Part shown: positions 1-64,000 of the stretch, piece by piece
Position numbering within the stretch: position 1 is the stretch's first letter
Layout: each line of letters begins with the position of its first letter
Origin: a virus
DNA length: 64,000 nt
Virus record (IMG/VR): IMGVR_UViG_3300029826_000001
Coordinates: 3,304 to 67,303 of that record
Reading direction: 5' to 3' (one strand)
Notes under the pieces: generated by a model
Database searches by the model: none
Told to the model about the DNA's origin: nothing
The model's input: only the letters and a program-made list of their open reading frames with translations
Program-made: the position numbers and the translations under genes

Positions 1-102
1 ATTTATATTTGAATGGAATGTTAACTGGGTCAAGCTATCAAGAAGTAGCTTATGACCTCAGCATATATAGAAAGCTATTTGACTATGGTATTATTCTTGG
101 AT

Positions 103-489
103 TTATCGAGTAATCTCTTTGTATACTTTTAGTATCTGTTTAGCCATATTATCAGTTCTACCTCTTGGTGAAGCAAGCCTCTTATTTTTCTCTATGTAGT
201 CTATAAGTTCTTTCACATAAACGTTGTCCAGCTGTTTAACAGTGAGATTGTCAAGCCACTTGTATGTTTCACCTTTTATCTTTAGTGAATGCATGATGTG
301 TTGAGCCAAAGATATTCTCGATGCTCTAGGCATTGCACACTTGTTGTTTAGATATTGAGATATTTTGTTCTGAGTATGTCCAGATACCAAGTATGTATCT
401 TCTGATGATTGCATATCGTCTTTCATTTTTACTGCAAAGTGAAGAATTAATAGAATGTCTTTTTGCAGTATTAAATCAATGCTACCCAT
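103..489 (-). CDS. hypothetical protein, divergently transcribed; possible regulator
   Basis: 128-aa ORF with AAGG RBS and a minus-strand TGCTATAAT at 508-516; the only credible minus-strand CDS. Confidence 0.6.
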   Translation of the reverse strand: MGSIDLILQKDILLILHFAVKMKDDMQSSEDTYLVSGHTQNKISQYLNNKCAMPRASRISLAQHIMHSLKIKGETYKWLDNLTVKQLDNVYVKELIDYIEKNKRLASPRGRTDNMAKQILKVYKEITR

Positions 490-507
490 ATTAAACCTTT
501 TTTCATG

Positions 508-516
508 ATTATAGCA
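508..516 (-). promoter_or_regulatory. extended -10 promoter for 103..489
   Basis: attatagca reads TGCTATAAT on the minus strand, 18 nt before the ATG. Confidence 0.6.
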
Positions 517-559
517 GAAAGGTTAAAACAAGTCAATAATTGTTATGAATAAGTAAATA

Positions 560-631
560 TTAAGCCAATAATTACTATAATGCATTAAGCAAAAAACCAA
601 CAAAGGTTACAAAATATCAAAAGGACTAGAT
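560..631 (+). promoter_or_regulatory. early promoter/leader cassette P1
   Basis: TTAAGCCAATAATTACTATAAT ... AAAAAACCAAC ... AAGGACTAGAT-ATG. Confidence 0.85.
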
Positions 632-859
632 ATGACAAAAACAGAGCAATTAAAACAGCTTATCGAAAACAACGAAATGGATAAGGCACTTTCACTTGCT
701 AAGTCATTTAAGATTTGGGATAGAAAGGAGGATAAAGAGGTGGTTATATTGGCTCATGAGTGCAATGTTAACCCAGACTTTTACAGACAGATAGGAAAGG
801 ATGTTCCAGCTTGTATTGAGGCTGGAGTAAACACGCTGAAAAGAATTTACTTGGACTAG
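632..859 (+). CDS. hypothetical early protein
   Basis: ORF directly after P1 and its RBS. Confidence 0.75.
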   Translation: MTKTEQLKQLIENNEMDKALSLAKSFKIWDRKEDKEVVILAHECNVNPDFYRQIGKDVPACIEAGVNTLKRIYLD

Positions 860-869
860 GAGGTTTATT

Positions 870-1097
870 ATGATGAGTGTAAATTTTATTATGGACTACG
901 AAAGTGGTATCGCATCAGATGTTGATACGTTGAAAAATTTTGCAGAAGGAATCAAAGACGGTTCTGTGTGGGGTCTTCAGGGTCACTACGGAAGAACTGC
1001 AAAAGCAATGATTGATGATGGATGGATTGAGCGTAATGGTGAGCTTACTGAAAAGGCTCTTGAATTTATAGCAGATGAGGAGATTGATAGTGAATAA
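870..1097 (+). CDS. hypothetical phage protein
   Basis: AGGAGG RBS; W-x-LQG-x-YGR-x-A motif typical of a small phage protein family. Confidence 0.75.
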   Translation: MMSVNFIMDYESGIASDVDTLKNFAEGIKDGSVWGLQGHYGRTAKAMIDDGWIERNGELTEKALEFIADEEIDSE

Positions 1098-1572
1098 TAT
1101 ACCAGTAAAGATTAAGGTTGAGACGGGTGGGCTTATCCCAGAATATAAAACAGATGGAGCTGGTTGTTTCGACCTATTTTCTCCAGATGATTATGTTTGG
1201 GAGACAGTAGCAATCGGTGGAGGTTTGGTTAAGGCAACTTGCGTGATTGACCTAAAAGTGAAGTTCGAGGTTCCAGACGGGTATATCATGAATATCTACC
1301 CAAGAAGTGGTTGGGGGTTCAAGATGGACATTCAACTTGCAAATGGTACTGGTAAAATTGATTCAGACTACAGAGGAAATGTAGCGGTGAAACTCATCAC
1401 ATATATTGAGAGAGATAGGTTGCCAGATTTAAGAAGAGGTGTTGGAATTGCTCAGGCTGAAATCATGCCAGTGTATAGAGCAGAGTTTGAGGTTGTCGAT
1501 GATCTATCTGAGACAAATAGAGGTGAAGGAGGTTTTGGTTCCACTGGTCACCACAGAGAGCACAAGGAGTAA
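1090..1572 (+). CDS. dut: dUTPase (trimeric)
   Basis: Motifs AGCFDL, PRSG, GKIDSDYRG, IAQ, RGEGGFGSTG; GTG start after GAGGAG preferred. Confidence 0.95.
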   Translation: MNNIPVKIKVETGGLIPEYKTDGAGCFDLFSPDDYVWETVAIGGGLVKATCVIDLKVKFEVPDGYIMNIYPRSGWGFKMDIQLANGTGKIDSDYRGNVAVKLITYIERDRLPDLRRGVGIAQAEIMPVYRAEFEVVDDLSETNRGEGGFGSTGHHREHKE

Positions 1573-1586
1573 GAATAGGAGGTATT

Positions 1587-1913
1587 ATGACTGATGATGA
1601 AAAAAGAAAAAACCTATCCAAAAACATAGAATATCTAGCTGGACACTTTAGGTCTCATGCAATGCTATCAAGGCTGTTAAAATGTCCTCCTAAGTTTGTA
1701 AATAGGGCAGTAAATACACCAAATGAATTAAGTATTGCATCAACCGATTGTGCAAGTAAGTCTTTGTGTATATCAGAAGAAGTGCTTCTTGGGGATTTGA
1801 AAACATTCAAGAAGTCTGTAGCAAGATGGATAAAAGATAAAAAAAGGATGATAGATGATAGAAGAGAAAGTAGAACTAGAAGTAAAAGACCTAAAAGCTC
1901 CAGTGCTAGGTGA
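1587..1913 (+). CDS. hypothetical protein, possibly HTH-like
   Basis: AGGAGG RBS; basic and helical. Confidence 0.6.
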   Translation: MTDDEKRKNLSKNIEYLAGHFRSHAMLSRLLKCPPKFVNRAVNTPNELSIASTDCASKSLCISEEVLLGDLKTFKKSVARWIKDKKRMIDDRRESRTRSKRPKSSSAR

Positions 1914-2919
1914 CATTCACTACCCAGTAACAGTTGTTGATATTGATGCACTTATAGATAAGTTCAAGAATATAAAAAATATTGACCTTGAAGATGAAAA
2001 TGTGAAAGAACACTATGCTCTGATAAGAGATGGTCAAAGACAATTCCAGAAAGCAAGGACGGCTATCGAGACAGCTAGAAAAGAGTTCAAAGCTCCAGCT
2101 ATTGCTTATGGCAAAAAAGTTGATGAGGTTGCAAAATCTCTTCAGGAAAAGATTGCTCCATATGAACAGTTCTTTGTAGAGCAGAGGAAGATTTATGATG
2201 ACCATGAAGCGAAGCTTAAAAAAGAAGCTGAAGAGGCAGAACGTAAGCGTATTGAGAAAATCAACAATAAGATTGATTTCATAAGAAACCTACCTCTTAC
2301 ACTTATTGATAAGTCGTCTGATGACATAAGGACATCTCTAAGTGATTTAAGAGCTGAGGACATAAACGATGAAACATACGAGGAGTTCACAGACATAGCA
2401 AAGCAAGTTCACGAGGTTACTTGTCTTACTCTTCAGAATATGGTTGATTCAAAAGCTGAAATCGAGCGTATAGAGAACCAAAGAAAAGAAGAGCTGAGAA
2501 TACAGCAGGAAGAAAAAGAGAAGCTAAGAAAAGAAGCTGAAGAAGCAAGAAAAGCTCAAGAAGAGGCTGAAAGAAAACTAAAAGAACAAGCTGATGCAAT
2601 CAGGGCTAAAGAAGAAGCAGAAGCAAAAGCAAAAGATGATAAAGAGATAAGAGTAAAAAGAGAAGAAGAAGAGGCGAGAATTGAAAGAGAAAAGAAAGAA
2701 CAAGAGCAAAAAGAAAGAGATGAAGCAGAAGCAAGAAAAGCTCAAGAAGAGGCAAGAATCAAAGCTGAGTATGAAGCTAAGTCCGAGTCAATCAAGGAAG
2801 CTAGAAGAGAGTCAATCGAAGGCATTGCAACCATTTCTGGTCTAAGTAAAGTAAAAGCAAGAATGATTGTTGAGGCAATAGAGCAAGGTGAAGTTCCTCA
2901 CATCAAATTCGAGCTATAA
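1855..2919 (+). CDS. coiled-coil phage protein (DUF1351-like)
   Basis: ARTAIETARKEFKAP motif and long E/K/R/A heptad stretch. Confidence 0.6.
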   Translation: MIEEKVELEVKDLKAPVLGDIHYPVTVVDIDALIDKFKNIKNIDLEDENVKEHYALIRDGQRQFQKARTAIETARKEFKAPAIAYGKKVDEVAKSLQEKIAPYEQFFVEQRKIYDDHEAKLKKEAEEAERKRIEKINNKIDFIRNLPLTLIDKSSDDIRTSLSDLRAEDINDETYEEFTDIAKQVHEVTCLTLQNMVDSKAEIERIENQRKEELRIQQEEKEKLRKEAEEARKAQEEAERKLKEQADAIRAKEEAEAKAKDDKEIRVKREEEEARIEREKKEQEQKERDEAEARKAQEEARIKAEYEAKSESIKEARRESIEGIATISGLSKVKARMIVEAIEQGEVPHIKFEL

Positions 2920-2934
2920 GTAGAAGCCCTAATA

Positions 2935-2945
2935 TGTGCTATAAT
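2935..2945 (+). promoter_or_regulatory. putative structural-operon promoter
   Basis: TGTGCTATAAT upstream of the portal; related sites at 5455-5464, about 18574-18584 and 24091-24101. Confidence 0.55.
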
Positions 2946-2962
2946 GGTTTGAATAAAAATCA

Positions 2963-5431
2963 TTGGAGCACATTTTGGCAGAGATTAAAGACAAGAATCC
3001 CTCCACAGAGGAGTTAACACCGAACTCAACATTCGCTGGTGTCGTTGGTAGCTTACCTAATCCAGATGTAATCCTAAGAAAAGCTGGTATCTCAACCACT
3101 GTATATGATGAGATGCTTTTCGACCCTCAAATTTTCTCAGCATACCAAAAACGTAAAAGAAAAATCCAAAGACTAAAGTATATCGTTGAAGGTGAAGACA
3201 AGGAGATTGTAGATTTCGTTGTTGAAACAATAGATTATCTCAATATGAAAAACCTTATTGTTGGTATGGTTCGTGCAATACCTCATGGATTTTCAGTTGC
3301 AGAGATTATGTGGGAAAATTATGAAGGTAAATGGATTCCAGTAGAACTGAAAAATAGAAGTAACCAGAAGTTTGAGTTTAATGAGCTATCACAACTTACA
3401 TATGAGTCTCAAGAAGGAATGGTTGTTGCACCGTATGGCAAATTTGTTCTTCATAGGAACGATTATGATGATGCTGGGAATCCGTATGGAACATCACTTA
3501 ATTCAAGATGCTACTGGTATTGGAGATTCAAGAAGCATGGATGGAAGGTATGGGGATTATACCTAGAGAAGTATGGAGACCCAGCACTTGTTTTGAAGTC
3601 AGAAGAAACAGATGAGGAGAAAATAAAAGAATTGCTTGTAAAGCTTGATAGCGTGTCAAGTGGTTCAAATATGGTTATAGGTTCACAAGAAAGTGTAGAT
3701 GCAATCAGTATACCGAATGCTGGCTCAATTGGATATGCAGATTATACAAAAGAAGCTGATAAGCAGATAGCAAAAATATATCTCGGTTCATCTCTTCTTA
3801 TGGATGAGACATCAACTGGAACATATGCTACATCGGTTGAGCATGGAAACGACCTAGATGACATTATCATATCAGATGCAACTTCCATTGCTGAGTCAAT
3901 AAGAGATTATCTTTTGAAGCCTATGATTTACTTCAACTATGGAGAAGATAGAGAAGTTCCTTTTATTAAGTTCTATAGTGATGCTGAGATGCAAGAGCAA
4001 GAGACTCAAGGTGGAACAGAGGAAGAGGTTGAAAAAGAAGAAGAGGTAAAAAAAGAAGAAGAAAAGACGGAAGCATCTTCAAAAAATATCTCAGAGAATT
4101 TTTTTTTTGACGATTTGACTGTAGAACAGTTTGCGGAACTTCCAGTTTATAAGCAAACACTTGAGAAATTAAGCTCTAATCTCGAAATAAAACAAATACC
4201 TATCTTCGATGAGATAAAAGCATTTAAAAGCTATTCTAAAGACCCACAAACGGCATTTTTCCAGCTACAAAACTTTTACAGTGATACCCTAGATAAAATC
4301 CATGAGAATCTTGGGTACGCAATGTTCTTTGTAAAGATGTATGCAAAACTAAACTCTCCTACCTACAAAGCAAGCTTTATTAGTGGAGTCAAGGATATAT
4401 TTGCAACAAGCAAAATAGAGGACGCTATAATACAGCCATATGAAGAAGTGAGAAAACTCTTCAAGTCTAAAATAGTGCTTACAGATGAAGAATATCTATT
4501 GCTTGTAAATGAAGCTAAAAATGATGCGTTTTCAATATCTGGGTACAAATCAAAACAAGTTCTAAATGCATTGAAAGATATGCTTGAGCAAATGATTATT
4601 GATGGAGAAGGTGAGGCAGTATGGAAAAAGAAAGCAAGTGAACTTCTTGATTCTTATGGTATGTCTACAACAAAAGCACATCTTGGTAACGTATACAGAA
4701 CAAACCTATACAGTGAATATGCAAAAGCTGGGTACAAAGAGTACGAAAAAGTAAAAGATGAGTTCCCAGCATTGATGTATGATGCTATAGGTGATGCAAG
4801 AACAAGACCAACACACCTAGCACTTGATGGAAAGATATTCTGGGCTAACGACCCTATATGGGATACAATTTACCCACCGAATGGATACAACTGTAGATGT
4901 TCTGTGATTCCAATGTCTCAAAAGAAACTGAGTGGTGTAGAAGTTCAGAATGGAGCAGATTACACTGGAGAAAAGTATGCTCCAGATGATGGATGGGATT
5001 ATCATAGTGGTAGAGACTATAAGCCAGAGCCTAAAGTTATTTACGATAAAGACGCAAACAACACTATGACCTATTCAGAGTTCGGTCTTCCAGATAATCT
5101 TGAACCAGTAAAAAAGTCTTCATTCTCGTCAGTAGATGATGTTGCTGGAGATGTTCTTGGTGGAGACGTAAAGATTGATAGTGATGTTGAAGATATTGAT
5201 GTCATTAGAAATATTCTATCTAAACCGCAAGAGGTGTGGATTTACTCAATGTATAGCAAGTCAAAAAATTTAGTACACAAAGTAAACTATGTAAAAAGCT
5301 TCATTGATGGTGACACGATAGAGTCATTCACAGTATCTGTCGATAGTAGAGGAAACTTTATTTCTTTGAGCAAAATGAGTAAAAAAGACAGAAGCGGATT
5401 CCCTATCTATGTAAACGAGTTTGAATCATAG
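2963..5431 (+). CDS. portal protein (Mu gp29/DUF935-like) fused to a MuF (gp30/SPP1 gp7-like) minor head domain and a PBECR2-like C-terminus
   Basis: N-term YDEM..DPQI, HGFSVAEIMW, NPYG, W..YLEKYGDP; MuF motif RTN...D.RTRPTH.ALDG...W....PPNGYNCRC; C-term ILSKPQEVW...YVKSF; acidic linker. Confidence 0.9.
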   Translation: MEHILAEIKDKNPSTEELTPNSTFAGVVGSLPNPDVILRKAGISTTVYDEMLFDPQIFSAYQKRKRKIQRLKYIVEGEDKEIVDFVVETIDYLNMKNLIVGMVRAIPHGFSVAEIMWENYEGKWIPVELKNRSNQKFEFNELSQLTYESQEGMVVAPYGKFVLHRNDYDDAGNPYGTSLNSRCYWYWRFKKHGWKVWGLYLEKYGDPALVLKSEETDEEKIKELLVKLDSVSSGSNMVIGSQESVDAISIPNAGSIGYADYTKEADKQIAKIYLGSSLLMDETSTGTYATSVEHGNDLDDIIISDATSIAESIRDYLLKPMIYFNYGEDREVPFIKFYSDAEMQEQETQGGTEEEVEKEEEVKKEEEKTEASSKNISENFFFDDLTVEQFAELPVYKQTLEKLSSNLEIKQIPIFDEIKAFKSYSKDPQTAFFQLQNFYSDTLDKIHENLGYAMFFVKMYAKLNSPTYKASFISGVKDIFATSKIEDAIIQPYEEVRKLFKSKIVLTDEEYLLLVNEAKNDAFSISGYKSKQVLNALKDMLEQMIIDGEGEAVWKKKASELLDSYGMSTTKAHLGNVYRTNLYSEYAKAGYKEYEKVKDEFPALMYDAIGDARTRPTHLALDGKIFWANDPIWDTIYPPNGYNCRCSVIPMSQKKLSGVEVQNGADYTGEKYAPDDGWDYHSGRDYKPEPKVIYDKDANNTMTYSEFGLPDNLEPVKKSSFSSVDDVAGDVLGGDVKIDSDVEDIDVIRNILSKPQEVWIYSMYSKSKNLVHKVNYVKSFIDGDTIESFTVSVDSRGNFISLSKMSKKDRSGFPIYVNEFES

Positions 5432-5494
5432 ATGCAGTAAAAAGTTATAAGTTTTGTGTATAATACAAATTATTGGCTTGAAAAAGGAGTAAGC

Positions 5495-5911
5495 ATGAAG
5501 AACAAAGAGAATGAATTAAGTCCAGCATTTTTTGAAGGTATGCTAAACGATGTAGGAAAGGCACTGGAAAGGTTAGATAATTTAGATGGTGTTGACCTGA
5601 AGACACTTGGGTATCAGGAGGGTAAAGCGTTTATAGCGTATCAGATTTACAGACAGAGAATCCATAACCCTAAACTCCTTGAGATTGCAACAAGAAGACT
5701 AAAGAAGTGTAAAGAAATATACCAAAAGTGGGAGGTTTCTGTAGAAGATTGTAATGAAGATGTTGACAATGAAGATGTTCTAACGCTTGAAAAAATTGAT
5801 AAAATGAAAAAGCCAGAACTTATCGCTATGTTGAGTCAGCTTAAAATTGATGGTGTTGAAGAAAAGGTTGAGCCAATGAAAGAGGCTCTTAGACAAATTG
5901 TAAATAAATAG
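5495..5911 (+). CDS. hypothetical protein with C-terminal helix-extension-helix-like motif
   Basis: AAGGAG RBS before ATG 5495; LEKIDKMKKPELIAML. Confidence 0.65.
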   Translation: MKNKENELSPAFFEGMLNDVGKALERLDNLDGVDLKTLGYQEGKAFIAYQIYRQRIHNPKLLEIATRRLKKCKEIYQKWEVSVEDCNEDVDNEDVLTLEKIDKMKKPELIAMLSQLKIDGVEEKVEPMKEALRQIVNK

Positions 5912-5919
5912 GAGAGAAT

Positions 5920-6876
5920 ATGAAAACAGCAAAGATTCAAATTTTCAAAGCTGGTGTCTATGGAAACTCTGAGAGTAGGGTTTGGAGCAGAGAAGAATGT
6001 CAACAACTTGTAGATAACTATGATGTTGCTTTCAGGTCTGCTCCGATTATTCTTGGTCATAATGACTGGAATGGAGAAAAGCCAGCATATGGATATGCAC
6101 AGACTCTTGGTATTGACGATAATGGTGTTGTTTTTGCAAACATAGAATACAATGATGCTCTCGGTGAAATGGTTGAGCAAAAAATGTATACTAGGGTTAG
6201 CATTGAGGCAACAAAAAAGATTGAGCTTTATGATAGAGTAGATGGTAGGTCTGGAGCATACTGTTTGGCTATCGCACTACTTGGTGGTACACAACCAGCA
6301 GTATCTGGTCTTGAGCCAGTTCATTTTAGTGCAGAGGACGGTGAACACGCTTTCTCTCTTGAAAATGAGATTGAAGTATTTGATGTTAAAGAACAAGAAG
6401 ATGCTGGTTCTGATGATGAGGAAGGTGTTGAAAATGATGTTGACACACCAGACGTAACTTCTGATAAAATTGTAGATGAAGTAGATAGTGATGAGTCTAC
6501 AGAAACACAAAAAGAGGAGTATACAGTGAAAACAGCAGAAGAGCTTAAAGCTGAACAAGAGGCACTAAAAGCTGATAGAGAAGCTTTTAAGGCTGAACAA
6601 GACGCTTTCAAACTTGAGCAGAGAAAAGGTGCTGTTGCAAAGTTCATGAATGACAATGCAAAGAGAATCGTTCCAGCCCAAAAAGAAAACATTGAGTCGT
6701 TCATGACTAGCCTTGATGATGAAAAACTTGAGAAGTTCCAAGAAATCATCTCTGCCTTCCCAGAAAACGAAATTTTCAAAAATATGGAAGACGGTCAAAA
6801 TGAACAAAAGCACATTGATACTGATGAGAAGTTTGCACAACAAGCTCTCGATGACATCAAAGCTACAAAAAAGTAA
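5920..6876 (+). CDS. Mu-like prohead protease/scaffold
   Basis: IFKAG, APIILGH, PAYG, Y..VS.E, ALLG..QPAVSGL; coiled-coil C-terminus; position after the portal. Confidence 0.85.
   Translation: MKTAKIQIFKAGVYGNSESRVWSREECQQLVDNYDVAFRSAPIILGHNDWNGEKPAYGYAQTLGIDDNGVVFANIEYNDALGEMVEQKMYTRVSIEATKKIELYDRVDGRSGAYCLAIALLGGTQPAVSGLEPVHFSAEDGEHAFSLENEIEVFDVKEQEDAGSDDEEGVENDVDTPDVTSDKIVDEVDSDESTETQKEEYTVKTAEELKAEQEALKADREAFKAEQDAFKLEQRKGAVAKFMNDNAKRIVPAQKENIESFMTSLDDEKLEKFQEIISAFPENEIFKNMEDGQNEQKHIDTDEKFAQQALDDIKATKK
6526..6876 (+). CDS. scaffold protein from an in-frame internal start (Mu gpZ-like)
   Basis: GAGGAG RBS at 6514-6519 and in-frame GTG at 6526, at the start of the coiled-coil. Confidence 0.6.
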   Translation: MKTAEELKAEQEALKADREAFKAEQDAFKLEQRKGAVAKFMNDNAKRIVPAQKENIESFMTSLDDEKLEKFQEIISAFPENEIFKNMEDGQNEQKHIDTDEKFAQQALDDIKATKK

Positions 6877-6887
6877 GGAGATAAAAG

Positions 6888-7238
6888 ATGGCAACTACTG
6901 AAACTATCGGTAATCCGTTGGCTAACTTGTTCACAAGTGACAAGTATGATGTAAGACCTTCTGTTTTCACTGGTGATGCTAGTGGATATGAGCATGGAGA
7001 AATTGTTACTTTCGATGAAACTACAAATACCTATGCAAAATGTGTACTTGGTACAGACCAAGCAGACGGTGTTGTTTATGACGAGGTTGAAGCAGATGGA
7101 ACAGTTGGACTTGTTGTTACTTCTGGTGGTGTGAGAGCGTCACTTCTGGTCGGGTACTCAGCACTTGCTACTGATGCACTTAAAGGTGCGGTAAGAGGCG
7201 ACTTGCTTAACAAAAACATCTATGTGGAGGATTTGTAA
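6888..7238 (+). CDS. head decoration protein (lambda gpD-like)
   Basis: 116 aa, beta-rich, between scaffold and major capsid. Confidence 0.7.
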   Translation: MATTETIGNPLANLFTSDKYDVRPSVFTGDASGYEHGEIVTFDETTNTYAKCVLGTDQADGVVYDEVEADGTVGLVVTSGGVRASLLVGYSALATDALKGAVRGDLLNKNIYVEDL

Positions 7239-7239
7239 G

Positions 7240-8241
7240 ATGGCAACTATTGATTTTCTAAGCCCAGCATATCTTGAAACGATTGCTAAAGAGGCAGACA
7301 GTATGAAGAAATACGAGACTCCGATTCTCAATATGTTCTTCAAGAGACAAGTATCGGCTCCAAATGGATTCGTAAAGGTTCCAAAAGAAGTTTTCAACTA
7401 TGATGACATCCTTCCGTTGATTCAAAGAGGTGGAGCGATTCAGGCATCAGCACTTAATACTTCAAGAGAGTATACAACTTACGAGTTGAAGTCGTTTGGT
7501 GATATGAAGGTTCTGTCTCCTAGAGATATCAAAGACCTTGTTGTTCAGCTTGAGAACTTGACTGGTACTACTTACCAAGCCAAGAAGGTAGAGTTGGCGA
7601 ACCAAATCGTTGGTGAGTTCAATGAGAAGGTTAACGCAACAAGAGAGTATATGGCTGGTTCAGCTATTCTTGGTACAATCAAAGACAAAGATGGTAACAC
7701 TATCGAGACATTTGATATTCCAGTTGCAAACCAACTAGGTTCACAGACTGTTTCTGATGGTACTGTAAAAGTGTATCAGCTTATGAGGATGATGACAAAG
7801 CAAATGAGAAAAGCTACCAAATACAAAGGTGGTGTTGGTATTCTTATCGGTGAGGATGCTTTCGAGACTATCCAAGATACAGCAGAGTTCCAGAACTGGG
7901 CTACTAACGTTGCCAACAACTTGTCTGCTGAAGATATGGCAGAAGGTATCGAAGGGTTCATGGGTAACAAGCGTTATCCGTTTATCGTTGCAGATGACTT
8001 CTACTATAGTGACGGTACTCAGACTCAGTTCTTTGATGCTGACACTATCGTTGTTGCACCAGTTGATGCATTTGCTGAGTTCTATGCAACTATCGAAACA
8101 AACGATGGTTCATTCTCAAAAATCAAGCACGTTGACTCATGGGAAGAAAAAAACCCAGACGGTACAGCATACAGACTACAGTGTAGTGCAATGCCAATCG
8201 TTACTTTGCCTAACGCAATCGTAACAGCTACAATCGCATAA
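7240..8241 (+). CDS. major capsid protein (gpE-like)
   Basis: Size and position; TREYMA...LG and NPDG....LQ..AMP...PNAI; ATG 7240 after GGAGG. Confidence 0.85.
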   Translation: MATIDFLSPAYLETIAKEADSMKKYETPILNMFFKRQVSAPNGFVKVPKEVFNYDDILPLIQRGGAIQASALNTSREYTTYELKSFGDMKVLSPRDIKDLVVQLENLTGTTYQAKKVELANQIVGEFNEKVNATREYMAGSAILGTIKDKDGNTIETFDIPVANQLGSQTVSDGTVKVYQLMRMMTKQMRKATKYKGGVGILIGEDAFETIQDTAEFQNWATNVANNLSAEDMAEGIEGFMGNKRYPFIVADDFYYSDGTQTQFFDADTIVVAPVDAFAEFYATIETNDGSFSKIKHVDSWEEKNPDGTAYRLQCSAMPIVTLPNAIVTATIA

Positions 8242-8251
8242 GGTTGTAGCA

Positions 8252-8653
8252 ATGGCTATTGCAGTTAGTGATATTGAATCGTACTGGAAAAGTTCAGAAC
8301 TAAACTCTATCGCTGACTACAATGAGGACGGTAAGTTCGATAAAGATACCGTCCAGTCTGCAATCACGGATGCATACAGCGAACTAAAAATCCTAGATGG
8401 ATACTATGCTACTGAGACTATAGATTTATTCGCAAAGCGACTTACAATTTGCATACTGCTATCAAGAATGAATGTTAATCCAGAAGCGGTTGTTTTGCCA
8501 ATGAATGATTGCCTTGTAGTTAGAGAGAAGATTGATGCTGTGATGAAGATTATCCAGAAAAACAAAGCTGAGGTTGATAACAGAAAGGTGTCAAGTGGGG
8601 TATCTGTGTCTGAGGGTATGACAGATTTTTCGGACATCATAGTTGATTTCTAG
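8252..8653 (+). CDS. head-tail adaptor (Mu gp36-like)
   Basis: Position after the capsid gene; AITDA.SE motif. Confidence 0.65.
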   Translation: MAIAVSDIESYWKSSELNSIADYNEDGKFDKDTVQSAITDAYSELKILDGYYATETIDLFAKRLTICILLSRMNVNPEAVVLPMNDCLVVREKIDAVMKIIQKNKAEVDNRKVSSGVSVSEGMTDFSDIIVDF

Positions 8654-8662
8654 GAGGTTACT

Positions 8663-9088
8663 ATGGAAGTTAATATCAATGGCATAAAGGCACTTGAAAA
8701 GCTTGATGATAACCTAAAGAAAGTAAGTAAAAACACAATGAGCAAAGTAGGTCAGGTCGTAGAGACAGATATCCTACTTGGGTTCAAAAATGAGACAGAC
8801 CCATCTGGTAAAAAATGGGCTGGACTAAAGCCATCCACAATAAAATCAAGACTAAGAAAAGGTGTCGGTGAGATAAAGATTCTTCAAGATACTGGGAATC
8901 TAAAAAAATCTTTAAATAGGAAAGCCAGCGAAGGTTCAGTAACTATTGGATTTGGAGCAAAATATTCTGTTTTCCATCAACTCGGAACTGGTGATATGGA
9001 AGCAAGAAAGATACTTCCAACAGAGCCAGAAGAGATTGACATGGAAGAGATAGAGAGAATCATATTGGGAGACATTAAGGATGTATAG
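8663..9088 (+). CDS. virion morphogenesis protein (Mu gpG-like)
   Basis: F....DPSG.KW..LKPST...R, ILQDTG.L..S, YS.FHQLG, ARKIL. Confidence 0.85.
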   Translation: MEVNINGIKALEKLDDNLKKVSKNTMSKVGQVVETDILLGFKNETDPSGKKWAGLKPSTIKSRLRKGVGEIKILQDTGNLKKSLNRKASEGSVTIGFGAKYSVFHQLGTGDMEARKILPTEPEEIDMEEIERIILGDIKDV

Positions 9089-9503
9089 CACAATAACACT
9101 ACAGAATATGTTTGTTGACTTCTTGAATGAAGCAAACATACAAGTTAAACCACTAGAAACAAAAGAACAGCTATCTATGACCGTATCAAGCCCTACAATC
9201 TACATTCAGTTTATAGGCAATACCTACCCCTTAAACAGTGCTCCAAACTATTTTAACGCTAATTTCAAGATATATATACTTAACAAAACTCTATCCGAGA
9301 AAAAGAAGTCTGAACTTCTTACAATCCTAGATACAATAAGACAACATTTGGTTGGTGCGAGAGTTGATTACGAGAAGTATGTAACGAAAGAGAATCCAGT
9401 TATAATTAAAAATGAAACTTTTCATGAAACAAAGAGTTCGGTGTTTGCATACACTTTTGATTTTTCTGTAAAGGTAGGAGTATCGAATGTACACAACAAA
9501 TAG
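9081..9503 (+). CDS. tail terminator-like protein (Mu gp37-like)
   Basis: Position and size. Confidence 0.55.
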   Translation: MYSTITLQNMFVDFLNEANIQVKPLETKEQLSMTVSSPTIYIQFIGNTYPLNSAPNYFNANFKIYILNKTLSEKKKSELLTILDTIRQHLVGARVDYEKYVTKENPVIIKNETFHETKSSVFAYTFDFSVKVGVSNVHNK

Positions 9504-9687
9504 AATCATTATACACAATGGTAAGGCAATTCAAAAGGGTAAACCTTTTTCAAGTGAAGACAAAGAGCTTATATCTCTTCTTGAGAGTGTTGGAGATATT
9601 ACCGATACATCAAAAAAAACTACAGTTAAAGTAGAAAGAAAAAAGAAAGTTGTTAAAGTAAAGGAAGAAGAAAATGAACATGAATAA
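9487..9687 (+). CDS. hypothetical virion-region protein
   Basis: AGGAG RBS; overlaps both neighbours. Confidence 0.6.
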   Translation: MYTTNRIIIHNGKAIQKGKPFSSEDKELISLLESVGDITDTSKKTTVKVERKKKVVKVKEEENEHE

Positions 9688-9928
9688 TATTACGCTTGAA
9701 GAATCTCAAGGGTGGGTCAAGCTTGACTCTGAAAACATAGGGTTTAATCTATTGACTGTTGGTGGTCAAGTTCAATACTATGTTTCATCTGTTGATGTTG
9801 CTCCAACTGGAAACGAGGGTGATATAGTATTTGAACATGACCCTAGAATATGGGATGCTGGTAACCATGCATGGGTTAAGACAGAGGTTAAAAATAAAAC
9901 GATGCAAGTTTGCGTCTATCTCTCTTAG
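9674..9928 (+). CDS. hypothetical virion-region protein
   Basis: Coupled ORF. Confidence 0.6.
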   Translation: MNMNNITLEESQGWVKLDSENIGFNLLTVGGQVQYYVSSVDVAPTGNEGDIVFEHDPRIWDAGNHAWVKTEVKNKTMQVCVYLS

Positions 9929-9937
9929 GAGTACAGA

Positions 9938-10834
9938 ATGAGAGTACCTTTTGACTTTAGGGTTCCACTAAGGGTAAGTGATATTTTAGTTAAAGAATAC
10001 ACAGTAAAAACAGTTGGTTCGGGTAAAGACTTTGAAACACTACACGAGGCTTTATCGTGGGCAGAAAAGATAAGTGGTGTTGGTAATGGTATGATTATAT
10101 TTAAGCTCGATGATGGAGTGCATAAATTAGGTGCAGAAGGCTCTTTTGATGGCACGAAACCAATATACTCTATACAGAACCTTTACATAAGTATTGAATC
10201 TTCTTCGCAAATTGAAGGAAATTGCATTATAACTATTGATGGTGGTTCACAAACACCAGCATTTATTGAGGTATTTAGGCTAATCGGTAGCGTAATAATT
10301 ACTTACAAAATAACAGTAGACTTGGCATATGATGGGTACGATGTAGGCGCAACATCTTTGTATTTTGGTAGATTATTTTCAACAGCTACTTTTATAATGC
10401 AATCATCAACCATTAAATCCGTTGGTCAAATAATGGCACAACACGCATCTACAATAGTATTTGATAACTCAACAGTAGATGGGTTTAAATCTATCACAAT
10501 GGTAAATTCAAATGCTATTTTCATGGATACAATAGTCAAAAATGGAACCTCTTCAGGTGGTAGCATAGTCGCAATGTATTTTAGTAATGTGCAACTCATT
10601 AATGCAACACTTACCGACAACGTAAAAGATACCAATATCCCACTAAATGAAGTTCAAGAAGATGGTTCTTACATTGGCGATGGTTCATACCTACAACCAA
10701 AGCCATTGAGCGGGGATACAGCTTCGAGACCAACAGTAACCCGTATAGGGTTCAGGTACTTTGATACCACACTTGGTAAGCCTATTTGGTGGAGTGGTTC
10801 AGAATGGGTTGATGCAACTGGAACAACAGCGTAA
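9938..10834 (+). CDS. fibre/tailspike-like protein with beta-helix-like body
   Basis: TVGSGKDF.TL.EAL start; C-terminal GDTASRPT...G.RYFDTTLGKPIWW.G..WVDATG fibre motif. Confidence 0.7.
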   Translation: MRVPFDFRVPLRVSDILVKEYTVKTVGSGKDFETLHEALSWAEKISGVGNGMIIFKLDDGVHKLGAEGSFDGTKPIYSIQNLYISIESSSQIEGNCIITIDGGSQTPAFIEVFRLIGSVIITYKITVDLAYDGYDVGATSLYFGRLFSTATFIMQSSTIKSVGQIMAQHASTIVFDNSTVDGFKSITMVNSNAIFMDTIVKNGTSSGGSIVAMYFSNVQLINATLTDNVKDTNIPLNEVQEDGSYIGDGSYLQPKPLSGDTASRPTVTRIGFRYFDTTLGKPIWWSGSEWVDATGTTA

Positions 10835-10844
10835 GAGGTGATAT

Positions 10845-11303
10845 ATGAAACTATGGTTCTATTATGCATTCTGTGACAATGCAACATTGCTTGATGGAAT
10901 CATAGCTCAAACAACTGGTGGAATCTATAGCCATGTAGAAGGTCAATTTTCATGTGGTGATTCTTTCTCTGCATCTCCTAGGGATGGAGGAACAAGATGG
11001 AAGAAGATAGACTATAAAAAAGAAAATTGGAAATGCATAGATATCCCACTGTCTGAAGAATCAGAAAGAAGAATAAGAACAAGATGCGAGCTTACTTCAA
11101 GTAAAAAGTATGCATATTGTGGAGCAATTTTTTCAATATCTCCATTGTGTCTAAGTCTTCCAGATAGAACATTCTGTTCAAGGCTGTGGGTTACTCTTCT
11201 ATGTGACACATTAATGTATGAGTTCGGAATAGTTCTTGGAGACCCATGCTCATACTCACCGCAAAAATTATATGATGAATTAGCAAAGTATTTCGGAGAA
11301 TGA
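10845..11303 (+). CDS. permuted papain-like (NlpC/P60, YiiX-type) enzyme
   Basis: YSHVE (His) precedes FCS (Cys); SP..L at the C-terminus. Confidence 0.7.
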   Translation: MKLWFYYAFCDNATLLDGIIAQTTGGIYSHVEGQFSCGDSFSASPRDGGTRWKKIDYKKENWKCIDIPLSEESERRIRTRCELTSSKKYAYCGAIFSISPLCLSLPDRTFCSRLWVTLLCDTLMYEFGIVLGDPCSYSPQKLYDELAKYFGE

Positions 11304-11304
11304 T

Positions 11305-12912
11305 ATGCCATTAACGATAAGTCTCATAGGTAAGGGTGTTATAGCAAATGCCGATGGGTATTCAGATACTGCAACATCTGGGTCAACTTGGAATGAAGAT
11401 GGTGGCGGTACTGATTCGTTCAGTGGTGATACATACTTGTATGGTTCACTGTCTTTCGCTGGAGCTTACTCTGCAAAAAGCGGATGGCAATATTTCGATA
11501 TTGGCTCTGGAAATGTTCTTGACTTTACACCTTCAACTGGTAGTGAGGCTGGACAGTTTTTATGGTTGCCAATCTCATGTCCTACACTTGGACTGTTGCA
11601 GACCATAGCAAATAAGGGCTTGACGATTAGGGTCGGTTCCAGTTTGACTGATTATTGGGAATGGGATATCGGTGGTTCAGATGACTCAAATGGTTGGCTA
11701 GGTGTTGACTGGAAATGTTTTGTAATTGACCCAACAGAAGGTGGGAGTAGGACGGTTGGTTCTCCAAATATAGCTTCAGTCAGGTATATGGGTGTATGGA
11801 TTGATACCTCAGCACTTGCAAAAGGTGATAACATCTTCATATCACAAATTCTTTGTGCCTCTGGGCTTAGAATAGAAGGAACAAGTACAGATGTGTGGAA
11901 TGATGTAATATCTTACTGTACAGACTACTCAAACAGAGCGTATACCATGATAATGGAGAAAGAGGGAATCGGTTTTGCTCTTGGTAGTTTTGTTTTTGGT
12001 AATACTGCACAAACAGCAGATACTGATGTTAGTGGTTCAAGCCAAACTGTTAAGTTCGCAAGGTCTGAATACTGGAACGGTTCAGCGTGGGTGTCCACCT
12101 ACCCAACAAATGCGAACTTGATTAATTTTGAAGAGAATGTAACTTATAGCACTACATACGATTTGTCTGACTCATCCATAAGTGGAGCAAACGGAAGTAC
12201 GTTTTCATATGATGGAGCAGATGTAGCATTGAACTTGTCTGGAGGTTCATCTGTAGCGTGTCAAGCTATATTTGATTCTACTGATACACTAAATGGTCAT
12301 GTGTTTGCTGGATGTCCAGCGGTAAAGCCAAATGGTGCTTCTGTTTCAAATATAGCAATAAGTTCTACTTTAGAGGCTTCTACTGGTGCTTTAGAGATTG
12401 TAAGTTCTTCAGACCTACTCAATATATCTGGAGTAACTTTCAGTAAATATAGTGGTAAAAACGCTTTATATATCCCAGCATCTGTAACTGGAACGATTTC
12501 CCTCAATGGGTTTATCGGTGATGGTTCTGGAACTGATGTTTACTGGGCTGGAACTTCTGGAACGCTTACTATCAACAAGTCGGGTGGTACAAACCTATCA
12601 AGCTGGAATAGTGCTGGTGGAACAGTGTCTTTAGTGTCATCAGTAAGTATAGACGTTCATGTTGAAGACCAAAGTGGTTCAGATATTGTTGGAGCATACG
12701 TTTACATAGATGAGGATTTGGAGTCTGCTGGAGAGATTATTAACACTACATCAAGTTCTACTGGAGATGTTTCAACGTCATATAGTGGGTCTGCTACATC
12801 AGCAACTGTTAGAATCAGGAAGTATGGATTCAAACCGTATAGTGGTACAATATCTTTAACAAGTGATACTAACTTGAACGTAACTTTGGTTACAGACCCT
12901 CAACAAATATAA
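11305..12912 (+). CDS. virion fibre/structural protein
   Basis: S/T/G-rich beta protein; C-terminal beta-sandwich with RKYGFKPY...DPQ. Confidence 0.65.
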   Translation: MPLTISLIGKGVIANADGYSDTATSGSTWNEDGGGTDSFSGDTYLYGSLSFAGAYSAKSGWQYFDIGSGNVLDFTPSTGSEAGQFLWLPISCPTLGLLQTIANKGLTIRVGSSLTDYWEWDIGGSDDSNGWLGVDWKCFVIDPTEGGSRTVGSPNIASVRYMGVWIDTSALAKGDNIFISQILCASGLRIEGTSTDVWNDVISYCTDYSNRAYTMIMEKEGIGFALGSFVFGNTAQTADTDVSGSSQTVKFARSEYWNGSAWVSTYPTNANLINFEENVTYSTTYDLSDSSISGANGSTFSYDGADVALNLSGGSSVACQAIFDSTDTLNGHVFAGCPAVKPNGASVSNIAISSTLEASTGALEIVSSSDLLNISGVTFSKYSGKNALYIPASVTGTISLNGFIGDGSGTDVYWAGTSGTLTINKSGGTNLSSWNSAGGTVSLVSSVSIDVHVEDQSGSDIVGAYVYIDEDLESAGEIINTTSSSTGDVSTSYSGSATSATVRIRKYGFKPYSGTISLTSDTNLNVTLVTDPQQI

Positions 12913-12925
12913 TAAGGAGTAGAAA

Positions 12926-14608
12926 ATGGCTTTCAATAGTGCTCATTGGACGATTGATTATGCAACAAAGGAAATCTGGAATACGGATTCAACTATTGGT
13001 GCAAGGCTTCCGATTGCCACTGGTGATTATTCTGGTGTTGGTGAGATACTTGAGTTCTTTCAATGGCTTGCTGGTGAATTTGCTTCAAGCGGTCAAATGG
13101 ATGATACATACCCGATTGAATCACAAACCCCTACAGTTTACAAGTTTTTGAACGGATGGACTTTTAAATATCCAGCAGAAGACTTCAAATATCTAAAGGG
13201 CGGTACGATTGAAGACCCAGCTGGTTCAGGTTCTGCGAACGCTGATTCTTTGTGGGTAAACCTTTATTCAATCGGTACTCAGGAAAGTGGTACACAGCTT
13301 TATGTAGTACAGAACGATGCAGAGGTTACAAACTGGTGGATTACTGGTAACATTGATATCCTGCTAAGAGTAAAAGTAAATGGCTCATGGATTCAGTCAG
13401 AAGATACAAGTGGTGTATTAACAAATGGTGGTGTGTGGGTTTATGCAAGGGAATTTGGTGATACATATGACCACAACTTTGCAAACATCTCAGGTGGTGG
13501 TAGAAACCCTATCGGTATCAACACATCAGCAGACTCAGCGAACAAGTCTGGAGAGCTTTATGTAACAGTTGCTGATTCCACTGGATTTACTATAGGTGAA
13601 TTTGCTCAAGATACAACAACTGGTGGGGTAGGTAAGATTGCAAAGATTGAAGGTAACAATATTTACCTTAACGCTGTAAGAGGTGGTGTAATCACCGCAT
13701 CCAACACACTTGCAGAGTTCTCAGAGAGAGAGTGTGTGAATGCTTCAGGTACATCGTCATCAATCTCAAGTGTTACTGATGTTGTCGCTGGATGGAGTGA
13801 CATATCTACAACATTTGGAAGCATCTCAAGAGACCTCAATAATGGTAATGGTTCACAAAGCTATGATGTTGAGATTGACTTGAATAGTAGAACAACTGCT
13901 CAGGGTTATGAGTGGTTAAAATTCATTACAAGATATGGTTCAACTGGTGCTACATATACGGTTAATTCCGATGATGGTCAAGAGTATCGTTCATGTGATG
14001 AGGGAACATACCCAGAGGTGAAAGTTGCTCCATTTGGTACACTTGCTGGTACTACATTCTATGGTGCTCAAGGTGTATGGGTAACTGGATATTCTTCTGC
14101 TGATTTTGTATTGAAAGATGCTTCTGGTGTCGAGCAATCTCCTCCTAACTATCAAAATGTTGATGTTTCTCATGCAAGTCTATCTGGATGTAATATTTTT
14201 GTTGCAGAGATTTCAGGTGGAGCAATCGTTAAAAATCAATATACCATCCAGAGTGTAACGACAAATACGATTCAGGCTACAGCTTCAATCAATCAGAACA
14301 AAGTGCCTCAATCAGGTTCACTTAGAATAGGAGACACAAAGTATACATATACTGCTTTCAGTGGTGATACTTTCACTGGTGTGTCTCCAGACCCTACTGG
14401 AGAAACTGGAGACTTCTATGTTCCGTTGCTTGATATCACGGCAGATGCTACTCAGGAGATTTCCGATAACATCATTTTCACAGCGAACTTCGATGTTAGA
14501 ACCTCAGTAAGAAAATACGGATACAAGCCTTACGATGTTGATACTCAGTTCACTTCAACTGGATTGACTTTCGTTCCGATTCTATCTGATGACCCTCAAG
14601 CAACATAA
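12926..14608 (+). CDS. virion fibre/structural protein
   Basis: S/T/G-rich; C-terminal RKYGYKPY...DPQ like the preceding gene. Confidence 0.65.
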   Translation: MAFNSAHWTIDYATKEIWNTDSTIGARLPIATGDYSGVGEILEFFQWLAGEFASSGQMDDTYPIESQTPTVYKFLNGWTFKYPAEDFKYLKGGTIEDPAGSGSANADSLWVNLYSIGTQESGTQLYVVQNDAEVTNWWITGNIDILLRVKVNGSWIQSEDTSGVLTNGGVWVYAREFGDTYDHNFANISGGGRNPIGINTSADSANKSGELYVTVADSTGFTIGEFAQDTTTGGVGKIAKIEGNNIYLNAVRGGVITASNTLAEFSERECVNASGTSSSISSVTDVVAGWSDISTTFGSISRDLNNGNGSQSYDVEIDLNSRTTAQGYEWLKFITRYGSTGATYTVNSDDGQEYRSCDEGTYPEVKVAPFGTLAGTTFYGAQGVWVTGYSSADFVLKDASGVEQSPPNYQNVDVSHASLSGCNIFVAEISGGAIVKNQYTIQSVTTNTIQATASINQNKVPQSGSLRIGDTKYTYTAFSGDTFTGVSPDPTGETGDFYVPLLDITADATQEISDNIIFTANFDVRTSVRKYGYKPYDVDTQFTSTGLTFVPILSDDPQAT

Positions 14609-14617
14609 GGAGCTTAG

Positions 14618-14785
14618 ATGGGAGAGCTAGTATTTATGGATGATACAGCTACAGTTAACCAAATTCCATCAGCAAAGTGGGCTACCATAGAAGGTAGCTT
14701 CACTTCTGAGGAACTAAGGAAAATAGCTGATAAAATAGATGACAACTACAAAACCTTCAAGGAAGGGCAGAAAAGAGGTAAATAA
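14618..14785 (+). CDS. small hypothetical protein (55 aa, not in ORF track)
   Basis: AAGGAG RBS; MGELVFMDD...RGK; stop overlaps the next ATG (TAATG). Confidence 0.65.
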   Translation: MGELVFMDDTATVNQIPSAKWATIEGSFTSEELRKIADKIDDNYKTFKEGQKRGK

Positions 14786-15957
14786 TGGCAATAAGAGGTG
14801 ATATAAGTGTAAATTGGAATACTTCACCAAGAATCATAACTGTTGCCAAGCCATCTACAGAATGCAGTATGCAAGATTTGCTTGATACATTACGTTACCT
14901 TGAAGCACAGTTTAACGCTATGGATGAACCGAGTATTGTAAGTGCGTCTGGCAAAGAGCCTCTTGGTGGTGGTGTAAAAGTTGGACTTACAGTGTCACTA
15001 CTAAATGCTAAGATTGCGTTTGAAGGAAGAGATGTAGCGGATGGATGGACTCTGTGTAACCTACAAGGTGGGAATCTTGTTGCATTTGATAGTTTAGGCG
15101 GTGAGATGGATTCAATCCAGCCTACATCATATGTTACTGTTGCAAAGACATCTTCAGCATCTGCAACACTTCAGGAGCAAGGAGCATTGCAATATTCATC
15201 ATTTGATGGCGGTGTTTCAATTGATTTTGTAAATGGTATATCTGGAACTGACTTTCCAGCTGGTACAGTAGAGCACCCAGTTAACAACCTTATTGATGCA
15301 AAAGCCATAGCAGTTGAAAGAGGGTTTGATAGGATATGGCTTAATGGTAATATGTTCATTACTGGAGATGATGATATCTCTGATTACTCAATTATAAATA
15401 GGTCTGACAACCCGACTAAGAGTATTGTTGTTGTAGATGCTTCAGCAAATACAACTGGTGTCCAAATTAAAAGATGTGCTGTATCTGGAACGCTGGACAA
15501 TGGTGTTATTCTTGAGGAATGTATTACAATGGGTATCAACTATATAAATGGATATCTAAAGGAATCAATTCTGGCATCGTATGAGATTGTTCTTGGTGGA
15601 AATGAGCCAGCATTTTTGATTAATTGTCAAAGTGGTGTACCTAATGCTTTAAGAACTCAGCCATCTATAGATTTAGGTGGTTCTGGTCAGGCACTTGTTA
15701 TGTCTGGTTTCGATGGTGAGATATCATTAGTAAATAAGACTGGCAATGATGTATGTTCAATCAGGATGACTGGTCAATTGAGGGTTGATAGTGCCACTTG
15801 TATAGCTGGAAACATAGAGGTTTTTGGAGATTGTTATATCACTGATGAGAATGGTGATTTATGGGTCAATGGTGTTGGAAAATCGAATGTTATAGATATG
15901 ACAACTGGAACCAAAGAAGAGATTGCAGATTCTGTATGGAATAAGGTGATACCATGA
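14785..15957 (+). CDS. virion structural protein
   Basis: GT...PVNNL.DA motif, beta-helix-like body, EIADSVW C-terminus. Confidence 0.65.
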   Translation: MAIRGDISVNWNTSPRIITVAKPSTECSMQDLLDTLRYLEAQFNAMDEPSIVSASGKEPLGGGVKVGLTVSLLNAKIAFEGRDVADGWTLCNLQGGNLVAFDSLGGEMDSIQPTSYVTVAKTSSASATLQEQGALQYSSFDGGVSIDFVNGISGTDFPAGTVEHPVNNLIDAKAIAVERGFDRIWLNGNMFITGDDDISDYSIINRSDNPTKSIVVVDASANTTGVQIKRCAVSGTLDNGVILEECITMGINYINGYLKESILASYEIVLGGNEPAFLINCQSGVPNALRTQPSIDLGGSGQALVMSGFDGEISLVNKTGNDVCSIRMTGQLRVDSATCIAGNIEVFGDCYITDENGDLWVNGVGKSNVIDMTTGTKEEIADSVWNKVIP

Positions 15958-16220
15958 CAACTGGAGAGAAGTTAAGCTCAATATCTTCAGTATCAGATGT
16001 ATCTGCACTTGAGCATCTTCTTAATGTTGTTGGAGGTGAGTGTATATCTTCAACCATCATAAAATCATTAAAGGTCACTGCTGTTAGAAATCAGCATGAA
16101 GTCAAGTTGCTTAAAAAAGATTATAATATTGAGAGAGTACAACAGCTTAGAAAGGTTGTTTATGAGCCTAGTAAGCAAACTATCAAGAGAATAGAATCAA
16201 CTAAAGTAGCAAGGGGTTAG
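15954..16220 (+). CDS. hypothetical protein
   Basis: ATGA-coupled ORF. Confidence 0.6.
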   Translation: MTTGEKLSSISSVSDVSALEHLLNVVGGECISSTIIKSLKVTAVRNQHEVKLLKKDYNIERVQQLRKVVYEPSKQTIKRIESTKVARG

Positions 16221-16221
16221 G

Positions 16222-16542
16222 ATGACAATAGATGATAGATATGAGGGAGACACAAACCCACTTGTTATGTGGCTATATGATGTTGACGAAAACAAAAAAG
16301 AAATCCCAGTAAAGCTTGTTACTGATTCTTGTACAGTTAAATTAAGAGTAAAACTTAGCGATGATACTGTTCATGAAATAGTTGGTGAAAACATAACTGA
16401 TGAAGGATATGTTGAGTTCCCATTCGCATCTGATGAGATTGATGCTGGAGAGTATATATTCGTAGTTAAAGTAGACAATACTGCACTATCCCATACCCTT
16501 ACATACATCAGGGGTGTTCTTGATATAAAAGAGAGCATTTAA
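16222..16542 (+). CDS. BppU N-terminal-like Ig-fold virion protein
   Basis: GDT...V, G.VEFP, AGEY..., G.L.I.ESI pattern. Confidence 0.55.
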   Translation: MTIDDRYEGDTNPLVMWLYDVDENKKEIPVKLVTDSCTVKLRVKLSDDTVHEIVGENITDEGYVEFPFASDEIDAGEYIFVVKVDNTALSHTLTYIRGVLDIKESI

Positions 16543-16952
16543 TGAAGAATCAGGTTATTGAGGTAAACGCAACTGGTGTAATAAAAGCAAGTAGTGTAGG
16601 TGTATCTATGTCAAGTGGTGGAATATCACTTGGTGTAATACAGATTAGTCATGATATGGTAGTTCTTGCTTGCATTGGTCTCATTGTCTCAATACTAGCT
16701 TTTGCGTATGATTTTTCACACGAAGAAACACAACATAAGAACAGACTTGCTTTTGCAACTGCACTTGTTCAGTATATGATTTTTGGTAGCTTTGCTTTGC
16801 CAGCTGGGTTTATGATTACTTACTCTTATTTTACTCAAGAGGTTATGGCTTGTATGCTTGTTGGGATATTTTCATCATGGGTTATAGTCGCTGTTGCTAA
16901 GGCACTAAAGAAAAGAACTGTGAGAGAGGTTGATGAAAGGAAGATACCGTAA
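16542..16952 (+). CDS. holin-like membrane protein
   Basis: About 3 hydrophobic segments and a basic C-terminus; lies in the lysis cassette. Confidence 0.6.
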   Translation: MKNQVIEVNATGVIKASSVGVSMSSGGISLGVIQISHDMVVLACIGLIVSILAFAYDFSHEETQHKNRLAFATALVQYMIFGSFALPAGFMITYSYFTQEVMACMLVGIFSSWVIVAVAKALKKRTVREVDERKIP

Positions 16953-17248
16953 TGCAGTACGTTGAAATTATTGAGTTTTCTGGATTTACTTTAGGTAGTT
17001 TTGATGTAGTAAAATATCTATGTATGTTCATGGTGACTATGTTTGCTTTGGCTGTATATCATAAGCTATACAATAGAAGTCTATCTTCGTTTATCTCTAT
17101 AGCTGGAATTACTGTTTTTGCTTGTACAGTTATGTACGTTGATGCTATATATTCATTCGGTACTTTGGCAGTTACTGTATTGATACTTCATGCTAGGGCT
17201 ATGCTTATGGAGTGTAAAGGTGTATGGTTTTTTAGAAAGGATAAATGA
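16952..17248 (+). CDS. membrane protein (holin/antiholin candidate)
   Basis: About 3 TM segments; lies in the lysis cassette. Confidence 0.55.
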   Translation: MQYVEIIEFSGFTLGSFDVVKYLCMFMVTMFALAVYHKLYNRSLSSFISIAGITVFACTVMYVDAIYSFGTLAVTVLILHARAMLMECKGVWFFRKDK

Positions 17249-17526
17249 TGCCTAGTTTCCTATTGAACAAATATTTTATAGTAGCAATTATATCCGTAGG
17301 TCTTGTTGCTGGAACATGGTACGCTGTCGATGATATATGCTTCAAGCCACAGAGGGAAATGGAGAAAGAGCTTCAGAGTATAGGTGAATATCTTAATATA
17401 TCTGAAGCGAAACTTACTGTATGTGAAGCAAAACTTGGAAAGAACACACTTGAAGGACTTGTGGAGGGTTTACATGAAGGAGATGATGAGAATATCACTA
17501 TTGACCTTGATGATTCTTGGTATTAG
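17245..17526 (+). CDS. i-spanin (Rz-like)
   Basis: N-terminal TM anchor and coiled periplasmic part; overlaps a lipoprotein gene. Confidence 0.6.
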   Translation: MMPSFLLNKYFIVAIISVGLVAGTWYAVDDICFKPQREMEKELQSIGEYLNISEAKLTVCEAKLGKNTLEGLVEGLHEGDDENITIDLDDSWY

Positions 17527-17788
17527 TGGATGCTGTGATAACGAGCCGAAGCCTTGTGAGCCTCAACCTTGCAAGAACATATTACCTCACCTGACTACTT
17601 GGAAGGTTCCAGATAAAAAAAGATTTATAGAACAGCCTATACCAGTTGGTGATGGAGTTCATTCTATAGTGAGAACAGATGACTTGAAAGGATGTCTAGC
17701 AACAAATAGAAGGCTTAGGAAAATATGCAGTAATTATGCTGTAGTTTTCAAAAAGATAAACGATATGAACAACAAGGAGAATAAGTGA
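17474..17788 (+). CDS. o-spanin (Rz1-like lipoprotein)
   Basis: Signal MRISLLTLMILGISG-C lipobox; Pro/Cys-rich; overlaps the i-spanin. Confidence 0.7.
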   Translation: MKEMMRISLLTLMILGISGCCDNEPKPCEPQPCKNILPHLTTWKVPDKKRFIEQPIPVGDGVHSIVRTDDLKGCLATNRRLRKICSNYAVVFKKINDMNNKENK

Positions 17789-18015
17789 AAAGGTATAAAT
17801 TCAAAGGCTTTATATGGGTAGTTAACCACAGAGAAAGTGGATGGATTGATTTGTCAATAGAGAACAAAAACTATGACCCTAAAGACAAAACAAGTAGACA
17901 TTACTATGGTCAGGGTATATTCAAGGATGTTGAAGGTATGTTGCAATACATCTACAACTACCACAACCTAAAAGAACCTATAACACTTGAAGACCTAGAG
18001 ATACTGGAGGACTAA
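17785..18015 (+). CDS. hypothetical protein
   Basis: AAGGAG RBS, GTG start. Confidence 0.6.
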   Translation: MKRYKFKGFIWVVNHRESGWIDLSIENKNYDPKDKTSRHYYGQGIFKDVEGMLQYIYNYHNLKEPITLEDLEILED

Positions 18016-18561
18016 ATGGGAAAGTATGCACTATGTGTTGGACACAATGAGATTTATCAGGGAGCAATAGGTTCTGCTGGTGTAAGTGAGTTTATGTTCA
18101 ATGATGGGCTTATAAAAGATATTCTATCTCATCCAAAAGTTGTAAATTCTGGAAACGAGTTTAAGGTATTCTATGAAAATCCATACGCTGGTAAGTACAC
18201 TGCAAGACAGATTGATTTACATAAAAGGATTGATGAGTGGGGTGCTGATTATTCTGTATCATTCCACTTTAACGATGCAGTAAGCAAGTCAGTCAATGGT
18301 CATGAAATTCTGTACTACTCTCCAAATGGAATGAAGCTTGCAAAAAGACTTGATGAACTGCTTGATAAGTATATGCCCAATAGAGATAGAGATATAAAAC
18401 AAAGAGCGAGAAGAGATCGTGGTGGACAGTTCCTATCTAGGGGTAATTCATACTGCATAATTTCCGAACCGTTCTTTGCAACATACCAAAATCTATATGT
18501 AGAAGGTGGTGAATTTAGAGATAAACTACTTGAAGCATATGTTGATTTCTTTAGTGCATAA
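18016..18561 (+). CDS. endolysin, N-acetylmuramoyl-L-alanine amidase (Amidase_3)
   Basis: GH...E...SFHFN...G.E...EPFF zinc-amidase motifs. Confidence 0.9.
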   Translation: MGKYALCVGHNEIYQGAIGSAGVSEFMFNDGLIKDILSHPKVVNSGNEFKVFYENPYAGKYTARQIDLHKRIDEWGADYSVSFHFNDAVSKSVNGHEILYYSPNGMKLAKRLDELLDKYMPNRDRDIKQRARRDRGGQFLSRGNSYCIISEPFFATYQNLYVEGGEFRDKLLEAYVDFFSA

Positions 18562-18616
18562 ATGCAAAAAATGCGTGATACAATATAGTGAAATAAAACA
18601 TTAAAAGGAAAAAACA

Positions 18617-19387
18617 ATGCCTGTTTCTACAGATTACATCAATACTGGTGGTGGAAAGCTTTATATTGAGCAATTCGTTAATGGTGCGCCAAGTGGTGAT
18701 TTGGCTTACTTCGGTATCACCGAGAATGTTAACTTAACCACAGCTGTTGAGTTCATTGACCATAAGAATACCGAAACAAAAACTACAAAGACAGACAAGA
18801 AGGTTCAAAAATCAGTATCTGCTACTATCAATTTTGCTACAGCTGAAATCAGTCTAGCTCAAATGGCTAGAGCATATGGTGGTACTGTTACTGCAAATGC
18901 TCAGACAGCATATACTGATGAGGCAGTTACTATTACTGGAGCAAAAGCTGGATACTACTACCCTATCGGTATTCGTAACATTACATCACTCATTGTTAAA
19001 GATGTTACGGATACAACAACTTATGTCATCAATGATGATTACACATATGATGCATCAACTGGTATGCTTTACATTGTTGATGGTGGTGCAATCACAAGTG
19101 AAGACCTTCACCTTACAGTTTCTGCTGATGCATTTGCTGATGGTGCTATCATGGGTGCATTCCTTGAGTCTCAGCTTGAAGCAAAACTCGTATTCATCTC
19201 AGACCCACTTGCTGGTAAGAGATTTGTGTATACATTCAAAAAGGTCGCTATTTCTGGTACTGGAGACCAAGCGTTGAAATCAGAAGATTTCGCAACCATC
19301 ACATTTGAAGGTACAGCACTTGTTGACGATACGGTAACCGACCCTACATTGTCTGACTACTTTGATGTAGAAGAAATTCCAGCATAA
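18617..19387 (+). CDS. major tail tube protein
   Basis: G.GKLY start, DFATITFEG.AL.D; upstream of chaperone and tape measure; no sheath gene seen. Confidence 0.8.
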   Translation: MPVSTDYINTGGGKLYIEQFVNGAPSGDLAYFGITENVNLTTAVEFIDHKNTETKTTKTDKKVQKSVSATINFATAEISLAQMARAYGGTVTANAQTAYTDEAVTITGAKAGYYYPIGIRNITSLIVKDVTDTTTYVINDDYTYDASTGMLYIVDGGAITSEDLHLTVSADAFADGAIMGAFLESQLEAKLVFISDPLAGKRFVYTFKKVAISGTGDQALKSEDFATITFEGTALVDDTVTDPTLSDYFDVEEIPA

Positions 19388-19393
19388 GGGTAA

Positions 19394-19675
19394 ATGATGG
19401 AGAATACATATCCCGTTAGGACAAAGAAAGTCTTTATAAACGGTGATGAGTATGAGCTTTGTGAATTGCCAGTCTCGTACCTTATAGGTATCGAGGAGGG
19501 CAAAAACAATAGTAAGATTGAAAACTGTGTAAAAGGTTCAAATATTCCACTTGAAGTAATTAACAGTTTGACTCTTAGTCAACTCAATGGTGTCTATGGA
19601 GATATCATGATTTTATCGTATGGTGATGACTGGGAAAAAAGAGCCAAAGAAGGCGAACCCTCAAAAAAAAACTAA
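19394..19675 (+). CDS. tail assembly chaperone (G-like)
   Basis: Between tube and tape measure; ends in slippery A AAA AAC TAA. Confidence 0.75.
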   Translation: MMENTYPVRTKKVFINGDEYELCELPVSYLIGIEEGKNNSKIENCVKGSNIPLEVINSLTLSQLNGVYGDIMILSYGDDWEKRAKEGEPSKKN

Positions 19676-19923
19676 GTGAATGGGTCGCATGGCTTATAAG
19701 CAACGGTCATCTGTATGCTTATAGCTATGGGATTTACTTCTTTCACACAGCTATCAAGCAAACATTAGAAAAACAAAATGAAGAACTACTTATAGCGACA
19801 CACGCAAGTAGGATAAGTCAATACAGTAACAAAGATTTTGAGAAGGCTATAAAGCCATTCTTACCTAAGTCTCCAATATCTGTTGACCATGAAGAAAACA
19901 TTAAAAGGTTTGGGAAAAAATAA
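19672..19923 (+). CDS. -1 frame extension of the tail chaperone (GT-like)
   Basis: 83 open codons (LSEWVAWLISNGH...FGKK) with no ATG of its own; stop overlaps the tape measure ATG. Confidence 0.8.
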   Translation, partial: LSEWVAWLISNGHLYAYSYGIYFFHTAIKQTLEKQNEELLIATHASRISQYSNKDFEKAIKPFLPKSPISVDHEENIKRFGKK

Positions 19924-22900
19924 TGGCTGTAGACAATGAAATACTCTTAACCATAAAAGCAGAAACTGATAAAGCTAGAAAAGAGGTAAAGGAACTTAAA
20001 CTTGCCATTGATAAATTGGCTTCAAGCTCTGATGGTAGTGCCAAGAGTTTTCATGGTCAAGAAACAGCTTTAAAGAATATAGAACAAAAGACAAAAAGTC
20101 TTACTAGCTCACTAAAAAGTCTTGTTGGTGTATATGCATCATTTCAGGGTGCTAAAGCATTCATTAACTCAATGTCTGAGATTGAACAAGGTTTTATCGG
20201 TATCGCAAAAACAACTGGTGCAACCGAAGAAGAGATGGAGAAGTTCAAGGATGGTATCTATGCTCTTGCTGATGAGTTGTCTGGTATAGAGGTAAACGAA
20301 CTTCAATCAATAGCTGAGGGTGCTGGTCAACTTGGTGTTGCAAAAGAAGATATCCTAAAATTCTCAGAATCAATAGCAAAGATAAGTGTAGCTACAAATC
20401 TTACTGCTGAAGAGGCTAGTTCAGATTTTGCAGTAATCGCAAATGTGTTTAAGGAACCAGTTGACAATATTGAAAATCTAGGTTCTGCTGTTAACGAACT
20501 TTCCGCAACAACGGCTGGTACTGTTTCATATATAGTTGATTCAACAAAAAGATTGGCTCCAGTTGGTTCGTCTTTCGGTTTACTGTCTCATGAGGTTATG
20601 GCATTCTCCGCTACACTTGCAGATGCTGGTATCAGGTCTGAAGTTGGTGCTACTGCATTGTCTCAAATTTTCCAAAAAATGCAAGTTGATGTTGATAAGT
20701 TTGCAAAACTTTCTGGAATGAGCATTGATGATTTCTCAACGATTATGAGAGATAAACCAGCTGAGGCTGTTAAGATTGTTGCAAGTGCTATACATCAATT
20801 AGGTACTGAAGCTCCTTCTGCACTTGATAGTCTTGGGTTATCTGGAGCTGGTACAGCTCAAACAATTCTTGCTTTGTCAAACAATGTTGATAACCTATCA
20901 AAAAACCTACAGACATCAAAAAAAGCATTCGAGGAAAACACATCAGTAAGTGATGAGTATTTGAAAGCGTCTAATTCAATTGATGCAAAAATGAAAGATG
21001 TTAAAACATCATTTGTCCTATTATCGAGAGAACTTATGGTTGAACTACAACCAGCAGTTAAAGATGCACTCGATGGTATAAATGAGTTTATACGTTCAAT
21101 TGATTCCAAAGCAATAGGAGAATTTGCTGGTGATTTGGTTGACGGTGCAAAATCAGTTGCAACATTCGCAAGTGAGAATAAGACGTTATTAAAAACAATA
21201 GCTGAGGTTGCAATAGCATTCATAGGATTCAATAAGGCGAAAACAGCATTTTTTGGTTTGTTCAGTTCTCAATCAATACAAATAATAGAACACTTTAGTG
21301 CTAAGGGTCAAGGTCTATCAAAAACCATTGATATAATGGTAAGAGGTTTCTCTAAGTTTGGAAAAACTGTACTTGGATTAGTTACCGCAAACCCTATTCT
21401 TGCTGGACTTGCTGTAGCTATAACAGCGGTTGTGTATGCGTACAATAAACTAAGTGAAGCAGAGGCAGAAAGAGAAAAGGTATCTGAGGGCTTTAGAGAT
21501 AGTGCTAAAAATGGAATAGCAGTACTTGAAGAGTATTCACAGCATTTGGATGAGAATAAAAATCTTTATTTTAAAAGCATTGAAGAACAGAAGAAATATG
21601 TAAAGTCAATAGATGAAACAATACTTGCAAACAAAAATCAAATCAAGTCAATGGAAGACCTTGACCATGATAGATATGCAGAAGAAATTTCACAACTTAC
21701 AAAACAGAATGAAGTTCTTGTTTTAACAAAAGAGAAAGTTGTATCTGTAACAGCAGAAGAAATAAAAGCAATGAATGAAGCCATAGCTACATCTAAGGCT
21801 GAAGAAGCTTCAAAAGCTTCACTTATAAAAGCACATCAAGATTTTGTTGATAAGGCTATTGAGGCAAATGAAAAAAGGCTGTCAAAAGAAAAAGAGACAA
21901 TTGAGCTATTAAGAGACAAAGAGTCTCAATTATATGTTGACCTAGCAGAACTTGAAAAAGAACTTGCTGAAACTAGACAGAAATATTCAAACCAAAGAAT
22001 AGTAGTAACTGATGAGCTAAATGATAAGATTAGAAAGCTAAATGAGCTTGATGCAACAGAAACACAAAAGTCTGTAAATTCAAAAATTCTAGCTGAACAG
22101 AAATATGCACAAGTAAGAGAAAATATCTCAAAGGGAAACATTGAGTTAGCAAAAAAATACCTCAGTGAGTATGATTCACTTGTAGAGCAGAATTTCAATA
22201 CAGAGTACGCAAGAGCACAAGATAGCACCTATAAAAAAATGCAATTGGTAGATGAGTACAAAGAAGCTTTAGCTAATAGTGCTCAATTCTCAATAGAGAT
22301 GATTGACCTTGAAGAGCAAAAAGAAATTAAAGCTCACAACACAAAGATAGAAGCAAAACAGATTGAGATAAGAGCTACCCAAGCACAGATTCAATTGCAG
22401 ATGCGAATGATTGAGCTTATAGGTAAGATGGTAGAGAAGGCAACTGGTACAAAGTTTGAAATGCAGTTTGATGACTTTGAACAAGATGTTAAAGATGCAG
22501 ACAAACTACTTGATGAGCTTGAGAGTCAAAAGAGAACTGCAACTATAAGAGCAAAAGCAGAAACTGGTGATGCCGATATAAGTCTAAACAGAACAGTACA
22601 AATTGGTAGTCAGACTGTAGAAATGAAGCAGATAGCAGATAATAGTGATGCTGTTTCAAAAATTGACGATGTAGTAAGAAAGGCAGAAGATTCTAACCCT
22701 AAAATATTCACATATGTTGATAACACAACAGCAGATGGTCAGATTGTTAGGTTCATAGAAGATGTAAACGGAAAATATGCAACAGTAAGTGTTGATGCAA
22801 AAGATGATAATGCACAAAAGAAGCTAGATGTCTTAATGCTTGATATCTTGGGTAGAGAAGGATATGTTTCAGTTGGAGTAAACTCTGAGAATGTTACTCC

Positions 22901-23723
22901 AGCACTTGATGACATAGAGAAAAAAATAACAACCACTGAAGGAACAGTAAAAGTATATGGTAATGCTGATAACTTTTACGAGGTTGTAAATAAAGCAACG
23001 AGTGATATAGAAGAAACTATAGCAAAGAAGAAAGTTGGTTTTGTAAAATCAAAAGACCAAGAGACATTGGCTGTAGAGAAGGCTATAAAGTCATTAAATA
23101 GTGATACCACATCAACACATAAAGTAAAAGAAGATAAGCCGTCATTTGACTCACTAAAGGCTACAAAAAGGGAAATATCAAAAGACACAGAAAGTATTCA
23201 CCGTATTATATTTGACCAGAACAATCTAGCAGACATATATACTATTTTGTCAGACATAAGAATGGATACCCAGTCAATACATACAATTATACTTAGAACT
23301 GTTGACCAAAGAACACACGCATATAAAACTGGAGGAGAAGTTATTCCCAAATTTGCAACTGGCGGGTTTACGAGATTGTCTGGTGCTCTTGGTGGATATG
23401 GTGGTGGTGATAGGATTAAAGCACTTCTTGAAGCTGGTGAATTTATTCATAATAAAGAATCCGTATCTATGTATGGTCTTGATTTTATGAACATGATTAA
23501 CAAGAAGCTTCTACCAGTTGATGCTGTAAGAAACTTGGTAGGCGGTGGAGTCAGAAGATATGCTACTGGTGGTGAGGTTTCTGCTATACCATTATCAAGC
23601 CCTACAATGAGTGCTCCAGCTATCATAAATCTAACAGTTGCTGGAAGAACTTTCCAAGTAATGTCAGATAAAGATGTTGCTGATGCACTTGCTAGGCATA
23701 TTGAATTAACTGGAGGTATATGA
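19923..23723 (+). CDS. tail tape measure protein (TP901-type core)
   Basis: 1266 aa helical; IAKTT...EL..IAE.AGQLG core; C-terminal FATGG and GDRI.ALLE.GEF motifs. Confidence 0.92.
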   Translation: MAVDNEILLTIKAETDKARKEVKELKLAIDKLASSSDGSAKSFHGQETALKNIEQKTKSLTSSLKSLVGVYASFQGAKAFINSMSEIEQGFIGIAKTTGATEEEMEKFKDGIYALADELSGIEVNELQSIAEGAGQLGVAKEDILKFSESIAKISVATNLTAEEASSDFAVIANVFKEPVDNIENLGSAVNELSATTAGTVSYIVDSTKRLAPVGSSFGLLSHEVMAFSATLADAGIRSEVGATALSQIFQKMQVDVDKFAKLSGMSIDDFSTIMRDKPAEAVKIVASAIHQLGTEAPSALDSLGLSGAGTAQTILALSNNVDNLSKNLQTSKKAFEENTSVSDEYLKASNSIDAKMKDVKTSFVLLSRELMVELQPAVKDALDGINEFIRSIDSKAIGEFAGDLVDGAKSVATFASENKTLLKTIAEVAIAFIGFNKAKTAFFGLFSSQSIQIIEHFSAKGQGLSKTIDIMVRGFSKFGKTVLGLVTANPILAGLAVAITAVVYAYNKLSEAEAEREKVSEGFRDSAKNGIAVLEEYSQHLDENKNLYFKSIEEQKKYVKSIDETILANKNQIKSMEDLDHDRYAEEISQLTKQNEVLVLTKEKVVSVTAEEIKAMNEAIATSKAEEASKASLIKAHQDFVDKAIEANEKRLSKEKETIELLRDKESQLYVDLAELEKELAETRQKYSNQRIVVTDELNDKIRKLNELDATETQKSVNSKILAEQKYAQVRENISKGNIELAKKYLSEYDSLVEQNFNTEYARAQDSTYKKMQLVDEYKEALANSAQFSIEMIDLEEQKEIKAHNTKIEAKQIEIRATQAQIQLQMRMIELIGKMVEKATGTKFEMQFDDFEQDVKDADKLLDELESQKRTATIRAKAETGDADISLNRTVQIGSQTVEMKQIADNSDAVSKIDDVVRKAEDSNPKIFTYVDNTTADGQIVRFIEDVNGKYATVSVDAKDDNAQKKLDVLMLDILGREGYVSVGVNSENVTPALDDIEKKITTTEGTVKVYGNADNFYEVVNKATSDIEETIAKKKVGFVKSKDQETLAVEKAIKSLNSDTTSTHKVKEDKPSFDSLKATKREISKDTESIHRIIFDQNNLADIYTILSDIRMDTQSIHTIILRTVDQRTHAYKTGGEVIPKFATGGFTRLSGALGGYGGGDRIKALLEAGEFIHNKESVSMYGLDFMNMINKKLLPVDAVRNLVGGGVRRYATGGEVSAIPLSSPTMSAPAIINLTVAGRTFQVMSDKDVADALARHIELTGGI

Positions 23724-24100
23724 TGGGAAACAAAAGAGCAACTCAAATAGGTTCAGTGGAATTTGACCATAGCTTATTGGTAGCTGAACTTGATAACCCG
23801 AATAACATTTTATGTGAGGTAAACATAAGTGAAGCTGGTAATCATATTGTTTGGCAGACAGAGGTTGAAGAAAGGTATATAACTCTTGTTAGTGGTGAGG
23901 GGGGATGGATTTACCATGACACAAAACTAGCTTTAATTGCATTGTATAATCAACTTGAAACAGTATTTACCTTGACGTATAGTGATGAATCAACAGATAC
24001 TGTAAGATTTGCACACGAAAAGCCTCCAAAATTTGTTGAGATTTATGAGGGTGCAGAGATTTATTTTGCAGAAATAAGTTTTGCTACCGTTGTGGTATAA
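23720..24100 (+). CDS. distal tail-like protein
   Basis: Immediately after the tape measure gene. Confidence 0.55.
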   Translation: MMGNKRATQIGSVEFDHSLLVAELDNPNNILCEVNISEAGNHIVWQTEVEERYITLVSGEGGWIYHDTKLALIALYNQLETVFTLTYSDESTDTVRFAHEKPPKFVEIYEGAEIYFAEISFATVVV

Positions 24101-24123
24101 TTAAATAATCAAAGGAGAAATTC

Positions 24124-24729
24124 ATGGCTACAATTACATATTTTAAGTGCGTTAATTCACAGACAGATGGTTCTAAGGGAGCACAGATTACAAGTGGTCA
24201 GGTTGATGCAGTTTTGCCGTATTTGACAAGCCAACAGAGAATAACTGGTATTACACAGCTTGAGAAATTCTATATACAGTCAGACACAGATTTAGAGATT
24301 TTCGTAGGATTATCTGATTTGGGGATATTCACTGCTGGAATGATAGATTCAACTGGTGCTTCTGAGGTTGCTGGTGATGTGAGTGGTGCTTCACCTAGAC
24401 ACGGTGCGTCAAAGATTCTCGCAAATAGCGCAACTGGATGCACCATTGAACATAACCCAACAGTGGATTTGTTCAGAGCTAACGATTACATCTTAGTTGG
24501 CGATGTTGTTGTGCAGATTGATACGATTTCAGCCAACACAACAGATAGGGTAATTACATATAAGTTCACTATCCCATATGTTAACTTAGTAGGGCAGAAT
24601 GCGACATCAGTGCTTCAGAAATCACTCACCGCAGGCGTAGGTGTACCATTGTGGATAGAGAATATTGTACCAGCTGGCGCACCAGCTACCCAGACATATA
24701 ATACTATCCCTATGGTGATTGTGAGTTAA
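24124..24729 (+). CDS. tail protein
   Basis: PLWI...VPAGA motif; tail context. Confidence 0.6.
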   Translation: MATITYFKCVNSQTDGSKGAQITSGQVDAVLPYLTSQQRITGITQLEKFYIQSDTDLEIFVGLSDLGIFTAGMIDSTGASEVAGDVSGASPRHGASKILANSATGCTIEHNPTVDLFRANDYILVGDVVVQIDTISANTTDRVITYKFTIPYVNLVGQNATSVLQKSLTAGVGVPLWIENIVPAGAPATQTYNTIPMVIVS

Positions 24730-24731
24730 TC

Positions 24732-25151
24732 ATGGCGAGTGTGATATACAACTCATTTAAAAAATCAATCAATGGAACTGTTAATTTTGCCACCGACACT
24801 ATCAAGGTGATGCTCGTTGATGATACATACGAACCAGATATTGATACTCACCAATTCATAGATGATGTGACAGGTGAAGTAACTGGCACTGGGTACACAG
24901 CTGGTGGTGCAACACTGTCCAATAAGAGTGTGACTGTTGATACGACAAACGACTTAGCGAAATATGATGCTGACAATATAACATGGGCTAACTCAACCAT
25001 CACCGCTTATGGAGCAGTTATTTATCAAGATACTGGTACACCTTCCACATCAGGGTTGATAGCGTTCATAGATTTTCTAGGTGTCAAATCATCGTCAGAC
25101 GGAGACTTTATTCTTCAGTGGCACACTGGTGGAATATTTACAGTATCTTAG
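24732..25151 (+). CDS. minor tail protein
   Basis: DTIKVML...EVTGTGYTAGG.TL...DA.N.TW...TITA pattern. Confidence 0.75.
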   Translation: MASVIYNSFKKSINGTVNFATDTIKVMLVDDTYEPDIDTHQFIDDVTGEVTGTGYTAGGATLSNKSVTVDTTNDLAKYDADNITWANSTITAYGAVIYQDTGTPSTSGLIAFIDFLGVKSSSDGDFILQWHTGGIFTVS

Positions 25152-25163
25152 AAAGGAGAATAC

Positions 25164-25571
25164 ATGGCTATGACAAATTATCTCGAACAGAGACTCATTG
25201 ATTTTGTGTTCAATTCAAACGCTGAGTTCTCTTTTTCGTCTCCTGCAAATGTTTATGTTGCGTTGTTTACTTCAGCCACAGCAGATGATGGAACTGGAAC
25301 AGAAGTGACAGGCACCAATTATGCTCGTGTTGATACAGGCTCTTTTACGGCAATGACCAATATCACAGACGGGCAAACCGAAAACACAAACGATATAGTA
25401 TTTCCAACGGCAGGTTCAGGTGGGTGGGGTACTGTAACACACATAGCACTATTTGATGCACTAACTGGCGGTAATATGCTCTTTCATGGAGCATTATCAC
25501 AATCTAAAGAGATATTGGACGGAAACACATTTTCAATAAATGCAGGTGGTCTAGTTCTAACTTTATCCTAA
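25164..25571 (+). CDS. minor tail protein
   Basis: NYLE...VYVALFT...GTEV.G..YAR...WGTVTH.ALFDA.TGGN.L pattern. Confidence 0.75.
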   Translation: MAMTNYLEQRLIDFVFNSNAEFSFSSPANVYVALFTSATADDGTGTEVTGTNYARVDTGSFTAMTNITDGQTENTNDIVFPTAGSGGWGTVTHIALFDALTGGNMLFHGALSQSKEILDGNTFSINAGGLVLTLS

Positions 25572-25583
25572 TGAGGAGTATTT

Positions 25584-28500
25584 GTGGCTACACCCGTAAT
25601 TGAAGTATTCACGACCAATAGGACTGAGGGTACAGCAAGTTCATTAACCCTCTCAAAACCAGTTGGTGTAGTTGCAGGTGAATTGCTATTAATACTCGTA
25701 GCGAACGAGAACTCAGCTAACGGTGAGGGATTTGGTGCTATTACATCTGAGTCAGGTTGGACTCAAATATTCAATTATGGCTCAGGAAACGTTGATACAT
25801 ACATTGGTGCATACTATAAGATTGCAACTGGAACTGAAAACGAAACAGTAACAGTTCCTTTTATTGCATCTGATGACGGGCTTGGATGGTATATTCGCAT
25901 TTCAGGGGTAGATGCAACCAACCCTATTGGTTATGTGAGAAGTGCAACTGAAAGCACAAATTACTATGTGAACATGGTAGGAGATTACACCTACCCACAG
26001 ACCGATAATCCATTAATGATCGGACTCGCTTCGTTCGATGGATCAGATGGTATGCCACTCTATACGTCAAGCACTGGTTGGGTTAATGAAAGCAGTATTG
26101 ATAGTCCAAAAAATTCAAACTCAGGCGGTGCATCCTCAGCGGTATTCACAAGTTGTTCTACAATAACAAGCTCTTCGCAACAAATACCCACTTTACTCAT
26201 ATGGAGTACGGGGAGCGTTGTTGATGGTTTTATTGGAACACTTTTTGAAATAAGAAGTCCATCATCATTAAACTTGGAAGCTTCACTTTCTTCTAATTCA
26301 ACGATCTATGCTCGTGGTTCCATTGACGGTGAGATATACGCTGAAACTGACTGGGTGCATTATGAAACACTTGGTGGTGGCTCAGCCAGTTGGACTAACC
26401 CAACATTCATAGAGACAGAAAACGGAGTTGGAGCACAATACGATGCTGGGTCAAATATAACTTCCCCTACTATCGGTGGTGACCAATGGTGGGATGGAAC
26501 AAATATGTTGTACGACCTCGTACCGTCAGATGCTACAATCTACGGTATTGAAGTAAGAGTCAAAGCACAGCCGTCATCATACAACATTATCAAAGATGCC
26601 AATGTTCTGATAACGACACCAAGCAAGACCTCAAGCAACAAAGCGAGTTCTGCGTATTGGGAGACTGGTGGATACACAACAAGATACTACGGTGGTACAA
26701 CTGATTTGTGGGGATTGACTGGAGGACTCACACCCTCAGAACTTGGGTCAAGTGCGAGATTCTCTTTCTTGTACTCATTTAAGAACTATGATGCTTCAAC
26801 AAGATACCTTTACATTGATGTAATAGAACTGAAGATACATTACTCCTATAGAGACACGAACAAAAACGGAAATGCAAGTCTATCCGCATCATCGTCATTA
26901 ACAGTAGATGGAGCGTTATCAACATCATTTAGTGCTTCTGTATTTCCAGTAACATTATCTCTAATACAGCCTACAATAATTGCCGTAGCACCAAACGTTA
27001 CAGTAACCCCCCAAACAATCGCTTCTGTGATGACAGTAGAGCCTATTTCCATTGTCAGCCATAATACGTTGTACCTAAACACAGTTAACGTCAATATGAC
27101 CATGCTGGATGCCTTAGTGTCAATACCAACACCTATCGTAGTGATTGATACCTTTGAAATCAAACACGGTGTTGACAATGAATATGATTTTTTATATGCT
27201 GACGTAATACAAGAGCTTGAACCTGCTACATATTTCTATTTATCCATCATACATGAGATTCAAGACCCTGAAATAAGCAGAGAGACAGTTGATACGTTCG
27301 TATTCAAACACAGATTGGATTTTGATTACGCAGTAGTGACTGAAATAGTACCAACTGGGTATCCAACTGATAGGTTTTCTTATTTTAAGCTTGATGGAGA
27401 CTTTCAAGACGAAGAAGGTAATCTATCAACATTATCCCCAGTAGATGACCCAATATGGGAGCCGTTTGATATCTTCGATATGTGTCTAAAACAAAGTGAG
27501 AAAACAGATTCATACGCACAGCTGACTTCTCAATATTCAAATTACACAAACTACACATTGTCGTTTTGGGTTGAAATTGGTAATGATAGGGTGTCTTATG
27601 ATTACTTCTCAGCTGATGTATATGGCTGGATGAGCTTCCTTGACGGTGGCTATAATATGAGCGGATATGATTTCCCTAATAAATTCTGTCAAAACAGAAT
27701 GAATCATGTTGCAGTAGTGTATGAAAACCCATATGTTTATGTATTTGTGAATGGTGACAAGGTAAGATGGGATGGGGGTGAATATTATAAGCAAACATTA
27801 GTTGATTCAAGAATCATTCTCTCACGGATAGGATTAAAAGACCAAACTGGTCACATGGCAGAAATGGAATTGTTTTTGAGAGCATTATCCATGAGTGAGG
27901 TCAGACAACTTTACGCAAAACACGCAAATAAGCCATTGGTGATCAAACAAGGTGTCATGCAGGGTAACCCAACAGCAATGATTGTTGATACTTTCATAGT
28001 AAAAAATCAGCTAGAGAGCAGTGGATTGAATTATTATCAATACACAAAGAGCCGTTTTGAAAGGTTCTTGATTCCACATGGTGTTTTACTTGGAACTTAC
28101 AATATCATTTACATCGATTATTTTGAAGTCAAACATGAAGTTGAAAGTGAAGTTTTAGCATCCATCGACAATAGAGTGATAGGTGAGTCCGATATATTCG
28201 GTGATAACTCAACTCGCACACATATTGTTAGCACTATAACTGGCTTCAAAGATGAATTGTCAATACAGAGACATTATTATTTTAAGTATGGTGTATGGAT
28301 TGACCCATATGGTTTTAATTCATTTCAAGGCGACAATATGTTTGTCAGCGAGGAGATGATACATTTAAAGCGTTCAGGTCTAACACGGTCACCATTCGGT
28401 GTGACTTCGCTGAGACCAGTGTGTAGTTATCGTGGTATGAAATCATTCACAGACAGACGTAATGGTGGAGTAACAATATCTTTTTTCATGAAGATGTTCG

Positions 28501-30872
28501 ATGCAAATTCAACTGACGAGACTGTGCAGGAAAATTACAAACATACAATTTTAGGCTCCCATGCAGTTGATGAGACACTACTAACTGGTGAAGACCCTCA
28601 ATTTTATATGACTGGTCAAGCTATTGATATGTTGACTTTCTACGGTGTTGGTTCCCAGACGATGTTTGAAATGACATCTGGTTCAATTTACCTCACCTAT
28701 TCAAACAGAGATGAAGAACACAGAATGGGTCTTGTGGATACTTTTTTGTTGGAGCAAAAATTTAATCATTTTGCACTTAGTATTGATATGCAAACAGCGG
28801 AAGCTATTTTGTATATGAATCATAAAGAAGTTGGTCGAACAACGGCATCTGACCCAAATGGCTTCATACATATCTATCGGTTTGTGAATGGGTTCATAGG
28901 CGGTATGACTAAAACTGACCCATCTGGTCGGTATATCGATATAAGTCATCGTGGGAAATTCGCTATTGATAATATACGAATCATAGATAGGGTGCTAAAT
29001 ACCTCTGAAATTGCCAAACTGGAGTATGAAGGCATAGAGGGAATGATAATATCATCAAGGGTTGAGAGATTCACTATACATAGAATGTCATTCACACAGA
29101 CTATGGAGAGAGCATTATTATACAAAGTTGGTGATGATAGGAGTAGGGATACATTCAATGACTGTAGCTTAATTGGGTATTGGGATTGGAAAGGTGACGG
29201 CAGAAACAAATCTCTGTATAGAACCAAAGAGACCAAACTACACATTGATGAATTTTTTTATGAAGACATACTTGATTATATCCCATCTTCATGGCTTGGC
29301 TACGATTCAAAAAACAAGCGAAATTACGTCAAAGTTGGCTCAATTAGAGGTGGTGTAGCATTAGGGCAAGGTATAGACAGCTATGAGTTTTCTATCTCAT
29401 GGAGCGTTACTGATAATACATATTTTGGAATAGGTGTGTCTCACCAGAGTGGTATTTTTGATATCCCCACATCTACTGGTATGGGTCAACCTATGAAAAT
29501 ATTGCAGGGAAATAAATTCACACCGTACTCCTATTCCGATTTTTTAGGAGGGCAGATAGATGTAACTGGGATGACTAGAAGAGGTGATGATGAATGGAAT
29601 TACTTCACCCTCACTCAGAAGTTGGTCGGTGGGAAATTTGAATGTACGCTCTATGTCAATGAGCAAAAATTCACAACTTTAAACGATGTTCCTATGTTCC
29701 CTTTTGCGGATGAGGGGGTCAATGTCAATAAAGACTATGTACCGCACAATTTATATCTCGCAACAACCGTACCCAATGTCGCTGGTGCTTCCGTTAAAGC
29801 GGTAGGCGCATTGAGACTCTTTAATAGGGCATTAACCGATAAAGAAGCCTTTTCCCTTGTCGATGATAAATTTGATGGCATTACTGAGCTATTCAATGTT
29901 GTAAATACTATCAATGCGCCATACACCATCATTGAAGAGCCAATTTTTATACGTCAACACATCTACCCAGATTTTGTGCAATTCGACAACAGAGATGTGG
30001 TTGATATCTTTGGTGATGAGTCTGGTATGTACCTATGGAAATTTGACGGTGACTTGGGTGAAGAAGGCGAACGTGCAGTTTTATTGTCTTCCACATCTGA
30101 TTACACCTATGAGGATGCTGTATTTGACGAAGGATTATACTGTCCTAGTGAGACCTCCCAATCATTCAGGTACTCTCTACCCGTGACATCAAGGGTGCTT
30201 ACTATCTCATCACATATTAAATATCTCTATCTATTTGATTACGATCAGGTTGGTGGACTTCATATCGAGTCAAACACAAGTGAATATAGTGGTATAAACT
30301 TTTTTTATGAACCAACATTTAACAGATTCACACTTGAAAAATATGAATGGGGTATAGGGAATATAACATACGCAACTGGTATTGCACCTTTCACGGTTGA
30401 AGAGATGACAACTGAGTATCACAACGTTGTCTTAAAACTCGACCTTGATGCTATCTTTTTTGAACTGACGGTTGATAACATTGTGGTATTTAGTGGAACC
30501 ATTGATTCTGGTAGTTACAATAGAATGGATGGAACCCCAAATGAGTTACGGATTGGGTATGGTTCACATGGGTATGGGTATTCAAGAGCGGGTTATGACC
30601 AAATACGAATGTTCAATAAAATTTTGTCGGACGATGAAGTGGCTATGCTTAAAACTGAAGCAAGACCACCTGTCGGCTTCATGGTCGTTAATACCATTGA
30701 AGAGGTAAAATATGATATGATTGAGGTAGTGAATGGAATTGAAGCATTCAAGTTTGAGGAATTCAAATTTACACAGAGATTCAAAATTGTATCTGAGTTT
30801 TACAAAATGAACATTACACAGTCTATACAGCAGAAACATAACACTCTATTCATAAAAAGGATTAAAGAATGA
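25584..30872 (+). CDS. large tail fibre/adhesin with several LamG (ConA-like) domains
   Basis: About four modules ending R.FNRAL/RIIDRVL...E; repeated DIFGD/DTFND starts. Confidence 0.8.
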   Translation: MATPVIEVFTTNRTEGTASSLTLSKPVGVVAGELLLILVANENSANGEGFGAITSESGWTQIFNYGSGNVDTYIGAYYKIATGTENETVTVPFIASDDGLGWYIRISGVDATNPIGYVRSATESTNYYVNMVGDYTYPQTDNPLMIGLASFDGSDGMPLYTSSTGWVNESSIDSPKNSNSGGASSAVFTSCSTITSSSQQIPTLLIWSTGSVVDGFIGTLFEIRSPSSLNLEASLSSNSTIYARGSIDGEIYAETDWVHYETLGGGSASWTNPTFIETENGVGAQYDAGSNITSPTIGGDQWWDGTNMLYDLVPSDATIYGIEVRVKAQPSSYNIIKDANVLITTPSKTSSNKASSAYWETGGYTTRYYGGTTDLWGLTGGLTPSELGSSARFSFLYSFKNYDASTRYLYIDVIELKIHYSYRDTNKNGNASLSASSSLTVDGALSTSFSASVFPVTLSLIQPTIIAVAPNVTVTPQTIASVMTVEPISIVSHNTLYLNTVNVNMTMLDALVSIPTPIVVIDTFEIKHGVDNEYDFLYADVIQELEPATYFYLSIIHEIQDPEISRETVDTFVFKHRLDFDYAVVTEIVPTGYPTDRFSYFKLDGDFQDEEGNLSTLSPVDDPIWEPFDIFDMCLKQSEKTDSYAQLTSQYSNYTNYTLSFWVEIGNDRVSYDYFSADVYGWMSFLDGGYNMSGYDFPNKFCQNRMNHVAVVYENPYVYVFVNGDKVRWDGGEYYKQTLVDSRIILSRIGLKDQTGHMAEMELFLRALSMSEVRQLYAKHANKPLVIKQGVMQGNPTAMIVDTFIVKNQLESSGLNYYQYTKSRFERFLIPHGVLLGTYNIIYIDYFEVKHEVESEVLASIDNRVIGESDIFGDNSTRTHIVSTITGFKDELSIQRHYYFKYGVWIDPYGFNSFQGDNMFVSEEMIHLKRSGLTRSPFGVTSLRPVCSYRGMKSFTDRRNGGVTISFFMKMFDANSTDETVQENYKHTILGSHAVDETLLTGEDPQFYMTGQAIDMLTFYGVGSQTMFEMTSGSIYLTYSNRDEEHRMGLVDTFLLEQKFNHFALSIDMQTAEAILYMNHKEVGRTTASDPNGFIHIYRFVNGFIGGMTKTDPSGRYIDISHRGKFAIDNIRIIDRVLNTSEIAKLEYEGIEGMIISSRVERFTIHRMSFTQTMERALLYKVGDDRSRDTFNDCSLIGYWDWKGDGRNKSLYRTKETKLHIDEFFYEDILDYIPSSWLGYDSKNKRNYVKVGSIRGGVALGQGIDSYEFSISWSVTDNTYFGIGVSHQSGIFDIPTSTGMGQPMKILQGNKFTPYSYSDFLGGQIDVTGMTRRGDDEWNYFTLTQKLVGGKFECTLYVNEQKFTTLNDVPMFPFADEGVNVNKDYVPHNLYLATTVPNVAGASVKAVGALRLFNRALTDKEAFSLVDDKFDGITELFNVVNTINAPYTIIEEPIFIRQHIYPDFVQFDNRDVVDIFGDESGMYLWKFDGDLGEEGERAVLLSSTSDYTYEDAVFDEGLYCPSETSQSFRYSLPVTSRVLTISSHIKYLYLFDYDQVGGLHIESNTSEYSGINFFYEPTFNRFTLEKYEWGIGNITYATGIAPFTVEEMTTEYHNVVLKLDLDAIFFELTVDNIVVFSGTIDSGSYNRMDGTPNELRIGYGSHGYGYSRAGYDQIRMFNKILSDDEVAMLKTEARPPVGFMVVNTIEEVKYDMIEVVNGIEAFKFEEFKFTQRFKIVSEFYKMNITQSIQQKHNTLFIKRIKE

Positions 30873-31006
30873 TAGAAGTAACTGCTATAAGTTCGTTCAG
30901 TTTTTCATGTTTAATTAGTTCTGGTTTCGATGTTAGGCTATTCGTTTTTGTTTCCAAGATAGAAAAGGTTCAATACCAGACAATATTAAGAAGGACGTTT
31001 GAATGA
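30869..31006 (+). CDS. small hypothetical protein (45 aa, not in ORF track)
   Basis: AAGGA RBS; ATGA overlaps at both ends. Confidence 0.5.
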   Translation: MIEVTAISSFSFSCLISSGFDVRLFVFVSKIEKVQYQTILRRTFE

Positions 31007-34000
31007 CACAATTATTTAAGGTGCTACTGGATGGGGTATCTGTTACTAAAAAAGTTGTTGATGTTACAATAAATGAGTCTGTAGGTTCAATATTTAACAC
31101 TGCAATTTTCAAGATAGCTGGAGTGTACCCAGAATTGTACAATGGTGCTAACGTACAGATAACACATGGAGACCATGTTTTTAATGGTTTTGTTCTTGGG
31201 TTCTCTAAGGTTTCAAGAGATAGCTATACTGTAAGTTGTAGGTCAAATGGAGGCAGGTTGTCTGAGCCGTTTTTTACAGATACAGAGAGAATGTCTATTG
31301 CTACTGATGCAATAGGGTTATGTGCTGAATTTGCTTATGAGTCTGGAGTGCAGATTTCATATATTTCTCCAAATATTTCTTTTGGTGGAGCATGGATTAG
31401 TGATGGTACTCCAGATGCTGAACTTATGAAGCTTGCCAACATAACTGGTGCTGATATTTATGATGACGGAACTGGTATAGTAATAGAGCCAGTTAAAGCT
31501 GTTTCTGGCTCTGCCGAGATTATAGAGGCTAATGAAATTATTGATTTCGCTGTTATTGAAAAAAGCATCATGAATAACAATTTGGGTATTGTAATAACAA
31601 AGACGGAAGAGGACACAACCTCATCGTCACAGTCATACAGTGGAGATGTTATTGCATACAATACTATAAACTTTGATATAAAAGAAGATGAGTCAATTGC
31701 AAAAATATATATTTCACCATTCCAAAAAATGGATGACTATGATGGATTTATAATCACAAAATATGGAGATATTGAGACTTTAATAGACTCTCAAATGATG
31801 AATGGTGATACAGTTATTGGTTTGACATCTGCTATAAAATCAATTGTAGGTGTAACACTAAATGGTATACCAATAACAAACTACAAGTATAAGCTGAACA
31901 CAAATGTTGTTTACTTTGACACCCCTCAATATGGTGAGCTAAGAGTGCAATATGAGACAAGATATCATCTTGTATCAATGGAGGCAGAATATACACCAGC
32001 TGGAAACTTTTCGCACATAATGGTTAAGGTTGGAGAAAACATAAAAGAGTGGAGTGGTTTTGTTAGGTCTGGTGCATCTCTTACTGGTGGAGGAATCACA
32101 GATGATGGAACAAGGATTTTTGGTGGAGATGACAATGTATCATACTATTCTGAGACTGGGTTCAATTCTGATGATGGATTTTTGATTAATACTTTTGGTG
32201 ATTCTGCTGTTGTTGAACTATATTCAGGAAGTGAGCTTATAGATGGAGCAATAACAGAGTCTCCAGATGTTGTACTGCTTACTGAGGTAAACACTGTAAC
32301 ATTATTGTCTGGTCAAGTAGGTGTTGACCCAGTTTATGGATACTCAACAGACTATACTCCAATATCCGTTGTAAGTGTAAGGGATGGTGTTCAGTCTGGT
32401 TCTGATGGTGTGTCTGTAAGTTTCACTGTTAATGAGTTTGATGAAATTGTTGTTGGTGAAGATTATGGCACAGTATTGACAAAATATTATGCATCGAAAT
32501 TTGATGTTACTGGTTCTTTGACATCATCACTTATTACAGAACAGCTTGATTCTATTGATGATGGTGGTGTTTTTAAGATAATACCATCTCAGGTTCTTTC
32601 TGGAACAGTTAGTGTTATAAAAGATGGTCAGAATATATCTTTTACTGAGAATGTTTCTGGTGGATATATAGAGGTTGGTCAAGAATATAGCAAATTGTCT
32701 GTCACATACTGGACTGATACACAAAATCTTGTTAAAAATAAAGAGTCTGCAACAGTTGAAATGATTAGTGGTAATTATGGGATATATCCAGATTATCCAA
32801 TTGGTGATGTTATTGGTGTGTACTCTAATGGTCAACCAATATCATATACTACTGCACAAGATTCACAGCTTGTAGATTATATACAGCTTGATGGATGGTA
32901 CTCTAATCTTCAGGTTAATTATAGTGGTGTTGGGTTGGTGTCTGAGGATTTGGATTATATTGATGCTGTATGGGGTATTTATACTGATTTCCCAGTTGAG
33001 TCAGTATCGCTTCTAACATCAAACGGTTTACCTATAGATTACACTATAGAGGATGGATATATAGGTGTTGATTCCAAGTATCCGAATGTTGAGGTTGAAT
33101 ATTATACTACTGGAGAAGAGTTCTATGTTAAATATGATAGTGAATATAGTGACAAGGTATCACTGAAAATTTATCCAGATGGTTCAGACCCAGACGAATA
33201 CGATAGTATACTTCTTGAGTTAGATGACGAGTATATTGATGGATTCGGGTATGGTCAGAATAATACAAAGTATTTCTTTTATGAGATTGATACAAGTGGC
33301 GGTGGTGAGCCTAACTATGTTACGGGGTTTGCAATATACTGTTTTGGCGAGGAGCCAGATTTTGAATTATACTCTGGAATCACAAAAATTACCACAGACG
33401 GAAAGATTACACAAAGAGGTTCGGTTAATGAGTCTTGGACTATAAAAGAAAGAGCAAACATACAGAATGATGATTCTGGAAGAAGAGTAATTTACACTGG
33501 ATACCAAAGTAACGGCATAGTGAAATTAACATCAAATGGAATAGATATAAACTATTCAGAATCCGTAGATGATTATGGAAGGACGATGATTGTGCTTGAT
33601 GATATGTATCCACAAGTAGATGTATATTACAATTTGACTTGTAGGATTTACGACCTTCAGTATGCAGAAAATCTTTCTGAAGAGCAGACATTAATTATCA
33701 TATGCAATGAAACTGGAGATAGATATGAAATCCCTCTTCAGAACAGTAGAAGCAGTGATGATTGGTATGACCCATCAAATATCCCTTGTTCATATCCTCA
33801 AGATTTTCCGTTTAATATCCCAGAGCTTCTTGATTTGAAATTGAATGATTGTATCGGTAAGTCAATACAAGATATGGGAACTGTTGGTGATGATGGTTTT
33901 ATATTTGTAACAATAACACAAGACGGTCTATATGAATGGGATGCTAGTTCATTGAAACCAAGAACAACAATAACACTTAGAGCAAATGTGAATGGGAGCT

Positions 34001-34008
34001 TAGAGTAA
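31003..34008 (+). CDS. tail hub/baseplate-like protein with internal beta repeats
   Basis: Hub-like N-terminus; repeated P..V..V.SNG..I.Y...Y..V.V.Y units. Confidence 0.65.
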   Translation: MTQLFKVLLDGVSVTKKVVDVTINESVGSIFNTAIFKIAGVYPELYNGANVQITHGDHVFNGFVLGFSKVSRDSYTVSCRSNGGRLSEPFFTDTERMSIATDAIGLCAEFAYESGVQISYISPNISFGGAWISDGTPDAELMKLANITGADIYDDGTGIVIEPVKAVSGSAEIIEANEIIDFAVIEKSIMNNNLGIVITKTEEDTTSSSQSYSGDVIAYNTINFDIKEDESIAKIYISPFQKMDDYDGFIITKYGDIETLIDSQMMNGDTVIGLTSAIKSIVGVTLNGIPITNYKYKLNTNVVYFDTPQYGELRVQYETRYHLVSMEAEYTPAGNFSHIMVKVGENIKEWSGFVRSGASLTGGGITDDGTRIFGGDDNVSYYSETGFNSDDGFLINTFGDSAVVELYSGSELIDGAITESPDVVLLTEVNTVTLLSGQVGVDPVYGYSTDYTPISVVSVRDGVQSGSDGVSVSFTVNEFDEIVVGEDYGTVLTKYYASKFDVTGSLTSSLITEQLDSIDDGGVFKIIPSQVLSGTVSVIKDGQNISFTENVSGGYIEVGQEYSKLSVTYWTDTQNLVKNKESATVEMISGNYGIYPDYPIGDVIGVYSNGQPISYTTAQDSQLVDYIQLDGWYSNLQVNYSGVGLVSEDLDYIDAVWGIYTDFPVESVSLLTSNGLPIDYTIEDGYIGVDSKYPNVEVEYYTTGEEFYVKYDSEYSDKVSLKIYPDGSDPDEYDSILLELDDEYIDGFGYGQNNTKYFFYEIDTSGGGEPNYVTGFAIYCFGEEPDFELYSGITKITTDGKITQRGSVNESWTIKERANIQNDDSGRRVIYTGYQSNGIVKLTSNGIDINYSESVDDYGRTMIVLDDMYPQVDVYYNLTCRIYDLQYAENLSEEQTLIIICNETGDRYEIPLQNSRSSDDWYDPSNIPCSYPQDFPFNIPELLDLKLNDCIGKSIQDMGTVGDDGFIFVTITQDGLYEWDASSLKPRTTITLRANVNGSLE

Positions 34009-34292
34009 TGGCAACTTATACTTTTCAACTTGCAACTGGAAACACTGGAAAGAAAACTATTGTAGACCCTATGTTGAACACCGAACGTATAGCAAACGAG
34101 AGAGCTAGAAGAGAGTTCATGGAGAATGGATATACACATAAGTATGTTACACTTAAAACGTATAGAACTGATTTAGTGTTAAACCAGATAATATCGGTTC
34201 ATGGTGTTAAGTTCAAGATTATTGCAAAAAACACAAGTTCTGATGATAAAAAAGTAATTGTATCAATAACTGGAGTTAGATATGAGCAATAA
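34008..34292 (+). CDS. tail protein (hub C-terminal-like)
   Basis: I.DPML.TE..A.ERAR.E motif; coupled. Confidence 0.6.
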   Translation: MATYTFQLATGNTGKKTIVDPMLNTERIANERARREFMENGYTHKYVTLKTYRTDLVLNQIISVHGVKFKIIAKNTSSDDKKVIVSITGVRYEQ

Positions 34293-34425
34293 AAACGTAT
34301 CAAAAGCCATCTATGATGCCGTAAAAAGGCAAACTATAGTTAAGAAACCAAATATATCAAATGGAGCAAAAATAAGCTCTACGGTCATTTTCAGTGCAAT
34401 TAAGATACAAAACATGAATGAGTAA
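34282..34425 (+). CDS. small hypothetical protein (47 aa, not in ORF track)
   Basis: GGAG RBS; fills the gap before 34428. Confidence 0.5.
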   Translation: MSNKNVSKAIYDAVKRQTIVKKPNISNGAKISSTVIFSAIKIQNMNE

Positions 34426-34427
34426 TT

Positions 34428-36173
34428 ATGGCTTTCGGAAGTGCTTACTATGTAGACCCATGTATTAACGATAAACCTCAAGACCCTTGTTGGATGATAA
34501 CAACAAGAACTGCAAATGAAATAACAGAAGAGGAGCCTATTGAGCCAAATAATAGCTTCAAGGCATCATCAGCAACAAGTGACAGAATAAAGAAGGTTAG
34601 AGAAGGTCAATGTTGGGAAGTTAGGGTTAGTCAAGACCCATGTTGGTCTCTAAATGTCAGTACGTTGTGTGGTCAAAATCCAAATCCAAGATTTGAAAAA
34701 GATATAGAGCTTGAAGAGCATGATATATTTAGAGCATACGCTGTTCATATAAGGGGTGGGGAGATATATATGGCTGTAGAGTTTAGACCACCAGACGAGC
34801 CAGACGATGTGTATCTTGATATTTTTGGTTACAGCGGTAAACCTATACAAGTTGGTCAGGATTTGAAATATGCATATTATCCATCATACAAATCAACACA
34901 AATAGTTGATGTTTCACACCCGTTGACTGGTGCTGTTCCTCATAGTATCGGTGTTGGAGACTATGGATACAAGTATATAATAACTGATAAACCAGAGTTC
35001 TTTGAAGTTAGATATAAGCTTGATGCTGGATTCAGAATTATTAGGGGTATTTTTTCAAGTGCATTTGATAAGCAAGGTCATTATATGTCTGCTATAATTG
35101 ATTCAATTGAACTCAACAATACACTCATAGGTGCTGGATGTTCTCTTATGGCTCATGAAAGTTCAGGTCTTACTGATTACTTGTATTTCAATGCAATGAA
35201 TGGAAATTCGTATAGAATTGATATGCTAGGGTTTTCTATTGTACCTTTGTCCACTTCAAATTTGAACTATATGCTCACAAAAACAATCGCATTGAAGACA
35301 GAAAGTAAGACAAGATTCTATGTTGAAGAGGACTATGGTGAGCCAAATGCATATCCTACAGATTTTGCTCTGGGTTCATATAAATGGACATATCTTAATG
35401 TTATGCAGAATGATGAAATTACAATTGGTTTTCCAGTATTTGATGGGAATATTTTAAATTACGAACAAGCAGTATTGCAGAATTTATATTACCTTATTCA
35501 AGACCCAGAGTCATCTGGCGGTTCATGGGGAGGGGTTGGTAATACTGGCTCTATTATTGGTACAGCACCATATAATCCAGATAAATATTTCAGAGAACCT
35601 ATACCGTATCCCCCAGTGATACCATATACACTACCATCATACTATGGTAATTATGCTGTTCTTGTTGGTATGACCCCATATACAAGCTATATTACAGATG
35701 GTTTTGAACTTGTAGCTAACGGACTTATGAGTGATTCAATCATAAGAATGAATATAGGTGATGATTTCATAATTTCAACTGGAGGTGAGATACTTTATCT
35801 CGAAAATAATCACGGTTCTTTTGTTGGAATAACTGTTCATAAGATAATTGACCACTCTCAGGGTGGACTTGGAATATTTTATGGTGTTAATCCATCCCAT
35901 CCAATTGATAATGTTCTTGCTGTATATTTTGATGGTAATCCAATACCATACCAGATAGCTCAGGATTCATCAGAAAACTTCTTTTTGAATGTGTACAAAC
36001 AGTATGGTAATGTAGATGTTGATTATTCTGGAATTGGTATCGTATCAGAGCAAGTAAATAAGATAGGTGAGACCAAGATAGACTATTGCTATTATCAAGG
36101 AATTCTTGTTATGTCAAATGGAACAAATGTGCTAAAAGTAAGAGATGTTATTGATGCTATTTTTTGGAATTAG
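34428..36173 (+). CDS. tail tip/structural protein
   Basis: Last gene of the tail module; shares a roughly 50-aa module with 31003..34008. Confidence 0.6.
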   Translation: MAFGSAYYVDPCINDKPQDPCWMITTRTANEITEEEPIEPNNSFKASSATSDRIKKVREGQCWEVRVSQDPCWSLNVSTLCGQNPNPRFEKDIELEEHDIFRAYAVHIRGGEIYMAVEFRPPDEPDDVYLDIFGYSGKPIQVGQDLKYAYYPSYKSTQIVDVSHPLTGAVPHSIGVGDYGYKYIITDKPEFFEVRYKLDAGFRIIRGIFSSAFDKQGHYMSAIIDSIELNNTLIGAGCSLMAHESSGLTDYLYFNAMNGNSYRIDMLGFSIVPLSTSNLNYMLTKTIALKTESKTRFYVEEDYGEPNAYPTDFALGSYKWTYLNVMQNDEITIGFPVFDGNILNYEQAVLQNLYYLIQDPESSGGSWGGVGNTGSIIGTAPYNPDKYFREPIPYPPVIPYTLPSYYGNYAVLVGMTPYTSYITDGFELVANGLMSDSIIRMNIGDDFIISTGGEILYLENNHGSFVGITVHKIIDHSQGGLGIFYGVNPSHPIDNVLAVYFDGNPIPYQIAQDSSENFFLNVYKQYGNVDVDYSGIGIVSEQVNKIGETKIDYCYYQGILVMSNGTNVLKVRDVIDAIFWN

Positions 36174-36174
36174 A

Positions 36175-36300
36175 CCTATTGATAAATTCGTCAATACCCT
36201 ATTGATATTTTTATCAATACCCTATTGACAAATATGTCAAGTAAATAATACAAGATATTAATAATATAAAATATATTTAATAAATTAAATATACAAAAGT
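36175..36300. repeat. three 23-bp tandem palindromic iterons plus AT-rich tract; candidate replication origin
   Basis: CCTATTGAy-N6-rTCAA units at 36175, 36198 and 36221, followed by about 60 bp of nearly pure A/T. Confidence 0.7.
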
Positions 36301-36344
36301 TTTCAAAACTAAGATAAAAACACAATACAAAGTTAAGAAATAAA

Positions 36345-36400
36345 TAAGTCAATAATTGTTATAATATTCTTTGCAATAAAACCAACACAAAGGATTAGAT
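36345..36400 (+). promoter_or_regulatory. early promoter/leader cassette P2
   Basis: TAAGTCAATAATTGTTATAAT...AAAACCAAC..AAGGATTAGAT-ATG. Confidence 0.85.
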
Positions 36401-37168
36401 ATGGTCGAAGATTCAAAAAAGAATGACATTGTAATTTCTGAACAAAAACCACAAAAGGACAATTGGCTTACACTCGAAGAAAAGCAGATTGTTATGACAC
36501 AGTTTTTCCCACCTAATGCTACTCAGGCAGATATGGTGTACTGCATGAATGTTGCAAAGACTTTCAACCTCAACCCTATACTAAAGCAAATCTTCTTTGT
36601 TAGCAGAAGAACAAAGAATGAAGAGACTGGACAGTGGATAACAAAAATCGAACCGCTTGCTGGTAGGGATAGTTTTCTTACCCTCGCACACAGAACAAAG
36701 ATGTTCGATGGGATAGAGAGTCATATTGAGGTCAAGGAGATACCTTCACTTGAAAATGGTGAATGGGTTATGAAGAAAGAGCTTGTTGCCATTGCGAATG
36801 TATGGAGAAAAGACACTCAAAGACCATTCTCGGTAGAGGTATCATACAGCGAGTATGTACAAAAGACAAGCAATGGAGAGGTTACAAAGTTCTGGAAAGA
36901 TAAGCCTCACACTATGCTCAAAAAGGTTGCAGAGTCTCAGGCACTTAGAAAGGCTTTCAATATCACTGGTCTATACGATGAAAGTGAGCTTGATAATGAG
37001 GCAGAGAAAAGAAAAAACACAACAAATGCAAAAGAAAATCTTGATGAAAAACTTGAGATTCCATATGCAACAAAAAATAATGTACCTCAGAAACAAGTAG
37101 TAGAAGAAGAATATATCGAGCATGACGATATTGTTGTTGAATCAATAACTGGTGAAGAAAATGAATGA
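36401..37168 (+). CDS. bet: Bet/RecT-family single-strand annealing recombinase
   Basis: LNP..KQI.F, W...P.TML.KVAESQALRKAF..TGLYDESE. Confidence 0.9.
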   Translation: MVEDSKKNDIVISEQKPQKDNWLTLEEKQIVMTQFFPPNATQADMVYCMNVAKTFNLNPILKQIFFVSRRTKNEETGQWITKIEPLAGRDSFLTLAHRTKMFDGIESHIEVKEIPSLENGEWVMKKELVAIANVWRKDTQRPFSVEVSYSEYVQKTSNGEVTKFWKDKPHTMLKKVAESQALRKAFNITGLYDESELDNEAEKRKNTTNAKENLDEKLEIPYATKNNVPQKQVVEEEYIEHDDIVVESITGEENE

Positions 37169-38234
37169 GACACTCGGAGTAATTGAGAGCAGTGAAGAGT
37201 ACCATAGCAACAAAGCTATTGGTAGTACAACTTGCAAGGCATACATGGTAAACCCAGTAAAGGCATACAAGACATGGAGTGGTGAGATTGAGATGAAGGA
37301 GTCTCAGGCATTGATTGATGGCAAGTTGATTCATTGTCTGATACTTGAGCCTCATGTGTTTAACGATGAGTTCCATATTCTTGGAGATGGTGACATAAGA
37401 TACAATAAGGAACTTGTTCAACACATAGAGGAGAATATACTAAATAAACGAATGGTATTGTACCCTCAAGAGCTTTTAACACCTTCTGGCAACCTATCAT
37501 CCTCAAAAAAGGCAAAAGAGGAAATAGAGGCATTTAAGCTTAAAAATGGGGATTGTTTATTTTTAACACCAGCTCAATACGCTGAATACAAGTTTTATCT
37601 GAATGTAAAAGGCAAGATTTTAATTACCAATGAGCAGTACGAGTATGCAAGTAAAATAGCAAAAAAGGCACTTGCATATGAGTTCCAGATGACTACAACT
37701 ATGGGGGTGTTCACGTTTACTCTTCAGGATGCAATCAATAACGAATCTGCGATTATGGAGAGGTCGTTCTACGCATGGTACAACCCAGATACTGGAGAAG
37801 TAACCAAAGAGAAGATGACTGAAGATTCAATCCATGTAAAAACAAAGCCAGACATCATGCTTGAGGTCGGTAAAATGATTTATGTTGTGATTGATGTCAA
37901 GAGTGCCATTGATGCAAGTCCAGATACAGTAAGAAGTGCTGGTAGGTTGTTTTATCATCTTCAGGAGGCACACTATACAAAGATTCTTGAGGCACATGGA
38001 ATCAAGGTGTATAAGTTCAAATTTATGTTCACTGGTAAAGAGGAGTGGTCTACTTGCCAAGATTATGAGTATGGAGAAACTACTAAAGATTTGGGTGTAC
38101 AGCATTTTCACAAAGCAATGAAGATGCATAGACTAGCAATCAATGGAGAAGTCAGGGAGACCATCTTTGATGGAGAAAAGTACGATAGGGAGCCAGTAGT
38201 TGATGTTCCAAACTGGTTGTTTTATCTTGATTAG
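37161..38234 (+). CDS. RecE/ExoVIII-like PD-(D/E)XK exonuclease
   Basis: EEYH...IGST, G.L.H.LILEP, ERSFY, K.KPD, IDVKS, YHLQ.A.Y; adjacent to bet. Confidence 0.85.
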   Translation: MNETLGVIESSEEYHSNKAIGSTTCKAYMVNPVKAYKTWSGEIEMKESQALIDGKLIHCLILEPHVFNDEFHILGDGDIRYNKELVQHIEENILNKRMVLYPQELLTPSGNLSSSKKAKEEIEAFKLKNGDCLFLTPAQYAEYKFYLNVKGKILITNEQYEYASKIAKKALAYEFQMTTTMGVFTFTLQDAINNESAIMERSFYAWYNPDTGEVTKEKMTEDSIHVKTKPDIMLEVGKMIYVVIDVKSAIDASPDTVRSAGRLFYHLQEAHYTKILEAHGIKVYKFKFMFTGKEEWSTCQDYEYGETTKDLGVQHFHKAMKMHRLAINGEVRETIFDGEKYDREPVVDVPNWLFYLD

Positions 38235-38242
38235 GATATCAA

Positions 38243-38506
38243 ATGACGATAGAAGAGTTTGAGAAAGGGATAAGAGACCTTCTTTTGGAGCATATTGGTA
38301 AGATGCACCTTGCTCCATTTGAACACTGGTTTGAGGTAGAGGTAAAAGGAAAGTATCATGATAAGCTGGTTACTGTTACTTTTCTTCATAGGAGAATAGT
38401 TTCAAGGTTGGATGCTGAAAGAATTGTTGAGAGAGCACCAGAGTATGATGTGCTGTTTGAGTATATTCTTAAATCAATAGAAAAAAGACTAAAGGAGAAA
38501 AAATGA
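38243..38506 (+). CDS. hypothetical protein
   Basis: RBS, tandem ORF. Confidence 0.65.
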   Translation: MTIEEFEKGIRDLLLEHIGKMHLAPFEHWFEVEVKGKYHDKLVTVTFLHRRIVSRLDAERIVERAPEYDVLFEYILKSIEKRLKEKK

Positions 38507-38865
38507 GAGACAAGAAAGTAAGTGTTAAAAGAATTGAGTTGCTTAAAGAGTTAGAGAAAAACATGGAGATTCATGTTAAAGACTTCGGAGACATGATGGA
38601 TGCGTACTTTGTTGATGTTGTAAGGTCTGCTGATGAGCTTAGGAAAAAGGTTGCTGAACTTGATAGTGATTTTGACCCAAGAAACTGGTCATTCCCTTCA
38701 AAGCCAGTATCATACGAGAAGGACTATAGTGTAGCAATCAGAATGTTTGAAATGGAGGTCAATGATGTTGTTGAGTTGACTGAAGAGGAGTTCAGACAGT
38801 TTGTTTGTGATGAGTGGAACTGGAAACGTAAATTTGACATGATGAAAACAGCTTACTCAAGATAG
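38503..38865 (+). CDS. hypothetical phage protein
   Basis: P.SY.K.Y..AI.M.EM...D..EL...EF.Q.V.DEW.W pattern. Confidence 0.7.
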   Translation: MRDKKVSVKRIELLKELEKNMEIHVKDFGDMMDAYFVDVVRSADELRKKVAELDSDFDPRNWSFPSKPVSYEKDYSVAIRMFEMEVNDVVELTEEEFRQFVCDEWNWKRKFDMMKTAYSR

Positions 38866-38874
38866 GAGGATAAA

Positions 38875-39198
38875 ATGTCAGATAGAAAAAAGATTGTAGT
38901 TGAGGCTGAGCTTGATGCTACTGGTAATGGTATAACCTATTTGTATATTGGAGACATATACTTAACCTACATAATTAAGCCAGTTAGTATTGATTTGGAT
39001 GACCTAGCTCCAGAGAATTTTGTTGACTGCAACAAGTATGATGCACTTGAAAATGAAACAAGTACGGTTGGTGAAGCAAAAGTTGTTGAAGATTATCCTA
39101 CGGTCAGGTATGGTGAGGTTGATGAAGCATTGAGGTTGAAAGACAAAGGTTTTTCTGATGAAGTGATTATTGAGATAATCAAGTTGGCTAAAAATTAA
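38875..39198 (+). CDS. hypothetical protein
   Basis: AGGAGG RBS. Confidence 0.65.
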   Translation: MSDRKKIVVEAELDATGNGITYLYIGDIYLTYIIKPVSIDLDDLAPENFVDCNKYDALENETSTVGEAKVVEDYPTVRYGEVDEALRLKDKGFSDEVIIEIIKLAKN

Positions 39199-39212
39199 AG
39201 AGGTAAATTAAA

Positions 39213-39818
39213 ATGAATATCGGTTGGGTACAACAAAAAGAAGTAAAAACAGATGGTGGAACAGCAAAGTTCCTTGAGATGTCAATTAGAGCACCCTTTG
39301 GCTCCATGACGGCAACACTTACAAAATATAAACCAAAGGAAGGTGAGGAGCATAATGAAAACTCACCAGATTACTACATCAACTTCAGTCCAAACAGAAA
39401 GGGTGAGAGCTTTGACAGAATGAGAGTTGGAGCACTTTGGATGAAGCAATCTCAAAACAATGAGACATACATGAGTGGATACATTGACAGTCCTTTTATG
39501 GTTCCAGCTGGTAGACTGCATATCAATGTGGTCAAGTATGTTCACAGAGAAGGAATGAAAGTTCAGCCTATTCTCTACAATGTGCTCTGGAGTTCACAAG
39601 CTGAGAATGACAGTCACAAAAGAAGAACAGCTAGTCAAGGTGGATATGATGATGGTAGAGGTGGTGATTATGATAGCGGTTATGCAGATTATCAAGAATC
39701 AGTAGGTCAGAGTCAGCAAGTTGGAACAACTGCTGGTGGAGCACCAGTAACTGTTGAAAATGCTCCAGCACATCATATTCCAGAAATTGACATCAGTGAA
39801 GAAGAAATACCCTTTTAG
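39213..39818 (+). CDS. ssDNA-binding protein (DUF736-like OB fold)
   Basis: NSPDY...VGALW.K....Y.SG.ID.P; Gly-rich linker; acidic EEEIPF tail. Confidence 0.8.
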   Translation: MNIGWVQQKEVKTDGGTAKFLEMSIRAPFGSMTATLTKYKPKEGEEHNENSPDYYINFSPNRKGESFDRMRVGALWMKQSQNNETYMSGYIDSPFMVPAGRLHINVVKYVHREGMKVQPILYNVLWSSQAENDSHKRRTASQGGYDDGRGGDYDSGYADYQESVGQSQQVGTTAGGAPVTVENAPAHHIPEIDISEEEIPF

Positions 39819-39829
39819 AATGGAATCAT

Positions 39830-39870
39830 TTAATCTAAAATATAATTCCATTTTAGATAAAGAATTTTTA
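39830..39870 (+). terminator. AT-rich hairpin after the SSB gene
   Basis: ATCTAAAAT / ATTTTAGAT stem followed by a T run. Confidence 0.4.
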
Positions 39871-39889
39871 AGGTAAGTATTGTTATAAT
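39867..39889 (+). promoter_or_regulatory. promoter for the ncRNA/initiator unit
   Basis: TTTAAGGTAAGTATTGTTATAAT; variant of the early promoter lacking the CCAATAA core and the AACCAAC leader. Confidence 0.75.
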
Positions 39890-39895
39890 ACGACA

Positions 39896-40160
39896 ACCTA
39901 TGAAGGAGGGTTTGTTGGTTGCTTCCCATCCTTCAAAAAGTAGGTAGGAGTAACAGCCTTAGCTCCGATTCTTGACATGAAGCTAGTTTCCTAGTCCGAA
40001 CGGTCGCTTCATTCAAGAAGGTTCCTTATGTAATTTTAATGCAGTTGTCCAACTGTATCAGACTTTGGGTGCCACCCCTCTTCCCCTTTAGGCACCCAAG
40101 TTTGATTATCTGACTGTTGCATTAAGATTATCCTCAAGGATTTGGCATTGGACAACTGCT
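39896..40160 (+). ncRNA. structured multi-hairpin RNA; candidate antisense regulator of early leaders
   Basis: Stems ACCTA-TGAAGGA-GGG/CCC-TCCTTCA-TAGGT, TTCTTGA-ATGAAGC/GCTTCAT-TCAAGAA and TTGGGTGCC/GGCACCCAA; first stem starts 7 nt after TATAAT; no credible ORF. Confidence 0.7.
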
Positions 40161-40189
40161 AATCAATCTTAAATAAAATTGTCGAAAGA

Positions 40190-40861
40190 ATGGATATGGG
40201 GAATCCAAATTACTTTGGAATTATTACTGCTCCTATAAGATACTCAAAAACGCTAACTGATTTCCAGAAAATACTGTACTCTGATATAGTTGCATTATCA
40301 AATAGATATGGCTATTGCACAGCATCTAATGACTACTTTGGTAATTTGTTCGATAAGGCTCCAGAGACAATATCTCGCTCAATAAGTGCATTACAGAAAG
40401 AAGGTCATTTAAAAGTCGTTATGGTTTACGACAAGGAAAAGCCAAGATTAATCATAGGAAGAAGAATATATCCAGTAACTAAGTTCGATGAAGATAATCC
40501 ACTTGATGAAAAATATCGAACAGAAGAGCAAGTTCCACAGCATAGAAAAAAGAAAAAAGCAGAACAAGTTGAAATACCAGCATGGATAGATAGAGAGATA
40601 TGGAGTCTATGGGAGTCACATAGGGCTGAAAAAGGACAAAAGCTAACCCCAACATCAATAAAACAGCAAATCAAGCTCCTAGAGGCAAACAAGCCACTTT
40701 ATAGGGATATTATCATTCAATCAATAAGGAATGGTTGGACTGGACTATTCCCTATCAAACCAAATGCTGGTATAATTAATAAGCCAGAAGAGGGAAGCAT
40801 AGGTTGGCATATGCAGAATGAAGAAAGGAACTCAGATACCATTGATGCGGAGATAGAATAA
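40190..40861 (+). CDS. replication initiator (N-terminal winged HTH, HTH_36-like)
   Basis: PNYF.II.A.IRY...L....KILY.DI.ALSN..GYC.ASN.YF...ISR.IS.L; C-term II.QSI.NGW.GLF. Confidence 0.85.
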   Translation: MDMGNPNYFGIITAPIRYSKTLTDFQKILYSDIVALSNRYGYCTASNDYFGNLFDKAPETISRSISALQKEGHLKVVMVYDKEKPRLIIGRRIYPVTKFDEDNPLDEKYRTEEQVPQHRKKKKAEQVEIPAWIDREIWSLWESHRAEKGQKLTPTSIKQQIKLLEANKPLYRDIIIQSIRNGWTGLFPIKPNAGIINKPEEGSIGWHMQNEERNSDTIDAEIE

Positions 40862-41466
40862 TGGCAAATATTAATCCAGACCATCTTTTGATTTTAGCTG
40901 GAATTATGGGGTTGGATGTCAACTCTCGTTCAGACAGCAAATTCATAGGATATTGCATCAACGGTATAAATGATATTGATGCATTTATCCAGTATTGCAA
41001 TGATAAAAAGGATGGAATCATAGCAAAAAGGCAAGAGAAGCTAAATATCCTTTCAATAAAATTCAAAAAAATGGAAGAAGATGCAAGGCTAAGTGATGAC
41101 TCGAATAAGGCATTAGTATATGCAAAGAGGCTTGCTGAGAAGGTTGCAGAAACAAGAAGCAGTGTCAAAAATGCAAGGGAAGAACAAGAGTTCAAAGGTA
41201 TTGACGTTACAGCTGGGTTTGGAAGTGTAATAGACCACTACACAAAAGAAAAATACTTCACAGATAAAGAGATTGCAACACTTGTTGCAGTAGCAAAAAA
41301 CACAGAGAAAGTTATCTTCTATTCAGAGACTGGGGAACTCGCAGACATGATTTATCAGGCATATATAAACAAGCTTAAACCAAAAAAGAAGTACGAAGCA
41401 CTCGCTGATGGTCAAAAGAACGTTATGAAGATGATAAGTGGAGCGGTCAAACATGGAGAAGACTAA
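40861..41466 (+). CDS. replication-associated hypothetical protein (helicase-loader position)
   Basis: Coupled to the initiator; no clear motif. Confidence 0.55.
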   Translation: MANINPDHLLILAGIMGLDVNSRSDSKFIGYCINGINDIDAFIQYCNDKKDGIIAKRQEKLNILSIKFKKMEEDARLSDDSNKALVYAKRLAEKVAETRSSVKNAREEQEFKGIDVTAGFGSVIDHYTKEKYFTDKEIATLVAVAKNTEKVIFYSETGELADMIYQAYINKLKPKKKYEALADGQKNVMKMISGAVKHGED

Positions 41467-41647
41467 AAGAGAGAGAAAGCTTGAAAAGACAATTCACACA
41501 CTCGTAGGATTTATGGGTGAGATTGATGATGCAAGAAACGTTATTAATAACATGATGGTAAATGCATTAACTCATATAAAGAAGGGTCAAATCGGTCAAG
41601 CGACAAAAATAATAGAGAAAGCCAAAAAACTTACGGACAAGAAGTAG
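41453..41647 (+). CDS. hypothetical protein
   Basis: GGAG RBS. Confidence 0.6.
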   Translation: MEKTKRERKLEKTIHTLVGFMGEIDDARNVINNMMVNALTHIKKGQIGQATKIIEKAKKLTDKK

Positions 41648-41649
41648 AT

Positions 41650-42006
41650 ATGATGAGTTCCAATACACGAAAAAAGCTAAAGAAGTTTCTAGGCAAGACA
41701 GTAATGTACACAGCGTTTTTTGGTGGTGTTTCATCCCATAGTAGAAATATGGTTATATTGTTCGAGTTGAGGCATAATGGGAAATTAATATCAGACCATG
41801 TTAGTGTTTCTGGAGAGATATTGAAGGGAAATATAGATATTGGAGACAAGGTATCGTTCTTTTCTGAGGCATACACCTATAGAGATAAGAGAGGAGTAAG
41901 AAAGTATGGTTTAAAGAGTGTCACATACTACATAGTAGGTGATAATGGTGAAGAGCTATTCAAAAAGATTAGACATGACAAGGCAAACAGACAAAGGAGA
42001 TGTTAA
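41650..42006 (+). CDS. hypothetical protein (OB-fold-like)
   Basis: DH....GDKV.F.....Y...G...YGL pattern. Confidence 0.6.
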   Translation: MMSSNTRKKLKKFLGKTVMYTAFFGGVSSHSRNMVILFELRHNGKLISDHVSVSGEILKGNIDIGDKVSFFSEAYTYRDKRGVRKYGLKSVTYYIVGDNGEELFKKIRHDKANRQRRC

Positions 42007-42344
42007 TGTATGGTGATAACAGTAGACGTTTAGCGATAGGTATAGACTTTGATGATACTATAACAAGGAACGAAGATATGTTCTTTGATATCATAAAAAT
42101 TATGAAGAATAGAAATTGCGATGTATACATTGTTACGGCAAGAGGTAAAAACCAGTGGTGTGAAAAGCTGAGAAACTTCAGTTCAAAAGCAAATGTTCAA
42201 GTTATTTTTGCTGGAACAAAAGCAAAACATGAAGTTGCTGTGATAGATATTTGGATTGATGATTTTCCTTTGGCAATTACGCATGATTTCAAGGAAGCAA
42301 GATGGAGTCCTAGTAAGACATTAATTGAGGAGAGACTTGTATGA
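42000..42344 (+). CDS. HAD-superfamily phosphatase-like protein
   Basis: IGIDFDDTI, IVTAR, K, IWIDD.P. Confidence 0.8.
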   Translation: MLMYGDNSRRLAIGIDFDDTITRNEDMFFDIIKIMKNRNCDVYIVTARGKNQWCEKLRNFSSKANVQVIFAGTKAKHEVAVIDIWIDDFPLAITHDFKEARWSPSKTLIEERLV

Positions 42345-42658
42345 CCGAAGATATACATAAGATTGTCGGAGAACTAGAGGTTGAGCTTATTAAGTATGGG
42401 ATAACTGTAGACTTTAACGGAGAAGGATATGTTCTTAACTCATCAAGAAACGATACTGCACTAAAGCTTATTCTTGAAAGGTTGGAACTTGAAGCAAAAA
42501 TAGAGACCATATCGCTTCTTCTTGCTGGAGAAGAGATTAATGGTCATATGATTGCAGACGGTCAGGAAGATAAGGCTGAAAAATTAATAGGTGAATACAG
42601 AGCTGAGATAGATGTAATATCAAAAGAGTTGAAAAAATATGAGGTGTCAAATGTCTGA
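42341..42658 (+). CDS. hypothetical protein
   Basis: GAGGAG RBS, coupled. Confidence 0.65.
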   Translation: MTEDIHKIVGELEVELIKYGITVDFNGEGYVLNSSRNDTALKLILERLELEAKIETISLLLAGEEINGHMIADGQEDKAEKLIGEYRAEIDVISKELKKYEVSNV

Positions 42659-42977
42659 AGCATATTCAAAAGAAAAACAGCTAGGAAAGTCAAAGAGGGA
42701 AAACCCAAAGAAGATGACAAGAACAGAGCTTGATGCATATGAGACATTCATTGATGAAAAGCAAAAAGGTTTGTGCTTCTGTGGATGTGGTAGACCTATA
42801 ACAGAATATCATCATGCATGGTTCGGAGCATACAAAGACGATAGGTACTTGGTTGGTATCGCACAATATCCATGCCACTATGCAATCCATCATGGAAAAG
42901 ATATTGATTTGAAGTCGAGACTAATCCTACTGTCGAGAAAAAAAGCAAAAGAGCACTGGAAAGACTACAACTCATGA
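42651..42977 (+). CDS. HNH-like zinc-binding nuclease
   Basis: C.CGC....E.HH ... CH..IH. Confidence 0.6.
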   Translation: MSEAYSKEKQLGKSKRENPKKMTRTELDAYETFIDEKQKGLCFCGCGRPITEYHHAWFGAYKDDRYLVGIAQYPCHYAIHHGKDIDLKSRLILLSRKKAKEHWKDYNS

Positions 42978-43372
42978 TTACAAAAAAAGGTAGTGAAGCG
43001 AACGAGCAAGAGATATTTGTCCTCTACTTGGAAAAGCAGAACATACCAGTTATCCCAAATCTAAATGAGAACATATGGTCTGGAATCATAAGATGGGTAG
43101 TAAAGCCAGAAAGCGTTGCACTTGGAATTATAGCTAGAATAGAACAGAAGATGAAGAAGATGGGTAAACGAAAGGGTGTTCCAGATTTATTTATCCCTTA
43201 CCCGTCTGGTAGATATCATGGAATGTATATTGAGATGAAGTATGGAAAAAACAAGGCTACGAACGAACAGATGGAATGGCTACAGAGACTATCGAAGCTT
43301 GGATACTACTGCGTAATATGCTACAGTGCAAAACAAGCGATAACCGCATTTGAAAAATACAAGAAAGGATAA
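42974..43372 (+). CDS. VRR-NUC domain nuclease (resolvase-like)
   Basis: E..EQ, G.RKGVPDL, G.YIEMK, Q.EW...L...GY. Confidence 0.9.
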   Translation: MITKKGSEANEQEIFVLYLEKQNIPVIPNLNENIWSGIIRWVVKPESVALGIIARIEQKMKKMGKRKGVPDLFIPYPSGRYHGMYIEMKYGKNKATNEQMEWLQRLSKLGYYCVICYSAKQAITAFEKYKKG

Positions 43373-43373
43373 T

Positions 43374-43447
43374 TGGCTGTAGTGAAGAGAATCGAACTCT
43401 TTCATCCGTACTGTACGATACAGACCTTCCCTAGTAGAACGCTAAAA
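43374..43447 (-). pseudogene. degenerate tRNA-like element
   Basis: Intact T arm AAGAG-TTCGATT-CTCTT and 3' GCCA, but mismatched acceptor stem and non-canonical D and anticodon arms. Confidence 0.45.
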
Positions 43448-43453
43448 CGATTA

Positions 43454-43530
43454 TGGTGGGTAAGTATGGACTTGAACCATAGACCAACCGCTTATGAGGT
43501 GGTTGCTCTAACCAACTGAGCTACATACCC
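43454..43530 (-). tRNA. tRNA-Ile2/Met (anticodon CAT), Ile2-like
   Basis: GGGTATGTAGCTCAGTTGGTTAGAGCA...CT-CAT-AA...GGTTCAAGTCCA...ACCA. Confidence 0.85.
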
Positions 43531-43544
43531 GAAATATTGATATT

Positions 43545-43621
43545 TGGCTGAGATAGGGGGCATCGAACCCCCAAACATCACATTAACAGTGTGACGGATT
43601 TACTAGTTTGCCTATATCTCA
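43545..43621 (-). tRNA. tRNA-Asn (GTT)
   Basis: TCACA-CTGTTAA-TGTGA anticodon arm, G73, encoded CCA. Confidence 0.85.
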
Positions 43622-43625
43622 ATAG

Positions 43626-43715
43626 TGGAGGAGTATGTAGGATTTGAACCTACGGTAGTTTTAACTACAAGTGACTAGCAATCACCCAGATTAAACCAGA
43701 CTCTCTCAATACTCC
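43626..43715 (-). tRNA. tRNA-Ser (GCT)
   Basis: TT-GCT-AG loop, long variable arm GTAGT/ACTAC, encoded CCA. Confidence 0.85.
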
Positions 43716-43720
43716 ATGTA

Positions 43721-43819
43721 TGGCAAGTATCTCTGGACTTGAACCAGATTTGAGGTCATGACAAACTCAACGCTCTAAAGAAACACTCAACTAGTATCAT
43801 TCCAATATAGCAAATACTT
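43721..43819 (-). ncRNA. atypical 99-nt tRNA-like RNA
   Basis: Paired acceptor AAGTATT/GATACTT-G-CCA and T arm TCTGG-TTCAAGT-CCAGA, with an enlarged non-canonical middle. Confidence 0.5.
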
Positions 43820-43837
43820 ACAGATAAAAAAACAATA

Positions 43838-43912
43838 TGGAGCGTCAGGGTGGATTCTAACCACCGACCTTCCAGCTGGAAACTGGATGCTCTAACACTG
43901 AGCTACTAACGC
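43838..43912 (-). tRNA. tRNA-Gly (TCC)
   Basis: TCCAG-TTTCCAG-CTGGA arm, U73, CCA; variant T loop TTAGAAT. Confidence 0.8.
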
Positions 43913-43928
43913 ATAAGTGGGTAATTGA

Positions 43929-43936
43929 ATTATACA
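43929..43936 (-). promoter_or_regulatory. -10 box for the tRNA operon
   Basis: TGTATAAT on the minus strand about 17 nt upstream of tRNA-Gly. Confidence 0.5.
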
Positions 43937-43952
43937 AGAGTAAACCTTATAG

Positions 43953-44146
43953 AATGTCGAAATGTCGAACTTTTAATGTCGAATTGGTATTTTTATGTCG
44001 AATTTTGGTATTATGTCGATAGATGGTTTATGTTGAATAGTCTTCAAAGCTCGGTGTTTTGGGGGTTTGTGTTGAATGTCGAATGTCGAACATTAATTTG
44101 TCGACTTTTTAAGTTGAGAGTCTTTGGAGGTTAATGGTTTGTCGAA
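43953..44146 (+). repeat. cluster of same-orientation TGTCGA repeats; candidate pac site
   Basis: Nine TGTCGA plus two TGTTGA within about 190 bp, directly upstream of and overlapping the terS start. Confidence 0.65.
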
Positions 44147-44903
44147 AGTAAGCAAAGTTTCAGACAGTACACTTGAAGAAATAAAGATTCTTTGGGAGAA
44201 GGGTGAGAGGAATAATTCCAATATCGCTTCGATGTTTGAAGAGTACAATGTAACTGAAAAGAATATTCGAGACTGGGCTAAAAAGTTCGGATGGACTAGG
44301 GAGCATAAGCCTTCACTGAAGAGACCAAAGGTTGGAGATGCTGGAGCAGTTGTAAGGCTCACAGATAAAAGAAGAAAAAAGAAACCAAAACAAAATCCAG
44401 AAGTACAGAAGAAAACTCACGGAGACCAGCAGAGGGAAGATATACTTAGGTCGATGGAGGAGATAGAGAGAGGTGAAAGATTCTCAACAAAGGAGTTGAA
44501 CGAGATTCTTGAAATCATCCTTGAGATGATAGTGTCTGGATACAGAAAGACACAAATAAAACAGTTTCTGGAACGAAAAAGACAAGTTGCCACCCACTTA
44601 TTTAACGAACTACACTTACACGCTATCAAAGCACTAGCAGACTCAATAGAATATAATATGATGTCAAGATATGCATTCCATGTTGAAGCAAGACTCAGGC
44701 TTTTAAGAAAGCTTGAGGAAAAGGAAGACTGGAGAGGTGTTCATGCTGTGCTTATGGATTTAGGTAGGCTTGAAGGTGTGTATCCTAAAGACCCTATACT
44801 CGACATGAAGGGTGTTGAATCCACCAAGAAGGTATTCGCACTCAAGGTTCCAGATGAGTATAGGAACATGGCTATCACAGCAAAGGTGATTCCAAATGAG
44901 TAG
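44139..44903 (+). CDS. terminase small subunit-like protein
   Basis: HTH-like N-terminus (IA..F....V....IRDWAKK.GW); overlaps terL; TTG start after GGAGG. Confidence 0.7.
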   Translation: MSKVSKVSDSTLEEIKILWEKGERNNSNIASMFEEYNVTEKNIRDWAKKFGWTREHKPSLKRPKVGDAGAVVRLTDKRRKKKPKQNPEVQKKTHGDQQREDILRSMEEIERGERFSTKELNEILEIILEMIVSGYRKTQIKQFLERKRQVATHLFNELHLHAIKALADSIEYNMMSRYAFHVEARLRLLRKLEEKEDWRGVHAVLMDLGRLEGVYPKDPILDMKGVESTKKVFALKVPDEYRNMAITAKVIPNE

Positions 44904-46212
44904 AGTAGAGACACTAGTAGAACAAATTGATATGACGGCTCTGTTCGAGACAACGAACAAAAAGTACATTCCGTTCTACTGGGATATGTCAAGATATTTT
45001 ATTGCATTCGGTGGTGCTGGGTCAGGTAAATCAAGATGGGTCGGTCAAAAGATGCTCTATCGTATGCTTGATGAGACCCCACATAGAATACTTATTGTAA
45101 GAAAGGTAGCAACAACCCTAAGAAAGTCTGTCTTCCAGCTTATGGTCGACTATATCCATAAGTACGGTCTGTCATCGAAGTTCATAATCAGAAAAGGCGA
45201 TATGACCATAGAGTGTGAGAATGGTAACCAGATGTACTTTATGGGTCTTGATGATGTTGAGAAGCTAAAGTCAATCGAGGGTATTACAAGCATATGGATT
45301 GAAGAAGCAAGTGAAATCACTCAAGACGACTTCTTGCAACTAGACTTGCGTTTGAGAGGTTACACTCAAAACTATCAGCAGATTACATTATCATTTAACC
45401 CGATATCTGAGCACCATTGGATTAGAAAACTCTTTTTTACTGATGATATCGAAGAAACGATTGATGAAGACGGATGCTACATCGGTGATGATGTAACGAT
45501 AGTGAAGTCAACTTATCTTGATAATGAGTACATAGACGATAGATATAAAAAGGTTCTCAACGACCTAAAGCTAAAAGACCTGAGAATGTATAATATATAC
45601 GCTCTTGGTAAGTGGGGTGTTCTTGGTAATTTGGTATTTAACCCATACAATGACATCACAAGGTTTCCGACAGTCGCACAGATTCCAGACCTACAAATAA
45701 CATACGGTGTTGACTTTGGTTTTACCAACCCATCAACATTTATAAAAATAGGTTATTCAAAGCTCAATAATGCACTATATTTGGATGAACTATATTACGA
45801 ATCAAACACAACCAAACCAGAATTTATAACAGCCGTCAAAAGGTCAAATCCAGACATGAAAGATATTGTCGGGTACGGTGACTCAGCTGAACCAGCCTCA
45901 ATCAAAGAATTTACTAAATCTGGGTTCAAGATGAAGTCGGCACACAAAGACACAAACATGAGTATCGACTTTATAAATAGGCATACTGTATACATCACAT
46001 CAAGAAGCAAGAATCTAAAAAAAGAGTGGGAAGGATACAAGTGGAAACAAAATAAGGATGGCGAGACGGTTGATGAGGTCGTAAAAACAAATGACCACTG
46101 TATAGATGCTGTTAGGTATGGTGCATACACTAAGTGGGGAATCATTGTAGACTCGAAGGGTCATGTTTCAGATAAGCAAATGTCAATCATCAAATCTTAT
46201 GGCAAATATTAA
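44896..46212 (+). CDS. terL: terminase large subunit, PBSX family
   Basis: GGAGSGKS, GLDDVEKLKS, WIEEASE, SFNP, STYLDN, GVDFGF..P, DSAEP, NDHCIDAVRY. Confidence 0.95.
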   Translation: MSRVETLVEQIDMTALFETTNKKYIPFYWDMSRYFIAFGGAGSGKSRWVGQKMLYRMLDETPHRILIVRKVATTLRKSVFQLMVDYIHKYGLSSKFIIRKGDMTIECENGNQMYFMGLDDVEKLKSIEGITSIWIEEASEITQDDFLQLDLRLRGYTQNYQQITLSFNPISEHHWIRKLFFTDDIEETIDEDGCYIGDDVTIVKSTYLDNEYIDDRYKKVLNDLKLKDLRMYNIYALGKWGVLGNLVFNPYNDITRFPTVAQIPDLQITYGVDFGFTNPSTFIKIGYSKLNNALYLDELYYESNTTKPEFITAVKRSNPDMKDIVGYGDSAEPASIKEFTKSGFKMKSAHKDTNMSIDFINRHTVYITSRSKNLKKEWEGYKWKQNKDGETVDEVVKTNDHCIDAVRYGAYTKWGIIVDSKGHVSDKQMSIIKSYGKY

Positions 46213-46220
46213 TATTAAAA

Positions 46221-46274
46221 TAAGCCAATAATTGTTATAATAATGTACACAAAAACCAACAAAAAAGGAAACAG
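46221..46274 (+). promoter_or_regulatory. early promoter/leader cassette P3
   Basis: TAAGCCAATAATTGTTATAAT...AAAAACCAAC AAAAAAGGAAACAG-ATG; lacks GGACTAG. Confidence 0.85.
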
Positions 46275-46733
46275 ATGAAAACTGGAAATTTCTCTCACAA
46301 GATACCTAGCGACAAATATTGTAGGGTATCAATAGCGGTCGGAGACCCAAAGTATGGTGATAAGCCAGATTTTAAGATAGACCAACTTGCACCGACATGG
46401 AAGCTACTCAATGCATTTAGAAATGAAATGATTACAGAAGAAGAATATGTTGCTCAATTCAATGAACAATTATCTGTACTCAATCCAAAAGGAACGCTAG
46501 AAGCAATCAAAAAAGCGTGTGGAGACAAGGAGCCAGTATTATTGTGTCACTGTGGGAAACAACACTTTTGTCATAGACATCTTGTTGCTGAATGGCTTGA
46601 GAATGGAACTGGTGAAAAAATTGAGGAATTCAATTATGGTGAAACACCAAGATATCATGGAAGAATCATCAAAGGTGTAAAACATAGTGAAGAAGAGCCA
46701 GAACAATCATTAGAATGGAGTCTGTTTGGATAA
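46275..46733 (+). CDS. DUF488-like protein
   Basis: LAPTW.LL...Y...F...L...VLLC.....FCHRHLVAEWL. Confidence 0.8.
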   Translation: MKTGNFSHKIPSDKYCRVSIAVGDPKYGDKPDFKIDQLAPTWKLLNAFRNEMITEEEYVAQFNEQLSVLNPKGTLEAIKKACGDKEPVLLCHCGKQHFCHRHLVAEWLENGTGEKIEEFNYGETPRYHGRIIKGVKHSEEEPEQSLEWSLFG

Positions 46734-47523
46734 GGTTAAAAAGCTTGACGGGATTATATCTAATTGTCTCGAAAAGGATTGCGGATTTGTATGCTGTGAT
46801 TTTGGTGAGAAGGGTCATATTATAATCTTGCCAAATGAGCTTGATGGTATAAATGCAGATATGATGAAGCACCTCACTACAGTAAGTGAGAATGGTGATG
46901 GAAGTCGTTTTGTTAAGTGTACTGCTACAGATAGAGTATCGTGCGACAATGGATATAAACCGATACAGTGTAGGACATTTCCACTGTGGCTGAGAGGAGA
47001 TAGCACTTTTGAGAAGAGCACAAGATGTCCTCTTACTCCAGAAGAGTCAACGCTTCATGCGGAGATGGCAAGAAGATTATTCGACAGTGTTGGAGCAACA
47101 CAAGACTTTCTTGATAAGGCAGTTATCACAATGTATGAAAAACTGTATACAGTAAGAGAAGCAACAAACGATGATTTAGGTGTCATAATGTCCATTTATA
47201 GCATGATAGACGCAGACCCAAATACATTCATCAAGAATGATGTTGTGACGGTAAAAAACCTTCTTAAGAATTCAATTATTTGCGAGTCTGGAGGAAAGGT
47301 TGTTGGATTCATGTTGAAGAACAGCCTATACATAGATACTATCGTTTCAATAAGTGATGGAGCTGGTACTGCAATGATGAAAACACTCAAAGGTAAATAC
47401 CTTGTTCATATCTCGGATAGCAACAGAAGTAGTCTGAATCTATTTAAGAAATTTGGATTCAGGAAGGTCGGTGATGACAAGTTGCATGGATATGATAGGG
47501 GTCTGTATGAAGCTGAGTTGTAG
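46726..47523 (+). CDS. Cys-cluster (YkgJ-like CxxxCxxCC) domain fused to a GNAT acetyltransferase
   Basis: CLEKDCGFVCC...PIQCRTFP...CP; C-term GAGT.MM...N..SLNLFKKFGF. Confidence 0.7.
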   Translation: MDKVKKLDGIISNCLEKDCGFVCCDFGEKGHIIILPNELDGINADMMKHLTTVSENGDGSRFVKCTATDRVSCDNGYKPIQCRTFPLWLRGDSTFEKSTRCPLTPEESTLHAEMARRLFDSVGATQDFLDKAVITMYEKLYTVREATNDDLGVIMSIYSMIDADPNTFIKNDVVTVKNLLKNSIICESGGKVVGFMLKNSLYIDTIVSISDGAGTAMMKTLKGKYLVHISDSNRSSLNLFKKFGFRKVGDDKLHGYDRGLYEAEL

Positions 47524-48253
47524 TATAGGCGGTCTCATTAGAAACAGAGACTTCATAAAGGATATTTGCAACTCAAAGAATCTTGAGCTGGCTTTTATGA
47601 TAAAGAAGCAGTTAGCTATTCCAGAAATCATGAGTGTACTCGATAATGAGAAAGTGTACACTACAGAAGAAAGCAGTAAAGCAAAATCAATCTACCATGA
47701 CAAGAATATAGTGATTGTTGATGCGTTTGAGCGTAGAGAGGGAATCAGCGTTACGGATGCGGTAAAGATAGCAAGCTCTGAGCTTACAGCAATAGTAAAT
47801 TTTTACTGCTGTGAGGAGAGGATACCTACAGATACAGACCTCAATAGAATATACAAGAAGCTGAAGTCGTCTGGATTCGGAAGGGTATCTTTCGGTGGAA
47901 GTATGTTCATTGAGTTTGACTATACAGAATACGATGAGATGAGGGTAGGAGAAGCGTTCCTAACTGGATACTCAACTGTTTACAATAAAGAGATATCTGA
48001 ATGCAATCCTTTCAGTGTCGAGCTTGATATCTACAAAGAGGAGGCAGACAGATATGTCGTAGAACATGGATTCTTGGAGATAGGTGGGTTCACTGATGCG
48101 GATACTGTATGTGTGAACACTGATTTTACAGTAATTGAAAAAAGAAGTGGAATGGTAGAGCGTAATGGTAAGCTCATACTGCATCCAGACTATTTTACAC
48201 TTATAAAGTTAGCACATAATGGAGATTTGAAAAATGCTGAATTTACTAGATAG
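47507..48253 (+). CDS. PLP-dependent amino-acid racemase (alanine/ornithine racemase fold), compact
   Basis: N-terminal Lys (FMIKK), RREGI, NF.C....PT, SFGGS, MRVGEAFLTG. Confidence 0.75.
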   Translation: MKLSCSIGGLIRNRDFIKDICNSKNLELAFMIKKQLAIPEIMSVLDNEKVYTTEESSKAKSIYHDKNIVIVDAFERREGISVTDAVKIASSELTAIVNFYCCEERIPTDTDLNRIYKKLKSSGFGRVSFGGSMFIEFDYTEYDEMRVGEAFLTGYSTVYNKEISECNPFSVELDIYKEEADRYVVEHGFLEIGGFTDADTVCVNTDFTVIEKRSGMVERNGKLILHPDYFTLIKLAHNGDLKNAEFTR

Positions 48254-50240
48254 AACCTTTGGTATGGAGCTTGAGTTTGGTGATGTAATCAAAAATAGTG
48301 TTGACTTGCCAAACGGTTATTCATGGAGCAAGGATGAGCGTAGTATCGTTAATACGAATAGCAAGAAATCTACTCCTTCTGGAGATTATGGTGGAGAGCT
48401 TAATACTAGACCGCTAATGCCGACAAGAAGCGACATTAAAGAGCTTAGAAGCGTAATAAAAGATTGTTTCAATAATCATGGTATTAATATGTGGAATACT
48501 GGATTTGATGGTCACTTGTTCATCGGTGACTTAGAGCTTGAGCACCTAAAGAAGATATTTGCTCTTGGTTACTACACTACCCCTCATATCATAAAAGCAT
48601 TTAAGCTGGGTGAATGGTTTAATGTTGAGCATCTCGTTCCTATTGTAAGCCGTGAGATTTACCAAAGGGTAATGGAAGCGGATACGTTTGAATCACTAAA
48701 GAATACGTTTGCAAACTCATCAAACATCGGACACTATAGATTCCATATAAACATCATGCCGTATTTTAAGACAAAGACGCTTGAGTACAGAATATTCAAC
48801 GGCACTCCAAACTTCAGAGAAACGCTTGAGACTATCAAATTCATGTACAGCTTTTTGGATTATGCATTAAATAACGATATAGAGGATTTCAGAAAGATAG
48901 AGACGCTTGAAGACTTCATGAATACGTTCGATATAAGAGGAGAGTTGCCAAGTGCGATACCACCTCTTATTTTTGCTGAGAGTCACATGGAAGCAGTAAG
49001 AAACATATCAAAGGGGTTCGCACCATCGAGAAAGCTTATAAGTGCATTCATAGATGATAGTGGTGAATCAGTAGCTACAGTTAATCCATTCCACTATACG
49101 ACAGAACTGGCAGTTTACGACAAGAAGAAGTTGACGATATATAACAATTCAGAATACAATGACATTGTGCATCTTCTGGCAACTGGGTCGATGTCAATAA
49201 GTTATGAGAATCAGTTTGAAGTTCTTAATCAGTACAAGGATGGTACGGCAGAGAGAGAGTTGATTCTATTCTTTATCTTTGCAAGAATACAGAAATACAG
49301 TCTAAATACAGAGTATGGAGCAAACGAGTTTATGTCGTATGTTGGTGTGATACCGAATAGTATAGACAAGCTACACGATACAGCGGTGAATCTCATAAAG
49401 ATGTTCGAGAACAGTAAATATGTTCATGGTACTCTAAATGATGCACTGGAGAATGAGCAAGATATTTTATTCCAGCAAGAACTTGACAGTAAATCGAACT
49501 CGGTTGTAACCCAACTGAAGAACAATAGCGATTATGAATCATCGTTTGAAAATCTTTATATATCATACAAGAATATAAAAGAGAAGTCAGAATCGGTGAA
49601 TAAACTGTATGTTGTGAGTCATAATGACTTCTTGCCATTCTATAAGATATCAAAAGACATGAGCACTACCCTCTATTCATCAAAAAAATCTTACGTTGGT
49701 GTAAGGAAGGTAATCGACAAAGATATGAACTTCTCAGTAAAAGTTCCACCAGATGACTATGAGATAACAGATAAAACTAGGATTGAAGTAAGAGAAATTA
49801 GACCAGTAGCATTCACAGTTCTTCAAAGAAATTTTGTGAAAAAGGTGACTAAGTTCAAGCAACCTAAGTTGTGCTATGTAGTAATGTCTGATGGATATGT
49901 TCTTGGTGCGTTTGGGTTTGACTATTCAAAAGATGATAACTATACGTTGTTCTTATTGAGCGACTTTTGTACAAATAACGATGTAAGATTGCTAAGTAAA
50001 CTCATACTATTCATTATCAAAACTAGGGAAGTCAAGAAGATTTTAGAGCGTAAAATTGTTGAAGAAGTGGACAACTGTTACACTAAAGTATACACGACAA
50101 TGCCAGTGAGTATGAAGTATAGAGGAGCTTTCAATAAAGTAAAGACAGACTCACCGAAAAGTTTGCAATATGACTTCAAGTTTGGAGAGATTGAGTCAAT
50201 AGGTCACGCAGTAAGAGAATACAACAAAAGGAGAAAATAA
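48234..50240 (+). CDS. amidoligase domain fused to a probable DNA-modification module
   Basis: RTFGMELEF, ELNT.P, GH, N, TLEYR.FNGT amidoligase motifs; C-term LGAFGF...LLSDF...LLSKL...T..PVSMKYRG as in ParB-linked phage modification proteins. Confidence 0.75.
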   Translation: MLNLLDRTFGMELEFGDVIKNSVDLPNGYSWSKDERSIVNTNSKKSTPSGDYGGELNTRPLMPTRSDIKELRSVIKDCFNNHGINMWNTGFDGHLFIGDLELEHLKKIFALGYYTTPHIIKAFKLGEWFNVEHLVPIVSREIYQRVMEADTFESLKNTFANSSNIGHYRFHINIMPYFKTKTLEYRIFNGTPNFRETLETIKFMYSFLDYALNNDIEDFRKIETLEDFMNTFDIRGELPSAIPPLIFAESHMEAVRNISKGFAPSRKLISAFIDDSGESVATVNPFHYTTELAVYDKKKLTIYNNSEYNDIVHLLATGSMSISYENQFEVLNQYKDGTAERELILFFIFARIQKYSLNTEYGANEFMSYVGVIPNSIDKLHDTAVNLIKMFENSKYVHGTLNDALENEQDILFQQELDSKSNSVVTQLKNNSDYESSFENLYISYKNIKEKSESVNKLYVVSHNDFLPFYKISKDMSTTLYSSKKSYVGVRKVIDKDMNFSVKVPPDDYEITDKTRIEVREIRPVAFTVLQRNFVKKVTKFKQPKLCYVVMSDGYVLGAFGFDYSKDDNYTLFLLSDFCTNNDVRLLSKLILFIIKTREVKKILERKIVEEVDNCYTKVYTTMPVSMKYRGAFNKVKTDSPKSLQYDFKFGEIESIGHAVREYNKRRK

Positions 50241-50977
50241 TGAGCAGTAAATGGAAACTAGTCGAGGTAAACGTAGATGAGGTTGAGTTCACAGAGGTGA
50301 ATGCAAATAGGATGTCTCAATCTGATTTTGATAAGCTTGTGAACAACATAAGAACAAGCGGTCTAAGTTCAGTGATTGCTTGCTACAGAAGAAAAGATGA
50401 TGGCAAGTATGTAATCATCAGTGGTAATCATAGATTCAGAGCTTGTCTAAAGTTGGGCTATACAAAAATCAATATTCTATATGCTGATGAACAAGATATG
50501 TCACACGATGAAATAGTGGCATTGCAGTTATCCCACAACTCATTACATGGTGATGATGATAGAGCGATTCTAAAGAGACTTATGGATGAAATCAAGGATA
50601 TAGATTTTAAAGAGTTCGCTCACATTCAGATTGATGATATTGATGTCGATGATATGTTCAGTGGTTCAATAGTTCCAATGTCTGAGCACTATTCAGTATC
50701 ATTGGTTCTATATAAGAAGGACAAAGAATCAATAGAAGAGCTTATGAGTATTGTTGAAGACAACAACAAAGTAAACGATATGGTTATTCTGGCAGATGGA
50801 GAAAAAAATGAAAAAGTGTTCTTGGAAATGATTTCAGATATCAAGAAAGATTTTGACATAAAGTCATCTAGTATCGCTTTTTCAAAACTACTAGAACTGG
50901 CTAAAGCTGGTTACGGCACACTAGGAACTGACGATGTAGACCCAGAAGAGTTTAGTGAGATACAATCTGAAGACTAA
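50240..50977 (+). CDS. ParB/Srx-family protein
   Basis: NAN.MS..DF.KL..NI...G, Y.IISGNHR.RA, LQLSHNSL.G.DD. Confidence 0.88.
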   Translation: MSSKWKLVEVNVDEVEFTEVNANRMSQSDFDKLVNNIRTSGLSSVIACYRRKDDGKYVIISGNHRFRACLKLGYTKINILYADEQDMSHDEIVALQLSHNSLHGDDDRAILKRLMDEIKDIDFKEFAHIQIDDIDVDDMFSGSIVPMSEHYSVSLVLYKKDKESIEELMSIVEDNNKVNDMVILADGEKNEKVFLEMISDIKKDFDIKSSSIAFSKLLELAKAGYGTLGTDDVDPEEFSEIQSED

Positions 50978-50984
50978 GTTTATT

Positions 50985-51039
50985 TTAAGCCAATAAATGT
51001 CATAATACTTGTACTTAAAAACCAACATAAGGACTAGAC
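50985..51039 (+). promoter_or_regulatory. early promoter/leader cassette P4
   Basis: TTAAGCCAATAAATGTCATAAT...AAAAACCAAC.TAAGGACTAGAC-ATG. Confidence 0.85.
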
Positions 51040-51216
51040 ATGGAAGACATTAAAAAGAAGATAGCCATTGAAGCAATCAGAATGGTTGCAAAGCACTATA
51101 ACACTACAGCATCAAAAGTTGCTCAATCAATTAAAGATGGAAATGAAAAAGTCAAGAATCAAGTTAACTTTATTTGTGTTGCAACTCTAAATAATCTACT
51201 AGTGGAATCGGCATGA
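51040..51216 (+). CDS. hypothetical early protein (58 aa, not in ORF track)
   Basis: First ORF after P4: MEDIKKKIAIEAI...VESA. Confidence 0.7.
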   Translation: MEDIKKKIAIEAIRMVAKHYNTTASKVAQSIKDGNEKVKNQVNFICVATLNNLLVESA

Positions 51217-51386
51217 TGGAGTATCCACTATTCCCAGCAACAAGAAGCAACGAGATTACAGAAGGATATTACTTCTGTATTGTTGGTCAAATCAGTCGAG
51301 GAACTTGTAGTAAGAAAGTGCAGAAGATTATGAGAAGAAATGGTTCTCATGAGTATTTCACATACCATCTGGTATCAGAAAGGTAA
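51213..51386 (+). CDS. hypothetical early protein (57 aa, not in ORF track)
   Basis: ATGA-coupled: MMEYPLFP...LVSER. Confidence 0.6.
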   Translation: MMEYPLFPATRSNEITEGYYFCIVGQISRGTCSKKVQKIMRRNGSHEYFTYHLVSER

Positions 51387-51396
51387 GGAGAAGCAG

Positions 51397-51696
51397 ATGA
51401 GAAGAGAAGAGCTTCGTAGAAAAATAGAAAAGCTAATATCAAGTGGTCATTCCAAGAATAAGATAGAGCTGATTGATGTTTTGTATTATAAGACGGGTGG
51501 TGCTCAAAAGGTTGTGGTCGTGGAATTAAAGATGTATGGTGCACTCTCTTCATCTATTAGGGTTCACTCCAGCGATAGTGCAGAGAAGGCATTGTTGTCT
51601 GCTATTGATAGGCACACCAATGGCGGTGAGCTGGACATGAGTAATTCGGTAACTGGAAAAAGTAGTGATAACACAGCATTGGTAGAGGAGTTATAG
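51397..51696 (+). CDS. hypothetical protein
   Basis: AAGGAG RBS before ATG 51397. Confidence 0.65.
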   Translation: MRREELRRKIEKLISSGHSKNKIELIDVLYYKTGGAQKVVVVELKMYGALSSSIRVHSSDSAEKALLSAIDRHTNGGELDMSNSVTGKSSDNTALVEEL

Positions 51697-51697
51697 T

Positions 51698-51883
51698 ATG
51701 ACAAACTCAGAAGCAAGAAAACTAAAAGTAGGAGACAGAATTAAAGTCTCCACATGGAACAGAGAAGGCAAAAAGACTTGTGAGAGAGATATTGTATGTA
51801 TCGACTCACTTGGTATCGGAATAAGGTTGTTTGGATGGAATCCGTTCTATGTACAGCCACATGAAATTGTAGATAAGGTTTAG
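51698..51883 (+). CDS. small SH3/KOW-like protein
   Basis: LKVGDRIKV; GAGGAG RBS. Confidence 0.6.
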   Translation: MTNSEARKLKVGDRIKVSTWNREGKKTCERDIVCIDSLGIGIRLFGWNPFYVQPHEIVDKV

Positions 51884-51885
51884 CA

Positions 51886-52140
51886 ATGAGTAAAGTAAGA
51901 GGCAAAAAAGAGGAAATCACTTGTGCTTGTGGTTGTGGAAGAAAAAGACTCGTTAGAGTTGCAGATATAAAACGTGGATGGGGGAAATACTTCAACAAGT
52001 CATGCAAAGCAAGACATCAGGAAAAGAGAACTGGTCAATATGCTGATTACCTACATAGAAGAGCAACGTGTACAAGCGAGGTTGACTGCATTGAAAGCAG
52101 TTTCCACCCGCACGACCCATATTCTCTCGGTCAAGAATAA
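51886..52140 (+). CDS. zinc-finger-like phage protein
   Basis: C.CGCG.....R.AD.KRGWGKY..KSCKA..Q..RTG. Confidence 0.7.
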   Translation: MSKVRGKKEEITCACGCGRKRLVRVADIKRGWGKYFNKSCKARHQEKRTGQYADYLHRRATCTSEVDCIESSFHPHDPYSLGQE

Positions 52141-52147
52141 GTAATAT

Positions 52148-52203
52148 TTAAGCCAATAATTGTTATAATACAGATACCAACAAACCAACAAAAAGGACTA
52201 AAA
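52148..52203 (+). promoter_or_regulatory. early promoter/leader cassette P5
   Basis: TTAAGCCAATAATTGTTATAAT...ACCAACAAACCAAC AAAAAGGACTAAAA-ATG; motif duplicated. Confidence 0.85.
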
Positions 52204-52488
52204 ATGAAATTAACTACCTTCTCAGTAAGAGACTTTGACGATAAACTAACTGGTCATGTACTGATTGATATTTCAGACAGAGACAAAGCAAAGGTAGAGT
52301 TTGTATTAAACTATCTTGCTAACATCGGTGGATGGAGCATAGCTAACTGCCCTAACGAGGAAGATGGTGTTTATTCTGACTCAATTTCTGTTCTTTCATG
52401 TGAAGTAAAGCTCGCAAAGGAATATTACAAAGATGCAAAGACTGAACTTCAAAAGCTAATAAAATCAATTCGTGATACCAATTTCTAG
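52204..52488 (+). CDS. hypothetical early protein
   Basis: First ORF after P5. Confidence 0.7.
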   Translation: MKLTTFSVRDFDDKLTGHVLIDISDRDKAKVEFVLNYLANIGGWSIANCPNEEDGVYSDSISVLSCEVKLAKEYYKDAKTELQKLIKSIRDTNF

Positions 52489-52498
52489 GAGGCATAAT

Positions 52499-52699
52499 AT
52501 GGAAAGAGTAATCATGTCAATCATAAACGGGCAAAGAAAACAAGCATTGAAGCAACTACTTGAAGATGGATACAAGTTGTCTGACCTTACTGTTGAGCTT
52601 GTAGACAGAAATATGGTAAAAGAGATTCCAGTAATGATTAGACTTGCTGAAGACCATTCGATTATCTCATACCATCCAGCAAACTTGAGGAGTCTATAA
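52499..52699 (+). CDS. hypothetical protein
   Basis: AGGAGG RBS before ATG 52499. Confidence 0.65.
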   Translation: MERVIMSIINGQRKQALKQLLEDGYKLSDLTVELVDRNMVKEIPVMIRLAEDHSIISYHPANLRSL

Positions 52700-53331
52700 T
52701 GAATATGGTTACAGACTATGAAGTTTATGGATGCTGGACATATGAAGATGTAAAAGGTGTATGTCCAAAGTGCTCATCCACTCTTGAGCTAGTACCAGAA
52801 GAAGGTCACTATAACTCTAAGTATTGGAGGTTAAAGAGGGATGATGGGCTGGACTTGTATTGTTGTCCAAAAGGATGTAACAATGATTTTCTTGGAGCCA
52901 TAAGAGATAATGCAAAAGAGCTTGATGAAAAAACACTCAAGTCATTTTGTTTTGTGCATGATGTTGATTATGAAAAAGGTGACATGAACATACTCCATGA
53001 CTACTACTCCAGTGTTCATGTGTTGCCAGTAAGGGAGTTTGTTTACAACTATGAAGGTTTTGTGTCCTATCACCTTGAGGACTTTGGAGGAAAATCAGAT
53101 GTTGAATTTCTCATTGATGTTAAATCTGGATATGTCTTCTTTAATATACCAAGCCATGAGCCATTTGCATCATGGTTGTATGAACTTGTTTTCCCAAATG
53201 TTGCAGACCAAGACAGGCTATATGAGGCAGAAAGAAATGGATTTTGTATATGGAAGAGTACGATATCTAATACCATTCATGGATTGGATAATCCAAGTAT
53301 ACCAACTCACATAAGAAACAAGTTTAAGTAA
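52699..53331 (+). CDS. zinc-ribbon-containing hypothetical protein
   Basis: CPKC...CCPKGC. Confidence 0.65.
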   Translation: MNMVTDYEVYGCWTYEDVKGVCPKCSSTLELVPEEGHYNSKYWRLKRDDGLDLYCCPKGCNNDFLGAIRDNAKELDEKTLKSFCFVHDVDYEKGDMNILHDYYSSVHVLPVREFVYNYEGFVSYHLEDFGGKSDVEFLIDVKSGYVFFNIPSHEPFASWLYELVFPNVADQDRLYEAERNGFCIWKSTISNTIHGLDNPSIPTHIRNKFK

Positions 53332-53427
53332 GGAGAAGATGATGCGAAAGTACACTGACCATGTTTCTCACATTGAAAATATGAGTGATTTAATATCTAC
53401 CCATACAAAACCATTAGAGGAGGTGTA

Positions 53428-53643
53428 ATGAAGGCTACAACTGCTCTCAGAGAGCTTAAAAACGGTGAAACAGTTGTTGATGACAATTTCCACTGTTCTT
53501 ACTGCATACCAGACAGTGAGACACAGAAGCATCTTTGTGATGGCGAAGATATCTATGTTTCAAGAAAAGACAGTGGGGAGTTTATCTCTTTTGAGGATTT
53601 TCTTGATTTGAAGTACAACTTTAAGTTGGAAAGTTATAGGTAG
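53428..53643 (+). CDS. hypothetical protein
   Basis: GAGGAGG RBS. Confidence 0.65.
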   Translation: MKATTALRELKNGETVVDDNFHCSYCIPDSETQKHLCDGEDIYVSRKDSGEFISFEDFLDLKYNFKLESYR

Positions 53644-53692
53644 GAGGAAATGTAATGTGCAGTGAAAGCACTGGAGGAGCAAGGAGTATTAA

Positions 53693-53932
53693 ATGAGTGT
53701 AGTTAAATGTGCAAGAAGAGGATGTGATTCCATGTGTTGTACTGTGTACAGTAGTAGTTATGGATATCTTTGTAATGAATGCTTTGAAGAGATGAAAACA
53801 TATCTTGCAATAGAGTTCAAGTTCCATTCACTTGGAATAGCTGGAGAAATGTTCATGAATACAACAAAGCCAAACAAGTATGAGGCTGAATATATTGATA
53901 AGTGGTGCGATGAAGAATTTAAATCTATATGA
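53693..53932 (+). CDS. Cys-rich small protein
   Basis: C.R.GC...C..YS..YGYLC.ECFEE. Confidence 0.65.
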   Translation: MSVVKCARRGCDSMCCTVYSSSYGYLCNECFEEMKTYLAIEFKFHSLGIAGEMFMNTTKPNKYEAEYIDKWCDEEFKSI

Positions 53933-53943
53933 TTTATAAAACT

Positions 53944-54015
53944 TTAAGCCAACAATTGTTATAATACGTTATATCAAAAAACCAACTTGATATAAAAAAA
54001 TACTAAGGACTAGAT
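53944..54015 (+). promoter_or_regulatory. early promoter/leader cassette P6 with hairpin
   Basis: TTAAGCCAACAATTGTTATAAT; TTATATCAA-AAAACCAAC-TTGATATAA; AAGGACTAGAT. Confidence 0.85.
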
Positions 54016-54321
54016 ATGAAACATCCACTAAAATTTGACCACAGTAAAAAGGATATCTTTGAAGCTATAGGCACAACACCAGATGAGCTTAGTGAGGCAT
54101 TCGATGATAAGAACAATGAGTTGCACAGAGTTTCAAAAATACTCAATGTGATGATGGACAATGGTCACATCTCAAAAGATGGTCTTGGAGCGATGATTGC
54201 TACATTTTCGTTTATGACTGGAAATACTTCGGGCTACGTTTCTGAAATGATTGAAAAATACCTAGACTCTCTTGATGCCGACAATGTTGATGCGGTTTTG
54301 AAAAAGTGTGAGGAGGAATAA
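54016..54321 (+). CDS. hypothetical early protein
   Basis: First ORF after P6. Confidence 0.7.
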   Translation: MKHPLKFDHSKKDIFEAIGTTPDELSEAFDDKNNELHRVSKILNVMMDNGHISKDGLGAMIATFSFMTGNTSGYVSEMIEKYLDSLDADNVDAVLKKCEEE

Positions 54322-54666
54322 ATGGAAAAATATTACGATGTACCAAATGGAAAACTTGAGCTAGAGGTGAGATACCAAAAGGGTGGAAGCAACTGGGGAA
54401 CTGGAGACATCGAAAGAAGAGGTCTATACCTACACTTCACTACGGTTCAACTCGTAAATGGAAGTAGGACTGCTCAGCTATATGGAGATATCACTGGAAA
54501 CGATATCAAGAATGCAAAGGTCTTCTTGAAGGAGCTTGGAAGAAAGTCTGATAAGCAGATTGAATTAATCGAAAAGAAAATTCCTTTCGACAAACTTGCG
54601 GAGCTTTGGATTTCAAAACAATATCAAGAAGTGTTGAGAGTTATCGAGAATGAGGTGAAATCATGA
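54322..54666 (+). CDS. hypothetical phage protein
   Basis: Y.KGG.NW.TG..ERRG.YL motif; GAGG RBS. Confidence 0.7.
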   Translation: MEKYYDVPNGKLELEVRYQKGGSNWGTGDIERRGLYLHFTTVQLVNGSRTAQLYGDITGNDIKNAKVFLKELGRKSDKQIELIEKKIPFDKLAELWISKQYQEVLRVIENEVKS

Positions 54667-54959
54667 TTATTGAAGGTAGAGATATCGTATGTCTAACCCT
54701 AAAGAAAGACTATGACGCTGGAACATCTGTTAAGAGTGGTGAAGTAGTTGTTATCATCAGAGGGCTTATCGGATACGGACTCACAAGCTATGGTGAGAAA
54801 ACAAGAGAGTGGGTTGAAGAAATAAACAGAGATGTGTTTAAAGTAACCCCAGAGGATGAGGAGGCATACATCACTATGAGTATGTTTGGATGGGGGAATG
54901 AGCACTCTGTAAAGTCTCTCATGAAAGGCTTTGTAGGGAGAAAGAAAAATGACATATGA
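54663..54959 (+). CDS. hypothetical protein
   Basis: Coupled; SMFGW motif. Confidence 0.65.
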   Translation: MIIEGRDIVCLTLKKDYDAGTSVKSGEVVVIIRGLIGYGLTSYGEKTREWVEEINRDVFKVTPEDEEAYITMSMFGWGNEHSVKSLMKGFVGRKKNDI

Positions 54960-55242
54960 ACAAGCACAAATAATTGAGAAGTACTTTGATGCTGGGTATG
55001 CAGTAAAGATTTCATATGGTGGCTATGTAGATAGTTTCTGTACTGGATTCTACTTTGATGAAGAGGAAGAAAACTGCTATGTGTATGATTCTGAGGTTTT
55101 TACTGGTCAACCAGTAACAGACATTAATATTGGATGTGTCGAGGTGTTTGCTCCAGTTAGAGACCTTAGTAGCAAAGAGATTGATTATTTGGATGATCAA
55201 GACCAGTGGTTTGTAGAAAAAATAGATGGAGAAATAGTATGA
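54949..55242 (+). CDS. hypothetical protein
   Basis: Coupled acidic ORF. Confidence 0.65.
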   Translation: MTYEQAQIIEKYFDAGYAVKISYGGYVDSFCTGFYFDEEEENCYVYDSEVFTGQPVTDINIGCVEVFAPVRDLSSKEIDYLDDQDQWFVEKIDGEIV

Positions 55243-55631
55243 CAAAATCAGACCTAAAAACAACAATGGTATTTGTAACAAGAGGTGGTGAACAGAGAAT
55301 GGTGTTCAGAGGTAAAAAAAGAGGAGAAGATGCTCATGCTGGTGTTTCTGGATGGGGTATTCTCGATGACTACAATGAAGACCTATCTCATAAGACGGCA
55401 AGCCATCTCGACATGGTTGCCGTGTATGAGATGACATCAAACAAAGGTATTCATATGTTCTTGAAGTACGGTGAATACTCAGATGCTATGGTTCGTCTTA
55501 TTTGGGCTTTACCATCAGAGGATATTGATAAAACAAAAAAATATACACTTGAAGAGGTTGCACAGATGGTTTCAGATGGAGAAATCGGTATTGTGTTTGG
55601 TAAAGACGGTGCAAAATTAATAAGGGAGTAA
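55239..55631 (+). CDS. hypothetical phage protein
   Basis: KSDLKT.M...TR.G...Y.EDL......D..AVY...LIW pattern. Confidence 0.65.
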   Translation: MTKSDLKTTMVFVTRGGEQRMVFRGKKRGEDAHAGVSGWGILDDYNEDLSHKTASHLDMVAVYEMTSNKGIHMFLKYGEYSDAMVRLIWALPSEDIDKTKKYTLEEVAQMVSDGEIGIVFGKDGAKLIRE

Positions 55632-55633
55632 CC

Positions 55634-56053
55634 ATGAAAACGATTGAGTATATTATTGATAACTACACAAGTGGTTGTATTGACGGAAGGGATATTATAA
55701 GGCTTGGTCAATTTTTGACAGAGGAGCAACTTGAGAAAGTTGGTATGAGCTTAAAAGATGAGTTCAAAGGTAAGTATGAGCCTATTGAGTTCACGAGAGA
55801 GAATATTCTTTTGCAACTTGAGAAAGACGTTGAGTTCGGTTTTGAAAAAGCACTTAACCAAAGAGGTATTTCTGCTGGAATGATGCATGAAGTTGTGAAG
55901 ATGTGGAACTGGGTTCTTGAGGAAGGACTTGAGGATTTTGATGACTACGCTATGTATGGTCTCCCACTATTCAAGGCTACAGCAGTGAAGTATGGTTTTG
56001 ATAACCCTATCGGTGATGATACTGGTAGAGAGTCGTATTATGATGCAAGATGA
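55634..56053 (+). CDS. hypothetical phage protein
   Basis: DGRD..RL..F...DV.FGFEKAL.QRGISA..M...YGLPLFKATA.KYG. Confidence 0.7.
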   Translation: MKTIEYIIDNYTSGCIDGRDIIRLGQFLTEEQLEKVGMSLKDEFKGKYEPIEFTRENILLQLEKDVEFGFEKALNQRGISAGMMHEVVKMWNWVLEEGLEDFDDYAMYGLPLFKATAVKYGFDNPIGDDTGRESYYDAR

Positions 56054-56065
56054 AAGGATGATATT

Positions 56066-56356
56066 ATGTGTAGAGGAATGTTAACACAAGATGCAATCAA
56101 CCTATCGACAGCAATTTTCGGTAGAGAGGTTTACATAAGAGAAATGAGACTTATTCCTTATGTTAGGAACTGTCTCGTAAATGGTGGAACTATCAGCATG
56201 GGAAGTGTTGATGATGATGAAAAAATGTTCTTGGATGAATGGGAAGAAAAAGGTCTCATCAAGATAAGCGGAAACAAAATATCATGCTCAGAGGAGTTTT
56301 GGAACATCACAAATTTAATGATGTGGTCAACTTATGTAAATTACGAAAAGGAGTGA
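56066..56356 (+). CDS. hypothetical phage protein
   Basis: RG.L...E.RL.PY...FW pattern. Confidence 0.65.
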   Translation: MCRGMLTQDAINLSTAIFGREVYIREMRLIPYVRNCLVNGGTISMGSVDDDEKMFLDEWEEKGLIKISGNKISCSEEFWNITNLMMWSTYVNYEKE

Positions 56357-56359
56357 CAC

Positions 56360-56653
56360 ATGAGCAGAAGTAAAAAAAGAAACAGCATTGAGAATAAAGT
56401 ATATGGACTCATCGAGTTGAGTCCTTTTATCTATGGTGGAAACAAAGCTACGAATGTTGTAAAGCATATGTTTCATGAAGAGTTTGGAATATTGCTTACA
56501 GATGAGCAGATTAAGTTTATAGCATCTGTAGACAGAGCTAGAAGAAGGGTGCTTAAATCAAATCCAGAGCTGGACAATAGAACCAGAGTGAAAGAACTCC
56601 AGAAGGAAGATGCAAAACACTATGCGAAAACAAAAAATAAGAGGATGCTGTAA
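56360..56653 (+). CDS. hypothetical protein
   Basis: AAGGAG RBS. Confidence 0.65.
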   Translation: MSRSKKRNSIENKVYGLIELSPFIYGGNKATNVVKHMFHEEFGILLTDEQIKFIASVDRARRRVLKSNPELDNRTRVKELQKEDAKHYAKTKNKRML

Positions 56654-56868
56654 TGACTAAACAGAGATTTGCATGGCTACCAACAATTGTATGGAACATG
56701 AAGAGTAGAAACTACAGATACACAGTAGCTTGGCTTGTATGGTACTGGGATGACGGAACTGGAGAAGAAGACAAACCAACTCATTTTCACAGACTATCGG
56801 ATGACCCGTATGAAGATACAAGGTTATGGAAAAGGCACAAGACCAGAACAAACACAAACAGATGGTAG
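56653..56868 (+). CDS. hypothetical Trp-rich protein
   Basis: FAWLP....WL motif; coupled. Confidence 0.6.
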   Translation: MTKQRFAWLPTIVWNMKSRNYRYTVAWLVWYWDDGTGEEDKPTHFHRLSDDPYEDTRLWKRHKTRTNTNRW

Positions 56869-56883
56869 ATTGCTAAGTAATAT

Positions 56884-56958
56884 TTAAGCCAATAAATGTT
56901 ATAATCAATGCATGAATAAAACCAACTATTCATAAATAAATTACAGAAGGACTAGATT
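56884..56958 (+). promoter_or_regulatory. early promoter/leader cassette P7 with hairpin
   Basis: TTAAGCCAATAAATGTTATAAT; ATGAATA-AAACCAAC-TATTCAT; AAGGACTAGA. Confidence 0.85.
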
Positions 56959-57309
56959 ATGGAAAATCTATTTAGACTCAACAGAAACGGACATACGGCA
57001 GAGGAAATTTTCGGTAAACCTACAGACGAGCTTGTTAAGATAACAATGGAAGATTTATACGCAGATATTCCTTTTGCACTGTTTATCTACAGAGCAACAA
57101 CGGTGAAGGCTGATTTAATGGCTCCAGTATCTATTATTCTTGGTGTATTAATCGGAAGAAGGCTTGAAGAGAGAGAAGACATGGTTGAGTATCTTGTTAA
57201 CTCAGTCAGGGATAGGGGTGATAGAGAGATTGTGATTAGGGCATTGAGTTTCATAACGGACAAGGAAGATATGATGAAAATTTTAAAAAGAGAGGAAGAG
57301 CAATGTTAG
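56959..57309 (+). CDS. hypothetical early protein
   Basis: First ORF after P7. Confidence 0.7.
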   Translation: MENLFRLNRNGHTAEEIFGKPTDELVKITMEDLYADIPFALFIYRATTVKADLMAPVSIILGVLIGRRLEEREDMVEYLVNSVRDRGDREIVIRALSFITDKEDMMKILKREEEQC

Positions 57310-57614
57310 AAAATTACGATATAAGGGAAATTAACGTATATGATGGTAATTTGAGTGTACCCAATACATTCCTTTACCTAATCGGTAAAAACCCGTCAAA
57401 TCGCATTCTATGTATGAAAATAGAGATTTATTCTCTTGATAGGGATACATATAAACCTAGAAACATTTCAACTGTTTACTGTCTACAGAAAGATGTAGTT
57501 GATAATAGGGATGAACTTATACACATGGCAATAGCAAATGTTACTGATTTGCCATACAGCATGAGAAAAAAAATGCTTATAGATGATGTAAACATTTGGG
57601 AGATTGAGCAATGA
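57303..57614 (+). CDS. hypothetical protein
   Basis: Coupled ORF. Confidence 0.6.
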   Translation: MLENYDIREINVYDGNLSVPNTFLYLIGKNPSNRILCMKIEIYSLDRDTYKPRNISTVYCLQKDVVDNRDELIHMAIANVTDLPYSMRKKMLIDDVNIWEIEQ

Positions 57615-57763
57615 GATATGAGGTCACATTCAAGGTGATGGTAGATGCTCCAAGCCCAACAAAGGCTAAAGAGTACGGTCAGAAATTTTGTGACACAATA
57701 AACAGTAAAGACTCACGCAATAAAGCTTGGGTGTCTCAAGTGGTGGAGAAAAAGAATGGTTGA
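57611..57763 (+). CDS. small hypothetical protein (50 aa, not in ORF track)
   Basis: ATGA-coupled MRYEVTFKV...KNG. Confidence 0.55.
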   Translation: MRYEVTFKVMVDAPSPTKAKEYGQKFCDTINSKDSRNKAWVSQVVEKKNG

Positions 57764-58001
57764 AGAATATTGGTTGGTAGTAGCAATAGCCATTGCTATT
57801 TTGTTTATGTATCTTAGAATGGAAAGGTATGTTGTTGTATGCTCTCAAGATGACTTCACTGCTTTCAGTGGAAGAAAGGCATTCATGACATATGATGATG
57901 CGTTGAAGTTCGCTGAATCAAAAGCAGACCATTTTGACTATGTGTTTATTGAGCATGGAGAGAATCAGGTTGATGTTGTAAGGATGAATGGTAGCAAATG
58001 A
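57756..58001 (+). CDS. small membrane-anchored protein
   Basis: N-terminal TM segment; GGAG RBS. Confidence 0.6.
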   Translation: MVEEYWLVVAIAIAILFMYLRMERYVVVCSQDDFTAFSGRKAFMTYDDALKFAESKADHFDYVFIEHGENQVDVVRMNGSK

Positions 58002-58062
58002 TGAAAGTTAGTGAAGACAGCATCTTTAAATATCTTGAAAAGATAGTATCAGGAGAGAGACA

Positions 58063-58260
58063 ATGAATGACAGAGTAAAAGAAATCCTTGAGAACATCAA
58101 GAAGATGGGTTTAAGTGAGTTGCAAGAATACAAGCGTAGGTTGTGGCTATCTACATCAAAGGACAAAACAAAACTGATTGATGCTTGTGATGAGAGAGAA
58201 TCAATGTTAAGCAAAAATAGTCCAATGATTGAATACTCGGATTTTGACGATATAAATTAA
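58063..58260 (+). CDS. hypothetical protein
   Basis: AGGAG RBS. Confidence 0.6.
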   Translation: MNDRVKEILENIKKMGLSELQEYKRRLWLSTSKDKTKLIDACDERESMLSKNSPMIEYSDFDDIN

Positions 58261-58267
58261 GCAACTA

Positions 58268-58337
58268 TTAAGCCAATAAATACTATAATATGATATGTCA
58301 AAAAACCAACTTGACAAATAAAAATAAGGACTAGAAA
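58268..58337 (+). promoter_or_regulatory. early promoter/leader cassette P8 with hairpin
   Basis: TTAAGCCAATAAATACTATAAT; TGTCAA-AAAACCAAC-TTGACA; AAGGACTAGAA. Confidence 0.85.
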
Positions 58338-58649
58338 ATGGCATACGCATACCCAATATGGAATAAAGTTGAAGCTTGTATCTATAACTCCGATAAAAGC
58401 TATGGAGCGAAAGAAACAAGCAAGGTAAACATCTTGGTAGGTAGTAGTAAGTCGAACTCTTACGAACTTGCAGAGGCAATCACAACAAAAAGAAGATACT
58501 TCGATGAGGATGCAAATGAATACAGATGGAAATTCAGACATTCTGTAGACGGTGTTATCCTCAAGGAAATAATCTTTAAAGACAACAAAGGTAAAGCTGG
58601 TGAGTTTATCAAAGAGCGTTCTGCACTCAAAAGAATGAAGGGGTTGTAA
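58338..58649 (+). CDS. hypothetical phage protein
   Basis: YPIWN.V.ACIY.S.KSYG...VG.S.SNS motif. Confidence 0.7.
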   Translation: MAYAYPIWNKVEACIYNSDKSYGAKETSKVNILVGSSKSNSYELAEAITTKRRYFDEDANEYRWKFRHSVDGVILKEIIFKDNKGKAGEFIKERSALKRMKGL

Positions 58650-58963
58650 TGACATACGAAGAGTTTGAGAAGAGAAGAGTAGAGCACTACGAAGGCATGA
58701 GAGAGGCTGGTGGTATTGCAAATGCATTTCAGGATGGATATGGAGATGACTACCCAGACTACACATATGAATCAGCAATGAAAGAGGCAGATGAGCATTA
58801 CGAAAAGTACGAACAGTTAGCAAAAGATGCGAACATGACGCTCGATACACTTGAGCTGTTTGATATCTTGGTTGAAAAATCAGCAAGAAAGCTGTTTGCA
58901 CAAGCAGACAAGAACAGAGACAAAGGTATGCTTAAAGCATCACTTGGAAGAAGGGTATCATGA
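58649..58963 (+). CDS. hypothetical protein
   Basis: Coupled ORF. Confidence 0.65.
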   Translation: MTYEEFEKRRVEHYEGMREAGGIANAFQDGYGDDYPDYTYESAMKEADEHYEKYEQLAKDANMTLDTLELFDILVEKSARKLFAQADKNRDKGMLKASLGRRVS

Positions 58964-59193
58964 CAAAGACAGTGAGGGGAACATACGGGTCTCTCAATAT
59001 CCCATGCAATGTATTTGTATATGTTAATCGTGATATGGTCTGGTACGCTGTTGAGGGTAGCTCAAATGTTAACGGAACATATGAGCAGATTGAAGATGGT
59101 GTTGATATTGAAAAAATCCATGATTGTGAGTATTTTTCATGGAAAGAAGATATCAACTCAGAAGATGATTTAGTAATTGCTGTAGAAGCATAA
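58960..59193 (+). CDS. hypothetical protein
   Basis: GTYGS...WY.VEGS.NVN motif. Confidence 0.65.
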   Translation: MTKTVRGTYGSLNIPCNVFVYVNRDMVWYAVEGSSNVNGTYEQIEDGVDIEKIHDCEYFSWKEDINSEDDLVIAVEA

Positions 59194-59200
59194 GGGAAGA

Positions 59201-59509
59201 ATGATGGGATTATACCTAGAGCCTAAAGGCGATAAAAATGAAAGAATCAAGTGGCTTGGTGACAACAAAGAGAAAACATATCATCTCGGTGTAGAAGACC
59301 CACTTATTAAGTATGAGTCAATTCCAGTAGATGAGGTTTTGGTATGTCTTGTAGATAACGGAGCTTTTGTAGCAATTGCTGTGTGTTACAGTAGACACGA
59401 ATATGGTGCTTTTGCTAAAGAAGATGGAAGAATCAAGATTTGGGCTACACTAAAGAAGAATGTAGCAAAAGCTGTGTGTCCTATGTGGGATTCATATATT
59501 AAAAACTAA
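59201..59509 (+). CDS. hypothetical phage protein
   Basis: VCLVDNG.F.A..V.Y...E...F...D.R...W. Confidence 0.7.
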   Translation: MMGLYLEPKGDKNERIKWLGDNKEKTYHLGVEDPLIKYESIPVDEVLVCLVDNGAFVAIAVCYSRHEYGAFAKEDGRIKIWATLKKNVAKAVCPMWDSYIKN

Positions 59510-59519
59510 GGAGAAAAAG

Positions 59520-60209
59520 ATGTTAGAAAAACTAGATACAAACGATTTGAGATTGCTACTCGCATACTGTGACAAGAATAGTCCTAAGTTAGAGCTGAAT
59601 GGTATTTGGATTAATGGAGAAAAAGGTCACATGGTAAGTACCAATACAAGAGCACTAATCGTGCTAAAAACAGCTCCAAGTGATGTAAACAATATAGTAC
59701 ATAGGGATAGTGTAGAACTGCTCACAAAGCTCACTACAGTGAATATGTCAAAAGGTGTTTGGATTTCAAACGAGAAGCTGTCAAACGGAAACGGAGAGAA
59801 GGTCATTGATGGTATTGGTATGCAGACATACGACATCCACAGCAGAGATAAAAAAGAGAATGTGATGGTAGTTGGTTCGGTCATACATGGAAAGTTCCCA
59901 GACTACACAAGAATCATTGCAGATGAGTCAAAATATGATACAGATTGGGATGGCGAAACAAAGTATTCAGATGATAACAACGAAAAACCTATCACAAAAA
60001 TGAAGGCAGAAAAGGTTCATGCTGAGTTCTTAAAGCAATCAATTGCTATGACTGGAACAGTTGTTGATGATGCATACATGAAGCCTATCATGGACTACAT
60101 CAAGCAGAAGGGTATCAGTGAGGTAACTTTGAAGTTTATCTCAACAGCGCATCCGATATATGTTGAGCATGATAACTTTGATTTTGTTGTTATGCCTGTT
60201 GTATTTTAA
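59520..60209 (+). CDS. DNA sliding-clamp (DnaN beta) domain-like protein
   Basis: LNGI.......VSTN..AL, GKFPDY.RII and C-terminal VVMP as in beta-clamp domains. Confidence 0.65.
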   Translation: MLEKLDTNDLRLLLAYCDKNSPKLELNGIWINGEKGHMVSTNTRALIVLKTAPSDVNNIVHRDSVELLTKLTTVNMSKGVWISNEKLSNGNGEKVIDGIGMQTYDIHSRDKKENVMVVGSVIHGKFPDYTRIIADESKYDTDWDGETKYSDDNNEKPITKMKAEKVHAEFLKQSIAMTGTVVDDAYMKPIMDYIKQKGISEVTLKFISTAHPIYVEHDNFDFVVMPVVF

Positions 60210-60216
60210 TTTGGCA

Positions 60217-60259
60217 ACCAGCACCAAGCTGTATTGGTGTTGGTATAATTTAATTTTTT
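60217..60259 (+). terminator. intrinsic terminator-like hairpin
   Basis: ACCAGCACCAA / TTGGTGTTGGT stem then a T-rich tail; its 3' arm overlaps TGGTATAAT. Confidence 0.5.
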
Positions 60260-60271
60260 AAAGGAGATGTT

Positions 60272-60490
60272 ATGACCAAGACCATGCTTATTTACGGGAA
60301 GACAAACTCATACTTTAGAGGTATGTTGTTTGAGGAAGCTATCAAGGAAAGATTGAAGCTTGTTGAGCCAAGATACTACGAGATGGAGACATCTAGCAAT
60401 CTCACATATCAAGAAGAGCTAATCAAGAAGGAGATGAGAGATGCCATTGAATGGTGTAGAAAGATGATAGAAGAGTTCGATGAAGACTAA
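60272..60490 (+). CDS. hypothetical protein
   Basis: AAGGAG RBS. Confidence 0.65.
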   Translation: MTKTMLIYGKTNSYFRGMLFEEAIKERLKLVEPRYYEMETSSNLTYQEELIKKEMRDAIEWCRKMIEEFDED

Positions 60491-60497
60491 GTATACT

Positions 60498-60572
60498 TTA
60501 AGCCAATTAATGTTATGATATAACTATCAAATAAAAACCAACATTTGATAAAACCAACACTAAGGACTAGAC
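60498..60572 (+). promoter_or_regulatory. early promoter/leader cassette P9 with hairpin
   Basis: TTAAGCCAATTAATGTTATGAT; TATCAAAT-AAAAACCAAC-ATTTGATA; second AAACCAAC; AAGGACTAGAC. Confidence 0.85.
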
Positions 60573-60830
60573 ATGACAGAAGAACGAAACATTGTTCTAT
60601 GGTACAGAAACAGAGCAGACAAAGACAAACTATACACATTTGATGAGATAGCTGATGGATTCCTTGAGAGTGAATTCTACTCAGACTACAAGAAGGAAAT
60701 GTATCCAAGTATCCAACAAGCACTGGTACATTACATCACAATGGAAGAAGGGCTGAATAGCTCTTATGAGGTGGATATGCTTGACCCCCTGCTTGGTCAT
60801 GTAATCAAAAGACACAAGGAGATGAGATGA
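60573..60830 (+). CDS. hypothetical early protein
   Basis: First ORF after P9. Confidence 0.7.
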   Translation: MTEERNIVLWYRNRADKDKLYTFDEIADGFLESEFYSDYKKEMYPSIQQALVHYITMEEGLNSSYEVDMLDPLLGHVIKRHKEMR

Positions 60831-61483
60831 AGTATGAAGAGTTTACACCAATGCACCAGATACACAAAGAAGATGTTGAAGGTGAGAGATTTAAGATTGA
60901 GAGACTTCATTTATCTGAAGAGGTTGTTGAGAGAGAGAAAAGAACAGCATGGAGAACTGCTGGTGGATATAATGAGGTGAGAGGTCTTGAGGCTGGAACC
61001 TATGTGAAGCTGGTTGATAAGAATAAACGTGAAATTGTGATGTCTGATACATGGATGGAACAAGCTACAAATATTGATTTTGTGAGAAAGGCAAATGGTC
61101 ATGTATTGATTGGTGGTCTTGGTATCGGTATGGTTGTACTTGCAATCCAAGATAAGCCAGAGGTTGAGTCAGTTACAGTAGTTGAGCTTCATCAGGAGGT
61201 TTATGACTTGACAATGAAGCAACTCAAACCTCACCTCAATGATAAGGTCAAAGTGGTGGTACAAGACATCCATGACTTCATACCAGACAGAAAGTATGAT
61301 GTCATCTACTGCGATATTTGGAATAACATCACCAGTGATAACTGGGAGGAGATGAAAGACCTCACAAAGAAGTTCAAGTATAAGGTGAACAGAGAGAATA
61401 AAAACCATATGCTAGACCACTGGAGAAAGAATGATGTTCATAGGCTGTACAAGAAAGAGCAAAATGAAAGATACTTCTGGTAG
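60827..61483 (+). CDS. class I SAM-binding protein (spermidine-synthase-like methyltransferase fold)
   Basis: VMSDT..E, VLIGGLGIG, VVE, YDVIY.DIW. Confidence 0.8.
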   Translation: MKYEEFTPMHQIHKEDVEGERFKIERLHLSEEVVEREKRTAWRTAGGYNEVRGLEAGTYVKLVDKNKREIVMSDTWMEQATNIDFVRKANGHVLIGGLGIGMVVLAIQDKPEVESVTVVELHQEVYDLTMKQLKPHLNDKVKVVVQDIHDFIPDRKYDVIYCDIWNNITSDNWEEMKDLTKKFKYKVNRENKNHMLDHWRKNDVHRLYKKEQNERYFW

Positions 61484-61492
61484 GAGGAAGAC

Positions 61493-61837
61493 ATGATTGA
61501 AGAAAAAGTTACCATGTACATCAGTGATGATAATAAAGTAAGAAGTGATGATAGGAAGCGTGTTGAAGAGTATGAGAAGCTTGTGTTAATCATCCAAGAT
61601 GTACAAAAAGAATTTGATGAAAGATTCATTGATAGTGAGTGGAAGTTTTTGATACAAATAGAAAATAGTTCCTATTCGAGAAATGAAAGGCTTGAGTATA
61701 TTGTTTCACATAAAGAGAATGGTAGAACTCCAGATGAGGAGCTATGCACAAGAGAAGATAAAATTATTGATGCAATAAAAGATATGTTCAAACCAGTACA
61801 GATAGTGTCTGGAAGCATTTATTATTGGTGTAAATAG
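61493..61837 (+). CDS. hypothetical protein
   Basis: AGGAGG RBS. Confidence 0.65.
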   Translation: MIEEKVTMYISDDNKVRSDDRKRVEEYEKLVLIIQDVQKEFDERFIDSEWKFLIQIENSSYSRNERLEYIVSHKENGRTPDEELCTREDKIIDAIKDMFKPVQIVSGSIYYWCK

Positions 61838-61846
61838 GAGTAAAGT

Positions 61847-62116
61847 ATGATAGACACAAACTCATGTGAGATTGTTGGACGCATTGGTAGCCTTAGAGTT
61901 TTCTCAACTATGAATATGACAAAGCAAGAAGGAACAAAAAACATACCAAATCCAAATAGGAGATGGTGGTTCCAGTTCTGGATTCAGAAAACAATAGAGG
62001 TTCCAAATATGGTTCCTATGACTAATGTTATTGTAGACCATTTGAATAATGCAATATATATCCATCCAGCTGTCTTGGATGAGCTGAAGAAGCTTGATGG
62101 ATTTCATTTAGTATAA
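61847..62116 (+). CDS. hypothetical protein
   Basis: AGGAG RBS; I.HP....L motif. Confidence 0.65.
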   Translation: MIDTNSCEIVGRIGSLRVFSTMNMTKQEGTKNIPNPNRRWWFQFWIQKTIEVPNMVPMTNVIVDHLNNAIYIHPAVLDELKKLDGFHLV

Positions 62117-62123
62117 GTACATT

Positions 62124-62179
62124 TTAAGCCAACAATTGTTATAATAATGAACCTTAAAAACCAACAAAAAGGATTATAC
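62124..62179 (+). promoter_or_regulatory. early promoter/leader cassette P10
   Basis: TTAAGCCAACAATTGTTATAAT; CCTT-AAAAACCAACAAA-AAGG; GGATTATAC-ATG. Confidence 0.85.
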
Positions 62180-62449
62180 ATGGAAGTAATTATTGATGAA
62201 AGATACGGAGCAGATGCAGATGGAAACAGAGGAATCAGTAAGCAGTTTGTAGTGTTCGAGAATACTCCAGAAGAGAGAGCTACGATAGCAAAAGCCCTCT
62301 TTGATAAAGGTGTATCCAGTGAGTGTACTGGGTCATCAACTATCAAGTATGATGATGGTAGCGTTGTCGTAGAGGAGTTGGATATTGATGATGTCTATGA
62401 GTATTCATTTGAAATAAAAATGCTTGAGGAGGAGGACGATGAAAAGTAA
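62180..62449 (+). CDS. hypothetical early protein
   Basis: YGADADGNRG motif; ATG 62180 after P10. Confidence 0.7.
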   Translation: MEVIIDERYGADADGNRGISKQFVVFENTPEERATIAKALFDKGVSSECTGSSTIKYDDGSVVVEELDIDDVYEYSFEIKMLEEEDDEK

Positions 62450-63512
62450 GACTATAAATGCGGTAATATCAAAAAAGGTTGGTCAGTGGCTAGACTCAAT
62501 AGATGACAAGGAGCTGAGAGATAAGCTTGTTGGTAATGTTATAGTTACTGGAGGATGTATCACATCAATGTTGCTTAATGAGCAAGTGAATGACTTCGAC
62601 ATCTATATTACGAAAAAGAGCCTCGTAAAAGAATTGTCTCAATACTACTGTGACCAGTGGAATGATGAGCATGGAGATGTACAGAATAAGGTTGGAGGAA
62701 CAGCTGAGGCATATGTCCTTGACGGGGAAGATGTTGAAGCTTGGAAGGATGGAAGAAAGAATCTATCATCTTTTACACTCGGATATAAAGACATGACATA
62801 TCATGATGCTATGGAGTGGAATAGTGATGGCTCTGCACATGAAAGACCATCAAATATGATTCTCAACACAGACAAAGATAGGATTAAGATTATCATAAAT
62901 TCAGATGGTGTTGCTCAGTCAGAAACCATAGATACAGTTGCAGATAATGTAGAGTATGATATCAATGATTTCCTCGATGAGGTGAACGAAGACAAGACCA
63001 ATGTGGATGATGATACAAAAAAGAAATATAGACCTATATTTTTGTCATCGAATGCAATCACACTATCCAATAAGATTCAGATTATTATAAGATTCTATGG
63101 TGAACCAAGTGTAATACATGAGAATTATGACTTTATCCATACTACGAACTATTGGACACATAGAGATGGAGTAGTGTTGAATCAAAGAGCACTTGAGGCA
63201 ATCCTTAATAAGGAACTGTTCTATAGTGGAAGCAAGTATCCGATTGCATCAATCATAAGAACACGAAAGTTTTTAAAGCGTGGATGGCAAATTAACGCTG
63301 GTCAGTACCTAAAGATGGCTTTCCAGATTTCAGCACTAGACCTAAACGACATAAGTGTTCTTGAAGACCAGCTTGTTGGAGTAGATAGTATCTACTTTTT
63401 GCATTTCATAAGAGTTTTGCATGAGAACATACTATCTGGAAAAATAAACAAAGAAGAGGTAACAATTGATAGTACATATGTAGTGTCAGTTGTAGATAAG
63501 ATTTTCGGATAA
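62439..63512 (+). CDS. Pol-beta superfamily nucleotidyltransferase-like protein
   Basis: VTGG.I.S.L...VNDFDIY; NAITLS.KIQ..RF.G...YDF.H; YP..S..R.RKF..RGW. Confidence 0.75.
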   Translation: MKSKTINAVISKKVGQWLDSIDDKELRDKLVGNVIVTGGCITSMLLNEQVNDFDIYITKKSLVKELSQYYCDQWNDEHGDVQNKVGGTAEAYVLDGEDVEAWKDGRKNLSSFTLGYKDMTYHDAMEWNSDGSAHERPSNMILNTDKDRIKIIINSDGVAQSETIDTVADNVEYDINDFLDEVNEDKTNVDDDTKKKYRPIFLSSNAITLSNKIQIIIRFYGEPSVIHENYDFIHTTNYWTHRDGVVLNQRALEAILNKELFYSGSKYPIASIIRTRKFLKRGWQINAGQYLKMAFQISALDLNDISVLEDQLVGVDSIYFLHFIRVLHENILSGKINKEEVTIDSTYVVSVVDKIFG

Positions 63513-63521
63513 GGAGAAAAA

Positions 63522-63734
63522 ATGTTAACAGTAACAGTAGATAAAATAGATAAAAAAAATATATACCCATATGTTGCAACTGCTCCAAAAACTGGAACTG
63601 TTGTTTTATTTACATCACTTAGAAAAGGTGTATGCTTGAGACAAGGTAGTGGTGAAACAAGAGTTGGAGAGACTTCTGATAATTGGGTTGAGGAAAACTT
63701 TATTCCATGCAAAGTAACACTTGAAAGCGTTTGA
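63522..63734 (+). CDS. hypothetical protein
   Basis: AAGGAG RBS. Confidence 0.65.
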   Translation: MLTVTVDKIDKKNIYPYVATAPKTGTVVLFTSLRKGVCLRQGSGETRVGETSDNWVEENFIPCKVTLESV

Positions 63735-63931
63735 GAAAGATGATGGAGATAAAAAAAGTATTTATCCTTGTGCAAATTGAAGGAATTGATGGTTTGAGGC
63801 AAGTTCTACTTGATGAAGAAAAAACTCAACAGTTAAAGTTTCTTATTAATGCTGGTTATTTCGGTAAAGATATTAAAGTTCACGATAAGGTAGTAGCGGA
63901 GGTGGAAGATGGAACTAAAGCAAAAAGATAG
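63731..63931 (+). CDS. hypothetical protein
   Basis: Coupled ORF; start uncertain. Confidence 0.55.
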   Translation: MRKMMEIKKVFILVQIEGIDGLRQVLLDEEKTQQLKFLINAGYFGKDIKVHDKVVAEVEDGTKAKR

Positions 63932-64000
63932 CACTTGGAGAATCACTGTATTGTCAAACAAGAACAAGATTATTGTTGATAGGTTTGGTATGGTGAACAT
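63909..64000 (+). CDS. partial hypothetical protein (runs off the window)
   Basis: GGAGG RBS, MELKQKDSTW... Confidence 0.45.
   Translation, partial: MELKQKDSTWRITVLSNKNKIIVDRFGMVN

Follow-up and report, generated by a model that had tools for sequence, protein, structure and literature searches.

The Mom protein of phage Mu moves glycine from Gly-tRNAGly onto the N6 position of deoxyadenosine in double-stranded DNA, according to the excerpted account of that work (PMC13219725), and a phage ParB protein activates its cognate DNA-modifying dioxygenase (PMC13229309, likewise in excerpt). Both Mom and the ParB-dependent dioxygenases are described in these excerpts as acting post-replicatively (PMC13219725, PMC13229309). 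Here we analyse five translationally coupled genes (A to E) downstream of the terminase gene terL in a complete phage genome of 67.3 kb, the 64,000-nucleotide stretch under analysis being referred to below as the window. The genes are best read as a late-expressed operon for DNA base hypermodification.

All five ORFs were confirmed on the plus strand (Table 1), and the identity of terL was confirmed by its Pfam match to Terminase_3 (E 1.6e-53). A gap of 62 nt separates terL from gene A, and successive genes overlap by 8 (A/B), 17 (B/C), 20 (C/D) and 1 nt (D/E). The start given for gene C is the most likely one because its homologues begin there. The initial annotation had described five overlapping genes after terL and quoted the motifs FGMELEF, TLEYR, LSKL, PVSMKYRG, RREGI, GGS and RVGEA, all of which were found. 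As a whole that observation is confirmed and its interpretation partly supported, but it missed the strongest clue, which is new here: the tRNA-Gly genes embedded in the modules of related viruses.

Table 1. Features of the module and the associated tRNA gene (window coordinates)
Feature	Position	Strand	Remarks
Gene A, DUF488-N3a protein	46275-46733	+	152 aa
Gene B, Cys-cluster + GNAT fusion	46726-47523	+	265 aa
Gene B N-terminal half, Cys-cluster (~aa 1-140)	46726-47145	+	accessory, probably YkgJ/CxxCxxCC-like
Gene B C-terminal half, GNAT (~aa 141-265)	47146-47523	+	accessory
Gene C ORF	47453-48253	+	likeliest start ATG 47507, giving 248 aa
Gene C, short fold-type-III PLP enzyme	47507-48253	+	accessory; alanine racemase / D-threonine aldolase fold
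Gene D	48234-50240	+	668 aa; amidoligase + Dam-like + GNAT-like
D domain 1, amidoligase (aa 1-246; GS/GCL/YbdK fold)	48234-48971	+	Pfam, structure match
D domain 2, Dam-like fold (aa 260-485)	49011-49688	+	Pfam, structure match
D domain 3, GNAT-phage-like (aa 510-668)	49761-50240	+	Pfam, structure match
Gene E, ParB/Srx-fold protein	50240-50977	+	245 aa
tRNA-Gly(UCC)	43838-43912	-	ARAGORN; Rfam tRNA 64.4 bits

The predicted model of protein D has a pLDDT of 90.7. Its N-terminal amidoligase, recognised at the outset, is borne out by a Pfam match to Amidoligase_2 (23.0 bits, cut-off 22; residues 52-206) and by structural comparison (VIA) with the YbdK/GCL ligases 1tt4_A (Z 11.2, rmsd 4.0, 220 residues aligned) and 2gwc_A (Z 10.6); the fold also resembles that of PafA and Dop (Z 8.6-9.4). 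Residues R7, T8, G10, E12, E14, E55, N57, H94, E184 and R186 are invariant across 37 sequences, and sequence and model together predict an ATP-dependent carboxylate-amine ligase that retains invariant Glu, His and Arg. The middle domain had been suspected of being a degenerate adenine-methylase fold without DPPY or NPPY, and so it proved: it matches DAM-like-phage2 in Pfam (E 5.8e-16, residues 269-408) and, by VIA, E. coli Dam (2ore_D; Z 10.1, rmsd 4.9, 184 residues aligned) and Mcbe1 (7m6b_A; Z 9.6), and the motif [DNS]PP[YFWH], which includes DPPY, occurs in none of 37 aligned D-family members. The window D protein has no F.G.G or G.G motif and lacks even the xPPF kept by the shorter Dam-like-1 forms. 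The Dam fold is kept at high confidence in every member, with two Dam-like families alternating at this position; its methyltransferase motifs gone, the domain is presumed to be a DNA-binding and adenine-presenting module.

The C-terminal part of D, first described as an LSKL...PVSMKYRG module, has a GNAT fold, matching GNAT-phage-like in Pfam (E 2.2e-30, residues 515-667). Its best VIA match is phage Mu Mom (8bv8_B; Z 10.7, rmsd 3.2, 136 residues aligned), which we count as tied with the next GNAT at Z 10.0; in the Foldseek list, where GNATs are numerous, Mom ranks 20th, and the structural neighbours are mostly protein N-acetyltransferases. Comparison of the D family with Mom by hhalign gave no match, and the CoA-loop motif [QR]xxGx[GA] was not found in this domain. 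Invariant in the 37-sequence alignment are S576, D577, N581, N582, K589, M627, K628, Y629, R630 and G631. By analogy with Mom, we propose the domain as a candidate aminoacyl (glycyl) transferase acting on DNA.

The initial annotation had suggested a neighbourhood survey as well as domain-by-domain structure searches. Two scans for relatives yielded 43 loci in the first and 124 in both together (1.25 Mb). Gene E is a ParB_N protein (Pfam, 30.5 bits, cut-off 26.3; phrog_7405, E 3.7e-54) bearing the sequence GNHRFRA (GxxRxxA). A ParB gene lies directly 3' of the D-like gene in 43/43 first-scan loci, separated from it by 0-150 nt, and adjacent to it in 115 of the 124; in locus L044, Dam-like, GNAT and ParB domains are fused in a single 691-aa ORF. 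ParB, noted from the start beside the modification genes, is an obligate partner of D. DUF488 genes are found 5' of the D-like gene in 36 of the 43 first-scan loci (six of the seven exceptions have less than 210 nt of upstream DNA) and upstream of it in 83 of 104 testable loci from both scans. The core of the module comprises D, ParB (E) and DUF488 (A), with B and C as optional accessories. The racemase-like and GNAT/Cys genes of the initial annotation do not belong to this core: C-like genes occur in 14/43 first-scan loci, and other enzymes substitute elsewhere, namely a Ddl-like ATP-grasp protein (11 loci; Pfam Dala_Dala_lig_C, E 6.8e-18), an AlaDH/PNT-like protein (13 loci) and an octopine-DH-like protein (3 loci). 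Together with the PLP fold III and GNAT proteins these are all amino-acid enzymes, interchanged between phages; an NLPC_P60 domain is also among the accessory matches in relatives.

Gene A belongs to DUF488-N3a (PF22751, E 1.5e-13, 51.5 bits, cut-off 27), also matches phrog_2450 (E 1.9e-23) and carries the motif CHCGKQHFCHR. The description of gene B as Cys-cluster plus GNAT stands, although the protein is an accessory rather than core. Eight Cys lie within residues 14-101; the N-terminal half has no Pfam match and lead-level Atlas matches only, to YkgJ-family and PF03692 (CxxCxxCC) clusters, and on this sequence likeness is probably YkgJ/CxxCxxCC-like. The C-terminal half of the window copy is weakly GNAT-like (Pfam FR47, E 0.04; ArsN1a, E 0.0014, far under cut-off). 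In related loci the Cys domain is a gene of its own (L002-L005) or joined to a GNAT (L013, L020), and the GNAT half is a separate gene of 126-135 aa (L002-L007, L037). Acetyltransf_1 matches the GNAT at the equivalent position in L009 (5e-10) and the Cys-fused GNAT of L013 (5.6e-7), both of which escaped a search that used the C-terminal half of B as seed.

Gene C has no Pfam match, but a profile of 10 sequences finds D-3-hydroxyaspartate aldolase (6qkb, E 0.0066) in a PDB profile search. Its predicted model (pLDDT 87) has 177 Foldseek matches in the PDB at E<=1e-3, led by D-threonine aldolase (4v15_B, E 7.5e-9); D-serine dehydratase, D-threo-3-hydroxyaspartate dehydratase, alanine racemases and YhfX are other leading matches. 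K33, R77-E78-G79, G130-G131-S132, R146, G148 and Y229 are invariant across 10 homologues. The name racemase thus holds for the fold, whilst in the modelled structure D-amino-acid aldolases and dehydratases are equally near.

The 124 related loci contain 61 tRNA genes, 50 of them tRNA-Gly; five of the other 11 have odd anticodon loops (four of these being Gly-like) and six are different tRNAs. Their position is either 100-450 nt 5' of the D-like gene or in the interval separating DUF488 from D. When the loci are dereplicated at 70% GNAT-domain identity, a tRNA is present in 25 of 50 testable clusters, and among loci from bacterial genomes in 6/20, in 6/6 of these a tRNA-Gly. Mycobacterium phage Megabear has an annotated tRNA-Gly immediately next to its Dam-like-GNAT gene. 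Across 49 distinct tRNAGly-like sequences the acceptor pairs G1-C72, C2-G71 and G3-C70 are kept in 49/49, 49/49 and 48/49, C35, C36 and U73 are invariant, and pairs 4-7 show 23-28 double compensatory changes. Five decoding and elbow features were scored (7-nt loop, U33, purine 37, GG in the D loop, TTC in the T loop): only 9/48 embedded tRNAGly retain all five, against 11/11 control tRNAs from a bacterial MAG, although other phage tRNAs in these loci are often non-canonical too (4/9 fully canonical). Rfam at its gathering threshold recovered 5 of 12 tested ARAGORN tRNAGly loci. With charging determinants kept and decoding features lost, a donor fits better than a component of translation.

The window operon itself has no embedded tRNA. 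Its tRNA-Gly(UCC), with GCG/CGC acceptor ends, U73 and CCA, a D loop without GG and the T loop TTAGAAT, is encoded on the other strand 2.4 kb upstream, as one of four clustered tRNA genes, the rest being Met, Asn and Ser. The nearest relatives, four contigs, have one weak tRNAGly-like gene only (38.4 bits), and one complete relative of 31 kb has no tRNA at all. Solely from the embedded genes of relatives, it is possible that the window tRNA-Gly belongs to the module as glycyl donor.

The reading we favour, by analogy and with about an even chance of being right, is a post-replicative, tRNAGly-seeded adenine hypermodification that would be extended and tailored on the base. ParB, as an NTP-switch DNA clamp or activator, would recruit or retain D on double-stranded DNA; the dead Dam-like domain would bind DNA and offer a flipped adenine, to whose exocyclic N6 the GNAT-like domain would pass glycine from Gly-tRNAGly, as Mom does, the tRNA being either the host's or the phage's unusual tRNAGly(UCC). 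At the expense of ATP, the amidoligase would join the appended residue through an amide bond to a second molecule of amino-acid type, and C and B would make or sculpt this second unit or the appended residue by racemisation, aldol chemistry or decarboxylation, and N-acylation. The end product would be a glycine-seeded, peptide-like adenine adduct that impedes host nucleases. DUF488 may act on a tRNA or nucleic-acid end, because it is almost always directly 5' of the tRNA gene. Among 27 window proteins scanned against Pfam there is no DNA polymerase, thymidylate-synthase-like enzyme or nucleotide kinase, which argues for post-replicative action, and no hydroxymethylase. The amino-acid-derived base modification of the initial annotation thus survives as the best reading, although the embedded tRNA-Gly genes and the Mom mechanism as excerpted (PMC13219725) point away from a racemised free amino acid and towards Gly-tRNAGly as donor.

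The anti-restriction role inferred at the outset fares less well. GATC is nearly absent from the genome (8 observed, 279 expected), and CCGG (0 against 33) and GGCC (0 against 31) are missing, so the DNA is not generally protected; judging by these counts, protection probably does not fall on the adenine of GATC.

Peptidoglycan-peptide synthesis likewise draws on racemase-fold, Ddl-like, NlpC/P60 and tRNAGly-using GNAT enzymes, which counts against a DNA target. The module might instead perform peptide, protein or cell-wall chemistry, with the Dam-like domain a mere scaffold: the GNAT would take Gly-tRNAGly as FemX or L/F-transferases do, and the amidoligase, racemase-fold, Ddl-like and NlpC/P60 proteins would assemble or alter a peptide containing D-amino acids, carried by a protein of the virion or host, by ParB itself or by a peptidoglycan-type acceptor. 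The accessories do resemble stem-peptide enzymes, the amidoligase fold matches protein-ligating PafA and Dop, and the structural neighbours of the D GNAT mostly acetylate proteins; in 2009 Iyer and colleagues reportedly suggested that phage amidoligases have peptide or cell-wall functions, and a citing paper states likewise. We nevertheless judge this unlikely, given a Dam fold in every member despite the alternation of two families, an obligate and once-fused neighbour with a DNA-clamp fold, and the proximity of packaging genes. Prophage hosts of the module, moreover, are mostly Bacteroidales, which are not known to have glycine interpeptide bridges.

The tight linkage of tRNAGly genes to DUF488 and the GNAT gene could also mean that tRNAGly is target rather than donor, being modified, protected or replaced in a translation-directed conflict, as offence or counter-defence. 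DUF488 is said to fall in a clade with RNA-binding and RNA-end enzymes (Burroughs and Aravind, 2023), and might repair a tRNA end, or the GNAT might acylate Gly-tRNAGly in the manner of TacT. TacT, itself a GNAT, acetylates Gly-tRNAGly, as the excerpted source has it (PMC13219725). Such a role seems improbable: it leaves the Dam fold, ParB partner, amidoligase and amino-acid enzymes unexplained, a tRNA gene is missing from half of the dereplicated lineages, and the tRNAs keep charging determinants and lose decoding features.

Sugars and nucleotides are the predicted substrates of the phosphatase/rhodanese-type superfamily that includes DUF488, and small molecules are commonly those of amidoligases and ATP-grasp enzymes. 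Pre-replicative or small-molecule chemistry, yielding a modified nucleotide or a nucleotide-amino-acid conjugate (signal, inhibitor or precursor), would suit these enzymes, and ParB folds bind NTPs (PMC12704722, in excerpt). It is very doubtful in view of the missing polymerase, nucleotide kinase and hydroxymethylase among the scanned proteins, of a Dam fold and ParB that point to polymer DNA, and of the post-replicative action ascribed to Mom and the ParB-dependent dioxygenases in their excerpted reports. Finally, a packaging or partition accessory, in which ParB and the pseudo-methylase mark or organise the genome for terminase with no covalent modification, would suit a module directly 3' of terL in the window and directly 5' of it in near relatives (terL starting 1011-1096 nt past the end of D in L002-L007, L012, L035 and L037), but is highly implausible when prophage and actinophage copies have no adjacent terminase genes, amidoligase catalytic residues and separate GNAT motifs are invariant, and the amino-acid enzymes and tRNAGly would be left without a role.

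Compared with known systems, the proposed glycine-seeded adenine modification would share with Mu a GNAT resembling Mom at the level of fold only (Z 10.7, against 10.0 for an unrelated GNAT). The sculpting envisaged for C and B would parallel that of amino acids attached to thymidine in other phages, where, in the excerpted account, PLP decarboxylases and acetyltransferases act on the appended residue (PMC8989533).

Five genes, designated A to E here, lie directly downstream of the small and large terminase genes, and were proposed in an initial annotation made from the sequence alone to form a DNA hypermodification pathway. The arrangement described there was recovered in full, with the ends of all five ORFs overlapping or abutting (see table) and junctions of +62 nt (terL-A), -8 nt (A/B), -17 nt (B/C), -20 nt (C/D) and -1 nt (D/E). 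Alignment of homologues places the start of gene C at the ATG at 47507. The source record, of which the window comprises bases 3304-67303, is complete at 67,303 bp, with direct terminal repeats of 104 nt; the window has a GC content of ~37% and nearly all of its sizeable ORFs are on the plus strand. A consensus scan of 43300-52300 detected no excess of promoter-like sites (22 versus 28.2 in shuffled sequences) or terminator-like sites (4 versus 4.2) and it is thus solely the overlaps between the genes that suggest co-transcription of A to E. Megablast of the operon region against 50,697 phage records returned zero matches, an NCBIfam scan of the operon proteins gave no match above cut-offs, and PADLOC matched A and E weakly to candidate-system models and B, C and D to none.

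Terminase and operon genes and tRNA genes of the window
Feature	Position	Strand	Description
terL	44896-46212	+	Terminase_3, E 1.6e-53
gene A	46275-46733	+	ORF
gene B	46726-47523	+	ORF
gene C	47453-48253	+	ORF
gene D	48234-50240	+	ORF
gene E	50240-50977	+	ORF
tRNA cluster	43454-43912	-	Met-CAT, Asn-GTT, Ser-GCT, Gly-TCC; the phage's only four tRNA genes

Elsewhere in the window, an 822-aa ORF (2963-5431) fuses a Portal_Mu domain (E 6e-64) to a Mu F-like head-morphogenesis domain (E 9.2e-21), a recombination pair comprising RecT (E 1.9e-35) and a PDDEXK/DUF3799 exonuclease is encoded at 36401-38234, and a VRR-NUC nuclease gene is found at 42974-43372. The 27 window proteins scanned included no DNA polymerase. 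A 218-aa ORF at 60827-61483 has weak class I SAM-methyltransferase matches (Methyltransf_25, E 7.1e-5), all below curated cut-offs, and might encode a separate modification enzyme.

The 668-aa protein D matches three Pfam families (Amidoligase_2, DAM-like-phage2 and GNAT-phage-like), and exhaustive comparison of an AlphaFold model built from 37 homologues (mean pLDDT 90.7) with known structures gave three separate sets of matches. The amidoligase that the initial annotation had placed at the N-terminus is borne out by a score of 23.0 bits against Amidoligase_2 (gathering score 22) and by the resemblance of residues 1-246 to YbdK, glutamate-cysteine ligases and glutamine synthetases (1tt4_A, the best, Z 11.2; 2gwc_A, Z 10.6; glutamine synthetases, Z 9.2-10.1). 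Six residues of this domain (E12, E14, E55, H94, E184 and R186) are invariant in the 37 sequences and, by analogy with GS and GCL motifs, are metal/ATP-site candidates.

The middle of the protein had been suggested to be a degenerate adenine-methylase-like fold with no DPPY/NPPY motif, and this too is the case. Residues 260-485 resemble E. coli Dam (2ore_D: Z 10.1, 184 residues aligned) and Mcbe1 (Z 9.6), the domain matches DAM-like-phage2 (E 5.8e-16), and a regular-expression search for motif IV, (D/N/S)PP(Y/F/W), found it in 0/37 family members. With neither F.G.G nor G.G anywhere in its sequence, the window protein also lacks the glycine-rich SAM loop of motif I (FxGxG). Shorter relatives, consisting of Dam-like and GNAT-like domains only, show FPPF or APPT where Dam has DPPY. 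Judged on these motifs, D would not be expected to methylate.

The C-terminal module, described in the initial annotation by its LSKL...PVSMKYRG sequence, proved to have an acyltransferase fold. It matches GNAT-phage-like (E 2.2e-30) and residues 510-652 resemble GNATs, with Mu Mom in first place (8bv8_B: Z 10.7, rmsd 3.2, 136 residues aligned) by less than one Z unit over ordinary GNATs, a statistical tie. Foldseek searches with the D model returned many GNATs at probability 1.00 and agree for both the GNAT and ligase domains. The GNAT CoA-loop motif was not found in window D; the domain has its own invariant motifs, SD...NN...K and MKYRG, and residues S576, D577, K628 and R630 are invariant across the 37 sequences. 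No sequence relationship to Mu Mom was detected when the 37-sequence alignment was compared with it by hhalign (probability 0.1, E 0.66, in an unrelated region), and the sole match of the D-family profile among PDB sequences, to tektin (E 0.4), was judged spurious. Homologues of D form 38 clusters in a large protein collection, at 35-100% identity and all with the same Pfam pair, none of which carries an informative protein name.

Of the flanking genes, A encodes a member of Pfam DUF488-N3a (51.5 bits, cut-off 27) with a C...CHR motif (CHCGKQHFCHR). The assignment of E as a ParB/Srx protein is upheld by a ParB_N match above cut-off (30.5 versus 26.3 bits) and by a GxxRxxA box, GNHRFRA at residue 62, in which G62, R65 and A68 are invariant in 23 sequences; the block SHNSLHG is also invariant and is specific to the E family. 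E scores 35.4 bits against TIGR00180, below the cut-off of 58.45, and has no Pfam match to an HTH family.

Gene C was initially read as encoding a PLP racemase. The PLP fold stands: although C has no Pfam match, its model (pLDDT 87) gave 177 Foldseek matches at E<=1e-3, and the 37 shown are all fold-type III PLP enzymes, among them D-threonine aldolase, D-serine dehydratase, D-threo-3-hydroxyaspartate dehydratase, alanine racemases and YhfX. A ten-homologue profile matches D-3-hydroxyaspartate aldolase 6qkb (E 0.0066). K33, REG, GGS, RxGE and a tyrosine (Y229) are invariant in C homologues, K33 being the lysine at the end of the first barrel strand that accompanies this fold. An ordinary alanine racemase can be rejected, since C is too short (248 versus ~370 aa) and is structurally closest to D-amino-acid aldolases and dehydratases; against the NCBIfam ornithine racemase it scores 17.1 bits (cut-off 480). 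Protein B is a two-domain fusion of a Cys-cluster domain followed by a GNAT. A relationship of the Cys-cluster to YkgJ/CxxCxxCC is at the level of a lead (atlas feature score 0.90 for a cluster in which 18% of members carry PF03692; TM 0.63 against a YkgJ cluster), and PF03692 itself has no Pfam match in B at E<=1. In relatives, the two halves of B are separate genes or part of a different fusion, and the corresponding GNATs match Acetyltransf_1.

To what extent the five genes travel together was examined across viral contigs encoding D-like proteins. In the first scan, ParB follows D directly in 43/43 loci, with gaps of 0-150 nt, and DUF488 lies within 2 kb upstream in 36/43; of the seven loci without a DUF488 call, six extend <210 nt upstream and one encodes a divergent DUF488 recognisable by eye. 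C-like genes are present in only 14/43 loci and each half of B in fewer, so that of the five-gene pathway originally put forward the ParB and DUF488 components hold as a core and those corresponding to B and C do not. The accessory positions may be taken instead by an Acetyltransf_1 GNAT, a D-Ala-D-Ala-ligase-like ATP-grasp (11 loci), an alanine-dehydrogenase/PNT-like protein (13 loci), an octopine/nopaline-dehydrogenase-like protein (3 loci) or an NlpC/P60 fusion. A shorter form of the module, in which DAM-like-phage1 plus GNAT-phage-like, with no amidoligase, is followed by ParB, was seen in three distant loci and 15 cultured actinophage records. In one locus (L044:7074-9146), a single 691-aa ORF joins DAM-like-phage1, GNAT-phage-like and ParB_N, a natural fusion that connects ParB with the enzyme.

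When the shorter form was used as query in a second scan, IMG/VR yielded at least 555 relatives, and 80 loci were retained. Over both scans, the ParB ORF starts between -400 and +1500 nt from the stop of the D-like gene in 115 of 124 loci; in the other nine, a ParB-positive ORF overlaps the 3' part of the D-like gene, which we put down to ORF starts called too far upstream in GC-rich contigs. Of 104 testable loci, 83 have DUF488 upstream of the D-like gene. In bacterial genomes the long form, with amidoligase, is found mostly in Bacteroidales (Muribaculaceae, Bacteroidaceae, Paludibacteraceae, Tidjanibacter and Capnocytophaga), and the closest bacterial copy (56% identity) is in a Gastranaerophilales MAG. 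The complete chromosome of the cultured Muribaculaceae bacterium MF13079 carries two long modules (L130 and L131), 38% and 33% identical to D, each with its own tRNA-Gly, one tcc and one acc. Two further neighbours of DUF488 were observed: a ThiF/E1-like gene (ThiF, E 6.6e-10) two genes upstream in three loci (L009:4546-5355, L031:4546-5355 and L010:5063-5860) and, directly upstream in a short-form locus (L042:4427-5491), a gene that by eye from its translation is S-adenosylmethionine synthetase-like.

The survey also revealed a linkage to tRNA-Gly that is absent from the initial annotation. Many relatives have ARAGORN-predicted tRNA genes within the module, which share the coding strand and come just after DUF488, 100-450 nt upstream of the D-like gene or its accessory genes. 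The 124 loci (1,247,826 nt) contain 61 predicted tRNAs, 50 of them tRNA-Gly; of the remaining 11, five have 6-nt or 8-nt anticodon loops (four being Gly-like) and six are others. When loci are dereplicated by GNAT-domain identity, a tRNA is present in 25/50 testable clusters at 70% and in 33/63 at 90%, and in the scan of bacterial genomes 6/20 loci have a tRNA, in each case (6/6) tRNA-Gly. In Mycobacterium phage Megabear, a tRNA-Gly(tcc) annotated by the depositors abuts the gene.

An alignment of 49 distinct module tRNA sequences folds as a cloverleaf, with compensatory changes at 18 of 22 pairs. Acceptor pairs 1-3 do not vary (49/49, 49/49 and 48/49), in contrast to pairs 4-7, which show 23-28 double changes each. 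U73, C35 and C36, the identity elements for bacterial GlyRS, are also invariant, with position 34 being U, C, A or G, and a control bacterial MAG tRNAGly(GCC) has the same GCG/CGC ends and U73 as the module tRNAs. Features required for decoding and for the elbow are much less well kept: only 9/48 module tRNAGly combine a 7-nt anticodon loop that has U33 and a purine at 37 with a D-loop GG and a T-loop TTC, compared with 11/11 control MAG tRNAs and with 4/9 of the other tRNAs of the related loci and window. The Rfam tRNA model at its gathering threshold recovers only 5/12 of the ARAGORN tRNAGly loci tested, which fits the divergence of the module tRNAs, some of which may be tRNA-like elements rather than tRNAs. 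They can be ruled out as attachment-site remnants, being full-length, inside the operon, on the coding strand and covarying. Unusual cases were noted at L074:1478-1626, L020:4842-4912, L022:4029-4099, L117, L126 and L102: two tandem tRNAGly(CCC) genes precede a single D-like gene, several module tRNAs have anticodon loops of 6 nt or 8 nt, and several have the anticodon ACC or a residue other than U at position 33.

The window operon itself has no embedded tRNA. The window's tRNA cluster is 2.4 kb upstream of gene A, on the strand opposite to nearly all the protein genes, in an ORF-free gap between the VRR-NUC gene and terS. Its tRNA-Gly(UCC) has GCG/CGC ends, U73 and CCA and scores 64.4 bits against Rfam; its D loop has no GG and its T-loop sequence is TTAGAAT. 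Among four nearest-relative contigs, one carries just one tRNAGly(UCC)-like gene, a weak match on the opposite strand ~4 kb upstream, and no tRNA gene was found in one complete 31-kb nearest relative. As the window operon and its nearest relatives thus mostly lack a module tRNAGly, the donor in this subgroup, if tRNAGly, would often be that of the host.

Palindrome counts in the whole 67,303-bp genome bear on what any modification might protect. Against maximal-order Markov expectations, GATC occurs 8 times rather than 279, CCGG 0 rather than 33, GGCC 0 rather than 31 and CGCG 0 rather than 12, and many 6-mer palindromes are found at 0-2 copies. Such avoidance indicates that the host exerts heavy type II restriction pressure and, being classic restriction-site avoidance, implies that the phage DNA is not globally protected. 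Avoidance of CCGG, GGCC and CGCG, sites free of adenine, is compatible with an adenine-only modification; that of GATC is incompatible with adenine modification unless the GATC adenine is no target. GATC is unlikely to be a modified, protected site, since it is almost absent from the genome.

The observation made in the initial annotation is therefore confirmed, and its interpretation is partly supported and sharpened. That this operon carries out DNA modification of some kind seems to us probable. We give an even chance to a more specific reading, tRNAGly-seeded adenine hypermodification that is amidoligase-extended and tailored by PLP and GNAT enzymes: the GNAT domain of D would aminoacylate adenine with Gly-tRNAGly as glycine donor, its amidoligase domain would extend the adduct, and the PLP and GNAT enzymes would then tailor it. 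Adenine is probably the target base here, and activation is probably via tRNA and the ATP-dependent amidoligase. Transfer from Gly-tRNAGly to dsDNA adenine has indirect support in the share of tRNA-Gly among the tRNA genes of the related loci (50/61) and in the fusion of the GNAT to a Dam fold. Dependence of D on ParB is suggested by adjacency (115/124 loci) and one fusion.

A bolder reading, 'peptidyl-DNA', strikes us as rather doubtful. Here a dedicated, non-decoding phage tRNAGly would serve solely to donate glycine to DNA and a peptide would be built on the base. The pseudo-Dam/GNAT enzyme, loaded by ParB, would glycylate adenine, and the amidoligase of D, the PLP enzyme and the second GNAT would build a short N-capped peptide, possibly containing D-amino acids, by peptidoglycan-like chemistry; such a module would be present in at least several hundred viral contigs. 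Peptide or cell-wall chemistry in place of DNA chemistry is kept alive by the likeness of the accessory enzymes to a peptidoglycan-peptide toolkit but, set against the DNA reading, we regard it as improbable.

To our knowledge, Mom is the only enzyme that moves an amino acid from a charged tRNA to DNA, and it works alone. The family of this operon is far larger, with at least 555 IMG/VR stretches encoding shorter-form relatives, and more elaborate: a GNAT welded to a dead Dam fold, a ParB partner, usually DUF488, often its own tRNAGly, and interchangeable amino-acid enzymes. If the tRNAGly-seeded reading is true, a new series of adenine hypermodifications is predicted, ParB would be the cofactor of DNA base modification in a second case, DUF488 would gain a first experimental context and there would be viral tRNA genes that serve chemistry, not translation. 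Cultured carriers make the system directly testable. The shorter module is carried by the Mycobacterium phages Megabear, Taptic and Jeon, for which M. smegmatis mc2 155 serves as host, and by the Gordonia phages Sting, Soos, Jollymon and Clawz; prophage carriers include those of Muribaculaceae MF13079 and Capnocytophaga catalasegens KC07084.

In the literature searched, outside which lie several relevant papers and supplements, we found no paper linking tRNA-Gly to the ParB/DUF488/GNAT module, nor any experimental work or other paper on this module. Window proteins fall above curated cut-offs into PF22751 (DUF488-N3a), PF22556 (DAM-like-phage2) and PF22559 (GNAT-phage-like), PF22555 (DAM-like-phage1) being a related family, and the protein architecture has therefore already been catalogued computationally. 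PF22751, PF22555/PF22556 and PF22559 presumably derive from the work of Burroughs and Aravind in 2023, the abstract of which reportedly concerns DNA-end processing in nucleic-acid-modifying conflict systems. The new features are the tRNAGly linkage and the amidoligase extension; post-replicative installation of amino acids on phage DNA is already known.

Residues 260-485 of D share their overall fold with E. coli Dam (2ore), from which D differs in having no DPPY-type motif IV (0/37 members) or FxGxG SAM loop. The FemXAB proteins of Staphylococcus are GNAT-fold transferases that also take glycine from Gly-tRNAGly, with a peptidoglycan precursor as acceptor, and are served by the non-proteinogenic tRNAGly of Staphylococcus, which are encoded by dedicated genes, keep their charging identity and are deviant in the elbow and T-arm. 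Unlike D, FemXAB are not known to have a Dam-like, ParB or DUF488 partner.

The closest parallel is with Mom of phage Mu which, according to PMC13219725 (2026), uses Gly-tRNAGly to glycylate adenine at N6 in dsDNA, after which rearrangement on the base gives 6-NcmdA; the words ParB, fusion, neighborhood and phage-encoded tRNA do not occur in the main text of that paper. Mom (8bv8) and D have in common the GNAT fold, Mom being the top structural match of D residues 510-652, late expression beside packaging functions, the lack of a CoA-loop motif in D, and a link to tRNAGly that is biochemical for Mom and genomic for the D family. Mom, whose essential residues are R111, S124 and R151, is a single enzyme with an HTH-like insertion, whereas the GNAT of D is fused to a Dam-like domain and, in the D subfamily, also to an amidoligase, with ParB adjoining (115/124 loci). 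There is no detectable sequence similarity between the two, and the resemblance is at the level of fold, tied with other GNATs.

In the thymidine hypermodification pathways of phages M6, ViI, SP10 and PaMx11, as described in PMC8989533 and PMC11472151, an amino acid is, as proposed here, acquired by a base after replication and sculpted by PLP enzymes and acetyltransferases, with gene sets that are combinatorial across metagenomic viruses; in PMC8989533 the amino acids are attached to 5-hmdU, and PLP decarboxylases, acetyltransferases and other enzymes then sculpt them in place on the DNA. These pathways differ in starting from pre-replicative 5-hmdU and in using a kinase and aGPT-Pplase transferases (PMC8989533, PMC11472151), and no 5-hmdU-synthesis, kinase or aGPT-Pplase enzymes were found among the 27 window proteins scanned. 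For ParB, the precedent is a phage thymine dioxygenase (5mYOX) that needs its cognate ParB-like protein for activation (PMC13229309). As there, E is a short ParB/Srx-fold protein encoded beside a putative DNA base-modifying enzyme, although the partner of E is of another class. Taken together, the Mom, thymidine-sculpting and ParB-activator precedents provide each part of the operon with an established counterpart, namely a GNAT that aminoacylates adenine from tRNA, enzymes that tailor the adduct on the base, and ParB as cofactor.
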